Source of the DNA: Eledone cirrhosa
Lineage: Eukaryota
Length of the DNA stretch: 64,000 nt
Direction: 5' to 3'
Assembly: GCA_964016885.1 (NCBI GenBank)
Contig: OZ024766.1
Span: 13,516,001-13,580,000 of the forward strand
Positions 1 through 64,000 of the stretch are shown here, in pieces (positions within the stretch are counted from its first letter, which is position 1; the number at the start of each line of letters is the position of its first letter). The translations under genes and the position numbers were made by a program. Below the pieces are notes generated by a model. It saw only the letters and a program-made list of their open reading frames with translations. It searched no databases and had not been told where the DNA came from.

Positions 1-3000
1 CCATGAACTTAAATGAATTCTCACCAACATTGGAGTTACTTCTGACAGCTAGTACCATGAACTTAAATGAATTCTCACCAACAGTGGAGTTACTTCTGAC
101 AGCTAATACCATGAACTTAAATGAATTCTCACCAACATTGGAGTTACTTCTGACAGCTAATACCATGACTTAAATGAATTCTCACCAACAGTGGCGTTCC
201 TTCTGACAGCTAATACCATGAACTTAAATGAATTCTCACCGACAGTGGAGTTACTTCTGACAGCTAGTACCATGACTTAAATGAATTCTCACCAACATTG
301 GAGTTCCTTCTGACAGCTAATACCATGAACTTAAATGAATTCTCACCAACAGTGGAGTTACTTCTGACAGCTAATACCATGAACTTAAATGAATTCTCAC
401 CAACAGTGGAGTTACTTCTGACAGCTAATACCATGAACTTAAATGAATTCTCACCAACATTGGAGTGACTTCTGACAGCTAATACCATGAACTTAAATGT
501 ATTCTCACCAACAGTGGAGTGACTTCCGACAGCTAGTACCATGAACTTAAATGAATTCTCACCAACAGTGGAGTTACTTCTGACAGCTAATACCATGACT
601 TAAATGAATTCTCACCAACAGTGGAGTTACTTCTGACAGCTAATACCATGAACTTAAATGAATTCTCACCAACAGTGGATTTACTTCTGACAGCTAGTAC
701 CATGAACTTAAATGAATTCTCACCAACATTGGAGTTACTTCTGACAACTAATACCATGACTTAAATGAATTCTCACCAACAGTGGAGTTACTTCTGACAA
801 ACTAATAGCATGAACTTAAATGAATTCTCACCAACAGTGGAGTTACTTCTGACAGCTAGTACCATGAACTTAAATGAATTCTCACCAACAGTGGAGTTAC
901 TTCTGACAGCTAATACCATGAACTTAAATGAATTCTCACCAACAGTGGAGTTACTTCTGACAGCTAATACCATGAACTTAAATGAATTCTCACCAACATT
1001 GGAGTTACTTCTGACAGCTAATACCATGACTTAAATGAATTCTCACCAACATTGGAGTTACTTCTGACAGCTAGTACCCTGAACTTAAATGAATTCTCAC
1101 CAACAGTGGAGTTACTTCTGACAGCTAATACCATGAACTTAAATGAATTCTCACCAACAGTGGAGTTCGTTCTGACAGCTAATACCATGAACTTAAATGA
1201 ATTCTCACCAACATTGGAGTTACTTCTGACAGCTAGTACCATGGCTTAAATGAATTCTCACCAACATTGGAGTTACTTCTGACAACTAATACCATGACTT
1301 AAATGAATTCTCACCAACAGTGGAGTTACTTCTGACAAACTAATACCATGATCTTAAATGAATTCTCACCAACAGTGGAGTTACTTCTGACAGCTAGTAC
1401 CATGAACTTACATGAATTCTCACCAACAGTGGAGTTCCTTCTGACAGCTAATACCATGAACTTAAATGAATTCTCACCAACAGTGGAGTTACTTCTGACA
1501 GCTAATACCATGAACTTAAATGAATTCTCACCAACAGTGGAGTTACTTCTGACAGCTAATACCATGAACTTAAATGAATTCTCACCAACATTGGAGTGAC
1601 TTCTGACAGCTAATACCATGAACTTAAATGAATTCTCACCAACATTGGGGTTACTTCGGACAGCTAGTACCATGAACTTAAATGAATTCTCACCAACAGT
1701 GGAGTGACTTCTGACAGCTAATACCATGAACTTAAATGAATTCTCACCAACATTGGAGTGACTTCTGACAGCTAATACCATGAACTTAAATGAATTCTCA
1801 CCAACAGTGGAGTTACTTCTGACAGCTAATACCATGAACTTAAATGAATTCTCACCAACAGTGGAGTTACTTCTGACAGCTAATACCATGAACTTAAATG
1901 AATTCTCACCAACAGTGGCGTTCCTTCTGACAGCTAATACCATGAACTTAAATGAATTCTCACCGACAGTGGAGTTACTTCTGACAGCTAGTACCATGAC
2001 TTAAATGAATTCTCACCAACATTGGAGTTCCTTCTGACAGCTAATACCATGAACTTAAATGAATTCTCACCAACAGTGGAGTTACTTCTGACAGCTAATA
2101 CCATGAACTTAAATGAATTCTCACCAACATTGGAGTTACTTCTGACAGCTAGTACCATGACTTAAATGAATTCTCACCAACATTGGAGTTACTTCTGACA
2201 GCTAGTACCATGACTTAAATGAATTCTCACCAACAATGGAGTTACTTCTGACAGCTAATACCATGAACTTAAATGAATTCTCACCAACAGTGGAGTTACT
2301 TCTGACAGCTAATACCATGAACTTAAATGAATTCTCACCAACAGTGGAGTTACTTCTGACAGCTAATACCATGAACTTAAATGAATTCTCACCAACATTG
2401 GAGTGACTTCTGACAGCTAATACCATGAACTTAAATGTATTCTCACCAACAGTGGAGTGACTTCCGACAGCTAGTACCATGAACTTAAATGAATTCTCAC
2501 CAACAGTGGAGTTACTTCTGACAGCTAATACCATGACTTAAATGAATTCTCACCAACATTGGAGTTACTTCTGACAACTAATACCATGACTTAAATGAAT
2601 TCTCACCAACAGTGGAGTTACTTCTGACAAACTAATAGCATGAACTTAAATGAATTCTCACCAACAGTGGAGTTACTTCTGACAGCTAGTACCATGAACT
2701 TAAATGAATTCTCACCAACAGTGGAGTTACTTCTGACAGCTAATACCATGAACTTAAATGAATTCTCACCAACAGTGGAGTTACTTCTGACAGCTAATAC
2801 CATGAACTTAAATGAATTCTCACCAACATTGGAGTTACTTCTGACAGCTAATACCATGACTTAAATGAATTCTCACCAACAGTGGAGTTACTTCTGACAG
2901 CTAATACCATGAACTTAAATGAATTCTCACCAACATTGGAGTTACTTCTGACAGCTAGTACCATGAACTTAAATGAATTCTCACCAACAGTGGAGTTACT

Positions 3001-6000
3001 TCTGACAGCTAATACCATGAACTTAAATGAATTCTCACCAACATTGGAGTTACTTCTGACAGCTAATACCATGACTTAAATGAATTCTCACCAACAGTGG
3101 AGTTACTTCTGACAGCTAGTACCATGAACTTAAATGAATTCTCACCAACATTGAGTTACTTCTGACAGCTAATACCATGAACTTAAATGAATTCTCACCA
3201 ACAGTGGAGTTACTTCTGACAGCTAATACCATGAACTTAAATGAATTCTCACCAACATTGGAGTTACTTCTGACAGCTAATACCATGACTTAAATGAATT
3301 CTCACCAACAGTGGAGTTACTTCTGACAGCTAATACCATGAACTTAAATGAATTCTCACCAACATTGGAGTTACTTCTGACAGCTAGTACCATGAACTTA
3401 AATGAATTCTCACCAACAGTGGAGTTACTTCTGACAGCTAATACCATGAACTTAAATGAATTCTCACCAACAGTGGAGTTCCTTCTGACAGCTAATACCA
3501 TGAACTTAAATGAATTCTCACCAACATTTGAGTTACTTCTGACAGCTAGTACCATGACTTAAATGAATTCTCACCAACATTGGAGTTACTTCTGACAGCT
3601 AGTACCATGACTTAAATGAATTCTCACCAACAATGGAGTTACTTCTGACAGCTAATAACATGACTTAAATGAATTCTCACCAACAGTGGAGTTACTTCTG
3701 ACAGCTAATACCATGAACTTAAATGAATTCTCACCAACAGTGGAGTTCCTTCTGACAGCTAATACCATGAACTTAAACGAATTCTCACCAACATTGGAGT
3801 TACTTCTGACAGCTAGTACCCTGAACTTAAATGAATTCTCACCAACAGTGGAGTTACTTCTGACAGCTAATACCATGAACTTAAATGAATTCTCACCAAC
3901 AGTGGAGTTCGTTCTGACAGCTAATACCATGAACTTAAATGAATTCTCACCAACATTGGAGTTACTTCTGACAGCTAGTACCATGGCTTAAATGAATTCT
4001 CACCAACATTGGAGTTACTTCTGACAGCTAGTACCATGAACTTAAATGAATTCTCACCAACAGTGGAGTTACTTCTGACAGCTAATACCATGAACTTAAA
4101 TGAATTCTCACCAACAGTGGAGTTACTTCTGACAGCTAATACCATGAACTTAAATGAATTCTCACCAACATTGGAGTTACTTCTGACAGCTAATACCATG
4201 ACTTAAATGAATTCTCACCAACAGTGGAGTTACTTCTGACAGCTAATACCATGAACTTAAATGAATTCTCACCAACATTGGAGTTACTTCTGACAGCTAG
4301 TACCATGAACTTAAATGAATTCTCACCAACAGTGGTGTTACTTCTGACAGCTAATACCATGAACTTAAATGAATTCTCACCAACAGTGGAGTTCCTTCTG
4401 ACAGCTAATACCATGAACTTAAATGAATTCTCACCAACATTGGAGTTACTTCTGACAGCTAGTACCATGACTTAAATGAATTCTCACCAACATTGGAGTT
4501 ACTTCTGACAGCTAGTACCATGACTTAAATGAATTCTCACCAACAATGGAGTTACTTCTGACAGCTAATAACATGACTTAAATGAATTCTCACCAACAGT
4601 GGAGTTACTTCTGACAGCTAATACCATGAACTTAAATGAATTCTCACCAACAGTGGAGTTCCTTCTGACAGCTAATACCATGAACTTAAACGAATTCTCA
4701 CCAACATTGGAGTTACTTCTGACAGCTAGTACCCTGAACTTAAATGAATTCTCACCAACAGTGGAGTTACTTCTGACAGCTAATACCATGAACTTAAATG
4801 AATTCTCACCAACAGTGGAGTTCGTTCTGACAGCTAATACCATGAACTTAAATGAATTCTCACCAACATTGGAGTTACTTCTGACAGCTAGTACCATGGC
4901 TTAAATGAATTCTCACCAACATTGGAGTTACTTCTGACAACTAATACCATGACTTAAATGAATTCTCACCAACAGTGGAGTTACTTCTGACAAACTAATA
5001 CCATGATCTTAAATGAATTCTCACCAACAGTGGAGTTACTTCTGACAGCTAGTACCATGAACTTAAATGAATTCTCACCAACAGTGGAGTTCCTTCTGAC
5101 AGCTAATACCATGAACTTAAATGAATTCTCACCAACAGTGGAGTTACTTCTGACAGCTAATACCATGAACTTAAATGAATTCTCACCAACAGTGGAGTTA
5201 CTTCTGACAGCTAATACCATGAACTTAAATGAATTCTCACCAACATTGGAGTGACTTCTGACAGCTAATACCATGAACTTAAATGAATTCTCACCAACAT
5301 TGGGGTTACTTCGGACAGCTAGTACCATGAACTTAAATGAATTCTCACCAACAGTGGAGTGACTTCTGACAGCTAATACCATGAACTTAAATGAATTCTC
5401 ACCAACATTGGAGTGACTTCTGACAGCTAATACCATGAACTTAAATGAATTCTCACCAACAGTGGAGTTACTTCTGACAGCTAATACCATGAACTTAAAT
5501 GAATTCTCACCAACAGTGGAGTTACTTCTGACAGCTAATACCATGAACTTAAATGAATTCTCACCAACAGTGGCGTTCCTTCTGACAGCTAATACCATGA
5601 ACTTAAATGAATTCTCACCGACAGTGGAGTTACTTCTGACAGCTAGTACCATGACTTAAATGAATTCTCACCAACATTGGAGTTCCTTCTGACAGCTAAT
5701 ACCATGAACTTAAATGAATTCTCACCAACAGTGGAGTTACTTCTGACAGCTAATACCATGAACTTAAATGAATTCTCACCAACATTGGAGTTACTTCTGA
5801 CAGCTAGTACCATGACTTAAATGAATTCTCACCAACATTGGAGTTACTTCTGACAGCTAGTACCATGACTTAAATGAATTCTCACCAACAATGGAGTTAC
5901 TTCTGACAGCTAATACCATGAACTTAAATGAATTCTCACCAACAGTGGAGTTACTTCTGACAGCTAATACCATGAACTTAAATGAATTCTCACCAACAGT

Positions 6001-8355
6001 GGAGTTACTTCTGACAGCTAATACCATGAACTTAAATGAATTCTCACCAACATTGGAGTGACTTCTGACAGCTAATACCATGAACTTAAATGTATTCTCA
6101 CCAACAGTGGAGTGACTTCCGACAGCTAGTACCATGAACTTAAATGAATTCTCACCAACAGTGGAGTTACTTCTGACAGCTAATACCATGACTTAAATGA
6201 ATTCTCACCAACAGTGGAGTTACTTCTGACAGCTAATACAATGAACTTAAATGAATTCTCACCAACAGTGGATTTACTTCTGACAGCTAGTACCATGAAC
6301 TTAAATGAATTCTCACCAACATTGGAGTTACTTCTGACAACTAATACCATGACTTAAATGAATTCTCACCAACAGTGGAGTTACTTCTGACAAACTAATA
6401 GCATAAACTTAAATGAATTCTCACCAACAGTGGAGTTACTTCTGACAGCTAGTACCATGAACTTAAATGAATTCTCACCAACAGTGGAGTTACTTCTGAC
6501 AGCTAATACCATGAACTTAAATGAATTCTCACCAACAGTGGAGTTACTTCTGACAGCTAATACCATGAACTTAAATGAATTCTCACCAACATTGGAGTTA
6601 CTTCTGACAGCTAATACCATGACTTAAATGAATTCTCACCAACAGTGGAGTTACTTCTGACAGCTAATACCATGAACTTAAATGAATTCTCACCAACATT
6701 GGAGTTACTTCTGACAGCTAGTACCATGAACTTAAATGAATTCTCACCAACAGTGGAGTTACTTCTGACAGCTAATACCATGAACTTAAATGAATTCTCA
6801 CCAACAGTGGAGTTACTTCTGACAGCTAATACCATGAACTTAAATGAATTCTCACCAACAGTGGAGTTCCTTCTGACAGCTAATACCATGAACTTAAATG
6901 AATTCTCACCAACATTGGAGTTACTTCTGACAGCTAGTACCATGACTTAAATGAATTCTCACCAACATTGGAGTTACTTCTGACAGCTAGTACCATGACT
7001 TAAATGAATTCTCACCAGCAATGGAGTTACTTCTGACAGCTAATACCATGACTTAAATGAATTCTCACCAACAGTGGAGTTACTTCTGACAGCTAATACC
7101 ATGAACTTAAATGAATTCTCACCAACAGTGGAGTTCCTTCTGACAGCTAATACCATGAACTTAAATGAATTCTCACCAACATTGGAGTTACTTCTGACAG
7201 CTAGTACCATGAACTTAAATGAATTCTCACCAACAGTGGAGTTACTTCTGACAGCTAATACCATGAACTTAAATGAATTCTCACCAACAGTGGCGTTCCT
7301 TCTGACAGCTAATACCATGAACTTAAATGAATTCTCACCAACATTGGAGTTACTTCTGACAGCTAATACCATGACTTAAATGAACTCTCACCAACAGTGG
7401 AGTTACTTCTGACAGCTAATACCATGAACTTAAATGAATTCTCACCAACATTGTAGTTACTTCTGACAGCTAGTACCATGAACTTAAATGAATTCTCACC
7501 AACAGTGGAGTTACTTCTGACAGCTAATACCATGAACTTAAATGAATTCTCACCAACAGTGGAGTTCCTTCTGACAGCTAATACCATGAACTTAAATGAA
7601 TTCTCACCAACAGTGGAGTTACTTCTGACAGCTAGTACCATGACTTAAATGAATTCTCACCAACATTGGAGTTCCTTCTGACAGCTAATACCATGAACTT
7701 AAATGAATTCTCACCAACAGTGGAGTTCCTTCTGACAGCTAATACCATGAACTTAAATGAATTCTCACCAACATTGGAGTTACTTCTGACAACTAATACC
7801 ATGACTTAAATGAATTCTCACCAACAGTGGAGGTACTTCTGACAAACTAATACCATGAACTTAAATGAATTCTCACCAACAGTGGAGTTACTTCTGACAG
7901 CTAGTACCATGAACTTAAATGAATTCTCACCAACAGTGGAGTTACTTCTGACAGCTAATACCATGCACTTAAATGAATTCTCACCAACAGTGGAGTTCGT
8001 TCTGACAGCTAATACCATGAACTTAAATGAATTCTCACCAACATTGGAGTTACTTCTGACAGCTAGTACCATGGCTTAAATGAATTCTCACCAACATTGG
8101 AGTTACTTCTGACAACTAATACCATGACTTAAATGAATTCTCACCAACAGTGGAGTTACTTCTGACAAACTAATACCATGAACTTAAATGAATTCTCACC
8201 AACAGTGGAGTTACTTCTGACAGCTAGTACCATGAACTTAAATGAATTCTCACCAACAGTGGAGTTCCTTCTGACAGCTAATACCATGAACTTAAATGAA
8301 TTCTCACCAACAGTGGAGTTACTTCTGACAGCTAATACCATGAACTTAAATGAAT
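1..8355. repeat. 54-bp satellite (53-bp variants), about 155 units, with higher-order duplication blocks
   Basis: Unit CCATGAACTTAAATGAATTCTCACCAACAGTGGAGTTACTTCTGACAGCTAATA repeats to the gap. Near-identical variant-ORF patterns recur at offsets of 3655, 1938 and 913 bp. Confidence 0.98.
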
Positions 8356-8555
8356 NNNNNNNNNNNNNNNNNNNNNNNNNNNNNNNNNNNNNNNNNNNNN
8401 NNNNNNNNNNNNNNNNNNNNNNNNNNNNNNNNNNNNNNNNNNNNNNNNNNNNNNNNNNNNNNNNNNNNNNNNNNNNNNNNNNNNNNNNNNNNNNNNNNNN
8501 NNNNNNNNNNNNNNNNNNNNNNNNNNNNNNNNNNNNNNNNNNNNNNNNNNNNNNN
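8356..8555. other. Assembly gap (200 N)
   Basis: Run of N. Confidence 1.
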
Positions 8556-8561
8556 TAATTG

Positions 8562-8596
<35 letters not shown>

Positions 8597-8664
8597 AGGG
8601 GTTGCTGAAAGTGATACAAGGAGGGGAAATATATATATATACACACACACATATATATATATAT

Positions 8665-8741
<77 letters not shown>

Positions 8742-8768
8742 TATATATATACACACACACACACACAG

Positions 8769-8799
<31 letters not shown>

Positions 8800-8818
8800 T
8801 ATATATATACACACACAC

Positions 8819-8849
<31 letters not shown>

Positions 8850-8856
8850 TATATAT

Positions 8857-8903
<47 letters not shown>

Positions 8904-8946
8904 TATATATATATACACACATATATATATATATATATACACACAC

Positions 8947-9007
<61 letters not shown>

Positions 9008-9114
9008 TATATATATACACACCCACACACACATATATATATATATATACACACACACACATACACACACATATATATATATACACACACACATACACAC
9101 ATATATATATATAT

Positions 9115-9145
<31 letters not shown>

Positions 9146-9200
9146 CACACACACAGATATATATATATATATACACACACACACATATATATATATATAT

Positions 9201-9269
<69 letters not shown>

Positions 9270-9381
9270 CACACACAGAGATATATATATATATACACAC
9301 ACACACATATATATATAATATACACATATATATATATATACACACACACACACATATATATATACACACACACATATATAT

Positions 9382-9428
<47 letters not shown>

Positions 9429-9473
9429 TACAAACATATATATATATATACACACACACATATATATATATAT

Positions 9474-9548
<75 letters not shown>

Positions 9549-9667
9549 TATATATATATACACACACACACACATATATATATACACACCCACACACACA
9601 TATATATATATATATACACACACACACATACACACACATATATATATATACACACACACATACACAC

Positions 9668-9716
<49 letters not shown>

Positions 9717-9797
9717 CACACACACACATATATATACACACATACACACATATATATATATATATATATACACACACATATATATATATATACACAC

Positions 9798-9834
<37 letters not shown>

Positions 9835-9839
9835 TATAT

Positions 9840-9870
<31 letters not shown>

Positions 9871-9961
9871 CACACACACATATATATATACACACACACA
9901 TATATATATACACACATACACACATATATATATACACACATATATATATATATATACACAC

Positions 9962-9996
<35 letters not shown>

Positions 9997-10007
9997 TATA
10001 TACACAC

Positions 10008-10042
<35 letters not shown>

Positions 10043-10055
10043 TATATACACACAT

Positions 10056-10102
<47 letters not shown>

Positions 10103-10437
10103 TATATATATATACACACACACACACACATATATATATATACACACACACACATATATATATACACACACACACACATATATATATACACACACACATA
10201 TATATATATACACACACACACACACACGTATATATACACACACACACACATATATATATACACACACACACATATATATATACACACACACATATATATA
10301 TACACACACACATATATATATATACACACACACACACACATATATATACACACACACACACACATATATATATATACACACACACACACACACGTATATA
10401 TACACACACACACACGTATATATATATACACACACAC

Positions 10438-10468
<31 letters not shown>

Positions 10469-10633
10469 TATATATACACACACACACACATATATATATA
10501 CACACACACACATATATATATACACACACACACGTATATATACACACACACACACATATATATATATACACACACACACACACATATATATATATACACA
10601 CACACACACACGTATATATACACACACACACAC

Positions 10634-10666
<33 letters not shown>

Positions 10667-10685
10667 TATATACACACACACACAC

Positions 10686-10717
<32 letters not shown>

Positions 10718-10789
10718 GTATATACACACACACACACACATATATATATACACACACACACACACACGTATATATACACACACACACAC

Positions 10790-10821
<32 letters not shown>

Positions 10822-10842
10822 GTATATATACACACACACACA

Positions 10843-10874
<32 letters not shown>

Positions 10875-10879
10875 TATAT

Positions 10880-10910
<31 letters not shown>

Positions 10911-11111
10911 CACACACACACACATATATATATATACACACACACACACACACGTATATATACACACACACACACACACGTATATATACACACACACACA
11001 CACGTATATATATACACACACACACACACGTATATATACACACACACACACACACGTATATATACACACACACACACACGTATATATACACACACACACA
11101 TATATATATAT
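8562..11111. repeat. Compound (TA)n/(CA)n microsatellite
   Basis: Alternating TA and CA tracts for 2.5 kb; the long ORFs here are artefacts. Confidence 0.98.
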
Positions 11112-11239
11112 GGAAGCGTGAATGGATTGATGAAGGACGGATTGGAGAAATGGAAAACAGCGTGACAGGAAGGGGAGGTGAGGGGGGGTAGGCTGAGGAG
11201 GGGAAGGAGGAGGCGGGGAGGAAGTGAATGCTGATTATG

Positions 11240-11945
11240 CTGCTGATGTTGGTGGTGGTGGTGGTGGTGCTACTGGTGATGATGGTGGTGGTGGTGGTGG
11301 TGGTGACGATGCTGATGATGACCAGAGACATGAAGATGACGATAATGAAGAAGAAGAAGAAGAAGAAGAAGAGGCTTAGAGAGAATGATGATGATGGTGA
11401 TGATGGTGGTGTTGACGATGGCCAGAGTCTTGAAGAAGAAGAGAAAAGAAGAAAAACGAAGAAACAGAAGAAAAAAGAAAAAAAGACAAAGAAGAAGAAA
11501 GAAGAAAGAAGAAGAAAAGAAGAAAGAAGAAAAGGAAGAAGAAAAGATAAAGAAGAAAGAAGAAAAGAAGAAAGAAGAAAAGGAAGAAGAAAAGATAAAG
11601 AAGAAAGAAGAAAAGAAGAAAGAAGAAAAGGAAGAAGAAAAGATAAAGAAGAAAAGGAAGAAGAAAAGAAGAAAGAAGAAAAGGAAGAAGAAAAGATAAA
11701 GAAGAAAGAAGAAAAGAAGAAAGAAGAAAAGGAAGAAGAAAAGATAAAGAAGAAAGAAGAAAAGATAAAGAAGAAAGAAGAAAAGAAGAAAGAAGAAAAG
11801 GAAGAAGAAAAGATAAAGAAGAAAGAAGAAAAGAAGAAAGAAGAAAAGGAAGAAGAAAAGATAAAGAAGAAAGAAGAAAAGAAGAAAGAAGAAAAGGAAG
11901 AAGCAAAGAAGAAAGAAGAAAAGGAAGAAGCAAAGAAGAAGGGGA
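11240..11945. repeat. (GGT/GAT)n followed by a GAA-rich polypurine minisatellite
   Basis: Low-complexity triplet repeats, AAGAAGAAAG-type units. Confidence 0.95.
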
Positions 11946-12404
11946 GGCGTAGTGGGGATGACGACGAATAGATGGAAGGAGGAGAGAAACGACAGCAAGG
12001 TTGTTTTTTTAAATAAACGACAAAAAAAAAAAAAAGATGAAGATTTTCCTACGTCTCATTTTTACTGATTCAGTTTCTCGTCCAGAGGGGACAAGATCTG
12101 GGGTGGGGATAGGGGGTGTGGTGTTGGGGGTGGAGGAAGAATTACAGGAGAGAGCAGCGGGGGTCGGGGGCGGAAGGAGCAGGGCTTGAATTTCGTTATA
12201 GAGTTTTATGCCTTGTTTATTCAGAATACTTGTAGCAGGCAACAGCGGGTGCGACGACGAGTGGCGTGGTGTGGTGTGGCGTGACGAGCGCTTGTGTATA
12301 AGTGTAAACGTGTATGAGCATGTGTATGTGAATATATGTGTGTGTGTGTAGATGTTAGAGAGGGCTGTGTGTGGCACTAGAAGTTGATGGAAACTGCGGA
12401 GTGG

Positions 12405-12548
12405 GGAGACCCAAGTTGACCTGGGATGAGGTGACCTTACCCAATTGCACCTCTCAAAGACAATGACACACGACGTGACCTCTGGCGTCACGCAGTAATA
12501 CAGAGTACCCGACCTCCCATGGGTACAAGCTGAAGCATATAGACAATA

Positions 12549-12582
<34 letters not shown>

Positions 12583-12856
12583 ACCACCACCACCGCAAGG
12601 TGGTCGTGGGGGTGCCACGGCAATAAAACACCCAGCCCACACTGTAAAGTGGACGTGTAGGCGCCACGAATAAGCACCCAGCACTCACTGTAAGTGAGGT
12701 TGGTGTTAGGAAGGGCATCCAGCTGTAGAAATCAAGCCAAATTAGTTCCTGTATGAGCAAGGCATGGTCAGCCGACCAGACACTGCCCACAACAGGGCAA
12801 CCCGTCTAACCCATGCTAGCCTGGAAGAACGGACGTAAAACGGTGATGATGATGAT
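12405..12856 (+). mobile_element. RTE LINE 3' fragment with (GAT)n tail
   Basis: Highly similar to the 3' end of the RTE at 42830-43274; ends GGTGATGATGATGAT; internal poly-C expansion. Confidence 0.92.
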
Positions 12857-13270
12857 ACATAGCCAGGTCACTATATATATATATACTTACATACATATCT
12901 AGAACAGTCAACAGGACACACCCCCAGCTAAATTCTCGGAAAAGATTCCATTTTCCCAGAATAAGTTTATAAATATTTAAATATATATACATATGAATGT
13001 GTGTGTGTGTGTAGGATAATGTATGTGTGCGTGGGATAATGTATGTGTGAAAATGTGTGTGAATGTATATATATATATATTAAGGTGTGTTTATATATAT
13101 ATATTAAGTGTGTGTTTATATATATATATATATACACATACATTTATACATACCCAGGTCGCTATATATATATATACATACATACATACATATATAGCCA
13201 TGTCACTATATATATATACTTACATACATACATATATAGTGTGTATGTATATATATACACACATACACAC

Positions 13271-13309
<39 letters not shown>

Positions 13310-13310
<1 letters not shown>

Positions 13311-13601
13311 ATACGGGAAAAATTAGTCAGAGATATTTTAAATATAAAACGGAATAAATTAATGAAAGAAACGTAAAAATAATAAAAATTGTTGAAATAT
13401 CTTGAAAATATAAAATATAGAAGAAAGAGACAGGAATTGATTGAGTTTGAAGTAAATTAATGAATGAACGAAAGTAGGTGGGGCAGGAAGAGGAAATAAA
13501 GACAGTAGAGTCTCGCAGTGAATGGTAAGGTTTAGAGTAAGAATTATTTTATTCCTGGTTGTATAATTACAAATTATACTTAGACGAATAATGGGCTGTA
13601 G

Positions 13602-13645
<44 letters not shown>

Positions 13646-13661
13646 TATATATATATATATT

Positions 13662-13696
<35 letters not shown>

Positions 13697-13700
13697 ATTA

Positions 13701-13734
<34 letters not shown>

Positions 13735-13753
13735 TAATATATATATATATATT

Positions 13754-13788
<35 letters not shown>

Positions 13789-14695
13789 ATTAATATATAT
13801 ATATATATATATTTATATCACAGGGACGAACAGCAAGTACAGTCTCGCAGTGAATGGTAAGGATTAGGGGAAGAATTATTTTATTCCTGGTTGTATAAAT
13901 AACATTACAAATATCACAAATAAATAGATAAAAATATATATATATATTATTTAAAGGTTAAACAAGCTTCAATGAATAAATCAAAGAATAAAGTTTTACA
14001 ATAGATTAGAAGCACTCCACGTTTTGAATTAATATATATATATATATATATACATATTGTTTTATTTTTGAGGATTTTTTTTTTTGTTCCTTTATTGTAT
14101 TTTATATTTATTTCTTTTGTAATTTTGTCCTTTTTATTGTTCGTCACCGTTTTACGTCCGTTCTTCCAGGCTAGCATGGGTTAGACGGGTTGTCCTGTTG
14201 TGGGCAATGTCTGGTCGGCTGACCATGCCTTGCTCATACAGGAACTGATTTGGCTTGATTTCTACAGCTGGATGCCCTTCCTAACACCAACCTTATTTAC
14301 AGTGAGTGCTGGGTGCTTTTTCGTGGCGCCTACACGTCCACTTTACAGTGTGGGCTGGGTGCTTTTTTGCCGTGGCACCTGCACGACCGCTTTGAGGTGG
14401 GAGGGTGTGGGGGCATATTGTCTATATGCTTCAGCTTGTACCCATGGGAGGTCGGGTATTCTGTATTACTGCGTGACGCCAGAGGTCACGGTCGTGTGTC
14501 ATCGCATTTGAGAGGTGTAATTGGGTAAGGTCAACGAAACTATACATATATATATATATATACCATGTCCGAAAACGATATGGAGAAAGTAGAGGTTCGC
14601 AGTGAATATCTCAAGAATTATTTTATTCCTAGTTTTGTAAATAACATTACAAATTATACTTAGATGAAGAATGTGGTTTAGTAAATATATATATA
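13310..14695 (+). repeat. Left copy of a direct duplication flanking the zinc-finger gene
   Basis: AATACGGGAAAAATTAGTCA...GTCTCGCAGTGAATGGTA...AAGAATTATTTTATTCCT blocks match 18689-19290 in the same order. Confidence 0.85.
14143..14532 (-). mobile_element. RTE LINE 3' fragment, inverted relative to 12405-12856
   Basis: Reverse complement of the same RTE 3'UTR; ORF 14200..14511 mirrors 12488..12790. Confidence 0.92.
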
Positions 14696-14699
14696 TATA

Positions 14700-15394
14700 T
14701 AATATACGTGAACGGCAAAGCATAAACGAACTAAGGAATAAATTAGAGATAAGAGGGATCAGATGTTGTTTACTCGAGAGAAGGCTACGTTGGTATGGAC
14801 ACGTGATGCGCATGAAAGTCGATAGCTGTATAACAAAGTGCAGGGCAATAAAGATAGACGGTAGTCACGGAATAGGCAGACCTAGAAAAACCTGGGACGA
14901 GCTGATAAACTCCGACATCACACACTTACACCTCTCCAAGACAATGTCACTGGACCGAGAACTTTGGCGGTACTCAGTAACAGAGAAGACCCGCCTTACC
15001 TAAATATATAGTAAAACCTACTCCAGCCAGTAGGCATCTCTAACAAATACACCCCGTCCCACCACCCCCACCCGATCCACACCACCCCGTTCTATGTAAA
15101 GTTATGTTGGTGCCGCGCCATCGAGGCCGAAACAAATGAGATCGTGTAGGTGTCACGACAAAAAAACACACAGTCCACGCTGTAATGTGGCCGTGTAGGC
15201 AACACGGTAAAAACCTCCCAGACCCACACTGTAAATGTGGTTGGTGTTAGGAAGGGCATCCAACTGTAGAAAACCTGCCAGACAGTCCTATGCGAGCAAG
15301 ACAATCACTCTTGCCTCAAGTGGGACTACCCCCGTCCAAACCCATGCAAGCGTGGAACACGGACGTTAAACGCTGATGATGATGATGATGATGA
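14700..15394 (+). mobile_element. RTE LINE 3' fragment (C-terminus, 3'UTR, (GAT)n tail)
   Basis: RRLRWYGHVMRM...GRPRKTW RTE C-terminal motif; tail GATGATGATGAT. Confidence 0.92.
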
Positions 15395-15439
15395 TATAAA
15401 TATATATACATAAATATGTGTATATATTTATAGAGAGAG

Positions 15440-15845
15440 AATTACCAATGAATACAGTGAAGAATTTAGTGTAAAAGTTGGTGTTCATCAAAGCTCAGTC
15501 CTTAGCCCCCTCCTATTTATTATTGCCCTTCAGGCTAAAACAGAAGAGTTTAAGACTGGCTGCCCATGGGAACTTCTATATGCAGATGATCTAACAGCTG
15601 AACTAGATAAGAAATTCCAAACATGGAAGCATGGCCTAGAACCAAAAGGCTGTAAAGTTAACTTGTCTAAGACTAAAGTTCTAGTATATAGGAAGGAAAA
15701 TAGAGCACAGGTGCCCTCTGGGAAATGGCCATGTTCAGTGAGTAGGAAAGGAGTAGGTAGAAATTCCATTTTATGTCCCAAATACAAACTATGGGTACAT
15801 AACAGATGTAATGGGAACACAGGCCAGCTATCTAAGAAAGTAGAT
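15440..15845 (+). mobile_element. RTE LINE internal RT fragment
   Basis: GVHQSSVLSPLLF, GCPWELLYADD and KWPCSV motifs. Confidence 0.88.
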
Positions 15846-15849
15846 AGAT

Positions 15850-16954
<1,105 letters not shown>

Positions 16955-17279
16955 TTATATATTATATTCCTGAAGATATTTCTTCTGCAATATTTCCAGC
17001 AACTGACTTCAGTCAAGATCTGAAGATGATGCAAACTTCTTTCTGATCCAAGTTTAGTTAAGATTCAAAATCATCTTGTAAATATTTCAGATGCTGATGA
17101 AACAATACTTTTCCAAGACACACAGTTCTGAGGAAATATTTCACAGTAATTCTGCCATAGATTTATATAAACAGTGTTATATGAGTTCCTTATGAAAAGC
17201 TTTAGTCTTGAAATGATGATAAATAGAGGGGATGTATTCAAGATTAAAAAATAATGTTATCCCAATGTCATCTGATATT

Positions 17280-17300
17280 CTGAAATAAGAAAAAAACAGT
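17280..17300 (-). promoter_or_regulatory. Probable splice acceptor of the zinc-finger coding exon (5'UTR part 17279-16907)
   Basis: Minus strand reads poly-T tract then CTTATTTCAG|AATATCAG. Confidence 0.55.
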
Positions 17301-18137
17301 ATGAGATAATAGAGAATACTTTAGAAACAGAGATAGATTTAACATTGGAAATTTTATATTTCTATATTGATAAACCAGATATCAACTTTCCTGTCCAGAG
17401 TTATTCTCTCCAATGTAAGCAGTGATATTCCAAGATGCTCTATAAACTATATCCTTCTAACTCTTGGGAGGTCTGCCCTATAGCCTTTACTCAAGAACTT
17501 CATTCTTATGACATTCTAACATGGTAATTGTCTGAGACCTGAGATGTGTAACTTGACAGTTCCTTGAGTAACAGTTCTTTCTACCTGGAAGGGGAAAAGT
17601 GCTGTGTAATTGCTTGGTAACAGTCAAAGGATTCTCACACATGGCTACCCTAGGCACCCCAATAACATGACTTGTGTTAGGCTTGTAGACATAATTAATG
17701 GGAATTTTTATTCGTAGGGCTTTCCTTAATTTTAGCACTATTTTTTTCTTTTCTGTTTGGTTGCCTTTCCACTCATCAACCACTTTACAGCAAGGACTGG
17801 GTGTATTGTTTTTGGCACTAGAGAGGTTATTTTAATCGTCTTAAGAGCTCATATATATACATATATATATATACATATGTTTAGTTATTTATATATATAT
17901 ACATATGTATAGATATTTATATATGTATAGATATTTATATATATATAGATATTTATATATATATACATATATATACATATATTTATATATACATATAAAT
18001 TTCACCAGAGATAGAAAACCAGAATTAGTCATTTAGTTTACATAATGAGACCCCAACCCATCCTATTTATTTTAAATGGGTGAGGTGAATTAAGAGTGGG
18101 GTGGTGGTGTAAACAATCTGAAAATTATATGAGTGCG

Positions 18138-18336
18138 GGTGGGGGACAATTATTTGAGACGAAAGTGAGGGTGGGGGACAATTATTTGAGACGAAAGTGA
18201 GGGTGGGGGACAATTATTTGAGTTACACACACATCTACTGAGTTACACATCTACTGAGTTACACACACATCTACAGAGTTACACACATTTCTACTGAGTT
18301 ACATACACATCTATTGAGTTACACACACATCTACTC
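18138..18336. repeat. Short tandem repeats (32 bp x ~3; ~20 bp x ~6)
   Basis: GGGTGGGGGACAATTATTTGAGACGAAAGTGA and GAGTTACACACACATCTACT units. Confidence 0.85.
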
Positions 18337-18688
18337 ATACATATTTATAAGTAGACACATTATACAAAATAATTATTATATACACTCACATCTATGAATG
18401 ATTGAGGAAGAGCTGGTGAAACACTATAGCAATATATGTGTTTCACCACTTTTGGTTTTGCCGGCTACATAGCCTATCCGTGTTCTTATATCAGATGTGT
18501 AGGTGTATTATCTTGTCTAGTATGTATAATGTATGTATGCATATATACAATATATATACACATATATATATGCATATATACATGAATACATATATATATA
18601 TACACATATATTTATATATATACTTTATATATATACTTTATATATATAAAGTATATATATAAAGTATGTATATAAATATTTAGACAGA

Positions 18689-19287
18689 AAATACGGGAAA
18701 AATTAGTCATAAATATTTTAATTATAAAACGGAATAAATTAATGAAAGAAACGTAAAACAGATAAAAATTGTTGAAATATCTTGAAAATATAAAATATAG
18801 AAGAAAGAGACAGGAATTGATTGAGTTTGAAGTAAATTAATGAATGAACGAAAGTAGGTGGGGCAGGAAGAGGAAATAAAGACATTACAGTCTCGCAGTG
18901 AATGGTATTTTTTAGAGTAAGAATTATTTTATTCCTGGTTGTATAATTAACATTACAAATTATACTTAGACGAATAATGTGCTGTAGTAAATATATATAT
19001 ATATATATATATCATGTCCGAACAGCAAGTACAGTCTCACAGTGAATAGTAAGGATTAGGAGAAGGATTATTTTATTCCTGGTTGTATAAATAACATCAC
19101 AAATATCACAAATATGAAATAGATTTTAAAAAATACATACGTATATATATATATATATATATACACCAGGTCCGAAAAAAATATAGAGAAAGTACAGGTT
19201 CGCAGTGAATATCTCAAGAATTATTTTATTCCTAGTTTTGTGAATAACATTACAAATTATACTTAGACCAAGAATGTAGTGTAGTCA

Positions 19288-19290
<3 letters not shown>
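18689..19290 (+). repeat. Right copy of the direct duplication flanking the zinc-finger gene
   Basis: Matches 13310-14695 apart from the RTE insertion and TA tract lengths. Confidence 0.85.
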
Positions 19291-19318
<28 letters not shown>

Positions 19319-19335
19319 AATATGTGTATATATTT

Positions 19336-22300
19336 CATCATCATCATCATTTTACGTCCGCTCTTCCCTGCTTGCAAGGGTGGGACGGGTCCTATTCAGC
19401 ACAGCATCTCTATTGTCACGGTCCTTCAGCGGTCTGAGGTCTGTTCTCACCACCTCCGCCCATGTTTTTCGTGGTCTACCTCTACCACGTCTTCCTTCAA
19501 CTGGCATTTTCTGGCACTTCTTCACCCATCGGTCATCCCCCATGCGCATCACATGTCCATACCACCTCAGTCTCCTCTCTCGAACACTACATTCTATCCC
19601 TCTCAGACACAGTTTCTCTCTCAACACATCACATGTCCATACCATCTCAGTCTTCTCTCCCGTACACTACATTCTATCCCTCTTATACACAGTTTCTCTC
19701 TCAACTCATCACATGTCCATACCACCTCAGTCTCCTCTCCCGTACACTACATTCTATCCCTCTCAGACACAGTTTCTCTCTCAACTCATCACATGTCCAT
19801 ACCACCTCAGTCTCCTCTCCCGTACACTACATTCTATCCCTCTCAGACACAGTTTCTCTCTCAACACATCACATGTCCATACCATCTCAGTCTTCTCTCC
19901 CGTACACTACATTCTATCCCTCTTATACACAGTTTCTCTCTCAACTCATCACATGTCCATACCACCGCAGACTCCTCTCCCGTACACTACATTCTATCCC
20001 TCTTATACACAGTTTCTCTCTCAACTCATCACATGTCCATACCACCGCAGACTCCTCTCCCGTACACTACATTCTATCACTCTCAACACATTCATGCTGA
20101 GTCGTTCACGCACATTTACACGGCACATCCAATGGAGCATGCTTGCCTCATTTCTCTCCAGCCGTGGCATATCCTCTGCAGTTGCTGCCCATGTCTCACT
20201 ACCATGCAGCATCGCGCTCCACACACAGGCATCATATAACCGGCCTTTCGTAAGCAGGGAGAAACCCTTCTTCGTCAGCAGAGGAAGCAGCTCCCTAAAC
20301 TTCTTCCAACCCGTCCTTATTCTAGATACTATGGCCTCGGAACACCCTCCTCCCATGCTAATCTGATCTCCTAGGTACCGGAAGCTATCCACCACTTCTC
20401 TAGCAGCCGCCTGCATTTGAAAAATGTGTCTATCAATGCGACTTCTACTGTCTAATTTCCCTGTACATCTACTGCATACATATTTCTCCCTACCTGTTAG
20501 TTTGCCTGCTATCCCGCTACATCTCTTGTGTACCTAGGATCTGCATTGTGTGCATTTTATAGAATTTATGCCAGTTCCTTTTCTGCATATCGAACATGGC
20601 ATTTCCCTGACGGAATCAGAGTTTTGTCCTCTTTTCTACTCATCAACACTTTTGTCTCAGCTAGATTCACTCTCAGTCCTCTTGCTCCCAACTGCTGTTT
20701 CCATAGCCAGAATTTATTCTCTAGCTCCTTTACTGATTCTGCTATAATAACCAGATCGTCAGCATAGAGAAGTTCCCATGGACAGTCAGTCTTAAACTCC
20801 TCTGTTATGGCTTGGAGGACTATAATGAACAAGAGCTGGCTGAGGACCAAACCTTGATGTACTCCTACTTGTATCTGGAATTCCTCACTAAACTCCATTC
20901 CTACCCAGACTTTACTGAGAGTACCTCTGTACAAAGTTTGCACTGTCCTAACATGCCATTCCTCAACACCTAGTTTCCTTAGGGACCACCAGATGACAGA
21001 TGGGGGTACCCTATCAAAGGCCTTCTCTAGGTCAACAAAGGCTAAGTATAGTGGCTTATGTTTTTCTAAGAACCTCTCTTGCAATTGTCTCACCAAGAAG
21101 AGGGCATTTTTTGTACTCTTCCCAGGCACAAAACCAAACTGCATCTCATCTAGTTTGACCCTTTCTCTAATTAGTTATTCTAATATCTTTTCTGCCACTT
21201 TTATAACCTGATCCATCAGTTTTATACCCCTATAATTGCTCCTCTCCAGAGCATCCCCTTTACCTTTGTAGCAATTTATGAGAATACTGTTGCACCAGTC
21301 TTTGGGTATGACACCACTATATATAGCCTGATTGATGATGCGTGCAACCAGTTTAGTGCCTACGTCCCCTGATGCCTTCATCATCTCAGCAACTATTCCC
21401 AATGGTCCAGTAGCCTTACCATTTTTCATTTCCTTAATCGCCTCTTGAACCCTATATTCGTCAAACTCAATAGCTGGTCCCTCTGTCGGATCTACCAAGG
21501 GTAATTTCTCTCTCTCCCATTCGTTCTCCACATTCATCAGTCTCTCATAATGACATTTCCAGGCCTCCTTTTTCTGATCATTCGTGACACTAAGTACACC
21601 GGCATCATTCCGGACACATTTATCTCCAACAACATCCTGATTTGCATTGACACACTGCCTTGCAATGTGGAACGCCGCATGCCTCTGATCTTCCCGTCGC
21701 AGAACATTGGCAAACCTTCTACTCTCAGCCTCTATGCATGCTAAGTACACCTGACGTCTAGCTTCTCTCTTAGTTGCTGTATATTCTTCCCTACTCCCAC
21801 ACTTTTTCAAAGCATTCCATGCTAGTCTTTTGTCTCTAATGGCCTTATCTACTGTGCTGTTCCACCACCAGGTCACTCTCTGTCTGGTTGGAGCTCTGCT
21901 CCAGCCACAAGTTTCATCAGTAGCCTGCAGTAAGTTGTCACGTAAGAAATTCCAGTTATTATCTATGTCATACGTCTCTAAATCGTTTTCTTTTTCGTCA
22001 TATACATCTTGAAGGGCTTTCCTAAATTTGTATTTTAGTGAAAGGTCTTTTAGCTTCCAGACCTTTCTTCTCCACACCTTCCTGTATGTCTCATTCCATC
22101 TCTTGCTTTCTGAGATATCACTAACGACTAACCTATGCTGTGGGGTACATTCTTCCCCATGGTATGCCTTGGTATTAGACACTATCTGCCTGTCCCGTTG
22201 CCTAACTAGTAAGAAGTCAATCTGGCTTATGTGCTTGCCTGATTTGTAGGTTATTAGGTGATTGGCAGGTTTCTGGAAGTTTGTGTTGCAAATAGTCAGT

Positions 22301-23030
22301 GTATTTGCATCACAAAATTCAAGAAGTCTCACTCCTTCTTCATTTCTTGAGCCGTAACCGTGCCCACAATGTACCCCAGTGTAACCATCCTGGAGCTGTC
22401 CAACATGACCATTGAAGTCTCCTGCTAGCATAACGATGTCTCCGTCCTCTGTCATTGCGGTTGTTTGTAAAAGTTGCTCGTAAAAGCAGTCTTTCTTATC
22501 TTTGCCTAGGCCTGCTTGGGGAGCATAGGCTCAGATGATTGTCAGTAGTCTCCTGCCTACAACTAATCTAAGCTTAATTATTCGATTACTAACTCGAACT
22601 ACCTCTATTGTCTTATTGATCCATCTCTCAGCCATGAAAATGCCTACTCCCCCTAACCCACCAATCTTACCTACCCAGAAAAGCTTATAACTAAGTGTTT
22701 GCCTACGACTAGTCTCGCAGAGGCACCTCTCCATCTCACCTCTTGCACGCAGCACACATCCACATGCCTTCTCTCCAGCATCTCCGCTATTTCAGCAGAT
22801 CTACCTCTCAGAGTGCCAACATTAAGTGTTGCAACTCTGAGATGCGACGTCTTCATATTTTGTTGTTGTTCCTATTTGTTGCTGTGCTGATAAGCGTGTT
22901 GGCATTGATACACTGGTTGGATGCCCTTCCTAACACCAGCGTCACTTTACAGCATTGACTGGGTGCTTTTCTTTGTGCCACCAGCACTAGAGAGGATGTC
23001 TTACTAGACTCAAGGGCCCTCTCTACCTCT
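19336..23030 (-). mobile_element. Near-full-length decayed RTE LINE (APE endonuclease + RT) with an internal 80-bp x7 tandem array
   Basis: LRVATLNVGT, VQEVRW, GDFNGHVG, NYRGIKL, AFVDLEKAFD, ELLYADD and RWYGHV motifs; (CAT)n tail at 19336; frameshifts. Confidence 0.96.
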
Positions 23031-23267
23031 CCATTTTACAACATGGTCATAAGAAACAAAACAAAAAAAAACACTTATTGACATGACACGCACACACACA
23101 CACACACACCAACACTCGTGCATAGAAACTACAAACACACACACCACACACACACCAACACTCATTCATGCATACAAACACACACACCACTCACACACAC
23201 ATATATATATATATTACCAGCAGTACTGATACAAAATCAAAATCATGTCAACTATTGACTTTTCCCA

Positions 23268-24229
23268 TGGTGGTGGTGGTGGTGGATGGTGTCAGTGATG
23301 GTGATGGTGGTGGTGGTGGTAGTGGGGGAGGTGGTGGATGGTGTCAGTGATGGTGATGGTGGTGGATGGTGGATGGTGACTGATGGTGGCGATGGTGGTG
23401 GATGGTGCTAGTGATGGTGTCAGTGATGGTGGTGCTGGTGGATGGTGCTATTGATGGTGGCGGTGGTAGTAGTGGTGGTGATGAGGGTGGTGGATGGTGG
23501 TGATGGCGGTGGTGGTGGATGGTGTCAGTAATGATGGTGGTGGATGGTGCTAGTGATGGTGGCGGTGGTAGTAGTGGTGGTGATGAGGGTGGTGGATGGT
23601 GGTGATGGCGGTGGTGGTGGATGGTGTCAGTAATGATGGTGGTGGTGGTGGATGGTGCTAGTGATGGTGGCGGTGGTAGTAGTGGTGGTGATGAGGGTGG
23701 TGGATGGTGGTGATGGCGGTGGTGGTGGATGGTATCAGTAATGATGGTGGTGGATGGTGCTAGTGATGGTGGCGGTGGTAGTAGTGGTGGTGATGAGGGT
23801 GGTGGATGGTGGTGATGGCGGTGGTGGTGGATGGTGTCAGTAATGATGGTGGTGGTGGTGGATGGTGCTAGTGATGGTGGCGGTGGTAGTAGTGGTGGTG
23901 ATGAGGGTGGTGGATGGTGGTGATGGCGGTGGTGCTGGACGGTGCCAGTGATGGTGGTGGTTGTGGTGGTGGATGGTGCCAGGGATGGTGGTTGTGGTGG
24001 TGGTGAAGGTGGTGGATGGTGTCAGTATGGTGATGGTGGTGGCAGTTGTTGTTGCTGTAGTTGTTGTTGTAGTTGCTGTTGTTGTTTTTGATGCTGCTGC
24101 TGCCGTTGTTGTTGTTCTTCATTTCACTGAAGCTGCAGACAATGGTGCTGTTGCTGTTATTGTAGTCACATATATATAAATACATACATACACACACATT
24201 CAACACAGACAATGGTGTTGTTGCTGTTG

Positions 24230-24260
<31 letters not shown>

Positions 24261-24300
24261 CGTTGTTGCTGTTCTTCATTTCACCGATGCTGTTGCTGTT
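23268..24300. repeat. (GGT/GAT)n and (GCT/GTT)n low-complexity tract
   Basis: Triplet repeats with a ~115-bp higher-order unit. Confidence 0.93.
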
Positions 24301-24307
24301 ATTATAG

Positions 24308-24349
<42 letters not shown>

Positions 24350-25847
24350 TTGTAACACCCACGTCCCGTAGGGCCTACATAGGGTTAACCGCCAATAGTT
24401 TCAAGCAGCGTCTTTACATGCATACCCATTCTTTTCGTTACCCTCTAAGAAGGAATATGACGTCACTTTCAGCTTATATCTGGAGTCTAAAAGACAACCA
24501 CACCCAATATAAGTTACACTGGGAGATCCTAGCTAGGGCTAGATCGTATAACGGAAATAAAAGACCATGTGACCTCTGCGCCGCTGAGGCCCTGGAAATA
24601 CTCTACGCCACAGACCACATCTTAAACAAAAAATCTGAGGCAATTTCGGCTTGTAAACATAAATTGCACAAAACTTTCCTGTATTACAGCCCCACATTAT
24701 ACCCTAATGGATAGTACGATCTATACGCGGATATTTTACGTCTTGATGTGGGAGCTAAGTATATGTTTTGTTTATTCCTTTACTTATTTGCATAGGTAAG
24801 TATATATTACCCGTATGTTTTGTGAAGGTATGTATACCTTCTCGTACGTATATTTGACTGTTACGGCGTATAATCTTTACATATTCTGGTATTTAGGGTT
24901 TGGTTATGTGTATATGGGAGTTTTGCGTCTGCGTGAGTATGCAGGTTCGTACGTATGGTGGGTGTGTGTATATGTGTACTTCTTGTTTTAGTTGACTTAC
25001 GTCTCCGAACCTTCGTGTATTTATTTGTAGGTATGTGTGTGCACTTGTTATATACGTATTTATTTACTTATATACGTTTATATAATTATTTATTTATTTG
25101 TACACAAGCATACACACGTACACATATTTATATGTGCGTGGTTTTGTATACCTATGGTAAGGTTTTGCGTATGCTTGTGTATGTACGTATCTGTTTGCGC
25201 GTATGTATTTATTTGTTTCTATTACTTCTGTATTGTATTTATTTACTTTGTTCTTAACTCTGTAGCGGAGATTCATTCGGTCTCCTAGTTAGAATTTTAG
25301 TCTACAACTTCTGCTATACCATTTACGTGGTTTTGTCTTTGCGTGCTATTGTTCTCCACGCTCCACATATGACGTATTATCTTCGTTTTTTCCGTTCATT
25401 GCCAGAGAACGTCTCTATGAACCACCTAAGAGAACATTAGTCTACGACCTCTTTTATACCATTTACGTGGTTTTGTCTTTGCGTGCTATTGTTCTCCACG
25501 CTCCACATATGACTTATTATCTTCGTTTTTCGTTCATTGCCAGAGAACGTCTCTATGCACCACTTAGAGAACATTAGTCTACGACCTCTTTTATACCATA
25601 AACGTGGTTCTGTCTTTGCGCGTAATTGTTTTTCACCGCTCCTATTAATGATGTATTATTCGTTTTTCCCCGTTCTTTGCCAGCGAACGTCACCATGAAC
25701 CAAAGTATCGTCTTCCTGTCTTCCTCCGGTTGCAACGTTTTTTGAAATATCCAGTACTGCGTTTACAGATTGACTTTGTTAGTTTCAGAAGATCCCGTTA
25801 AGGGTGAAAGCAGCGATTCTTTGCTTAAACTTTAATCTGTTATTTTA

Positions 25848-25850
<3 letters not shown>
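24350..25850 (+). mobile_element. Penelope-like element 3' part (GIY-YIG endonuclease C-half + 3' pLTR)
   Basis: YIGLTANSFKQR...HTHSF...TSLSAYIWSLKD...WEIL...CDLCAAEALEIL...LNKKSE...CKH; flanked by (TA)n; ~139-bp x3 tandem repeat at 25310-25700; hammerhead-like motif near the end. Confidence 0.88.
25781..25831 (+). ncRNA. Hammerhead-like ribozyme (variant core CAGAAGA)
   Basis: AGTTT-CAGAAGA-TCCC GTTAA GGGT-GAAA GCA...TGC TT-AAACT; stems I, II and III can pair; U4>A deviation. Confidence 0.5.
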
Positions 25851-25878
<28 letters not shown>

Positions 25879-25879
<1 letters not shown>

Positions 25880-28727
25880 CATCATCATCATCATTTTACG
25901 TCCGCTTTTCCCTGCTTGCAAGGGTGGGACGGGTCTTATTCAGCACAGCATCTCTCCACTCGTCACGGTCCCTCGTCATCTCCACCGTGAGCTTCAATGA
26001 TCTGAGGTCTGTTCTCACCACCTCCGCCCATGTTTTTCGTGGTCTACCTCTACCACATCTTCCTTCAACTGGCATTTCCTGGCACTTCTTCACCCATCGG
26101 TCATCCTCCATGCGCATCACATGTCCATACCACCTCAGTCTCCACTCCCGTACACTACATTCTATCCCTCTCAGACACAGTTTCTCTCTCAACACATTTA
26201 TGCTGGGTCGTTCACGCACATTTACACTGCACATCCAACGGAGCATGCTTGCCTCATTTCTCTCCAGCCGTCGCATATCTTCTGCGGTAGCTGCCCATGT
26301 CTCACTACCATGCAGCATCGCGCTCCTCACACAGGCATCATACAACCGGCCTTTCGTACGCAGGGAGAAACCCTTCTTCGTCAACAGAGGAAGCAGCTCC
26401 CTAAACTTCTTCCAACCCGTCCTTATTCTAGATACTATGGCCTCGGAACACCCTCCTCCCATGCTAATCTGATCTCCTAGGTACCGGAAGCTATCCACCA
26501 CTTCTATAGCGCCCTCTCGCATTTGAAAAATGTGTCTATCAATGCGACTTCTACTGTCTAATTTCCCTGTACATCTACTGCATACATATTTCTCCCTACC
26601 TGTTAGTTTGCCTGCTATCCCGCTACATCTCTTGTGTACCCAGGACCTACATTGTGTGCATTTTATAGAATTTAAGCCAGTTCCTTTTCTGCATATCGAA
26701 CATGGCCATTTCCCTGACGGAATCAGGGTTTTGTCCTCTTTTCTACTCATCAACACTTTTGTCTTAGCTAGATTTACTCTCAGTCCTCTTGCTTCCAACT
26801 GCTGTTTCCATAGCCGGAATTTATTCTCTAGCTCCTCTACTGATTCTGCCATAAGAGCCAGATCGTCAGCATAGAGAAGTTCCCATGGACAGCCAGTCTT
26901 AAACTCCTCTGTTATGGCTTGGAGGACTATAATGAACAAGAGCGGGCTGAGGACCGAACCCTGATGTACTCCTACTTGTATCTGGAATTCCTCACTAAAC
27001 TCCATTCCTACCCTGACTTTACTGAGAGTACCTCTGTACAAAGTTTGCACTGTCCTTAGAAGCCATTCCTCAACACCCAGCTTCGTTAGGGACCACCAGA
27101 TGACAGATCAGGGTACCCTATCAAAGGCCTTCTCTAGGTCAACAAAGGCTAAGTATAGTGGCTTATTCTTCTCTAAGAACCTCTCTTGCATTTGTCTCAC
27201 CAAGAAGAGGGCATCTGTTGTACTCTTCCCAGGCAGAAAACCAAACTGCATCTCATCTAGTTTGACCCTTTCTCTAATTAGTTGTGCTAAAATCCTTTCT
27301 GCCACTTTCATAACCTGATCTATCAGTTTTATACCCCTATAATTGCTCCTCTCCAAAGCATCCCCTTTACCTTTGTAGCAATTTATGAGAATACTGCTGC
27401 ACCAGTCTTTGGGTATGACACCACCATATATAGCCTGATTGATTATGCGTGCAACCAGTTTAGTGCCTACGTCCCCTGATGCCTTCAGCATCTCAGCAAC
27501 TATTCCCGATGGTCCGGACGCCTTACCATTTTTCATTTCCCTAATCGCCTCTTGGACCCTATATTCGTCAATCTCAATAGCTGGTCCCTCTGTCGGATCT
27601 ACCAAGGGTAATTTCTCTCTCTCCCATTCGTTCTCCACATTCATCAGTCTCTCATAATGACATTTCCAGGCCTCCTTTTTCTGGTCATTCGTGACACTAA
27701 GTACACCGGCATCATCCCGGACACATTTATCACCAACAACATCCTGATTTGCATTGACACACTGCCTTGCAATGTGGAACACCGCACGCCTCTGATCTTC
27801 CCGTCGCAGAACATTGGCAAACCTCCTACTCTCTGCCTCCCTGCGTGCTAAGTACACCTGATGTCTAGCTTCTCTCTTAGTGGCTGTATATTCTTCCCTA
27901 CTCCCACCCTTATTCCAAGCCTTCCATGCTAGTCTTTTGTCTCTAATAGCCTTATCTACACTGCTGTTCCACCACCAGGTCACTCTCTGTCTGGTTGGAG
28001 CTCTGCTCCAGCCACAGGTTTCATCAGTAACCTTCAGCAAGTTGTCACGTAAGAACTTCCAGTTATTATCTATGTCATACGTCTCTAAATCGTCTTCTTT
28101 TTCGTCATATACATCTTGAAGGGCTTTCCTAAATTTGAATTTTAGTGAAAGGTCTTTTAGCTTCCAGACCTTTCTTCTCCACACCTTCCTATATGTCTCA
28201 TTCCATCTCTTGCTTACTGAGATATCACTAACAACTAACCTATGCTGTGGGGTACATTCTTCCCCAGGGTATGCCTTGGTATTAGACACTATCTGCCTGT
28301 CCCGCTGCCTAACTAGCAGGAAGTCAATCTGGCTTATGTGCTCACCAGATTTGTAGGTTATTAGGTGATTGGCAGGTTTCTGGAAGTTTGTGTTGCAAAT
28401 AGTCAATGTACTTGCATCACAAAATTCAAGAAGTCTCACTCCTTCTTCATTTCTTGAACCGTAACCGTGCCCACCATGTACCCCAGTGTAACCATCCTGG
28501 AGCTGTCCAACATGACCATTGAAGTCTCCTGCTAGCATAACGATGTCTCCGTCCTCTGTCATTGTGGTTGTTTGCAAAAGTTGCTCATAAAAGCAGTCTT
28601 TCTCATCTTTGCCTAGGCCTGCTTGGGGAGCATAGACCGAGATGATTGTCAGTAGTCTCCTACCTACAACTAATCTAAGCTTAATTATTCGATTACTAAC
28701 TCGAACTACCTCTATTGTGTTATTGAT

Positions 28728-28730
<3 letters not shown>
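25879..28730 (-). mobile_element. RTE LINE, 5'-truncated, nearly intact ORF (APE-RT-PHD-like finger)
   Basis: ORFs 27108..28577 and 25896..27050 are separated by an in-frame stop; (CAT)n tail; same subfamily as 19336-23030. Confidence 0.97.
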
Positions 28731-28809
<79 letters not shown>

Positions 28810-28871
28810 ATATATATATATATATATATATAATATATAAGAACAAAAGATGGTTAAAAGAGTTCCATGTA

Positions 28872-28938
28872 TTTTATTATGCGCATTTCAAAAACAAATA
28901 TCATCATGCAATAATATTTGTGTTTTCATCAGATAAAA
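28872..28938 (-). ncRNA. Minimal type-I hammerhead ribozyme
   Basis: Minus strand TTTTAT-CTGATGA-AAACACAAATATTATTGCATGATGATATTTGTTTTT-GAAA T GCGC A TA-ATAAAA; palindromic stem-III loop. Confidence 0.85.
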
Positions 28939-29153
28939 GAGGAAGACATGATATGAAGGTTAAAAAACACTTGTGGATAGTGCAGTTTTAAATCAACATA
29001 TGAAAAGTAGTTTTAGATTGATGTGCGATATTGGGAAAAATATTTTATTTTGAGGGTGGGGTGGGGGTTTGGAAAGGATGAAAAAGAGGAGGAGATGAGA
29101 GTAAAAAGTGGAGAGGGAGAAGTATAATGAGGAAGGATGAGATAGGAGGAGAG

Positions 29154-29281
29154 ATGGGTGATAGAGAGAGAGAGAGAGATAGCTTTTATAACTGAGAAAG
29201 ATATATTGTTTTACATAAACAATATATGTAAAACAATATATCTTTCTCAGTTATAAAAGCTATCTCTCTCTATCACCCATC
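29154..29281. repeat. Near-perfect foldback (~55-60-bp arms)
   Basis: GATGGGTGATAGAG...GCTTTTATAACTGAGAAAGATATATTGTTTTACATA / TATGTAAAACAATATATCTTTCTCAGTTATAAAAGC...CTATCACCCATC. Confidence 0.92.
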
Positions 29282-29730
29282 AGATTTTTTTATGTATCCT
29301 TGGAGTCTTTTGAGTTCTAACTTCCTTTATATTTCCTTACTGTTTTTATAATATAATTAAGTAGTTAATCTTATTTCTTATTTCACTTCGTTAATCTTAT
29401 TTCTTGTTTCACTTCTTTCACTTAGATATATTTACGCTATATTTCTCCATTAAAACTTATTTCTTCATTCATTCTGACTATATCCACTATCACTATGTAT
29501 AATCGTTCTTTCTTTCCTCTTCTCTCTTTTCTTTTTTTCTCTTTCCCTTACATATCATCTTCTTCCAACAGTTTAATTTAAATAAACCGTTATCTTCTCA
29601 ACTTTTCGGACACTCACTCATAACTTTGTATCACCCTCAATAAAATATTATCTCCACTATCCAGGAAGCTCCAACCGTTAAGGTTGTTTTTTTTCCTGGT
29701 ATGTCAATATTTATTTATAAAACAAATCTG

Positions 29731-29796
29731 TATTTTATCTGATGAAAACGCACCATAATTTGCCTTGGTTGCCCTTGAAATATGTATAATAAAATA
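29731..29796 (+). ncRNA. Minimal type-I hammerhead ribozyme
   Basis: TATTTTAT-CTGATGA-stem II-GAAA T ATGT A TA-ATAAAATA; perfect 8-bp stem I. Confidence 0.8.
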
Positions 29797-29867
29797 AATA
29801 TGGTTTTATAAATATAGTTTCCATTTATTAATATATTGTATAAATATATATATATAAATATATACGC

Positions 29868-29899
<32 letters not shown>

Positions 29900-29928
29900 T
29901 TATATAAATATATATATATATATTTCGA

Positions 29929-29986
29929 ATACCTGTTGATGTCACCGGATTCATACGGAACCCGGTCATTGAAATGATCATAGTAT
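29929..29986 (+). ncRNA. Degenerate minimal hammerhead ribozyme (A6>U)
   Basis: ATAC-CTGTTGA-TGTCACCGGATTCATACGGAACCCGGTCATT-GAAA T GATC A TA-GTAT. Confidence 0.55.
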
Positions 29987-30333
29987 AATAAACCTTTCAA
30001 GGATTTACACAAATCCAGCCTCCTGTCATTTCATTATAATATTTAACTCCGTAATAGCACCACCAACTACAAAAACAAAGACGGTTGAACTGCTTTACGT
30101 TGAGTACTCTCTATATTATTGCATTACGATTGACTATACGGAATAGATACAGTGGTGAACCTCAAACCTGAATATATATATATATATATATATATTAGAA
30201 AGTGGGGGTTTTTTTTACAAAATGAAAAATAACCGAGGTGTCCTACACGAGTGGAAGTATAAAGAAAAAGGGATGAAATCGAAAATGCAACTGAAGTCTT
30301 ATTTTTTTTAAAAATATATATATTTATTTGGTT

Positions 30334-30371
30334 CCTTTACCGGTTTCGCAGTTCTTCTGCTTTTCAAAAGG
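30334..30371 (-). ncRNA. Minimal hammerhead ribozyme, U3-A8 variant (inverted pLTR copy)
   Basis: Exact reverse complement of 31888-31925. Confidence 0.75.
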
Positions 30372-31887
30372 TGAGTTGAGATGGAGGGTCTGTGGTTTTT
30401 CTCACATCTGGTTGGTCTCTAAATGTTACTTGTTTTATATGGAAAAAGTGGCTCGAAAACCAGGTTTTTCGAGAAGTAATTTGATTGGTTTGTCAATAAT
30501 TATAATAAATTTCGTGCCAGTTCGCATTACAATAGTTCTTCAAATAAGAGAGGGGGGGGGGGGTTGTCACAGGTTGTTTTTTCATATATGAGTGTTTGAA
30601 TTTCTTTTTACTTGAAAAAATGAGGCTCACGAAGGCTTTTTTTTTGGTTGGTTATAAATGAAATTTGGCTGTCACGTGGCTGTTACGAGATCCAACCACG
30701 AGACAGATACCACTAAGTGCACATCTAGACATTTGCGCAAGTAATAAGACACCCAAATTCCAAGTCTTCCCATTTTACCTTTGCGCTAACAATACAACAG
30801 AACAAATGCGAATAAATAAGGAAAATATGTTTATTCAAAAATATAGACCAACATTAAATAAGGTTTAATATACATTATGTCAACACCACAATATGACATA
30901 CACACACACACATAACACCTTCTACTTTAGAAAATAAAAACCCGAACTAAATAAACCTTAAACATACGTTTGCACTGGCAATACAACAGCAAACACGAAA
31001 AAGTCAGGAAAATATGTTCATTCAAAAATATTCCTACTAAAGGAATAATTTTCCTACACACACACACAATATATATATATATATATATTCTCTTCATCTT
31101 AACATGCTAACCATACTCCCACACACATAACACCCATACACACACATAACAACCCCCACACCTACAACACCCTCCCCATTTCTACTAATAGAACCACTTT
31201 CCTACACACATATATATATACACACACACAAAATATATATTCTCTCTATCTAACATACTCGCACACACACACATAACACCCATATACACACACACACAAC
31301 TCCCTCCCCCATCTCTACTAATAGAATCATCTTCCAATACACACATACACACACACACACATATACACACACACAAGCACACAAATAAACACATATCTTC
31401 AGTCTCAATAGAAAATCTGAACTCTAACATCTGAACTCTGACAGCTGGCCATATTCACTGAACCAGAACATTTCTCCCAATCCCTTTTCCCTTGACCACT
31501 ATCTCTCCATTGTCATAACATTCACTATAAAGACTACAGAATAGTTTTCCAAATAAGGGCGCAAAAATGTAATGAAAACTTGTTCATGTGACAGCCAAAT
31601 TTCATTTATAACCAACCAAAAAAAAGCCTTCGTGAGCCTCATTTTTTCAAGTAAAAAGAAATTCAAACACTCATATATGAAAAAACAACCTGTGACAACC
31701 CCCCCCCTCTCTTATTTGAAGAACTATTGTAACGCGAACTGGCGCGCAATTTATTATAATTATTGACAAACCAATCAAATTACTTCTCGAAAAACCTGGT
31801 TTTCGAGCCACTTTTTCCATATAAAACAAGTAACATTTAGAGACCAACCAGATGTGAGAAAAACCACAGACCCTCCATCTCAACTCA

Positions 31888-31925
31888 CCTTTTGAAAAGC
31901 AGAAGAACTGCGAAACCGGTAAAGG
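31888..31925 (+). ncRNA. Minimal hammerhead ribozyme, U3-A8 variant
   Basis: CCTT-TTGAAAA-GCAG AAGAA CTGC-GAAA CCGG TA-AAGG. Confidence 0.75.
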
Positions 31926-33399
31926 AACCAAATAAATATATATATTTTTTAAAAAAATAAGACTTCAGTTGCATTTTCGATTTCATCCCTTTTTCTTTAT
32001 ATATATATATATACATATACATAGATACACATATGTAGATATACGTGTGTGTGTGTATATATATTTTCATATATATATATATACATATACATGTATACAG
32101 GGCTTCGTTTTCCTTTAAAATGTGAGGAGGACAAACCAACATTTGTTGGTCCTTAAAGGGACATGTTAGTATTACTTATAGTCCTTTCCCGGATCCTATC
32201 ACATGATTAACATTTTACACTAATTAAATTGGATAACCCATATATATATATATGTGTGTGTGTGTGTGCGTGTATATATGTATCTGCCTGACATATATAT
32301 ACTGGTTACAGACACACATACACATCTATATATATATATGTAGTTGTAGTTCCTGTCTGTTTGTTTGTTCACAAACTCCCCCTATGGTTTTGGAGATAGA
32401 CCCCCCCCCCCCGCCCATAACCATATATACTCTGAAACTACATTGCCCAGGGTACTTGACTAAGTATATTTCATTTTAATCAAACGGTTCCCCGGGGGTT
32501 CAAAACCCCGCTGAAAATGTTTTCTCTTTGATTTAAATGATGCCTATTCACAAAATTTCAGCAAATTTCAATAATATTAAGACACCCTAATGGGGGTTAA
32601 ACCCCCTATAGTGAAAATGTTGGGCAATAAATGGTAATCTTGGTGCCTTTCCCGGACCCTATCACATGAGTAACATTTTACACTAATTAAATTTTATATA
32701 TTCCAATGAAGTTCAGATATTAAAAAAGTAAGTTTAAAAAATTTTATTATATAAAAAAAAAAAAAAATGTTCAATTTTTAGCAAATGGGCACCTATCTGT
32801 TAGGTGACAATTGCAGTTTGAGGTGTTATTCCGTGCAGCTTCCACACTGCTGTTTTGTACACTGCTATAAGTGGGTTGTGATTCGTGCCCGTTGAGGTTT
32901 TGCTGCGGCGTGCTTGTATGCGTTTGCGGTTGTGATACTGTGATGTGTTTATGTTTAGAATTTGGTGCTATGTTGCGCATAGGTGGGGCGGTCTCCCTGG
33001 AGGTATTTCTGTGGTTGATCTTGCGTATGTGGGATTCTATATTTGCAGCCGTAGAGTATGAGAGTTTTATAGTTTTTCTATTGAGGATTTTATGATATCT
33101 GTGTGATATAGGGAAGTGTTTAGCTATTAGTTTAAAAAACGTAGAAGGCAGTCTAGTTTTTACAGAGCAGTTGAAGATTGGATTGAACCACAGGTATTTT
33201 CTTTCTCTAATTCTTCTATAGTTTCCAGGGTTTACATTATTCGTGTTTGGACCACCTACTCTAGGTGCTACGTGCCTACCCCTATGTCTAGTCCTGTTAC
33301 CTCTATTTTTATGTGAGCGGTTGGTGTCAGTGTTAGTGGGTTTGTTTGAGTTGTCCTTATCCGTTTTAAACTGTAACTTTTCTTTGTGTCCGGCCCTAT

Positions 33400-35655
33400 G
33401 TAATGCTGCGTTATAATAGTTAGCATGCTATGTATAATAGTTAGCATGCTATGTATAATAGTTAGCATGCTATGTATAATAGTTAGCATGCTATGTTATA
33501 ATAGTTAGCATGCTATGTATAATAGTTAGCATGCTATGTAATGCTGCGTTATAATAGTTAGCATGCTATGTATAATAGTTAGCATGCTATGTTATAATAG
33601 TTAGCATGCTATGTATAATAGTTAGCATGCTATGTAATGCCGCGTTATAATAGTTAGCATGCTATGTATAATAGTTAGCATGCTATGTTATAATAGTTAG
33701 CATGCTATGTATAATAGTTAGCATGCTATGTTATAATAGTTAGCATGCTATGTATAATAGTTAGCATGCTATGTTATAATAGTTAGCATGCTATGTATAA
33801 TAGTTAGCATGCTATGTTATAATAGTTAGCATGCTATGTATAATAGTTAGCATGCTATGTTATAATAGTTAGCATGCTATGTATAATAGTTAGCATGCTA
33901 TGTAATGCTGCGTTATAATAGTTAGCATGCTATGTATAATAGTTAGCATGCTATGTAATGCTGCGTTATAATAGTTAGCATGCTATGTATAATAGTTAGC
34001 ATGCTATGTTATAATAGTTAGCATGCTATGTATAATAGTTAGCATGCTATGTATAATAGTTAGCATGCTATGTATAATAGTTAGCATGCTATGTAATGCC
34101 GCGTTATAATAGTTAGCATGCTATGTATAATAGTTAGCATGCTATGTATAATAGTTAGCATGCTATGTAATGCCGCGTTATAATAGTTAGCATGCTATGT
34201 ATAATAGTTAGCATGCTATGTTATAATAGTTAGCATGCTATGTATAATAGTTAGCATGCTATGTATAATAGTTAGCATGCTATGTATAATAGTTAGCATG
34301 CTATGTAATGCCGCGTTATAATAGTTAGCATGCTATGTATAATAGTTAGCATGCTATGTAATGCCGCGTTATAATAGTTAGCATGCTATGTATAATAGTT
34401 AGCATGCTATGTATAATAGTTAGCATGCTATGTAATGCCGCGTTATAATAGTTAGCATGCTATGTATAATAGTTAGCATGCTATGTATAATAGTTAGCAT
34501 GCTATGTAATGCCGCGTTATAATAGTTAGCATGCTATGTATAATAGTTAGCATGCTATGTTATAATAGTTAGCATGCTATGTATAATAGTTAGCATGCTA
34601 TGTATAATAGTTAGCATGCTATGTATAATAGTTAGCATGCTATGTTATAATAGTTAGCATGCTATGTAATGTCGCATTATAATAGTTAGCATGCTATGTA
34701 TAATAGTTAGCATGCTATGTATAATAGTTAGCATGCTATGTTATAATAGTTAGCATGCTATGTATAATAGTTAGCATGCTATGTTATAATAGTTAGCATG
34801 CTATGTATAATAGTTAGCATGCTATGTTATAATAGTTAGCATGCTATGTATAATAGTTAGCATGCTATGTTATAATAGTTAGCATGCTATGTATAATAGT
34901 TAGCATGCTATGTTATAATAGTTAGCATGCTATGTAATGCCGCGTTATAATAGTTAGCATGCTATGTATAATAGTTAGCATGCTATGTAATGCCGCGTTA
35001 TAATAGTTAGCATGCTATGTATAATAGTTAGCATGCTATGTTATAATAGTTAGCATGCTATGTATAATAGTTAGCATGCTATGTTATAATAGTTAGCATG
35101 CTATGTATAATAGTTAGCATGCTATGTATAATAGTTAGCATGCTATGTATAATAGTTAGCATGCTATGTTATAATAGTTAGCATGCTATGTAATGTCGCA
35201 TTATAATAGTTAGCATGCTATGTATAATAGTTAGCATGCTATGTATAATAGTTAGCATGCTATGTTATAATAGTTAGCATGCTATGTATAATAGTTAGCA
35301 TGCTATGTTATAATAGTTAGCATGCTATGTATAATAGTTAGCATGCTATGTTATAATAGTTAGCATGCTATGTATAATAGTTAGCATGCTATGTTATAAT
35401 AGTTAGCATGCTATGTATAATAGTTAGCATGCTATGTTATAATAGTTAGCATGCTATGTAATGCCGCGTTATAATAGTTAGCATGCTATGTATAATAGTT
35501 AGCATGCTATGTAATGCCGCGTTATAATAGTTAGCATGCTATGTATAATAGTTAGCATGCTATGTTATAATAGTTAGCATGCTATGTATAATAGTTAGCA
35601 TGCTATGTTATAATAGTTAGCATGCTATGTAATGCCGCGTTATAATAGTTAGCCT
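33400..35655. repeat. Mixed 21/22/32-bp minisatellite containing the palindrome TAGCATGCTA
   Basis: Units TATAATAGTTAGCATGCTATG(T) and TAATGCCGCGTTATAATAGTTAGCATGCTATG. Confidence 0.97.
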
Positions 35656-36981
35656 GCTCATTAAACATGTCTAGGTTTGAGGATAAGCGGGATATTCTAA
35701 GGGGTATACTACGTGCTACTGAATTCTTTATGTAGATTGTGTGCTGTAAATAACCCCATGACGTCAGTGATTTACGCTGAATCGTTCGATACCATTGTGA
35801 TATCGAAGCTGTTTATCCTATCTTTTCTTACCCAATAGCTATTTTCAAATTTTATGATAGTCCTTCTAGCAGCTATTATTATTTCAATTTCATCAGGGGT
35901 AAGATCGGAGTTATTTTGGGCAAATATAAGTGCTTTATCTAGGGTGGCTGGGGATATGGACGCGTAGTAATCGTTTATATCGAATTGTATAAAGATACAT
36001 GTTTCTCTATTTCTTATTTTACTGAACCATTATATCGCCTCGTTAGTGTTACCCCATAAATTGATTTCTAGTTTACCCTTTATTTGTGCAATTACCCTAT
36101 CTAGAATATTCTTGCTAATTTTACCTATATCTGACTTAGATGGGCATATTAATCTGATAGTAGGATTTGCTTCAAAATTATTTTTGTAATCCATAAGGTT
36201 AAATGTAGGGTTGCATGGGGTTAGAGGCTCGGTTCTATCGGATATTCCGAGTTTATTTACTATCCTGGTGAGTGTGGATTCATTTGTTTTTTTGTATTTT
36301 TTGTGTAGTTCACGCTGAATGAAATTATTATATGTGTTAAGGTCCATAGAATATACGTTTGATGTTTTGTCTGCCTTTACTATGATACCGTTGGTGTCTT
36401 TTAGGTTTTTTAGTAGTGTGTTGATGTCATTTGGTAACTTGTGGTGTGTTCTTTTTTTGAATTTAGTTCCACTTATCATATTCATAAGGTCCAGCTCGAA
36501 GGCATCGAGTGTGGGGTTGTTTGGAGGGTTTTTCCAGGATTTGAATCCGTAATTCTCCTTAGAAAATTCACTTGTGTTAATAGCTGGTCCTTTGTCGAAG
36601 TGGTAAGCCTTCCATCGGACCCTACGGATGAAATCATTAGTCCGTTGTATCATGCCTAGTGTATAGTCCCTATTTGTAGGTATAGGTATGTTTTTAAATG
36701 ACATTCCTATGCGGTGCTTTTCCATGTTGTTGCCGTGTGTTAATGATGTTGCTCAACCAGGTGGGAGCTATGTATACGGGATAACAAATTATTGTTATAG
36801 GTAGTCCAGTTAGGGTACTCCGAGTAGTGGATAGTATTAACGCATGGCTAAGTTTGACTCAACAAGACCTTTCCATAGTGATGCTGCGAGTACACGGTGA
36901 TTTCTATGTAGAATACACTTGGAGTAATAATAAATCAAGAAAGAAAAGTGACATGGTTTGCTATAAAATAAGGGCTTTATT

Positions 36982-37098
36982 CACATTGCTGACAATTGTT
37001 TCTTTGAACTGGTAGGTCTAGAGATCGCTACCCGCCTGTTTCTGCGTCAATCGATCACCAATACTTTGTTATAACCAGTCTATTCATCAGAACATGCG
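36982..37098 (-). ncRNA. Hammerhead ribozyme with extended stem II in the Penelope 5' pLTR
   Basis: Minus strand CGCATGTT-CTGATGA-ATAGACTGGT...ACCAGTTCAAA-GAAAC AATT GTC-AGCAATGTG. Confidence 0.75.
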
Positions 37099-37953
37099 AG
37101 ATTGAAGGGAATACACAGGCATGGCTTCTATATATAGTAGTGGCATTAAATCAGAACAATAATAACAATACTAACAATACCAACAGTACTCAAATAAATT
37201 AGCTAGACCGTAAATAGTTAAAATAATCACAACATCAATCTAAGTAAGGAATAGAGTATACTGATGACTTTAGCATGTAAAATGAGCTGATATGAAGCAG
37301 ATGTATGAAATTGACATGTAAAAGCTGTCATGGGTTGTATTATATATAGTGTAGAGATAACCTGGGGCTTGAAACAATGGACCATTTACTTTATTGTAGG
37401 TTTGCTGACCGTAAGAATTATTTATTATCTGACAGATAAAATATTTTCATTGTAGTGAGGATGGAAATTTTTATGTGGTGTAAAGCGGATTCATTATTTA
37501 AGTGGTCTATATTAGATGAAGGGATTGTTAGTTCGAATCATGGGGTTGTTTAGCTTTCACAGCATCAATAACAAAACATGCATGGATAAGACAACACTAA
37601 CAGCAATAGCATTATAGTAGGTAAGTTAATACAGAGGTTAAGGAAGCAAGGTATATATAGAGAGAACATGATGACTACTATTACGGATACATTGGGGTGT
37701 TCATTATAACAACAGGAGGAAGGTGATATTTCAAGGACTGTGGTAGTAGTCAAATAATATACTTGGAATTAAGTTCATCTGTGGAGAATCAAGGATGAGA
37801 AGAGATATATTTATGGGTTAAGATATTTGCAGACATTACTGTGGTATAGAATTAAGGAGGCTAGAAGCTGTTTAAAGAATATTATAGTTCTGCGGTGGTC
37901 TGTGTAAGAGTGCGGATTTCATATGTTGAATGGTAAGTTATGTTCGTTCGAAT

Positions 37954-38020
<67 letters not shown>

Positions 38021-38488
38021 TCTCTCTTGTTTCTCTCTCATTTCTCTCCTATTTCTCTCACCTCCCCATATATAATTATTATTATTTGGGCTACCTCTAT
38101 TCTCCCCCCACCTCTATCTTTCTCTCTCTCTGTTTTCTCTTCATTTCTTATTTTCTCTCCGTCTCCTCCCCAACTGTCCTTAACACTATAACTAAATAAT
38201 TACAGTACACCCTCCCTCCTAAATCTCTCAATTTGTATGATGAATTATTATTATTCATCTGTTGCCTCAGCTGCCTCTCTTTTTTCACCTCCTCACTATC
38301 TCTCTCTCCCCTATCTCTCTCTATTTCTCTGTTTTTCTTTACATACATTTCTTCTTTTTCTCTGTCTTTCTTTTTAACTGTGCTTAACACTTAATATTTG
38401 TAAACATCTCACTACCAAACCAGCTTACATAACGGTTGGTCAATATTTATGGTACGTCAAAATTATTTATAAAACTGTTTATATATTG

Positions 38489-38554
38489 TATTTTATCTGA
38501 AGAAGGCATGCCATATTTTTAATATGGTATCCCCGAAATATGTATAATGAAATA
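38489..38554 (+). ncRNA. Minimal type-I hammerhead ribozyme in a solo pLTR (~38020-38685)
   Basis: TATTTTAT-CTGAAGA-AGGCATGCCATATT TTT AATATGGTATCCCC-GAAA T ATGT A TA-ATGAAATA; downstream flank matches 29790-29840. Confidence 0.82.
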
Positions 38555-38681
38555 AATATGGTTTTATAAATATAGTTTCCATTTGTTTAATATCGTATAT
38601 CTACTCCAAAACTTGTCGAGTGCTTTATATCAGTTATAAAATATTTACTTGTTGTAACCCAACAATTTTATATAAAACTTT

Positions 38682-38722
<41 letters not shown>

Positions 38723-38898
38723 AAATAAAATGAATCACTAGAGTTGATTTGGCTTTGTTCCAGTCATCCATCCATACAAATTTTATGAAGGTATTTCAGC
38801 TCCACAATGCATTTACTTTGTTATTCTCCTACCATGCTGACTCTGTCTCTGTCTATTTTTCCATCAAAGGCTACAGGCCATGACTGTCTATTATTATT

Positions 38899-39088
38899 GA
38901 GTGGATTGGCAGTATCGGTAGAGGGTCGGACGCCATGCTTTGACGCATAGAGTTACGGCCCTTGCCATTCTGAGTTCAAATCCCGCCGAGGTTAACTTTG
39001 CCTTTCATCCTTACGGGGTCGATAAAATAAAGTACCAGTAATGCACTGGAATAATTGCTGGCCTTGTGCCAAAAGTAGAAACAATTAT
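38899..39088 (+). mobile_element. tRNA-headed SINE with a Nin/Deu-like central domain
   Basis: A-box-like TGGCAGTATCGG, B-box GAGTTCAAATCC, CCTTTCATCCTTACGGGGTCGATAAAATAAAGTACCAG. Confidence 0.85.
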
Positions 39089-39124
39089 TGATGTATTCTA
39101 TCGGCTACTTTGCCATGCGGCGAC

Positions 39125-39290
39125 CCTCTCTCTATGATGGCTACCCCCTCTCTATCTCTCTCTCTATGATGGCTACCCTCTCCCTATCTATCTCTCTATG
39201 ATGGCTACCCTCTCCCTATCTCTCTCTCTATGATGGCTACCCCCTCTCTATCTCTCTCTCTATGATGGCTACCCTCTCCCTATCTATCTC
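39125..39290. repeat. ~31-bp tandem repeat
   Basis: CTCTCTATGATGGCTACCCTCTCCCTATCT x5. Confidence 0.85.
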
Positions 39291-39389
39291 GAAGCCACCC
39301 ATTACCTCCCGTTCCCTCTTCACCCATTCCACCTCACTCATCTTGAAGCTATTGAAGAGATAAGACACTCTATTCTGAAAGGCTAAAAT

Positions 39390-42300
39390 GAATCACTAGA
39401 GTTGATTTGGCTTCGTTCCAGTTTCCATCTTGACGACGATCCTCTCTCCCTACCTCACACCCACCCCCTCACACCACCATAGCCTATTCGACCAATCAAA
39501 CCTCAGCATGCCATTTCTTTTGCTACTACTACCTAACTAACTCTCTCCTCCCCTGTCCCAGCCCAACACAGCCTGCCATTATCCCACCACCACTGTTCTT
39601 CTAGCCCTGAATTTTCCTACCGTTATGGATGGATGAGCTGAGAATAAATTTGAGCAACTCTGAATTAATAGATGAAATATGAATCTGCGAGCTACCAAGC
39701 ACCCATGTGAAGCGCCCATCCAGAGACCCTTCCCTACGAGTGTCGACAAATGCCCAAAACTCCGAGTTGGTACCATCAATGTAGGCTCAATGAAAGGAAG
39801 AGCAGGAGTAATCGTAGAAATGCTAGAGCGAAAGGAAATTGATGTATGCTGTGTGCAAGAGACTAGATGGAGAGGAGAGTCTGCTAGAGTCCTTGTAGGA
39901 AAAAGTCGGTGCTACAAATTTTTCTGAGTGGGAAATGACGATGGGATGGGTGGTGTAGGTATACCATTAGCTGACAAGTGGGTAGATAAAGTAATCTCAG
40001 TGTACAGGGTAAATGCAAGAATCATTAAACTCAGACTAGTCCTGAATAAAACAATTACCACAATAATATCAGCTTACGCACCCCAATCGGGGTTGCCAGA
40101 CGAACTTAAGGATAGGTTTTACGAGTCCCTAATGCACACTACTGCTCTAACAAACGACAATGACTTCCTAATCATCGCAAGAGATTTTAACGGACAGGTA
40201 GGTAAACACTGCGACGGCTTCAATAGAGTCCATGGAGGCCACGGGGTTGGCACAAGAAATGAGGAAGGATTCAGACTTCTAGAATTCTGCGACGCCAATG
40301 ACATGTCGATATGTAACACAAACTTCAAAAGACCCGACAACCACCTGATCACCTCTAGATCAGGGGAGCACTATAGTCAGATAGATTTTTTCCTCATCAG
40401 AGGACGTGACAGATGGACGGTCATAAACACAAAAGCCTTCCCTAGTGAGGTATGTACATCCCAACATAGCTTAGTTTTCAGCGACCTCACGGTCAGAACT
40501 AGATGAACCTGGAAACAGAGGCCAACCTGGAGAAGAAAGATCTGGAAGCTGAAAGACCCCTCAACCAGTAACAGATTTAAAGATATTTTACTCAACGCCT
40601 ACGACAGTAAAGAAGAACAGATAGAGACATTCAATGAGGAAGAGAACTGGGAGTTCCTAAAAAATAACTTACTAGAGGCGACGGATGAGGTCTGTGGCTG
40701 GAGTAAGACCTCAAGCAGGAGGAGAATGACTTGGTGGTGGAACAATAAGGTAGATGAGGCAGTTAAGGCCAAGAGACAGGCATGGAAAGAATGGAAGAAC
40801 GGGGGGAGCAGGGTAAATTACATAGAGAACAAGAGGGAAGCTAGGCGACAAGTATACTTAGCTAGGAGGGAAGCAGAGGATAGAAAATTCAAGCATGTTT
40901 TGCAACGTGAGGACCAGAAACAGGAGGTGTTCAAGATTGCGAGGCAGTGTGTCAGAGAGAATTGTGATGTCATTGGAGAGAAGTGTATCCGGAATGATAA
41001 AGGTGAGCTTGCCCTCACAAGTGCTGAGACGAAAGATGCATGGAAGAGTCATTATGATAGATTACTAAATGAGGAGAATGCATGGGAATAAGAGACCCTA
41101 CCCCAAGTAGACCCTATAGAGGGGCCAGCAGTACAAGTCAGCAGCAGCGTAGTAAGTAAGGCAATCAAAGATATGAAGATGGGAAAGGCAACCGGTCCAT
41201 CGGGTATAGCTGCTGAGATGCTGAAGGCATCTGGGTCTGTAGGTCACACTATAACCACACGTATTGTTAACCAGGTAATACTAGAAGGTATCATACCAAA
41301 AGATTGGTGCAGTAGCATCATTGTCAACTGCTACAAAGGTAAAGGTGATGCACTAGATAGAGGAAACTATAGAGGTATAAAGCTGATGGACCAGGTCATG
41401 AAAGTAACAGAAAGAGTTATAGCACAGTTGATTAGGGACCGGGTGAAACTAGATGAGATGCAATTTGGGTTTGTGCCAGGAAGAGGCACCACTGATGCCC
41501 TCATAAAGGCGATGCACTAGATAGAGGAAACTATAGAGGTATAAAGCTGATGGACCAGGTCATGAAAGTAACAGAAAGAGTTATAGCACAGTTGATTAGG
41601 GACCAGGTGAAACTAGACGAGATGCAATTTGGGTTTGTACCAGGAAGAGGCACCACTGATGCCCTCTTCCTTGTGAGGCAGTTACAGGAAAAAGTACCTA
41701 GCTAAAAGTAAGCCACTCTACCTGGCATTTGTCGACCTTGAGAAAGCCTTTGACAGAGTTCCACGTGCTGTAATCTGATGGGCTCTTAGAAAACTAGGAG
41801 TAGATGAATGGCTTGTGAAAGCGGTACAAGCCATGTATAGGGGAGCAGTCAGCAAAGTTAGGATTAGCAATGAGTATAGCGAGGAATTTAGCATACAGGT
41901 TGGGGTCCACCAGGGCTCTGTTCTTAGCCCCCTCCTGTTCATCATAGTCATGCAGGCAATAACGGAGGAGTTTAAGACCGGATGCCCATGGGAACTCCTG
42001 TATGCTGATGACCTCGCACTTATAGCTGAATCTATGGTAGAGCTAGAGAAGAAATTCGAAACTTTGAAGCAGGGACTAGAAAGAAAGGGTCTCAAAGTCA
42101 ACATGATAAAGACTCAGGTCCTTGTAAGTAGACGAGAAAACAGAACCCAGATCCCCTCAGGGAAATGGCCTTGCTCAGTATGTAGGAAAGGTGTAGGTAG
42201 GAACTCGATTCTCTGCCCCAAATGCAAACAATGGGTACACAAGAGATGTAGTGGGATCTCAGGAAGCTTAATTAAGAATGTAGGCTTCACATGCAGCAGC

Positions 42301-43274
42301 TGTGCTGGGACAGCACGCAGCAAAAAGCCACAGGAAACAAGTACCACCAATCTCTCGGAGGGCTCTGTAGAAAGAGTAGACAGCTTCTGCTACCTAGGTG
42401 ACCGAATTAGCAGCGGAGGTGGGTGTTCAGAAAGTACAATAACTAGGGTAAGAACGGGATGGAAGAAGCTTAGGGAACTACTACCACTGCTAGCTGCAAA
42501 AGGCTTTTCCCTCAAAATGAAAGGCAGACTGTATGATGTGTGTATCCGAACAGCAATGTTGCATGGTAGTGAGACCTGGGTGCTGAAGGTGGAAGACTTA
42601 CGTAGATTAGAGAGAAACGAAGCCTGCATGCTCCGATGGATGTGTAACAGTAATATACGTGAACGACAAAGCATAAATGAATTGAGAGAGAGACTGAGCA
42701 TAAGAGGAATCAAATGCTGTGTGCAGGAGAGGCAGTTGCGTTGGTATGGACATGTGATGCGTATGAAGGATGACAGCTGCATAAAAAGGTGCAGAGCACT
42801 AGAAGTCGATGGAAACCGCGGAGTGGGGAGACCCAAGATGACCTGGGATGAGGTGGTAAAAACCGACCTTACCCAATTCCACCTCTCAAAGGCAATGACA
42901 CACGACCGTGACCTCTGGCGTCTCGCAGTAATACAGAGTACCCGACCTCCCATGGGTACAAGCTGAAGCATATAGACAATATGCGCCCACACCCTCCCCC
43001 CGCAAGGTGGTCGTGGAGGTGCCACGGCAAAAAAGCACCCAGCCCACACTGTAAAGTGGACGTGTAGGCAACACGAAAAAGCACCCAGCACTCACTGTAA
43101 ATGAGGTTGGTGTTAGGAAGGGCATCCAGCTGTAGAAATCAAGCCACATCAGTTCCTGTATGAGCAAAGCATAGTCAGCCGACCAGACACTGCCCACAAC
43201 AGGACAACCCGTCTAACCCATGCTAGCGTGGAAGAACGGACGTAAAACGGTGATGATGATGATGATGATGATGA
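39390..43274 (+). mobile_element. Near-full-length decayed RTE LINE (second subfamily)
   Basis: LRVGTINVGSM, VQETRW, SAYAPQ, NYRGIKL, YADD, PHD-like CxxC, RWYGHV; stops and frameshifts; 164-bp internal duplication at 41340-41667; (GAT)n tail; 5' boundary approximate. Confidence 0.96.
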
Positions 43275-43477
43275 CTCTATATATACTATTGTATTTTCAT
43301 GGTAAAGGCTTTACTTCACATAAGTATCTCATAATGTCGAATCTATGAGATTTTGATTTATCTATTTTGAGAAGAATACCTTAATGTCAGTATGAGTGGC
43401 CAGTTATGGCCGGTTTCAACAGAAAGAGGTGAGAGGATTCTGGTCAGATATGGCCGGTTTAAATGCTAAAGGGTTAA
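43275..43477 (+). mobile_element. TTAA-ended (piggyBac-type) MITE, left end missing
   Basis: Matches 50681-50910; ends AAAGGGTTAA. Confidence 0.8.
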
Positions 43478-43721
43478 ACACCCCAGTGTTGAAATGTGGT
43501 AGTGCTGGTGCCATGATAAAGTGCACCAAGCCTACACTGGAAAATGGAAGTGTTTGATGCTGTGATAAAATGCATCCAGCCCATACTGTAAAGTGTTAGT
43601 GTGGTACCATGATAAAAGTAGCAAGACCACCCTGGCATGTGGTAAAGGTGGTGCCATGAGGAAATGCACCCAGTACATGCTGTGAGGTAGTGTTAGGAAG
43701 GGCATCCAACAATAGAAAATA

Positions 43722-44360
43722 TGCTAGAGAAACACTGGCACACTTGGAAAATTAGAAGCACACGGGTACAGTGGGAACATCAGAGACACAGTGGGTACTC
43801 AAGAGGCACAATGGCTCACTGTGAACATCCAGAAGCACACTGGGATATTAGAGGCATACTGGCATACTGGGAACATTGGAGCACAGTGGGAACATCAGAG
43901 GCACACTGGAATATCAGTGGACACTAGGTACATAGGAGGTATACTGAGAACATCAGAGGCTCACTGGGCACATCAGAGACACACTGGGAATACAAGAGGC
44001 ACACTGGGAACATCAGAAGCACAGTAGGCACATCCGAGGCACACTAGGTATATCAGAGACACACTGGGAACACAAGAGGCATACTGGGAACATCAGAAGC
44101 ACAGTAGGTACATCAGAGGCACACTAGGTATATCAGAGACACACTGGGAACACAAGAGGCAGACTGGGAGCATCAGAGGCACAGTTGGCACATCAGAGAC
44201 ACACTGGGAACACAAGAGGCAGACTGGGAGCATCAGAGGCACAGTTGGCACATCAGAGGCACACTAGGTATATCAGAGGCACACTAGGTATATCAGAGAC
44301 ACACTGGGAACACAAGAGGCAGACTGGGAACATCAGAGGCACACATGGCACATCAGGAGG
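43722..44360. repeat. Degenerate 20-bp minisatellite
   Basis: GGCACACTGGGAACATCAGA-like units. Confidence 0.9.
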
Positions 44361-44408
44361 CACGCTGTTAATAAATGAACATTTACAGTTTAAAATAAGC
44401 ATACTAAC

Positions 44409-44546
44409 AAGCTTGGCAGTCATGACCAGTAAAACCAGGTAGACACTTGTTGTTTGGACAGTGTCCATTTTTAGGGTTACAGTTTGCACTGTCCTTGCAT
44501 TTACAGGGATTTGAACAATGGACACCAAAATAACCAGCTTTACACA
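44409..44546 (-). CDS. Multi-EGF gene exon 7 in window (138 nt, phase 1-1)
   Basis: TTAACAG|...|GTTAGT; VCKAGYFGVHCSNPCKCKDSANCNPKNGHCPNNKCLPGFTGHDCQA. Confidence 0.9.
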
Positions 44547-44667
44547 CTGTTAAAATAAAACAAACAAGTAGAAATATCTAACATTACTTTACAAATATAT
44601 ACAGGGTGCAGCATAAATACTGTTACAAAATATCAAATGAGTTTAAGTCATAATATTAATTACTTTA

Positions 44668-44848
44668 TGCTTTGCAGCATAGAGTTACGGCCCTTTATGA
44701 TCTGAGTTCAAATCCCGCCCAGATTAACTTTGCCTTTCATCCTTACTGGGTCGATAAAATAAAGTACCAGTCACACACAGGGAGCGCTTTAATAGACCCA
44801 CCCCCCCACATTTCTGGCCTTATGCTTATATAAGAAACCAATAATAAT
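44668..44848 (+). mobile_element. Nin/Deu-like SINE copy
   Basis: GAGTTCAAATCCCGCC...CCTTTCATCCTTACTGGGTCGATAAAATAAAGTACCAG. Confidence 0.82.
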
Positions 44849-44929
44849 TACTTTATTATTGATCTGATTGCTCAAATATTAACCTAATACTATATACTAA
44901 CTGTTTTGGGGGTTATATAAGGATTCATT

Positions 44930-45197
44930 GCACATTTTTTCATGTTCAGAGTTGCTGAAGCATGGAACAAATTACCTGCATCAGTTGTTAGCTACTGGGA
45001 CACTACATCCTTTAAAACCTCCATGCTTCCTGAAATTCGCCAACACTACACCTGATATCCCCCTTCCATACACACGCATGCATGTGTGTGTATTTCATGA
45101 CTCATACACTGTTCACTTTCCTGACCTTTATACATTATTCTATGTACTATATATGCACCTGAGCATTGTACACAATAATTTCATTATTATTATTATT
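44930..45197 (+). mobile_element. CR1 LINE 3' fragment
   Basis: Matches 49085-49490; (ATT)n tail. Confidence 0.85.
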
Positions 45198-45760
45198 TAA
45201 ATGTCCTTAGAATTGAAAGGAAAATTCATAATTGGACAGCATGAAAAAAAGTAGACTCCACCTCAGATTTTTATAACTGGAAAACAGCTTGAAATTAACA
45301 GAATGCTCATAAAAAGGACCATTGATCACTTCAAAGAAACTTCCTCAACAAAAGCCAAGATCAGGACGTCCTAGCACCTTCTGAACACCAAAACTAATCA
45401 AATACATGCATGAGAAAATCAGATGTAAGCCAAAAAGATTCATGAGAAAAATGGTGAAAGAGGCTGAAATTTCAGAGAGATCCATGAGGAGGCTATGTAA
45501 AGATGATCTCGAGATGTGAGAACAAAAGGAAAGCATATCAAATAAGATTTCATGGTGTTAATAGTTAATAAACATTTTATTAATTACTTTGTGCCACAAT
45601 TGTATCTAGGTACAATAAATATTGAATTTTATTTTGTAACAGTATTTATGTTGTACTATGTAGTATTATGTGGTCAGAAACTCTCAAGAAAGTTGGACAG
45701 GAGAAGGTCACCAGAGAAGAACCACCCTCTCACCTCATGCAAGGGTTTCAGCCATTAACC

Positions 45761-46053
45761 CAGGCATGGGCAACCTTTTTCGAGAAGCGGGCTGCATGAG
45801 ATATGGTTCATCATCAGGGAGGCCGCAAGCGCTAGTTTACATTTGTGCCCACATTAAAAAAAAAGGGTGATAACTCAGGTTGTTTTGATTTGTTTCTTCA
45901 GAATTCGTACACGTTGTTTTCCTTAATCGTTAAAAATTATAGAAAGATAAATTACGACTGAAAAGTTGGGGTAAAAAAATCAGAAAGATTTCACTTAGGT
46001 GATTTAGGTGAGTCATTTAGAAAGCTTCGTGGGCCGCAGGTTACCCATGACTG
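45761..46053. mobile_element. hAT-type MITE
   Basis: TIRs CAGGCATGGGCAACC / GGTTACCCATGACTG; imperfect 8-bp TSD CATTAACC / CCTTAATC. Confidence 0.75.
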
Positions 46054-46257
46054 CCTTAATCTATTTAACATTTACATTACTGTGTTTAAGTGTGTGTGAG
46101 TGAGTCCATTTGTGTGTTTTAATGTGAGTGTGTTTGTGTGTTTTAGTGTGTGAGTACATTTGAGCATTTAAGAGTGTGAAAGAGTATGTGTGTGAGTGTG
46201 TTTGTGTGTTTTAGAGTGTGAGTGCATGTGTGTGTTTATGTGTATGTGTGTGTGAAC

Positions 46258-47410
46258 TCTTTTATTCACCTCTTACAATAGGAAAGGACACTGTGCCAGT
46301 TATTTTGTGTCTCAACTAATTGCAACAAAGCTAATAAACTTTCATGCTCTATTTAACACTAACACAAGTGTAAATGGTGTTAAACTTACAATCATGTTCT
46401 GGGTTTCATTCTTGGACTGGGTTGTGTGTTATGTTCTTGAGCAAAACATTATACTCAGTATGTATGTATGGTCCTGTAACTCCTGACAGAGTCGTAGAGG
46501 TGCCGTATTAACAGACATCATTTCTTGGGTATTTTAAGCCAGGCGGAGCCCATCCCTGTCCAGGCCTGAATACAGCAGATTTCTTCCAGAGAAAGATAGA
46601 AAGTGAGAGAGAGGAAATGAGAAAGAGATATAGAAGAAGAATCGACCCCAGTACTAGACTGGTACTTTTTTATTGACATCAAAAGGATGAAAGGCAAAGT
46701 TGACCTCAGCGGGATTTGAACTCAGAGAGCAGAGAGTCGGAACGAATACCACAAAGCATTCTATCTGATGTTCTAACGACTCTGCCAATTCACTGCCTAT
46801 ATACTCAGTATACTCAGTTGGAAATGAGTATCAACAATTGCTGGGGGGTTTTCTCTGCAATGGACTGGTGTCCTGTCCAGGCTGGAATTGTTTACTGTCA
46901 GTCACTTAACACCATGGAAACCAAGGTAAACACTGGCCTGATTAGCATCCAGGCTTGAGACAGACTTTAGACTCAGAACAAGTAACAGCCAAATTATAGA
47001 TTAGTATGATAAAAAGGAAAGGACACATTAAATAGTGTAGTCCTAGTTATGCAATGCCTGAGAGAAGGGTGGAATGTGCTTATCTCGGTTTCCATGGTGT
47101 GAAGCAACTGAGAGTACAGAATTCCATCCTGCACAGGACAGGTGTCCTGTGCAGGATGGAATTTAAAATCCCCCAGCAATTGCTGGTACTCATTTTCAAC
47201 TGAGTATACTACGCAAGAATGTTTTGCTTAAGAACGCAATGCACATCCAAGTCCAGGAATCAAACCCACAACATTATGATTGTAAATCCAACAGCTTTAC
47301 CACTTGTGTTAGTGTTAGATAGAGATGACAGTTCATTGATCTCATAACTAGTTTAAACTGTAAACAACTGACACAGTGTCCTTACATATTATAAAGAGGT
47401 GAATAAAAGA
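46258..47410. repeat. Diverged inverted duplication containing CORE-like SINE copies; left arm carries a Nin-type SINE (46640-46797, minus)
   Basis: TCTTTTATTCACCTCTT...AACACTAACACAAGTG matches the reverse complement CACTTGTGTTAGTGTT...AAGAGGTGAATAAAAGA. Confidence 0.7.
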
Positions 47411-47529
47411 TATTGAAAAAGATACTGTCAATTCACCAGCTTTTATTTTAATTTACAAATCTGCCCCCCCCCCCTCACTCCCATAAAAAAAAAAGAAAGA
47501 ATGGAAATTCGATATTTAGTTTTACTCAC

Positions 47530-47550
47530 CATTTTGGCAGTTTCTTCCTT
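47530..47550 (-). pseudogene. 3' piece (21 nt) of EGF exon 6, separated by the CR1 insertion
   Basis: AAGGAAGAAACTGCCAAAATG|GTGAGT = (K)GRNCQN plus donor. Confidence 0.85.
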
Positions 47551-49493
47551 GTACTGCACTGAGCTACAGCGCCCAAACTGGCATGAGATGTATAACTCTG
47601 GAGATGTGAACTCTATACTCCAGAGCATCCTGGACTCAATATGGATAGCGTGTGCAGCATCAGTGCCACGGAAGCGGAAAAATAACCACCCCAAAAGTGC
47701 AATCTGGGAAACTTCAGCGGTCCGACTTGCCAGGAAAGAACGTCGGAATGCTGAACGGGAATATAAACTGCATAGATCAGATGCCAACAGAAAAAAGCGG
47801 AATAAATCTTCTAACCATCTCAAGCAAGTGACAAAGAAGGCAGTGCTTGAATTTGAACAGTGCATCGCAACCAATCCTGACAGTAAGGTGTTCTGGAAAT
47901 ATGTTCATTCAAAGCAGAGACCTCACTCTCCAGTTGGTCCTCTTCGCAATCCCCACACAAGCCAGATCACTGACGATCCCAAGGAATGCGCAGAACTCAT
48001 TGCTGAGTGCTATGAAGTATTTTTACTGTTGAAAACCAGAATGTACCATCTTCACCATCTCTAACATCAAATTCCATAACAACTATGGAATTTACACCTG
48101 CAATGTTGCGACGTCACCTTAAGAATAAGCGCAACTATGCCTCCCCTGGTCTTGATGGTGTGACATACCTGCTTCTCAAACGTGGCGAGGATTTCCTTTT
48201 GCGCCAGCTTTCTTTTTTCTTTCAATACTGTCTCAGCAATGGTGCTACTCCGGAGCAGTGGAAAACTGCCAGTGTCATTCCCCTGTTCAAAAAGGGCAAC
48301 CGCATGTCACCTGTCAACTATCGTCCAGTCAGTCTTACTAGCTGTATGGCCAAACTGATGGAATCCTGTGTCAGAGAAACACTTTGGAACTTCTGGAGCT
48401 CTCACAGCCTCATCCGGCCCTCACAGTTTGGATTTATCCCTAACTCCAGCTGCTGTGATCAGCTTATCGAGTTCCTTGAGGACATCACCCGGATCACTGA
48501 CAGCGGCTCATGGGTGGATGTTGTTTATCTTGACTTTGCAAAGGCTTTTAATTCTGTGCCACACAAAAGACTTATGGCAAAACTCTCTGCAATGGGTGTG
48601 AGGGATGATCTTTTCGACTGGCTGAAATCCTTCATTCTCAGCCGAAAGGAAGTAGTCACGGTTCTAGGACAGCATTCTTCACCATATGAGATGTCATCTG
48701 GTGTACCACAGGGATCTGTTCTTGGTCCTCTTTTGCCATCTATTTAAAACTGTATACAGCTATGGTGCGACCACACTTGGAATTCGCATCATCAGTCTGG
48801 AACCCCTATCTTGCTCGGAACATTGACCTCCTGGAAACTGTTCAGAGACGTGCAACCAAGCGCATACTCTCCATCAGACACCTACCATACTCTGAACGCC
48901 TTGCTTCCCTGGGCATGGATTCATTGAAGCTCCGACGTCTGGCAATGGACTTGGTGAATACCCACAAAGTTTTTAACCATCTCGCCAACTGCAACCCTGA
49001 GCGCCTCTTTGATCTCCATGTGTCTAACACACGTGGACATGCCTACAAGATAAGAAAACAGCACAGCTCCCATGACTTTCGCAGACATTTTTTCACGCTC
49101 AGAGTTGCTGAAGCATGGAACAAACTGCCTGCGTCAATTGTTAGCTGCCGAGACACTGCATCCTTTAAGACACTCATGCTTCCCGAAATACGCCAAAACT
49201 ACACCTGATGTGCCCCTTCCATACACATGCACACATGTGTGTATCATGACTCGTGCACTGTTCATTTTACTGATGTTTGTGCATTGCCCTATGTACTGTA
49301 CATGCACTTTTTTGATGGGTTGTGGGGCACCTGGGCACTGTGCACAATATTTCATTATTGTTATTGTTATTATATCATGACTCATACACTGTTTATTTTC
49401 CTGACATTTGTACATTATTCTATGTACTATACATGCACCTTTGATGAGTTGTAGTGCACCTGAGCACTGTACACAATAATTTCATTATTATTA
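47551..49493 (+). mobile_element. 5'-truncated CR1-clade LINE with an internal RT deletion and duplicated 3' end
   Basis: ASPGLDG, WKTASVIPLFKKG, NYRPVSLTS, YLDFAKAFNSVPH, GVPQGSVLGP, VRPHLEF, VQRRATK, TRGH, VAEAWNKLP; (ATT)n tail. Confidence 0.95.
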
Positions 49494-49610
49494 TAAAACC
49501 AGCAACACATCTTCCGTCAGAACATATTCCTGTCACTGAGTCACATTTGTTGCTGTCTACACAGTGACATATACCTTCACAGTTGCTGCCAAATCTACCA
49601 TTCTGGCAGA
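49494..49610 (-). pseudogene. 5' piece (117 nt) of EGF exon 6
   Basis: TTTGAAAG|TC TGC...; VCQNGRFGSNCEGICHCVDSNKCDSVTGICSDGRCVAGF, then LINE tail. Confidence 0.88.
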
Positions 49611-49897
49611 CTTTCAAAGAAACAAAAACATTGTTTGTTAATAAAAAAAAAAGCAAACCCTTTTTTTTTCAGAAACTTCTGGCGGAATCCCAAAGTCTCA
49701 TATTTTTATATGGTTTGAATATAAATATACTTCTCTACCTTTTTTTCATGGAACCCCAGACATTCCTTTGCAGAACCCTTGGGTTCCATGGATCCCACTT
49801 TGGGAATGACTAATAAAGAACAACCTAAAGTTTTGAGAGATAAAACAAGAATTCATATATGTTGCACAGAGTAATTAGCTTCTTTCATTTCACTCAC

Positions 49898-50035
49898 CTG
49901 TTTGACAGTTGTTACCTTTATAGCCAGGTGTACACCCACCACTCGAACAGGTACCAGATTTAGGGTTACACGTGCTATTGTCATAGCAGTGACAGCTATA
50001 GCTACAATCTTTACCAAACTTGCCACTGGAGCACT
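49898..50035 (-). CDS. Multi-EGF gene exon 5 (138 nt)
   Basis: TTTCAG|...|GTGAGT; ECSSGKFGKDCSYSCHCYDNSTCNPKSGTCSSGGCTPGYKGNNCQT. Confidence 0.92.
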
Positions 50036-50081
50036 CTGAAATATAGAGCTATTATTTATTATTTATTCATGAGTGAATAAG

Positions 50082-50272
50082 AATTGTTTCCACTTTTGAC
50101 ACAAGGCCAGCAATTACCCCAGTGCATTACTGGTACTTTATTTTATCGACCCCGTAAGGACGAAAGGCAAAGTTAACCTTGGCGGGATTTGAACTCAGAC
50201 CGTAAAGAACCATAACTCTATGCTGCAAAGCATGGCATCCGACGCTCTACCGATACTGCCAATCCACCACCC
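50082..50272 (-). mobile_element. Nin/Deu-like SINE copy
   Basis: Reverse complement of 38899-39088. Confidence 0.85.
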
Positions 50273-50680
50273 TCGCGATTCAATAATAATTATTTCTACT
50301 TTTTGCACAAGGCTAGCAATTATCCCAGTGTATTACTGGTACTTTATTAGTAATACACTGGATAACAATAATGTTATAATAGTATTATAATATCATTAAT
50401 ATTCAGTTTGTTTGCCAGCAAACAGCCTCATAAACACCACGTGTGTTTTCTAGATGAACAATGTCATCCTTTTGTTGTAAAAGGGAAAGAAATGGGAAGA
50501 ACTGTTGGAGTGTTTGTTGGATGAAATGCTTTGCAGAACTTCTGAGTTCTGAGTTCAAATCTTGCTCAGGTCAAACTTGAATGTCATTTTTACAAGCTTG
50601 ATAAAATAATGTACCAGTTAAATACTGGGGTAGATATAATCAACTGACTTTCTCTTTACTCCAAAATTAAGAAATCATTA

Positions 50681-50910
50681 TTAACCCTTTACCATTCACA
50701 TTACTCTATATATACTATTGTGTATTTTCATGGTAAAGGCTTTATCTCACATAATTATCTCACATAATATCGAATCTATGAGATTTTGAAAGTATTTATT
50801 TTGAGAACAATACCTTCACATCAGTTTGAGCGACCAGTTACAGCCAATATCAACAGAAAGAGGTAGAGAATTCTGGCCGGTTTGGGCCGGTTTGAACACG
50901 AAAGGGTTAA
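50681..50910 (+). mobile_element. Complete TTAA-ended (piggyBac-type) MITE
   Basis: TTAACCCTTT...AAAGGGTTAA termini; other copies at 43275 and 57352. Confidence 0.85.
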
Positions 50911-51639
50911 TTAAAAACATTGGTACATTTGTGCTTTACATAGGTTTGGCTTGGTTTTACTGGTTGGGTATTCCTCTTGTAACCAACCACTTTACTGAGG
51001 GGCCTGGGTGCACCAGTTCTTGAGAGGTTGTACTAATTAGGGTGGCACCAAGTGGATACAAAATGTGGGACGAAAAGAAGAGAGAGGAGTCAGTTGAAAA
51101 TGTCTGAGTGGAGGTGGCATAAACCTAGAATACTCCGAGGAACAGAGTCCAATATAGTAGTGGTGGAAAGCAGGAGGAGAAGGCACATGGGGAGAGTATC
51201 AGTGAAGAAGAGAAAAAATGGTGTATCCATTTGGTTTATAGTCAAGTTTTATTTTTTTTAAACAAGCACCTTTATAGGCTTAGTCGGCCTCCTATGAGGT
51301 TGTCACCCCATAGGAAGTATTCTGGGTGTTTCAATGGTAAGGACACCATGCCTATCATGTTGTTGTTACAGCTCACATTTATGTAGGTTTGGCTGGCCCC
51401 CTACAAGGATGCACTCCATAGGAAATATTCTGGGTGTTTTAATAATAAGGACCCCAGGCCTATCATGTTGTTACAGCTCTACCTATGTAGGTTTAACTGG
51501 CCTCTGACAAAAATGCACCCCAAAGGAGCCTCGGTCTTTTCATGTCACTCTTTCCTTGGTAAGTTTGGAATCTCACTTTGAAGTGCCATGTACTCACCTA
51601 GAAATACAAATAGCATAGAAGATCTACTGAATGACTCAC

Positions 51640-51777
51640 CTGTCTGACAATTGCTACCTTGATAGCCAGCTTCACAGCCACCACTGGAACATACACCTGT
51701 GATGGGGTCACACTTGCTGTTGTTGGCACAGTGACATAAGTTAATACAGTTGTCACCAAATTTACCACTTCTACACT
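51640..51777 (-). CDS. Multi-EGF gene exon 4 (138 nt)
   Basis: CCCAG|...|GTGAGT; ECRSGKFGDNCINLCHCANNSKCDPITGVCSSGGCEAGYQGSNCQT. Confidence 0.92.
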
Positions 51778-51819
51778 CTGGGTACATTAAATATGAAGAA
51801 TATAGAAGTTAGATGGAAT

Positions 51820-52715
51820 GAGATGTGAAATGTATGTGATATACAATGTATGAGTTGTGAAATGTATGGGATGTGAAATGTAAGGATGTGAAATGTAGTA
51901 GATATGAAATGTAAGAGATGTGAAATGTAAGAGATGTGAAATGTAAGAGATGTGAAATGTCGGAGATGTGAAATGTAAGGATGTGAAATGTAGGAGATGT
52001 GAAATGTAGGAGATGTGAAATGTAGTAGATGTGAAATGTAAGAGATGTGAAATGTAGGAGATGTGAAATGTAGGAGATGTGAAATGTAGTAGATGTGAAA
52101 TGTAAGAGATGTGAAATGTAGGAGATGTGAAATGTAAGGATGTGAAATGTAGCAGATGTGAAATGAAAGGATGTGAAATGTAAGAGATGTGAAATGTAGG
52201 AGATGTGAAATGTAAGAGATGTGAAATGTAGGAGATGTGAAATGTAGGATATGTGAACTGTAAGGATGTGAAATGTAAGATATGTGAAATGTAAGAGATG
52301 TGAAATGTAGGAGATGTGAAATGTAAGAGATGTGAAATGTAGGAGATGTGAAATGTAGGAGATGTGAAAGGTAAGAGATGTGAAATGTAGGAGATGTGAA
52401 ATGTAGGAGATGTGAAATGTAAGAGATGTGAAATGTAGGAGATGTGAAATGTAGGAGATGTGAAATGTAAGGATGTGAAATGTAAGAGATGTGAAATGTA
52501 GGTGATGTGAAATGTAGGAGATGTGAAATGTAGGAGATGTGAAATGTAAGAGATGTGAAATGTAGATGTGAAATGTAAGAGATGTGAAATGTAGGAGATG
52601 TGAAATGTAGATGTGAAATGTAAGGGATGTGAAATGTAGGAGATGTGAAATGTAGGAGATGTGAAATGTAAAGGTGTGGATTGTATAATGTGAAATATAG
52701 ATGTGAAATGTAGAG
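51820..52715. repeat. ~16-bp minisatellite
   Basis: GAGATGTGAAATGTA(A/G) units. Confidence 0.95.
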
Positions 52716-52776
52716 AATGTACAAAAATAACAGTAAACATCAATAACAACAACAGCAACCATCATCAACAACAATA

Positions 52777-53597
52777 GTGGTGGTGGTGGTAATGGAGGTG
52801 GTGGTGGTAGTGGTGGTGCTGTTAGTGGAGGTGGTGGTGGTAGTGGTGGTGGTGGTCGATGTGGTGGTGGCGGTGGTGGCAGTGGTGGTGGTAGTGGTAG
52901 TGGTGGTGGTGGTGGTAGTGGTGGTGGTGGTGGTGGTGGTAGTGGTAGTGGTGGTAGTGGTGGTGGTAGTGGTGGTGGTGGTGGTGGTGGTAGTGGTGGT
53001 GGTGGTGGTGGTAGTGGTAGTGGTGGTGGTAGTGGTGGTAGTGGTGGTGGTGGTGGTAGTGATGGTGGTGGTAGTGGTTGTAGTAATGGCAGTGGTGGTA
53101 GTGGAGGTGATGGTGATGGTGGTGGTGGTAGTGGTGGTGGTGGTAGTGGTTGTAGTAATGGCAGTGGTGGTAGTGGAGGTGGTCGTGATGGTGGTGGTGG
53201 TGGTGGTGGTAGTGGTGGTGGTAGTGGTGGTGGTAATGGCAGTGGTGGTAGTGGAGGTGATGGTGATGGTGGTGGTGGTAGTGGTGGTGGTGGTCGATGT
53301 GGTGGTGGCGGTAGTGATGGTGGTGGTAGTGGTTGTAGTAATGGCAGTGGTGGTAGTGGAGGTGGTGGTGATGGTGGTGGTGGTGGTGGTGGTAGTGGTG
53401 GTGGTAGTGGTGGTAGTGGTGGTGGTGGTGGAGGTGGTGGTAGTGGAGGTGGTGGTGGTGGTGGTGGTGGTGGTGGTGGTGGTAGTGGTGGTGGTGGTGG
53501 TAGTGGTGGTGGTAGTGGTGGTGGTAGTGGTGGTGGTGGTGGTGGTAGTGGTGGTAGTGGTGGTAGTAGTGGTGGTAGTGGTGGTAGTGGTGGTGGT

Positions 53598-53628
<31 letters not shown>

Positions 53629-54455
53629 GTGGTGGTGGTAGTGGTGGTGGTGGTAGTAGAGGTGGTGGTGGTGGAGGTGGTGGTAGTGGAGGTGGTGGTG
53701 GTGGCTGTGGTGGTAGTGGTGGTAGTGGTGGTGGTAGTGGTGGTGGTGGTGGTGGTAGTGGTGGTGGTGGTGGTGGTAGTGGTAGTGGTGGTAGTGGTGG
53801 TAGTAGTGGTGGTGGTGGTGGTGGTAGTGGTGGTGGTGGTGGTGGTAGTGGTAGTGGTGGTGGTGGTAGTGGTGGTAGTGGTGGTGGTGATGGTGGTGGT
53901 AGTGATGGTTGTGGTAGTGGTTGTAGTAATGGCAGTGGTGGTAGTGGTGGTGGTAATGGCAGTGGTGGTAGTGGAGGTGATGGTGATGGTGGTGGTGGTA
54001 GTGGTGGTGGTGGTCGATGTGGTGGCGGTAGTGATGGTGGTGGTAGTGGTTGTAGTAATGGCAGTGGTGGTAGTGGAGGTGGTGGTGATGGTGGTGGTGG
54101 TGGTGGTAGTGGTGGTAGTGGTGGAAGTGGTGGTGGTAGTGGTGGTAGTGGTGGTGGTGGTGGTGGTGGTGGTGGTGGTGGTAGTGGTGGTGGTAGTGGA
54201 GATGGGGGTGGTAGTGGTGGTGGTGGTAGTAGATGTGGTGGTGGTGGAGGTGGTGGTAGTGGAGGTGGTGGTGGTGGTGGTGGTGGTGGTAGTGGTAGTG
54301 GAGGTGGTGGTGGAGGTGGTAGTGGTTGTAGTAATGGCAGTGGTGGTAGTGGAGGTGGTGGTGATGGTGGTGGTGGTGGTGGTGGTGGTGGTAGTGGTGG
54401 TGGTAGTGGTGGTAGTGGTGGTGGTAGTGGTGGTGGTGGTGGTGGTGGTAGTGGT

Positions 54456-54486
<31 letters not shown>

Positions 54487-56280
54487 GTGGTGGTGGTAGT
54501 GGTGGTGGTGGTAGTAGAGGTGGTGGTGGTGAAGGTGGTGGTAGTGGAGGTGGTGGTGGTGGTGGTTGTGGTGGTAGTGGTGGTAGTGGTGGTGGTGGTG
54601 GTGGTAGTGGTAGTGGAGGTGGTGGTGGAGGTGGTGGTGGTGGTGGTGGTAGTGGTGGTGGAGGTGGTGGTGGCGGTAGTGGTGGTGGTAGTGGTAGTGG
54701 TGGAGGTGGTGGTGGTGATGGAGGTGGTGGTGGTGTTAGTGGTGGTAGTGGTCGTGGTGTTAGTGGTGGTAGTGGTGGTAGTGGTGGTAGTGGTGGTGGT
54801 GGTGGTGGTGGTAGTGGTGGTGGTGGTAGTGGTGGTGGTAGTGGTGGTAGTGGTGGTGGTGATGGTGGTGGTAGTGATGGTGGTTGTAGTGGTTGTAGTA
54901 ATGGCAGTGGTGGTAGTGGTGGTGGTAATGGCAGTGGTGGTAGTGGAGGTGATGGTGATGGTGGTGGTGGTAGTGGTGGTGGTGGTCGATGTGGTGGTGG
55001 TGGTGGTGGTGGTGGTAGTGGTTGTAGTAATGGCAGTGGTGGTAGTGGAGGTGGTGGTGATGGTGGTGGTGGTGGTGGTGGTGGTAGTGGTGGTGGTAGT
55101 GGTGGTAGTGGTGGTGGAGGTGCTGGTAGTGGAGGTGGTGGTGGTGGTGGTGGTGGTAGTGGTGGTGGTGGTGGAAGTGGTGGTGGTAGTGGTGGTAGTG
55201 GTGGTGGTAGTGGTGGAAGTGGTGGTGGTAGTGGTGGTGGTGGTGGTGCTGGTAGTGGTGGTGGTGGTGGTAGTGGAGGTGGGGGTGGTAGTGGTGGTGG
55301 TGGTAGTAGAGGTGGTGGTGGTGGAGGTGGTGGTAGTGGAGGTGGTGGTGGTGGTGGTAGTGGTAGTGGTAGTGGAGGTGGTGGTGGTGGTGGTGGAGGT
55401 GGTGGTAGTGGTGGTAGTGGTAGTGGTGGTGGTAGTGGTGGAGGTGGTGGTAGTGGTGGTGGTGATGGTGGTGGTAGTGGTGGTGGTAGTGGTGGTAGTG
55501 GTGGTAGTGGTGGTGGTGGTGGTGGTAGTGGTGGTGGTGGTAGTGGTGGTGATGGTGGTGGTAGTGATGGTGGTGGTAGTGGTTGTAGTAATGTCAGTGG
55601 TGGTAGTGGTGGTGGTAATGGCAGTCGTGGTAGTGGAGGTGATGGTGATGGTGGTGGTGGTAGTGGCAGTGGTGGTGGTGGTAGTGGTGGTGGTGGTAGT
55701 GGTGGTGGTAGTGGTGGTGGTAGTGTTGGTGGTGGTAGTGGTGGTGGTGGTGGTAGTGGCAGTGGTGGTAGTGGCGGTGGTAATGGCAGTGGTGGTGGTG
55801 GTGATGATGGTGATGGTGGTGGTGGTGGTAGTGGTGGTGGTAGTAGTGGTGTGGGGGTGGTAATGGCAGTGGTGGTAGTGGTGGTGGTGTTAGTGGCAGT
55901 GGTGGCTGGTGGTGGTGGTGGTGGTGGTGGTACAGGTTATGGTGGTGGTGGTGGTGGTGGTACAGGTTATGGTGGAGGTGGTGGTGGTGGTGATGGTGGT
56001 GGTTGGTAGTGGTGGTGGTAGTACAGGGTATGGTGGTGGTGGTGGTGGTGGTGATGGTGGTGGTTGGTGGTGGTAGTGGTTGGTAGTGGTGGTGGTAGTA
56101 CAGGGTATGGTGGTGGTGGTGGTGGTGGTGGTTGGTGGTGGTTGTGGGTGAGGTGGTGGTGGTTGCAGTGGGAGTTGTGGTGGTTGATAGTGATGTTGGG
56201 TAGTGGTTGCGGTTGTGGTTGTGGTAGTGGTGGTAGTAGTGATGATGATGATAATAACAATGATGATATTTATGATGATG
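52777..56280. repeat. (GGT/AGT)n triplet tract
   Basis: 3.5 kb of GTG/GTA; the poly-Val ORF is an artefact. Confidence 0.97.
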
Positions 56281-56296
56281 ATAGTACACCACTTAC

Positions 56297-56434
56297 CTGT
56301 CTGACAGTTGCCACCTTCATATCCAGGAGCACATCCTCCATTAGAGCAGCTACCAGTCTGTGGCTTACATTTACTCTTGTCAGCACAATGACACATGTTT
56401 CGACAGTTTGGTCCAAATTTTCCTCTCTTACATC
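56297..56434 (-). CDS. Multi-EGF gene exon 3 (138 nt)
   Basis: TTGTAG|...|GTAAGT; CKRGKFGPNCRNMCHCADKSKCKPQTGSCSNGGCAPGYEGGNCQT. Confidence 0.92.
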
Positions 56435-56477
56435 CTACAAATCAATCAATAACAAATATATATTTTGGTGTGTATTT

Positions 56478-56593
56478 GTGTGGCCTTGTGGTAAGGGTGT
56501 TGGACTTACAATCATAATGTCGTGAGTTCTATTCCTCAACTAGGTTGTGTGTTGTGTTCTTGAGCAAAAGTATTTCCATTCATGTTGCTCCAG
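56478..56593 (+). mobile_element. tRNA-derived SINE head with a CORE-like domain
   Basis: TGGCCTTGTGGTAAGG...GAGTTCTATTCC...GTGTTGTGTTCTTGAGCAA. Confidence 0.65.
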
Positions 56594-56599
56594 TATAAT

Positions 56600-56790
56600 A
56601 ATAATTGTTTCTACTTTTGACACAAGGCCAGCAATTACCCAGTACATTACTGGTACTTTATTTTATCGACCCCGTAAGGATGAAAGGCAAAGTTAACCTT
56701 GGTGGGATTTGAACTCGGATCATAAAGGGACGTAACTCTATGCTTCAAAGCATGGCGTCCGACTCTCTACCAATACTGACAATCCACCGC
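56600..56790 (-). mobile_element. Nin/Deu-like SINE copy with TSD
   Basis: Reverse complement of 38899-39088; GCTCCAGTATAATAATAAT is repeated on both sides. Confidence 0.85.
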
Positions 56791-56795
56791 TCCAG

Positions 56796-56992
56796 TATAA
56801 TAATAATAATAGTGAAATTATTGTGTACAGTGCTCAGGTGCACTATAACTCATCAAAGGTGCATGTAAAGCACATAGAATAATGAACAAATGTCAGGAAA
56901 ATGAACAGTGTATGAGTCATGATAAACATATGTACGTGTGTATGGAGGATGGATATCAGGTGTAGTATTGGCGAATTTCAGGAAGCTTGGAG
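56796..56992 (-). mobile_element. CR1 LINE 3' fragment
   Basis: Reverse complement of the CR1 3'UTR and (ATT)n tail. Confidence 0.82.
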
Positions 56993-57351
56993 ATCAGTGC
57001 CAGTAATAGCTGGTGATTTAACCTTGGGATGGACTGGTGCCCTGTCCAGGGGAAGTTTTGTATTTTAAGTCACTTCATGCCATAGATAGCACTGGCCTGA
57101 TGACCCTCAGCACTCGAGACACACTTTAGACATTTTTTGTTTTTGTATATTCAACAGCCCAGTCCTTCTAACTGTCGGTAGGTATCACACTGAGCAGAGT
57201 CCACAGTATTCCCCACACCTGGACAGGATGCTAGTCCATTGCATGGTATTTCACTGCTATATTATTCTATCTACTCCAAAAGTATGACAGAAAAGTTGAT
57301 TTTGGTGGGATTTGAATACCGTTTTAAAAAAGGACTCAAAATCACAACCCA

Positions 57352-57581
57352 TTAAAACCTTTAGAATTTAAACCGGTTATATCCGGCCAGAATTCTCTCA
57401 CTTCTTTCTGTTCAAACCAGCCATAACTGGCTGCTCATACTTATGTTAAGGTATTGTTCTCAAAAAAGATAATATCAAAATCTCATAGATTTGATATTAT
57501 TTGAGATATTTATATGAGATAAAGCCTTTACTGTGAAAATATAATAGTGTATATGAAGTAGTGTAAATGCTAAAGGGTTAA
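57352..57581 (-). mobile_element. TTAA-ended MITE, opposite orientation
   Basis: Reverse complement of 50681-50910; ends TAAAGGGTTAA. Confidence 0.8.
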
Positions 57582-57802
57582 TCTGTAACTCTACTGCCCC
57601 TGCTACTCACATCTTCCTCATGATCAACATTTAACATTCACTTCCCCTGTAACCAAGAGTGGGATGTGTCAACAGAGACCGACTCAGAACTTAATCGGAG
57701 CTACTGACCTCTCAGATGTTACTGATACATTTCATCATGACTGAAGAGGACATTCATCCATTTGTCTGGTAGATTCTCTAAAGAAATAGAACTACAAAAG
57801 AG

Positions 57803-58292
57803 CACACACGTGTCTGACAGGTGCTACCTTATAACCAGGACCACACCATCTACTGTAACACACGTGTCTGACAGGTGCTACCTTATAACCAGGACCACAC
57901 CATCTACTGTAACACACGTGTCTGACAGGTGCTACCTTATAACCAGGACCACACCATCTACTGTAACACACCTGTCTGACAGCTGCTACCTTATAACCAG
58001 GACCACACCATCTACTGTAACACACCTGTCTGACAGGTGCTACCTTATAACCAGGACCACACCATCTACTGTAACACACCTGTCTGATAGATGATACCTT
58101 ATAACCAGGACCACACCATCTACTGTAACACACCTGTCTGACAGCTGCTACCTTATAACCAGGACCACACCATCTACTGTAACACACCTGTCTGATAGAT
58201 GATACCTTATAACCAGGAACACACCTTCCACTGGAACACACACCTGTCTCTGTCTTACACCTGTCTCTGTGTTACACCTACTATCATCTTGA
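57803..58292 (-). repeat. 54-bp minisatellite (x8) derived from the 3' half of an EGF exon, plus a half-exon relic
   Basis: Minus-strand unit TGTTACAGTAGATGGTGTGGTCCTGGTTATAAGGTAGCACCTGTCAGACAGGTG resembles TGTTCTAGTGGAGGATGT...GGTTATGAAGGTAGCAACTGTCAGACAG. Confidence 0.88.
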
Positions 58293-58323
58293 CTAAATAT
58301 ATTAAGTAGCAAACAAAGCTTAC

Positions 58324-58461
58324 GTGGCTGACAGTTGCTACCTTCATAACCAGCAGTACATCCTCCTCTAGAACACACACCTGTCTGTTTGTTACATTTA
58401 CTGTTGTCAGCACAGTAACATGTGTTGCCACAGTTGGCTCCAAATTTTCCATTTCTACAGA
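58324..58461 (-). CDS. Multi-EGF gene exon 2 (138 nt)
   Basis: CCACAG|...|GTAAGC; VCRNGKFGANCGNTCYCADNSKCNKQTGVCSRGGCTAGYEGSNCQP. Confidence 0.92.
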
Positions 58462-58521
58462 CTGTGGAAATAAAAATATGAGAACAATGACAATAACAAC
58501 AACATATAACACTATACAAGA

Positions 58522-58636
58522 TAATGCTTCTGATTTAGGCACAAGGCCAGCAATTTTAGGGGAGGAGAAAATCAATTAAATCGACCCCAGTGTGTGACTG
58601 GTACTTCATTTTATCAACCCTGTTGGGATGAAAGGG
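58522..58636 (-). mobile_element. Nin/Deu-like SINE 3' half
   Basis: GGCACAAGGCCAGCAATT...CTGGTACTTCATTTTATCAACCC. Confidence 0.7.
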
Positions 58637-58724
58637 ATAGCTACCACAATTCTATCATCTATATTATAGCGTTGTCATCTATACTATATCTATATCATCT
58701 GTACTATATTTGTATCATCTTAAT

Positions 58725-59075
58725 TTCCATGTTTCTAACACCCATGGATATGCCTACAAAGTCAGAAAACAGCACAGCTCCCATGACTTTCGGAAACATT
58801 TTTTCAAGCTCAGAGTTGCTGAAGCATGGAACAAACTACCTGCATCAGTTGTTAGCTGTCGAGACACTACATCCTTTAAAACCTCTATGCTTCCTGAGAT
58901 TCGTCAACACTGCACCTGATGTCCCCCCTTCCATACACACGTACACATGTATTTCATGACTCTAACACTGTTCCTTTTCCTGACATTTAAACATTATTCT
59001 ATGTACTATACATGCACCTTTGATGAGTTGTAGTGCACCTGAGCACTGTACACAATAATTTCATTATTATATTAT
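58725..59075 (+). mobile_element. CR1 LINE 3' fragment
   Basis: HVSNTHGYAYKVRKQHSSHDFRKHFF...WNKLP; (ATT)n tail. Confidence 0.88.
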
Positions 59076-59249
59076 TTTATACTCCAGTGGTATGACCTAA
59101 ACTATATATAATCCATACTATATTATACAATCTATATGATTTCTGTAACATCGATATTATGTCTATATACTTGCCGATTCTCTACACTCCATACTAATGT
59201 TATACTATATATTCATGAGGCTATGATATCCCCTTTATATTGTATGCAC

Positions 59250-59580
59250 ATAGCTTAGTAGTTAGAGCATTGGCCTTGCAATCGAAAGGTTGTGAGTTCA
59301 ATTCTCAGACCGGGTGATGTGTTGTTTCCTTGAGCGGGACACTTTATTTCCCATTGCTCCAGTTTACTCAGCTGTAGAAATGAGATGATAGGGACTGGAG
59401 TCCATTACATTCCACTGCAAAGTGGTCCTGGAGGTGCCACGGCAAAAAACACCCAATATTCACTGTAAATGAGGTTGGTGTTAGGAGGGGCATCCAGCTG
59501 TAGAAATCAAGCCAGAATCAGTTTCCGTCCCACCCTTGTAAGCAGGGAAATGCAGACGTAAAATGATGATGATGATGATT
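59250..59580 (+). mobile_element. CORE-like SINE head followed by an RTE-type 3' end with (GAT)n tail
   Basis: TAGCTTAGTAGTTAGAGC...GAGTTCAATTC; GGTGTTAGGAGGGGCATCCAGCTGTAGAAA...GATGATGAT. Confidence 0.65.
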
Positions 59581-59606
59581 GTAACTCCAAAACAGTTTAA
59601 ATCTAC

Positions 59607-59715
59607 CTGTCTCACAGGTGTTACCTTCATAACCAGCACTACACCCTCCACTAAAACACACACCTGTCTCTGTGTTACACCTAGCTGTGTGTTACACCTA
59701 CTGTCATCTTGACTC
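59607..59715 (-). pseudogene. Half-EGF pseudo-exon
   Basis: QDDSRCNT...CNTETGVCFSGGCSAGYEGNTCET|GTAGAT with an internal frameshifting duplication. Confidence 0.7.
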
Positions 59716-59756
59716 AATATATCATGTTAGAAACAAAGCTATACTACACCACTTAC

Positions 59757-59894
59757 CTGTCTGACAGTTGCTACCTTCAGAACCAGCAGTACATCCTCCA
59801 CTAGAACACACACCTGTCTGTTTGTTACACCTGTTATTATCAGCACAGTGGCATGTGTGTTTACAGTTAGCTCCAAATTTACCAATGTCACAGG
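59757..59894 (-). CDS. Multi-EGF (MEGF10/11-like) gene exon 1 in window (138 nt); gene continues beyond the right edge
   Basis: TTACAG|...|GTAAGT; CDIGKFGANCKHTCHCADNNRCNKQTGVCSSGGCTAGSEGSNCQT. Confidence 0.92.
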
Positions 59895-60159
59895 CTGTAA
59901 TATGAAATGTAATGTAAACAGTTTGAACAATTTCAAGATATAATATTTACAATTATTAACCTTTTTGATATCAAAATACCTGACACCGATTAACTGTTTT
60001 ACTCTATATATTTATCTAAAAACTTCCCACTATAGTGTTATGTAAGAACTTTTGTTAGGTTATGTTCCATCCAAAATATTAGTGATGAAAATCTCAGTTA
60101 TATAACTATAGCCCTTCAAATTCTTCATTATATAAAAATTTGTTTAAAATCGTATGCAA

Positions 60160-63100
60160 TATATTTCTTTAGTAATATGGTAATGAAAGGATTAATGACA
60201 TAGACAGTGTCTTTAAGTAGAAATATGGTAATGAAATGGTTAATGATATAGACAGTGTCTTTAAGTAGAAATATGTAATGAAAGGGTTAATGACATAGAC
60301 AGTGTCTTTAAGTAGAGATATGTAATGAAAGGTTTAATGACATAGACAGTGTCTTTAAGTAGAGATATGGTAATGAAAGGATTAATGACATAGACAGTGT
60401 CTTTAAGTAGAAATATGGTAATGAAATGGTTAATGATATAGACAGTGTCTTTAAGTAGAAATATGTAATGAAAGGGTTAATGACATAGACAGTGTCTTTA
60501 AGTAGAGATATGTAATGAAAGGTTTAATGACATAGACAGTGTCTTTAAGTAGAGATATGGTAATGAAAGGGTTAATGACATAGACAGTGTCTTTAAGTAG
60601 AGATATGTAATGAAAGGTTTAATGACATAGATGGTGTCTTTAAGTAGAGATATGGTAATGAAAGGATTAATGACATAGACAGTGTCTTTAAGTAGAAATA
60701 TGGTAATGAAATGGTTAATGATATAGACAGTGTCTTTAAGTAGAGATATGGTAATGAAAGGGTTAATGATATAGACAGTGTCTTTAAGTAGAGATATGGT
60801 AATGAAGGGATTAATGACATAGACAGTGTCTTTAAGTAGAGATATGTAATGAAAGGTTTAATGACATAGACAGTGTCTTTAAGTAGAAATATGGTAATGA
60901 AAGGGTTAATGATATAGACAGTGTCTTTAAGTAGAAATATGTAACGAAAGGATTAATGACATAGACAGTGTCTTTAAGTAGAGATATGTAATGAAAGGGT
61001 TAATGACATAGACAGTGTCTTTAAGTAGAAATATGGTAATGAAGGGATTAATGACATAGACAGTGTCTTTAAGTAGAAATATGTAATGAAAGGGTTAATG
61101 ACATAGACAGTGTCTTTAAGTAGAAATATGTAATGAAAGGGTTAATGACATAGACGGTGTCTTTAAGTAGAGATATGTAATGAAAGGGTTAATGACATAG
61201 ACGGTGTCTTTAAGTAGAGATATGTAATGAAAGGGTTAATGACATAGACAGTGTCTTTAAGTAGAGATATGTAATGAAAGGGTTAATGACATAGACAGTG
61301 TCTTTAAGTAGAAATATGGCAATGAAAGGGTTAATGACATAGACAGTGTCTTTAAGTAGAGATATGTAATGAAAGGGTTAATGACATAGACAGTGTCTTT
61401 AAGTAGAGATATGTAATGAAAGGGTTAATGACATAGACAGTGTCTTTAAGTAGAAATATGTAATGAAAGGGTTAATGACATAGACGGTGTCTTTAAGTAG
61501 AGATATGTAATGAAAGGGTTAATGACATAGACAGTGTCTTTAAGTAGAGATATGTAATGAAAGGGTTAATGACATAGACAGTGTCTTTAAGTAGAAATAT
61601 GGCAATGAAAGGGTTAATGACATAGACAGTGTCTTTAAGTAGAAATATGTAATGAAAGGGTTAATGACATAGACAGTGTCTTTAAGTAGAGATATGTAAT
61701 GAAAGGGTTAATGACATAGACAGTGTCTTTAAGTAGAAATATGTAATGAAAGGGTTAATGACATAGACGGTGTCTTTAAGTAGAGATATGTAATGAAAGG
61801 GTTAATGACATAGACGGTGTCTTTAAGTAGAGATATGTAATGAAAGGGTTAATGACATAGACAGTGTCTTTAAGTAGAGATATGTAATGAAAGGGTTAAT
61901 GACATAGACAGTGTCTTTAAGTAGAGATATGTAATGAAAGGGTTAATGACATAGACAGTGTCTTTAAGTAGAGATATGTAATGAAAGGGTTAATGACATA
62001 GACAGTGTCTTTAAGTAGAAATATGGCAATGAAAGGGTTAATGACATAGACAGTGTCTTTAAGTAGAAATATGTAATGAAAGGGTTAATGACATAGACAG
62101 TGTCTTTAAGTAGAGATATGTAATGAAAGGGTTAATGACATAGACAGTGTCTTTAAGTAGAAATATGTAATGAAAGGGTTAATGACATAGACGGTGTCTT
62201 TAAGTAGAGATATGTAATGAAAGGGTTAATGACATAGACAGTGTCTTTAAGTAGAGATATGTAATGAAAGGGTTAATGACATAGACAGTGTCTTTAAGTA
62301 GAAATATGGCAATGAAAGGGTTAATGACATAGACAGTGTCTTTAAGTAGAGATATGTAATGAAAGGGTTAATGACATAGACAGTGTCTTTAAGTAGAAAT
62401 ATGGTAATGAAAGGGTTAATGACATAGACAGTGTCTTTAAGTAGAGATATGTAATGAAAGGGTTAATGACATAGACAGTGTCTTTAAGTAGAGATATGTA
62501 ATGAAAGTTTTAATGACATGTCTTTAAGTAGAAATATGGTAATGAAAGAGTTAATGACATAGACAGTGTCTTTCATTAGAAATATGGTAATGAAAGGGTT
62601 AATGATATAGACAGTGTCTTTCATTAGAAATATGGTAATGAAAGGGTTAATGATATAGACAGTGTCTTTCATTAGAAATATGGTAATGAAGGGGTTAATG
62701 ACATAGACTGTGTCTTTCATTAGAAATATGGTAATTAAAGGGTTAATGACATAGACAGTGTCTTTCATTAGAAATATGGTAATGAAAGGGTTAATCACAT
62801 AGACGGTGTCTTTAAGTAGAGATATGTAATGAAAGGGTTAATGATATAGACAGTGTCTTTAAGTAGAGATATGTAATGAAAGGGTTAATGATATAGACAG
62901 TATCTTTAAGTAGAGATATGGTAATGAAAGGGTTAATGACATAGACAGTGTCTTTAAGTAGAGATATGTAATGAAAGGATTAATGACATAGACGGTGTCT
63001 TTAAGTAGAGATATGTAATGAAAGGGTTAATGATATAGACAGTGTCTTTAAGTAGAGATATGGTAATGAAAGGGTTAATGACATAGACAGTGTCTTTAAG

Positions 63101-63667
63101 TAGAGATATGTAATGAAAGGGTTAATGACATAGACAGTGTCTTTAAGTAGAAATATGGTAATGAAAGGGTTAATGACATAGACAGTGTCTTTAAGTAGAG
63201 ATATGTAATGAAAGGTTTAATGATATAGACAGTGTCTTTAAGTAGAAATATGGTAATGAAAGGGTTAATGACATAGACAGTGTCTTTAAGTAGAGATATG
63301 TAATGAAAGTTTTAATGACATGTCTTTAAGTAGAAATATGGTAATGAAAGAGTTAATGACATAGACAGTGTCTTTCATTAGAAATATGGTAATGAAAGGG
63401 TTAATGATATAGACAGTGTCTTTCATTAGAAATATGGTAATGAAAGGGGTAATGACATAGACAGTGTCTTTAAGTAGAAATATGGTAATGAAAGGATTAA
63501 TGACATAGACAGTGTCTTTCATTAGAAATATGGTAATGAAAGATTATATGATATAGACAGTGTCTTTAAGTAGAGATATGGTAATGAAAGGATTAATGAC
63601 ATAGACAGTGTCTTTAAGTAGAAACTTGGTAATGAAAAGTTTAATGACATAGAGTCTATGTCATTAA
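60160..63667. repeat. 47/48-bp satellite (~73 units)
   Basis: Unit (G)GTAATGAAAGGGTTAATGACATAGACAGTGTCTTTAAGTAGAGATAT. Confidence 0.97.
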
Positions 63668-64000
63668 GCCTTAATCCAAATATTCAATTACTTTCAATCA
63701 AGAAACAAATGCAAATATCCGACTAACTTGAATTTTCCCTCGGATTTTAAAATTATTTTACGTATTTTTTCTATATTAGTTTTTTGAACTTAATATTATT
63801 ATTTTTCTATTGTATTTCTTTATAATTATGTGAAGGCAAAAATATTTTATATTGTAACTTTTTATGTTAAATAATAAATGACTATAAAACTATACAAATT
63901 TTATATACTATATATTATAATAATTTCACAAAAGTCGCATTTATAGGTATATCAACTTATGCGGCCTCCTTTATTACTGCCTAATTTAAATGTGGCCTCT

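What the first reader, a model, noticed from the sequence alone, without database searches (positions are those of the whole stretch)
25781..38554. Cluster of eight candidate minimal hammerhead ribozymes in 13 kb
Seen: eight CUGANGA...GAAA...NUH-type folds with pairable stems I and II, at 25781+, 28872-, 29731+, 29929+, 30334-, 31888+, 36982- and 38489+. Stem III is mostly reduced to 1-2 bp with a palindromic loop (GCGC, GATC, CCGG, AATT). Established: Penelope-like elements carry minimal type-I hammerheads in their pLTRs, thought to cleave as dimers. Inference: several distinct Penelope or retrozyme families have accumulated in these (TA)n tracts, and any read-through transcript would meet self-cleaving motifs on both strands.
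Basis: partly seen in the sequence, partly recalled or inferred. Interest (0 to 1): 0.8.

Follow-up and report, generated by a model that had tools for sequence, protein, structure and literature searches.

The report
Retrotransposon hammerheads, one with altered core
The eight ribozyme-like folds are real and sit in the end repeats of common Penelope-type jumping genes that have piled up in AT microsatellites, which is known biology, but one family with about 20,000 copies carries a changed catalytic core that is predicted to weaken or stop self-cutting, so cutting is likely not needed for its spread.

Summary
All eight folds are present; a descriptor tuned on them finds 8 in the window against 0.01 in shuffles. 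They come from seven insertions of abundant Penelope-like elements nested in (TA)n tracts; two are the arms of one inverted insertion. Hydra-type ORFs are linked to 25781+ and 36982-, a Neptune/Nematis-type ORF to the 30334-/31888+ pair. Stem II covaries across subfamilies. The cluster is ordinary: four families alone give about 67,000 exact matches. Three cores deviate: U3-A8 (published covariation), A6U (a decayed window copy) and U4A at 25781. U4A is the family state: 19,868 matches against 214, also in older subfamilies whose loops differ; most apparent U4 matches are inversion junctions. Eight of 64 sampled copies begin exactly at stem I, seven with an extra G, the signature of a capped template. 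This family was likely copied from capped, uncut RNA, and its hammerhead is likely weakened. I could not read the main paper on PLE hammerhead variants, and cleavage and expression are untested. The read-through idea is unsupported.

The parts
24350..25855 (+). Family A: 5'-truncated Hydra-type PLE; GIY-YIG C-terminus to 24714, 3' UTR with 140-nt triplication, short tail, flanked by (TA)n
   Evidence: tandem 3,259-nt units with ORF in L171 and L239
25766..25839 (+). Hammerhead A: core CAGAAGA at 25786 (U4A, family-wide), U-U closing stem II, 5-bp stem III, bulged extended stem I; predicted cut after 25826; inferred transcription start at 25781
25859..28730 (-). Bystander: APE-RT LINE with PHD finger and (CAT)n tail inserted in the TA tract
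28872..28938 (-). Hammerhead C: CUGAUGA, 36-nt stem II, palindrome AUGCGCAU; predicted cut after 28878; in fragment about 28835-29217
29156..29285 (.). Near-perfect hairpin: inversion junction of the C-family fragment, joined to the B fragment
29731..29796 (+). Hammerhead B: CUGAUGA, 8-bp stem I, near-palindrome AUAUGUAU; predicted cut after 29788; in fragment about 29287-29845
29929..29986 (+). Hammerhead F: window copy has A6U (CUGUUGA) where the family has CUGAUGA; palindrome AUGAUCAU; fragment about 29922-30170; no ORF link found
30213..32001 (.). Family E: one head-to-head inverted insertion of a Neptune/Nematis-type PLE; left arm long tail, right arm short tail; last 59 aa of the endonuclease at 30689-30868 (+)
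30334..30371 (-). Hammerhead E, left arm: U3-A8 core UUGAAAA, G10.1-C11.1, palindrome ACCGGU
31888..31925 (+). Hammerhead E, right arm, same sequence
32771..37955 (-). Family G: broken Hydra-type PLE; 5' pLTR 37955 to about 36770, ORF from 36725 (RWK, DKT), middle replaced by a 21/22-nt satellite (33412-35631), linker CxCX5C, endonuclease missing
36982..37098 (-). Hammerhead G: CUGAUGA at 37090, 81-nt stem II, palindrome ACAAUUGU, GUC site; predicted cut after 36991
38489..38554 (+). Hammerhead D: CUGAAGA, sister subfamily of B, long tail to about 38690; fragment about 38022-38690

Best explanation
The eight folds are type-I hammerhead motifs in the terminal repeats of seven separate Penelope-like retrotransposon insertions nested in (TA)n tracts, likely copied there by target-primed reverse transcription of uncut RNA, and the family at 25781 carries a U4-to-A core change predicted to weaken or abolish cleavage. 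Shown: the motifs, family copy numbers, ORF links for families A, E and G, stem covariation, TA flanks, and inverted pairs with one long and one short tail. Inferred: the element protein nicks (TA)n and starts cDNA at one of two internal sites downstream of the hammerhead. Most cDNAs stop early, so short hammerhead-bearing pieces dominate. Two cDNAs, one primed on each target strand, join head to head by microhomology, which puts motifs on both strands. Each insertion leaves TA on its flanks, so the tract stays a target. The palindromic stem III (B to G) would allow cleavage only as a dimer of like copies. In family A the transcript is inferred to be capped at the first base of stem I, and the weakened core would spare the cap and the downstream start sites.
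For: 8 of 8 motifs against 0.01 in shuffles. Exact-match counts: A 19,868, B/D 36,044, E 6,310, F 4,560. ORFs: A, tandem units with RT, CxCX5C linker and GIY-YIG; E, RVT_1 E=1.6e-6 and GIY-YIG E=5e-6; G, 39% identical to the A ORF over 238 aa. Stem II of 11 B/C/D representatives: 55 of 66 cells Watson-Crick against 35.8 shuffled, 0 of 5000 shuffles reach it; 46 of 46 distinct copies keep CUGANGA, though the descriptor limited the core. 93 of 102 inverted pairs have one long and one short tail, 51 expected, matching the two RT starts of PMC11167929. A4: 19,868 against 214; 85 of 100 listed in older subfamilies whose N7 and loop 2 vary; no substitution at 25787 in contigs of 4 runs with 4 organism labels. 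Eight of 64 A copies start exactly at 25781-equivalent, 7 with a non-native G, p about 1e-4 to 4e-4. CUGA mutants have low activity in a mutational scan of another hammerhead (PMC9901934, passages).
Against: No cleavage or RNA data. No ORF link for F; B and C rest on one weak endonuclease hit each (34-37% identity); D is assigned only by similarity to B. None of 5 A loci examined had a complete ORF. The extra-G hot spot is sharp only in A, not in E, F or B/D. A natural U4C viroid core keeps enough activity in vivo (PMC3088659), and a U4C family occurs in this genome, so position 4 may be tolerant. Shuffle control for covariation ignores relatedness. No Rfam hit; monomer folds are not unusually stable. 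Two of the four runs give only one low-depth contig.
Confidence: 0.85

Rival explanations
1. Family A's A4 core is a tolerated, active variant, rescued by its extended stem I, stable stem III or by the element's protein.
For: Helices and the other core bases persist while N7, loop 2, loop 3 and the stem I bulge change between subfamilies. U4C works in a viroid (PMC3088659). The Anolis PLE hammerhead cleaves only with its protein (PMC11167929). A second family here has C4 in 4 of 4 diverged copies.
Against: All single and double CUGA mutants except the C3/G8 swap were low in PMC9901934. No 5' boundary fell on the predicted cut in family A (biased sample). Capped-start copies run through the site.
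Confidence: 0.3
2. Family A's hammerhead is a dead relic with no present role; its helices persist only because the lineage is young.
For: Many copies are 98-100% identical to the window copy. Mutations inside copies look neutral, including CpG sites.
Against: In 16 copies under 92% identity, upstream sequence differs at 14.7% of sites and the bulge at 25.9%, but stem Ib at 2.3% (set enriched for non-A4 copies, so only these regions are usable).
Confidence: 0.25
3. The cluster is a host-selected array that cuts read-through transcripts on both strands.
For: Local density (7 events in 13 kb) is above the genome mean; P about 1e-5 to 2e-3 for a single window. The segment is duplicated elsewhere on the contig.
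Against: A 3-Gb genome holds about 230,000 such windows and this one was picked after the fact. 43 of 143 control loci carry another family's hammerhead within 1.5 kb. One copy is decayed. Compatible in-cis partners are nearly absent.
Confidence: 0.03
4. Some families (F, perhaps B, C, D) are non-autonomous, retrozyme-like derivatives moved by PLE proteins.
For: No ORF within about 1.4 kb either side of F. Animal retrozymes are proposed to derive from pLTRs (10.64898/2026.07.22.740005, part 1 read).
Against: F, B and D show the same TA flanks and long/short tail pairs as ORF-bearing families. No short head-to-tail arrays were seen. Endonuclease remnants lie upstream of single B and C copies.
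Confidence: 0.15

Closest known systems
[quoted passage not shown]
   Same: Short palindromic helix III, long helix II, high copy number, mostly single truncated copies, opposite-strand pairs 100-700 nt apart, and the U3-A8 core reported for Schistosoma Cercyon.
   Different: Family A has a 5-bp stem III and A4; G has an 81-nt stem II; B, C, D and F have a pyrimidine-pyrimidine mismatch at the fourth stem II position.
Hydra clade of PLEs (Craig et al. 2021, PMC8557442), including Hydra-1_Obim
   Same: RWK/RWR and DKT motifs, CxCX5C linker, C-terminal GIY-YIG, (TA)n targets, inverted 5'-truncated copies, tail at one end; U-U closing of stem II in 14 of 26 Hydra rows of File S2.
   Different: All 26 Hydra rows in File S2 have a CUGA core; family A has CAGA. 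Its unit is 3,259 nt, above the usual under 3 kb.
Neptune/Nematis-type PLEs
   Same: Family E ORF has GLKF, DKG and a C-X4-C-X2-C linker before the GIY-YIG domain.
   Different: Neptune versus Nematis not resolved; no tree was built.
Poseidon element of Anolis, PAc (Frangieh et al. 2024, PMC11167929)
   Same: Two internal RT starts downstream of the hammerhead explain the tails; hammerhead mutants still insert in vitro; no RNA-seq ends at the cut site.
   Different: That is an in vitro result with engineered mutants; here a natural lineage with a changed core reached about 20,000 copies.
Natural hammerhead core variants (Perreault et al. 2011, PMC3088659)
   Same: U3-A8, U10.1-U11.1 and U4C are described there.
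   Different: U4A does not occur in the main text; Figure 5 itself could not be seen.

Membership tests
Type-I hammerhead ribozyme | Core C3 U4 G5 A6 N7 G8 A9 (or the 3-8 covariant) | tested here: met
   B, C, D, G canonical; E U3-A8; F canonical at family level, 100 of 100 listed
Type-I hammerhead ribozyme | U4 in family A (25781+) | tested here: not met
   A4 in 19,868 matches against 214 with another base
Type-I hammerhead ribozyme | GAAA, NUH site and three helices with stem I open | tested here: met
   8 of 8
Type-I hammerhead ribozyme | Covariation in helices | tested here: met
   B/C/D stem II 55 of 66 against 35.8; no formal count made for A, E, F, G
Type-I hammerhead ribozyme | Match to an Rfam hammerhead model | tested here: not met
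Type-I hammerhead ribozyme | Self-cleavage after H17 | not testable with these tools
Dimer-type PLE minimal hammerhead | Palindromic helix III, unstable as monomer, stable as self-duplex | tested here: met
   C, E, F, G duplex -6.4 to -10.5 kcal/mol; B and D only -2.2; A has a monomer hairpin (-1.9) and also a self-duplex (-12.9)
Dimer-type PLE minimal hammerhead | Lies in the pLTR of an RT/GIY-YIG element | tested here: inconclusive
   met for A, E, G; weak for B, C; not found for D directly or for F
Hydra clade PLE (A, G) | RWK motif, DKT motif, CxCX5C linker, C-terminal GIY-YIG | tested here: met
   G: RVRWKAY, ADKTS, CNCHLTDRC; A: RLRWRAF, SDKTG, CNCRNRVDC; G endonuclease seen in other loci
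Hydra clade PLE (A, G) | Insertion into (TA)n | tested here: met
Hydra clade PLE (A, G) | Canonical hammerhead | tested here: not met
   met for G, not for A (U4A)
Hydra clade PLE (A, G) | Placement in the RT phylogeny; absence of CCHH | not tested
   no reference set aligned
Neptune/Nematis PLE (E) | CX2-5CxxC linker between RT and C-terminal GIY-YIG | tested here: met
   KCGRSNCGTC; Pfam hits
Naiad/Chlamys PLE | N-terminal endonuclease | tested here: not met
   endonuclease is C-terminal in A, E, G
Non-LTR retrozyme | ORF-less head-to-tail tandem monomers each with a hammerhead | tested here: not met
   none in the window or among hammerhead positions in loci L001-L150

The most novel reading that the evidence does not exclude
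A Hydra-clade retrotransposon lineage has kept the whole hammerhead fold but broken its uridine turn (U4A), starts its capped RNA at the first base of stem I, and has spread to about 20,000 copies from linear, capped, uncut RNA. PLE hammerheads can thus be kept as a structural RNA element, and cleavage and circularisation are dispensable in vivo.
Probability: 0.4. Interest if true: 0.68.

Novelty: new variant of a known kind. Interest (0 to 1): 0.43.

Why it matters
The cluster itself is known biology. The open question is what PLE hammerheads do: release monomers, make circular templates, or little at all (PMC4209133, PMC8557442, PMC11167929). Family A is a natural experiment in one genome beside canonical families. 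If A4 is inactive, cleavage is dispensable for large-scale spread; if active, the core tolerates a change that mutational scans call harmful and that CUGA-based searches miss. The extra G at the start of stem I argues for a linear capped template in at least some insertions. The 93 of 102 long/short tail pairing gives genomic support to a two-start, two-strand insertion model.

Tried and rejected
Rfam scans gave no hammerhead match; miRNA hits are TA/CA repeats and one inversion hairpin. Strict and short-stem scans missed motifs. A 'U4 sister subfamily' of A (890 matches) was rejected: 27 of 28 distinct rows printed from those loci are head-to-head junctions at the palindrome TTC-A/T-GAA, and all 6 T-bearing loci among L209-L238 are junctions too, read by eye. 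A link between T4 and 5' truncation seen in 7 loci weakened on 20 more (15 of 20 have native upstream). The extra-G start was sought in E, F and B/D, 20 stretches each; E has a loose pile-up 30-43 nt upstream of the core without a clear G, the others none. I first took the ORFs for Naiads from memory; rejected because the endonuclease is C-terminal. No RNA holder was listed for 25580-25850; this says nothing on expression. No ORF found for F. Family C was not counted genome-wide. Exons of the EGF-repeat gene lie only at 44.4-59.9 kb, none beyond the cluster, so no intronic position was shown. Earlier scan notes: nothing. Searches for U4A or CAGAUGA hammerheads gave no relevant title (listings only). 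Lunse et al. 2017 on PLE hammerhead variants could not be read and may hold U4A. The organism looks octopus-like by recall; not tested.
Full report
Observation. A strict CUGANGA scan returned one; a scan allowing two core mismatches returned seven plus four weak two-mismatch hits elsewhere. A descriptor written after seeing them (one change at position 4 or 6, or U3-A8; stem I of 4 bp or more; palindromic or 3-bp stem III; stem II up to 95 nt) found exactly 8 in 64 kb, against a mean of 0.01 in 100 local dinucleotide shuffles. Rfam gave no hammerhead hit and none of 7 monomer folds beat shuffles. Four cores are canonical, three kinds deviate. 30334- and 31888+ are arms of one inverted insertion, so there are seven events.

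Families. Each motif belongs to a dispersed repeat in this 3.0-Gb genome. Exact pattern counts: A 19,868, B/D 36,044, E 6,310, F 4,560; G gave 2,649 first-look candidates; C was not counted. A follows a GIY-YIG C-terminus at 24350-24714 and forms 3,259-nt tandem units with an RT ORF elsewhere; none of 5 such loci was fully intact, the longest open stretch being 641 aa from the ATG. G lies in the 5' repeat of a related ORF (39% identity over 238 aa) whose middle is replaced by a satellite. Both carry the RWK/RWR, DKT and CxCX5C motifs that define the Hydra clade in PMC8557442 (section 11 and passages read; supplement files S1 and S2 read in part 2). E is the 3' end of an element with RVT_1 and GIY-YIG hits and a C-X4-C-X2-C linker, Neptune or Nematis type. 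B and C have one weak endonuclease hit upstream each; F has no ORF within about 1.4 kb.

Selection on the fold. Across 11 B/C/D representatives drawn from 46 distinct copies, six stem II positions form Watson-Crick pairs in 55 of 66 cells against 35.8 when partners are shuffled (0 of 5000), with A-U/G-C and C-G/U-A swaps and a mismatch at the fourth position in 10 of 11. The shuffle ignores relatedness.

Why they cluster and face both ways. Four families alone give 0.29 motifs per 12.9 kb. Five such events in one window have P of 1e-5 to 2e-3 depending on undercount, but the genome holds about 230,000 windows. In 143 control loci (451,731 bases; 7 loci of this region and its duplicates dropped) there were 26 hammerheads of other counted families against 8.1 expected, and 43 loci held at least one of any other family. 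Copies end in (TA)n, the known Hydra target. Of 102 head-to-head pairs, 93 have one long and one short tail, 51 expected if independent. This fits the two internal RT starts and two-strand priming shown for an Anolis element (PMC11167929, parts 1-2 of 4 read); tails at one end were already noted in PMC8557442. Part of the cluster is also duplicated at two other places on the contig at 96-99%.

The deviant cores. E is U3-A8 in 100 of 100 listed matches, a covariation already reported for Schistosoma PLEs (PMC4209133, parts 1-2 of 4 read). F's A6U is a decayed copy: 100 of 100 listed family matches have A6. A is different. A4 is in 19,868 matches against 214 with G, C or T. In older subfamilies with other loop 2 and N7 letters, 85 of 100 listed keep A4; the pattern fixed the other core bases, so their conservation is not shown by it. 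The 890 matches with T4 are mostly artefacts of structure: 27 of 28 distinct rows are inversion junctions at a palindrome centred on position 4. Contigs of four runs with four organism labels show no change at 25787; two of them give one low-depth contig each. All 26 Hydra rows in File S2 of PMC8557442 have CUGA, 14 with the same U-U closing pair as A. U4C is known from a viroid (PMC3088659, section 8 and passages; Figure 5 not seen). CUGA mutants were low in a pairwise scan of a type III hammerhead (PMC9901934, passages). I found no U4A report, but Lunse et al. 2017 could not be read.

Template of family A. I took 60 stretches in order from the first listed A4 matches (64 matches; six already held were left out). 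Fifty-four have native upstream sequence with T just before stem I; 8 start exactly at the first base of stem I, 7 of them with an extra G; 2 stop a few bases further up (p 1e-4 to 4e-4). An extra G marks a copied cap in L1 insertions (PMC11702581, one passage). The site resembles an initiator, a motif I recall rather than tested; Drosophila Penelope has an internal promoter (PMC2377424, passages). So the capped RNA likely begins at the hammerhead and was copied through the uncut site; a capped end cannot come from a circle. No boundary fell on the predicted cut, but that sample favoured copies with the core. The G signal was not clear in E, F or B/D.

Read-through idea. Self-duplexes of the stem III palindromes are stable for C, E, F, G (-6.4 to -10.5 kcal/mol) and weak for B and D (-2.2); mixed pairs on one strand are weaker than -3 except none, the only like pair being B with D, 8.8 kb apart. 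PLE hammerheads cleave slowly even as dimers (PMC4209133; review PMC6765202, passages). No host exon was shown to flank the cluster. The idea is unsupported.

Other papers seen: 10.64898/2026.07.22.740005 (part 1 of 5; its supplements are closed), PMC13282606 and PMC11014351 (passages, no bearing on U4A).

Verdict. The cluster is an ordinary pile-up of known PLE hammerheads (confidence 0.85). The new part is the U4A lineage with an inferred capped start at stem I, which makes the role of PLE hammerheads testable. New variant of a known kind; interest 0.43.

Noticed in passing
L101:823, L105:229, L177:8329, L220:1025: Another TA-flanked hammerhead family with U4C (CCGA core) in 4 of 4 diverged copies, with different loop 2; ORF link not checked.
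   Followed up: partly
L179-L208: Hot spot of head-to-head junctions at the palindrome centred on position 4 of hammerhead A, creating false canonical cores; most of 890 matches.
   Followed up: yes
window 33412-35631: 2.2-kb satellite of 21/22-nt units, apparently expanded from the G ORF itself and replacing about 110 codons.
   Followed up: partly
window 29156-29290: C-family fold-back junction joined directly to a B-family fragment; both have short tails, so the origin is unclear.
   Followed up: partly
window 19236-29326 and 20558-38955: Segmental duplicates at G000:C27 about 13.79 Mb and 14.91 Mb, 96-99% identical.
   Followed up: partly
window 25859-28730, 19300-22600, 39900-43000: APE-RT LINE copies with a PHD finger (Pfam hit on the 25896-27107 ORF); the first two have (CAT)n tails beside TA tracts.
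   Followed up: no
window 32080-32790: Unidentified element that cuts off the G endonuclease; two 53-nt internal repeats; no homologue in the loci held.
   Followed up: no
window 44410-59901 (-) and 15926-16954 (-): Exons of an EGF-repeat gene and a C2H2 zinc-finger ORF flank the region.
   Followed up: no
loci L001-L238: Further hammerhead families with palindromes CTAG, CTACGTAG (U3-A8 core), GTAC and others.
   Followed up: no
L247-L266 and L154-L169: T4 copies of family A are somewhat more often 5'-truncated near the core (11 of 27) than A4 copies (10 of 64); unexplained.
   Followed up: partly
window 38901-39100: A short repeat that recurs in many control loci next to PLE fragments; not identified.
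   Followed up: no

What the first reader, a model, noticed from the sequence alone, without database searches (positions are those of the whole stretch)
47530..49610. CR1 LINE inserted antisense into the middle of an EGF coding exon
Seen: 117 nt (49494-49610) plus 21 nt (47530-47550) make exactly 138 nt and rejoin as ...CVAGF-KGRNCQN|GT. Both splice sites are intact and there is no clear TSD around the 1943-bp insert. Inference: a recent, possibly polymorphic insertion. Skipping this symmetric exon would rescue the frame, while reading into the LINE gives a stop at 49420 and a truncated, possibly secreted isoform.
Basis: partly seen in the sequence, partly recalled or inferred. Interest (0 to 1): 0.7.

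Follow-up and report, generated by a model that had tools for sequence, protein, structure and literature searches.

The report
Young retrotransposon splits an EGF exon
A young, broken CR1-type retrotransposon copy sits inside one EGF-repeat exon of a likely mollusc cell-surface receptor gene, while sequencing runs of close relatives carry the intact exon; the insertion would most likely cause in-frame skipping of that one repeat, a known kind of mutation.

Summary
Real, with one correction. A 5'-truncated CR1-type LINE lies antisense inside the sixth of seven 138-nt, phase-1 EGF-like exons. The empty allele was found in 3 of 4 laid runs (two organism labels, two studies). It has one extra base at the site, so the intact exon reads ...CVAGF-E-GRNCQN, not K. 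The insert is 1944 bp (47551-49494), with a 1-bp target-site loss, no duplication and a likely 3-nt 5' microhomology. The element is young (2 differences in 487 nt to two listed copies) but dead: no endonuclease, a frameshift near 48014, about 400 nt deleted including YADD, and a doubled 3' end. One run behaves like spliced RNA and holds the intact exon. No run showed the filled allele, so its effect is inferred: in-frame skipping (about 0.5), or a stop at 49422-49420 with truncation or decay (about 0.25). Repeat relatives include molluscan MEGF/galactose-binding receptor phosphatases, whose annotated isoforms differ by single repeats; this gene's membership is unproven. Exonic LINE insertion with skipping is well known (NF1). 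New instance, modest interest.

The parts
49495..49610 (-). 5' part (116 nt) of the interrupted EGF-like exon, acceptor intact
   Evidence: joint lands on 49495
47530..47550 (-). 3' part (21 nt) of the interrupted exon, donor GTGAGT at 47529
   Evidence: the X5 contig has exactly 21 letters on this side of the joint, against 47 (X1) and 51 (X4)
47551..49494 (+). CR1-type LINE insert, 1944 bp, antisense to the gene, replacing one host base
   Evidence: tables 5 and 5c
47548..47550 (+). likely 3-nt microhomology between host and LINE at the 5' junction
   Evidence: table 8: X5 record 21 matches 47548-47734 with 0 differences and runs on for 105 letters unlike the host (one record; inferred)
47552..48013 (+). 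ORF2 linker between endonuclease and RT; element starts here (5' truncated, endonuclease absent); frameshift near 48014
   Evidence: P0002 aa 295-448, 57%; P0001 80%; table 4 (other copies have one more base behind 48014)
48019..48735 (+). N-terminal part of reverse transcriptase, ending before YADD
   Evidence: RVT_1, E 3.8e-21; P0002 aa 451-689, 70%
48738..49208 (+). ORF2 C-terminal part and stop; about 133 codons (P0002 aa 690-822, with YADD at 709) are missing before it
49240..49370 (+). first 3' end unit with a worn tail; 78-81% identical to the second unit and to two other copies in the window
49371..49494 (+). second 3' end unit with clean (ATT)n tail; 92-93% identical to copies at 58.9 kb and 56.9 kb
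49420..49422 (-). first in-frame stop on reading from the exon into the LINE
49392..49397 (-). only AATAAA on the gene's strand within the insert, 23 nt after the stop (chance level 0.42 in shuffles)
49898..50035 (-). upstream EGF-like exon, 138 nt
44409..44546 (-). downstream EGF-like exon, 138 nt (weak donor GTTAGT)
51640..51777 (-). EGF-like exon, 138 nt
56297..56434 (-). EGF-like exon, 138 nt
58324..58461 (-). EGF-like exon, 138 nt
59757..59894 (-). EGF-like exon, 138 nt

Best explanation
A young, 5'-truncated and internally deleted CR1-type LINE copy sits antisense in one of at least seven symmetric EGF-like exons, on a haplotype that other sampled animals lack, and the 2.08-kb swollen exon would most likely be skipped, giving an in-frame protein one EGF repeat shorter. 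Steps: (1) shown: insert anatomy and empty allele. (2) Inferred from junctions: target-primed reverse transcription from a nick after GGTTTT on the gene's strand, primed on the (ATT)n tail; 5' joining by a 3-nt microhomology with loss of one host base (short target-site truncation). (3) Inferred: the copy cannot encode its own RT, so it was either mobilised in trans or damaged during or after insertion; the second, cleaner 3' end likely supplied the priming end. (4) Inferred: loss of exon definition, splicing 49898 to 44546, frame kept because 138 is a multiple of 3 and all exons are phase 1-1. (5) Inferred: near-neutral effect, since repeat number varies in related proteins.
For:: joint 47550-49495 in X1 (depth 626.7; single-copy pieces 557-658), X4 (3.8; single-copy 2.8-4.9) and X5 (112.2), 3 of 4 laid runs. 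X5 has depth 119-121 on exons and 3.8-7.3 on listed intron pieces, and leaves the reference exactly at the donor (side 21), so it is likely spliced RNA with the intact exon. Youth: X5 record 21 has 0 differences in 187 nt, X4 record 12 has 2 in 300, similar to host divergence of 9/1918 (X1) and 8/1759 (X4). Short target-site truncation and 5' microhomology are known LINE outcomes (PMC4245944, PMC2666801, passages). Exon skipping was the main effect in 6 of 13 exonic Alu/L1/poly(T) insertions in NF1, including a 5'-truncated L1 (PMC3219598, passages). No cryptic donor before the stop scores near the real ones (best 2.7 against 5.8 for the real donor and 8-9 for four sister donors; rough matrix). 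Annotated isoforms of related Sepia and Dreissena proteins differ by 41-50 aa repeat units.
Against: No read or contig of the filled allele was displayed; tables were cut, and contigs cannot show absence. The skip junction was not displayed. X4, the only run from a second study, rests on one contig of depth 3.8; X1 may be the source sample and X5 is from the same study. X6 showed no joint (more distant; the tool left some joints uncounted). X5 is not on record as RNA. The NF1 figures are human; 7 of 13 cases were not simple skipping. Two real donors in this gene score as low as the cryptic ones (2.45 and -1.69), so the matrix is a weak guide.
Confidence: 0.5

Rival explanations
1. The acceptor is still used; translation runs 24 codons into the antisense LINE and stops at 49422-49420. 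The message is either cut at the AATAAA at 49397 (short product ending in a broken EGF repeat, secreted if the gene has a signal peptide) or spliced further on and destroyed by nonsense-mediated decay (null allele).
For: Stop and AATAAA lie 23 nt apart, and the real donor is now 1.9 kb away. The acceptor is as pyrimidine-rich as any of the seven (0.76). A good cryptic donor exists at 48169, after the stop (score 6.1). In NF1 2 of 13 cases kept element sequence in the mRNA (PMC3219598).
Against: An AATAAA turns up in 42% of shuffles of the first 200 nt, and two of three introns counted hold 6 each. No signal peptide or membrane exon was found in the window.
Confidence: 0.25
2. Cryptic sites keep a piece of the exon in frame: a donor at 49575 (36-nt exon) or an acceptor at 47553 (24-nt microexon using the real donor), giving a protein with a broken repeat and unpaired cysteines.
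For: Both are in frame and open; cryptic-site use made up 4 of 13 NF1 cases, and one more case showed it together with skipping (PMC3219598).
Against: Donor score 2.7; acceptor pyrimidine fraction 0.47, below all seven real ones (0.59-0.76).
Confidence: 0.13
3. The filled allele is an assembly error, or a somatic or private event in the one sequenced animal, with no population meaning.
For: Only the window shows it; none of 4 laid runs displayed a filled junction. All four runs differ from the window at 44468, so the window has private letters or errors.
Against: Junctions look like true retrotransposition: tail at one end, truncation with microhomology at the other, 1-bp loss; misassembly rarely makes these (inference).
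Confidence: 0.1

Closest known systems
Exonic L1/Alu insertions in human NF1 (PMC3219598, passages read)
   Same: 5'-truncated LINE inside a coding exon with both splice sites intact; expected loss of exon definition and skipping
   Different: CR1-type rather than L1; 1-bp truncation rather than 10-17 bp duplication; symmetric repeat exon, so skipping would keep the frame; no RNA data from a carrier here
CR1/L2-clade LINE integration (ZfL2-1, ZfL2-2; PMC4245944, PMC2666801, passages read)
   Same: short target-site alteration, 5' truncation with microhomology, simple-repeat tail
   Different: the usual CR1/L2 peak is a 3-5 bp duplication; here a 1-bp loss, plus a 400-nt RT deletion and a doubled 3' end
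Active and polymorphic octopus LINEs (PMC9115989 passages; PMC13282606 parts 1-2 of 3)
   Same: recent LINE activity; 13 recently active CR1 families with 787 insertions in O. vulgaris; RTE presence/absence differences between individuals of O. bimaculoides
   Different: PMC9115989 has no occurrence of 'CR1' or 'coding exon' in its main text; the window's species is not established, octopus is my inference
Molluscan MEGF/galactose-binding receptor tyrosine phosphatases (Biomphalaria SudRes1, PMC12297450 passages; P0143/P0271 O. vulgaris, P0140 O. sinensis, P0169 Sepia, P0122 chiton)
   Same: same 8-cysteine, 45-46 aa repeat; best matches to the split exon are P0140 (63% over 38 aa) and P0143 (58%); EGF-domain loss between alleles is reported in the snail family
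   Different: no one-to-one orthologue found; no galactose-binding, membrane or phosphatase exon in the window; the repeat also occurs in unrelated Branchiostoma architectures that score higher for four of the other six exons

Membership tests
CR1-clade non-LTR retrotransposon | ORF2 with APE-type endonuclease followed by RT | tested here: met
   RT in the insert. The endonuclease is truncated away here but present in the closest full-length relatives: P0002 (70%) has Exo_endo_phos + RVT_1, P0001 (83%) is listed with the same.
CR1-clade non-LTR retrotransposon | ORF2 C-terminus without RNase H or CCHC finger; short 3' UTR ending in a simple-repeat tail, not poly(A) | tested here: met
   No Pfam hit and no CCHC pattern in the last 156 aa; (ATT)n tail. 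That these mark CR1/L2 is recalled.
CR1-clade non-LTR retrotransposon | RT groups with labelled CR1 and apart from L2/Jockey in a tree | not testable with these tools
   No clade-labelled references were available. RTE is excluded (22% identity to the window's RTE). The CR1 call rests on recalled motifs (YRPVSLTS, VRPHLE, TRGH..K, W..LP); L2 is not formally excluded.
CR1-clade non-LTR retrotransposon | short target-site duplication (3-5 bp peak) | tested here: not met
   1-bp loss instead. Short truncations are a minority outcome of such elements (6 of 30 ZfL2-1 inserts in HeLa, PMC4245944), so this is a tendency, not a strict criterion.
Autonomous, active LINE copy | intact ORF2 with YADD | tested here: not met
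   5' truncation, frameshift near 48014, 133-codon deletion covering YADD.
Molluscan MEGF/GBD receptor tyrosine phosphatase | tandem MEGF-type repeats | tested here: met
   Seven 8-Cys repeats; weak EGF_STAB1-2 hits in 7 of 7, below the curated cut-off; Atlas leads to laminin-EGF/PEAR1-like clusters; relatives.
Molluscan MEGF/GBD receptor tyrosine phosphatase | galactose-binding domain, one membrane helix, PTP domains | tested here: inconclusive
   tblastn of 151 relatives found no such exon in the 64 kb; the gene may extend beyond the window and no genome is held.
Polymorphic insertion | filled and empty alleles both present in one species | tested here: inconclusive
   Empty allele in 3 of 4 runs; filled allele only in the window, whose species label is unknown and which is equally close to organisms A and B.

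The most novel reading that the evidence does not exclude
A segregating LINE insertion acts as a one-step, frame-preserving deletion of an EGF module in a fast-changing molluscan recognition receptor, adding to repeat-number diversity of the kind linked to parasite resistance in snails; and the inserted copy is an RT-dead CR1 derivative that spreads in trans by carrying a second, borrowed 3' end.
Probability: 0.12. Interest if true: 0.6.

Novelty: new member of a known kind. Interest (0 to 1): 0.32.

Why it matters
It is a clean natural test of exon definition in a likely cephalopod: both alleles are defined to the base and the intact exon appears to be spliced in, so one RT-PCR on a carrier would tell skipping from truncation. 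It also points to recent exon-disrupting CR1 activity; my searches for such a case in cephalopods returned nothing relevant (1 unrelated paper listed; 0 papers), within a library that lacks most subscription journals. The general phenomenon is well documented in mammals, and one repeat out of many may have little effect.

Tried and rejected
No genome is held, so copy number and the rest of the gene could not be read. Two word-based protein searches with single exons found nothing. No RNA holder listed; 4 of 23 listed runs were laid. The 49898-44546 and other splice joints were not among 15 of 6,580 joints shown: no evidence either way. Summed depths over the LINE rise from 5' to 3' but are not copy numbers, so I do not use them. 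Equal depth of joint and flanks in X1 does not prove homozygosity, since contigs collapse alleles. No further exons found by profile, splice-site scan or tblastn. Folding of the three 3' units gave z-scores -0.8, -0.4, +0.55: no structure claim. No Rfam hit in 44000-52000. AATAAA is not above chance. Earlier findings: three look-ups, all empty. Paper search returned 0. KGRNCQN rejected. RTE clade rejected. The donor matrix used approximate recalled frequencies. No supplements were opened; the O. vulgaris repeat library (Zenodo) and the insertion table of PMC9115989 could bear on family identity and novelty.

Full report
Observation. The minus strand carries seven EGF-like exons between 59894 and 44409. 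Six are intact, 138 nt, phase 1-1, with eight invariant cysteines across the set. The sixth in order is split: 49610-49494 (117 nt) and 47550-47530 (21 nt), with intact acceptor and donor; read-through ends at a stop at 49422-49420.

The insert. It encodes an RT piece on the plus strand (RVT_1, E 3.8e-21). Against the closest full-length relative P0002 (979 aa, endonuclease plus RT) it maps to aa 295-448, 451-689 and 823-978. So it is 5'-truncated past the endonuclease, frameshifted near 48014, and lacks about 133 codons including YADD (aa 709). The 3' end is doubled: a first unit with a worn tail, then a 124-nt second unit with a clean (ATT)n tail. The units are 81% alike; the second is 92-93% like two other copies in the window, the first only 78-80%. 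Either the source copy was already compound, or the RT switched templates; the data do not separate these. A few contigs in X1, X5 and X6 skip the first unit. The CR1 label rests on domain order, tail and recalled motifs; RTE is excluded at 22% identity; L2 could not be excluded by a tree.

Empty allele. No genome is held, so I searched runs (23 listed, none on record as RNA) and laid four on 44380-51800. Three of four show a contig joining 47550 to 49495 with one letter between: X1 (organism A, depth 626.7, like its single-copy pieces), X4 (organism B, second study, depth 3.8, like its single-copy pieces but low) and X5 (organism A, another sample of the same study as X1, depth 112.2). X6, more distant, shows none, but the tool left some of its joints uncounted. 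The letter is G on the coding strand: 116+1+21 = 138 nt, codon GAA, as in three sister exons. The intact exon therefore ends EGRNCQN. The insert is 1944 bp and one host base is lost; there is no duplication. One X5 record matches 47548-47734 perfectly and runs on into unrelated sequence, which I read as a longer copy of the element sharing three bases with the host at the 5' junction. Short truncations and 5' microhomology are known outcomes of LINE integration (PMC4245944, PMC2666801; passages).

Age and distribution. Two listed pieces differ from the insert at 0 of 187 and 2 of 300 letters, about the same as host single-copy divergence from X1 (9 of 1918) and X4 (8 of 1759). With the rate quoted for O. 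bimaculoides (0.0036 per million years, PMC13282606 methods) this is roughly a million years or less; rough, and the species is a guess. No displayed record holds a filled junction, but tables were cut and contigs cannot show absence. X1 could be the assembled animal with alleles collapsed, or another animal. Either way filled and empty haplotypes are about 0.5% apart; polymorphism within one population is likely, not shown.

Expression. X5 is not labelled RNA, but its depth is 119-121 on three exons and 3.8-7.3 on listed intron pieces, and its joint contig has exactly 21 letters on the short side, the length of the exon tail, where DNA runs have 47 and 51. I infer spliced RNA in which the intact exon and its donor are used. 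Contigs do not measure inclusion level.

Host gene. A profile of the exons hit 2,974 proteins at E up to 0.001. None is a one-to-one orthologue; best identities per exon are 49-70%. The split exon is closest to O. sinensis 'draper' P0140 (63%), and among its top five matches is O. vulgaris P0143, a galactose-binding/EGF/membrane/PTP receptor. Branchiostoma proteins of other architectures give the top match for four of the other six exons, so the repeat alone does not fix the family. No other exon type was found in the window. In the snail Biomphalaria sudanica this receptor family lies in a schistosome-resistance region and alleles differ by EGF-domain loss (PMC12297450, passages). Annotated isoforms of Sepia and Dreissena relatives differ by 41-50 aa units in four of the six pairs aligned, so losing one repeat in frame looks tolerable (annotation, not experiment). 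In the same direction, X1, X4 and X5 carry Cys16-to-Arg in the 51777 exon, where the window and X6 have Cys.

Mechanism of the filled allele (inferred). The exon grows from 138 to 2081 nt. In NF1, 6 of 13 exonic insertions caused skipping, 4 cryptic-site use, 1 both, and 2 kept element sequence (PMC3219598, passages). Here skipping keeps the frame (about 0.5). Inclusion leads to the stop and then to decay or to cleavage at an AATAAA 23 nt later, a motif at chance level (about 0.25). In-frame cryptic options at 49575 and 47553 are weak (about 0.13). Artefact or private event about 0.1.

Verdict. It is a new instance of a known kind of mutation. Searches for a cephalopod precedent found none (PMC9115989 lacks 'CR1' and 'coding exon'), within a limited library. 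Its value is as a ready test case; the functional consequence remains unobserved. Interest 0.32.

Noticed in passing
window 51730 (exon 51777-51640, minus): Runs X1, X4 and X5 have a Cys16-to-Arg change at an otherwise invariant cysteine; the window and X6 have Cys. Suggests weak constraint on single repeats.
   Followed up: partly
window 44468 (exon 44546-44409, minus): The window has Asn where all four runs have Thr: a private change or an assembly error.
   Followed up: partly
window 44409-44412: The last exon's donor is weak (GTTAGT) and reading on gives ...CQAC-stop; X5 cover ends at about 44412, so the 3' boundary and the next exon are unconfirmed.
   Followed up: no
window 15846-16954 minus: A C2H2 zinc-finger ORF runs in frame into a CR1-type RT fragment containing YADD (16033-15935, 67% to P0002 aa 692-724): possibly a second LINE insertion into coding sequence.
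   Followed up: partly
window 57803-58279 and 59607-59691: Pieces of the EGF exon's 3' half are duplicated just inside the following introns: one half-exon copy with its own GT, and a 54-bp unit repeated 8.1 times. The two introns begin alike, suggesting tandem exon duplication.
   Followed up: partly
window 44924-45197, 56797-56989, 58720-59081: Three more short 3' pieces of the same LINE group in introns of this gene.
   Followed up: partly
window 20021-22530, 25896-28766, 39928-42966, 36030-36752: Degraded RTE-like LINE copies and a Penelope-like piece (labels recalled).
   Followed up: no
window 1-8350, 33400-35700, 52700-56300, 60200-63600; N run 8356-8555: Long satellites (33-bp, about 20-bp, ACC-rich and about 42-bp units) and a 200-N scaffold gap.
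   Followed up: no
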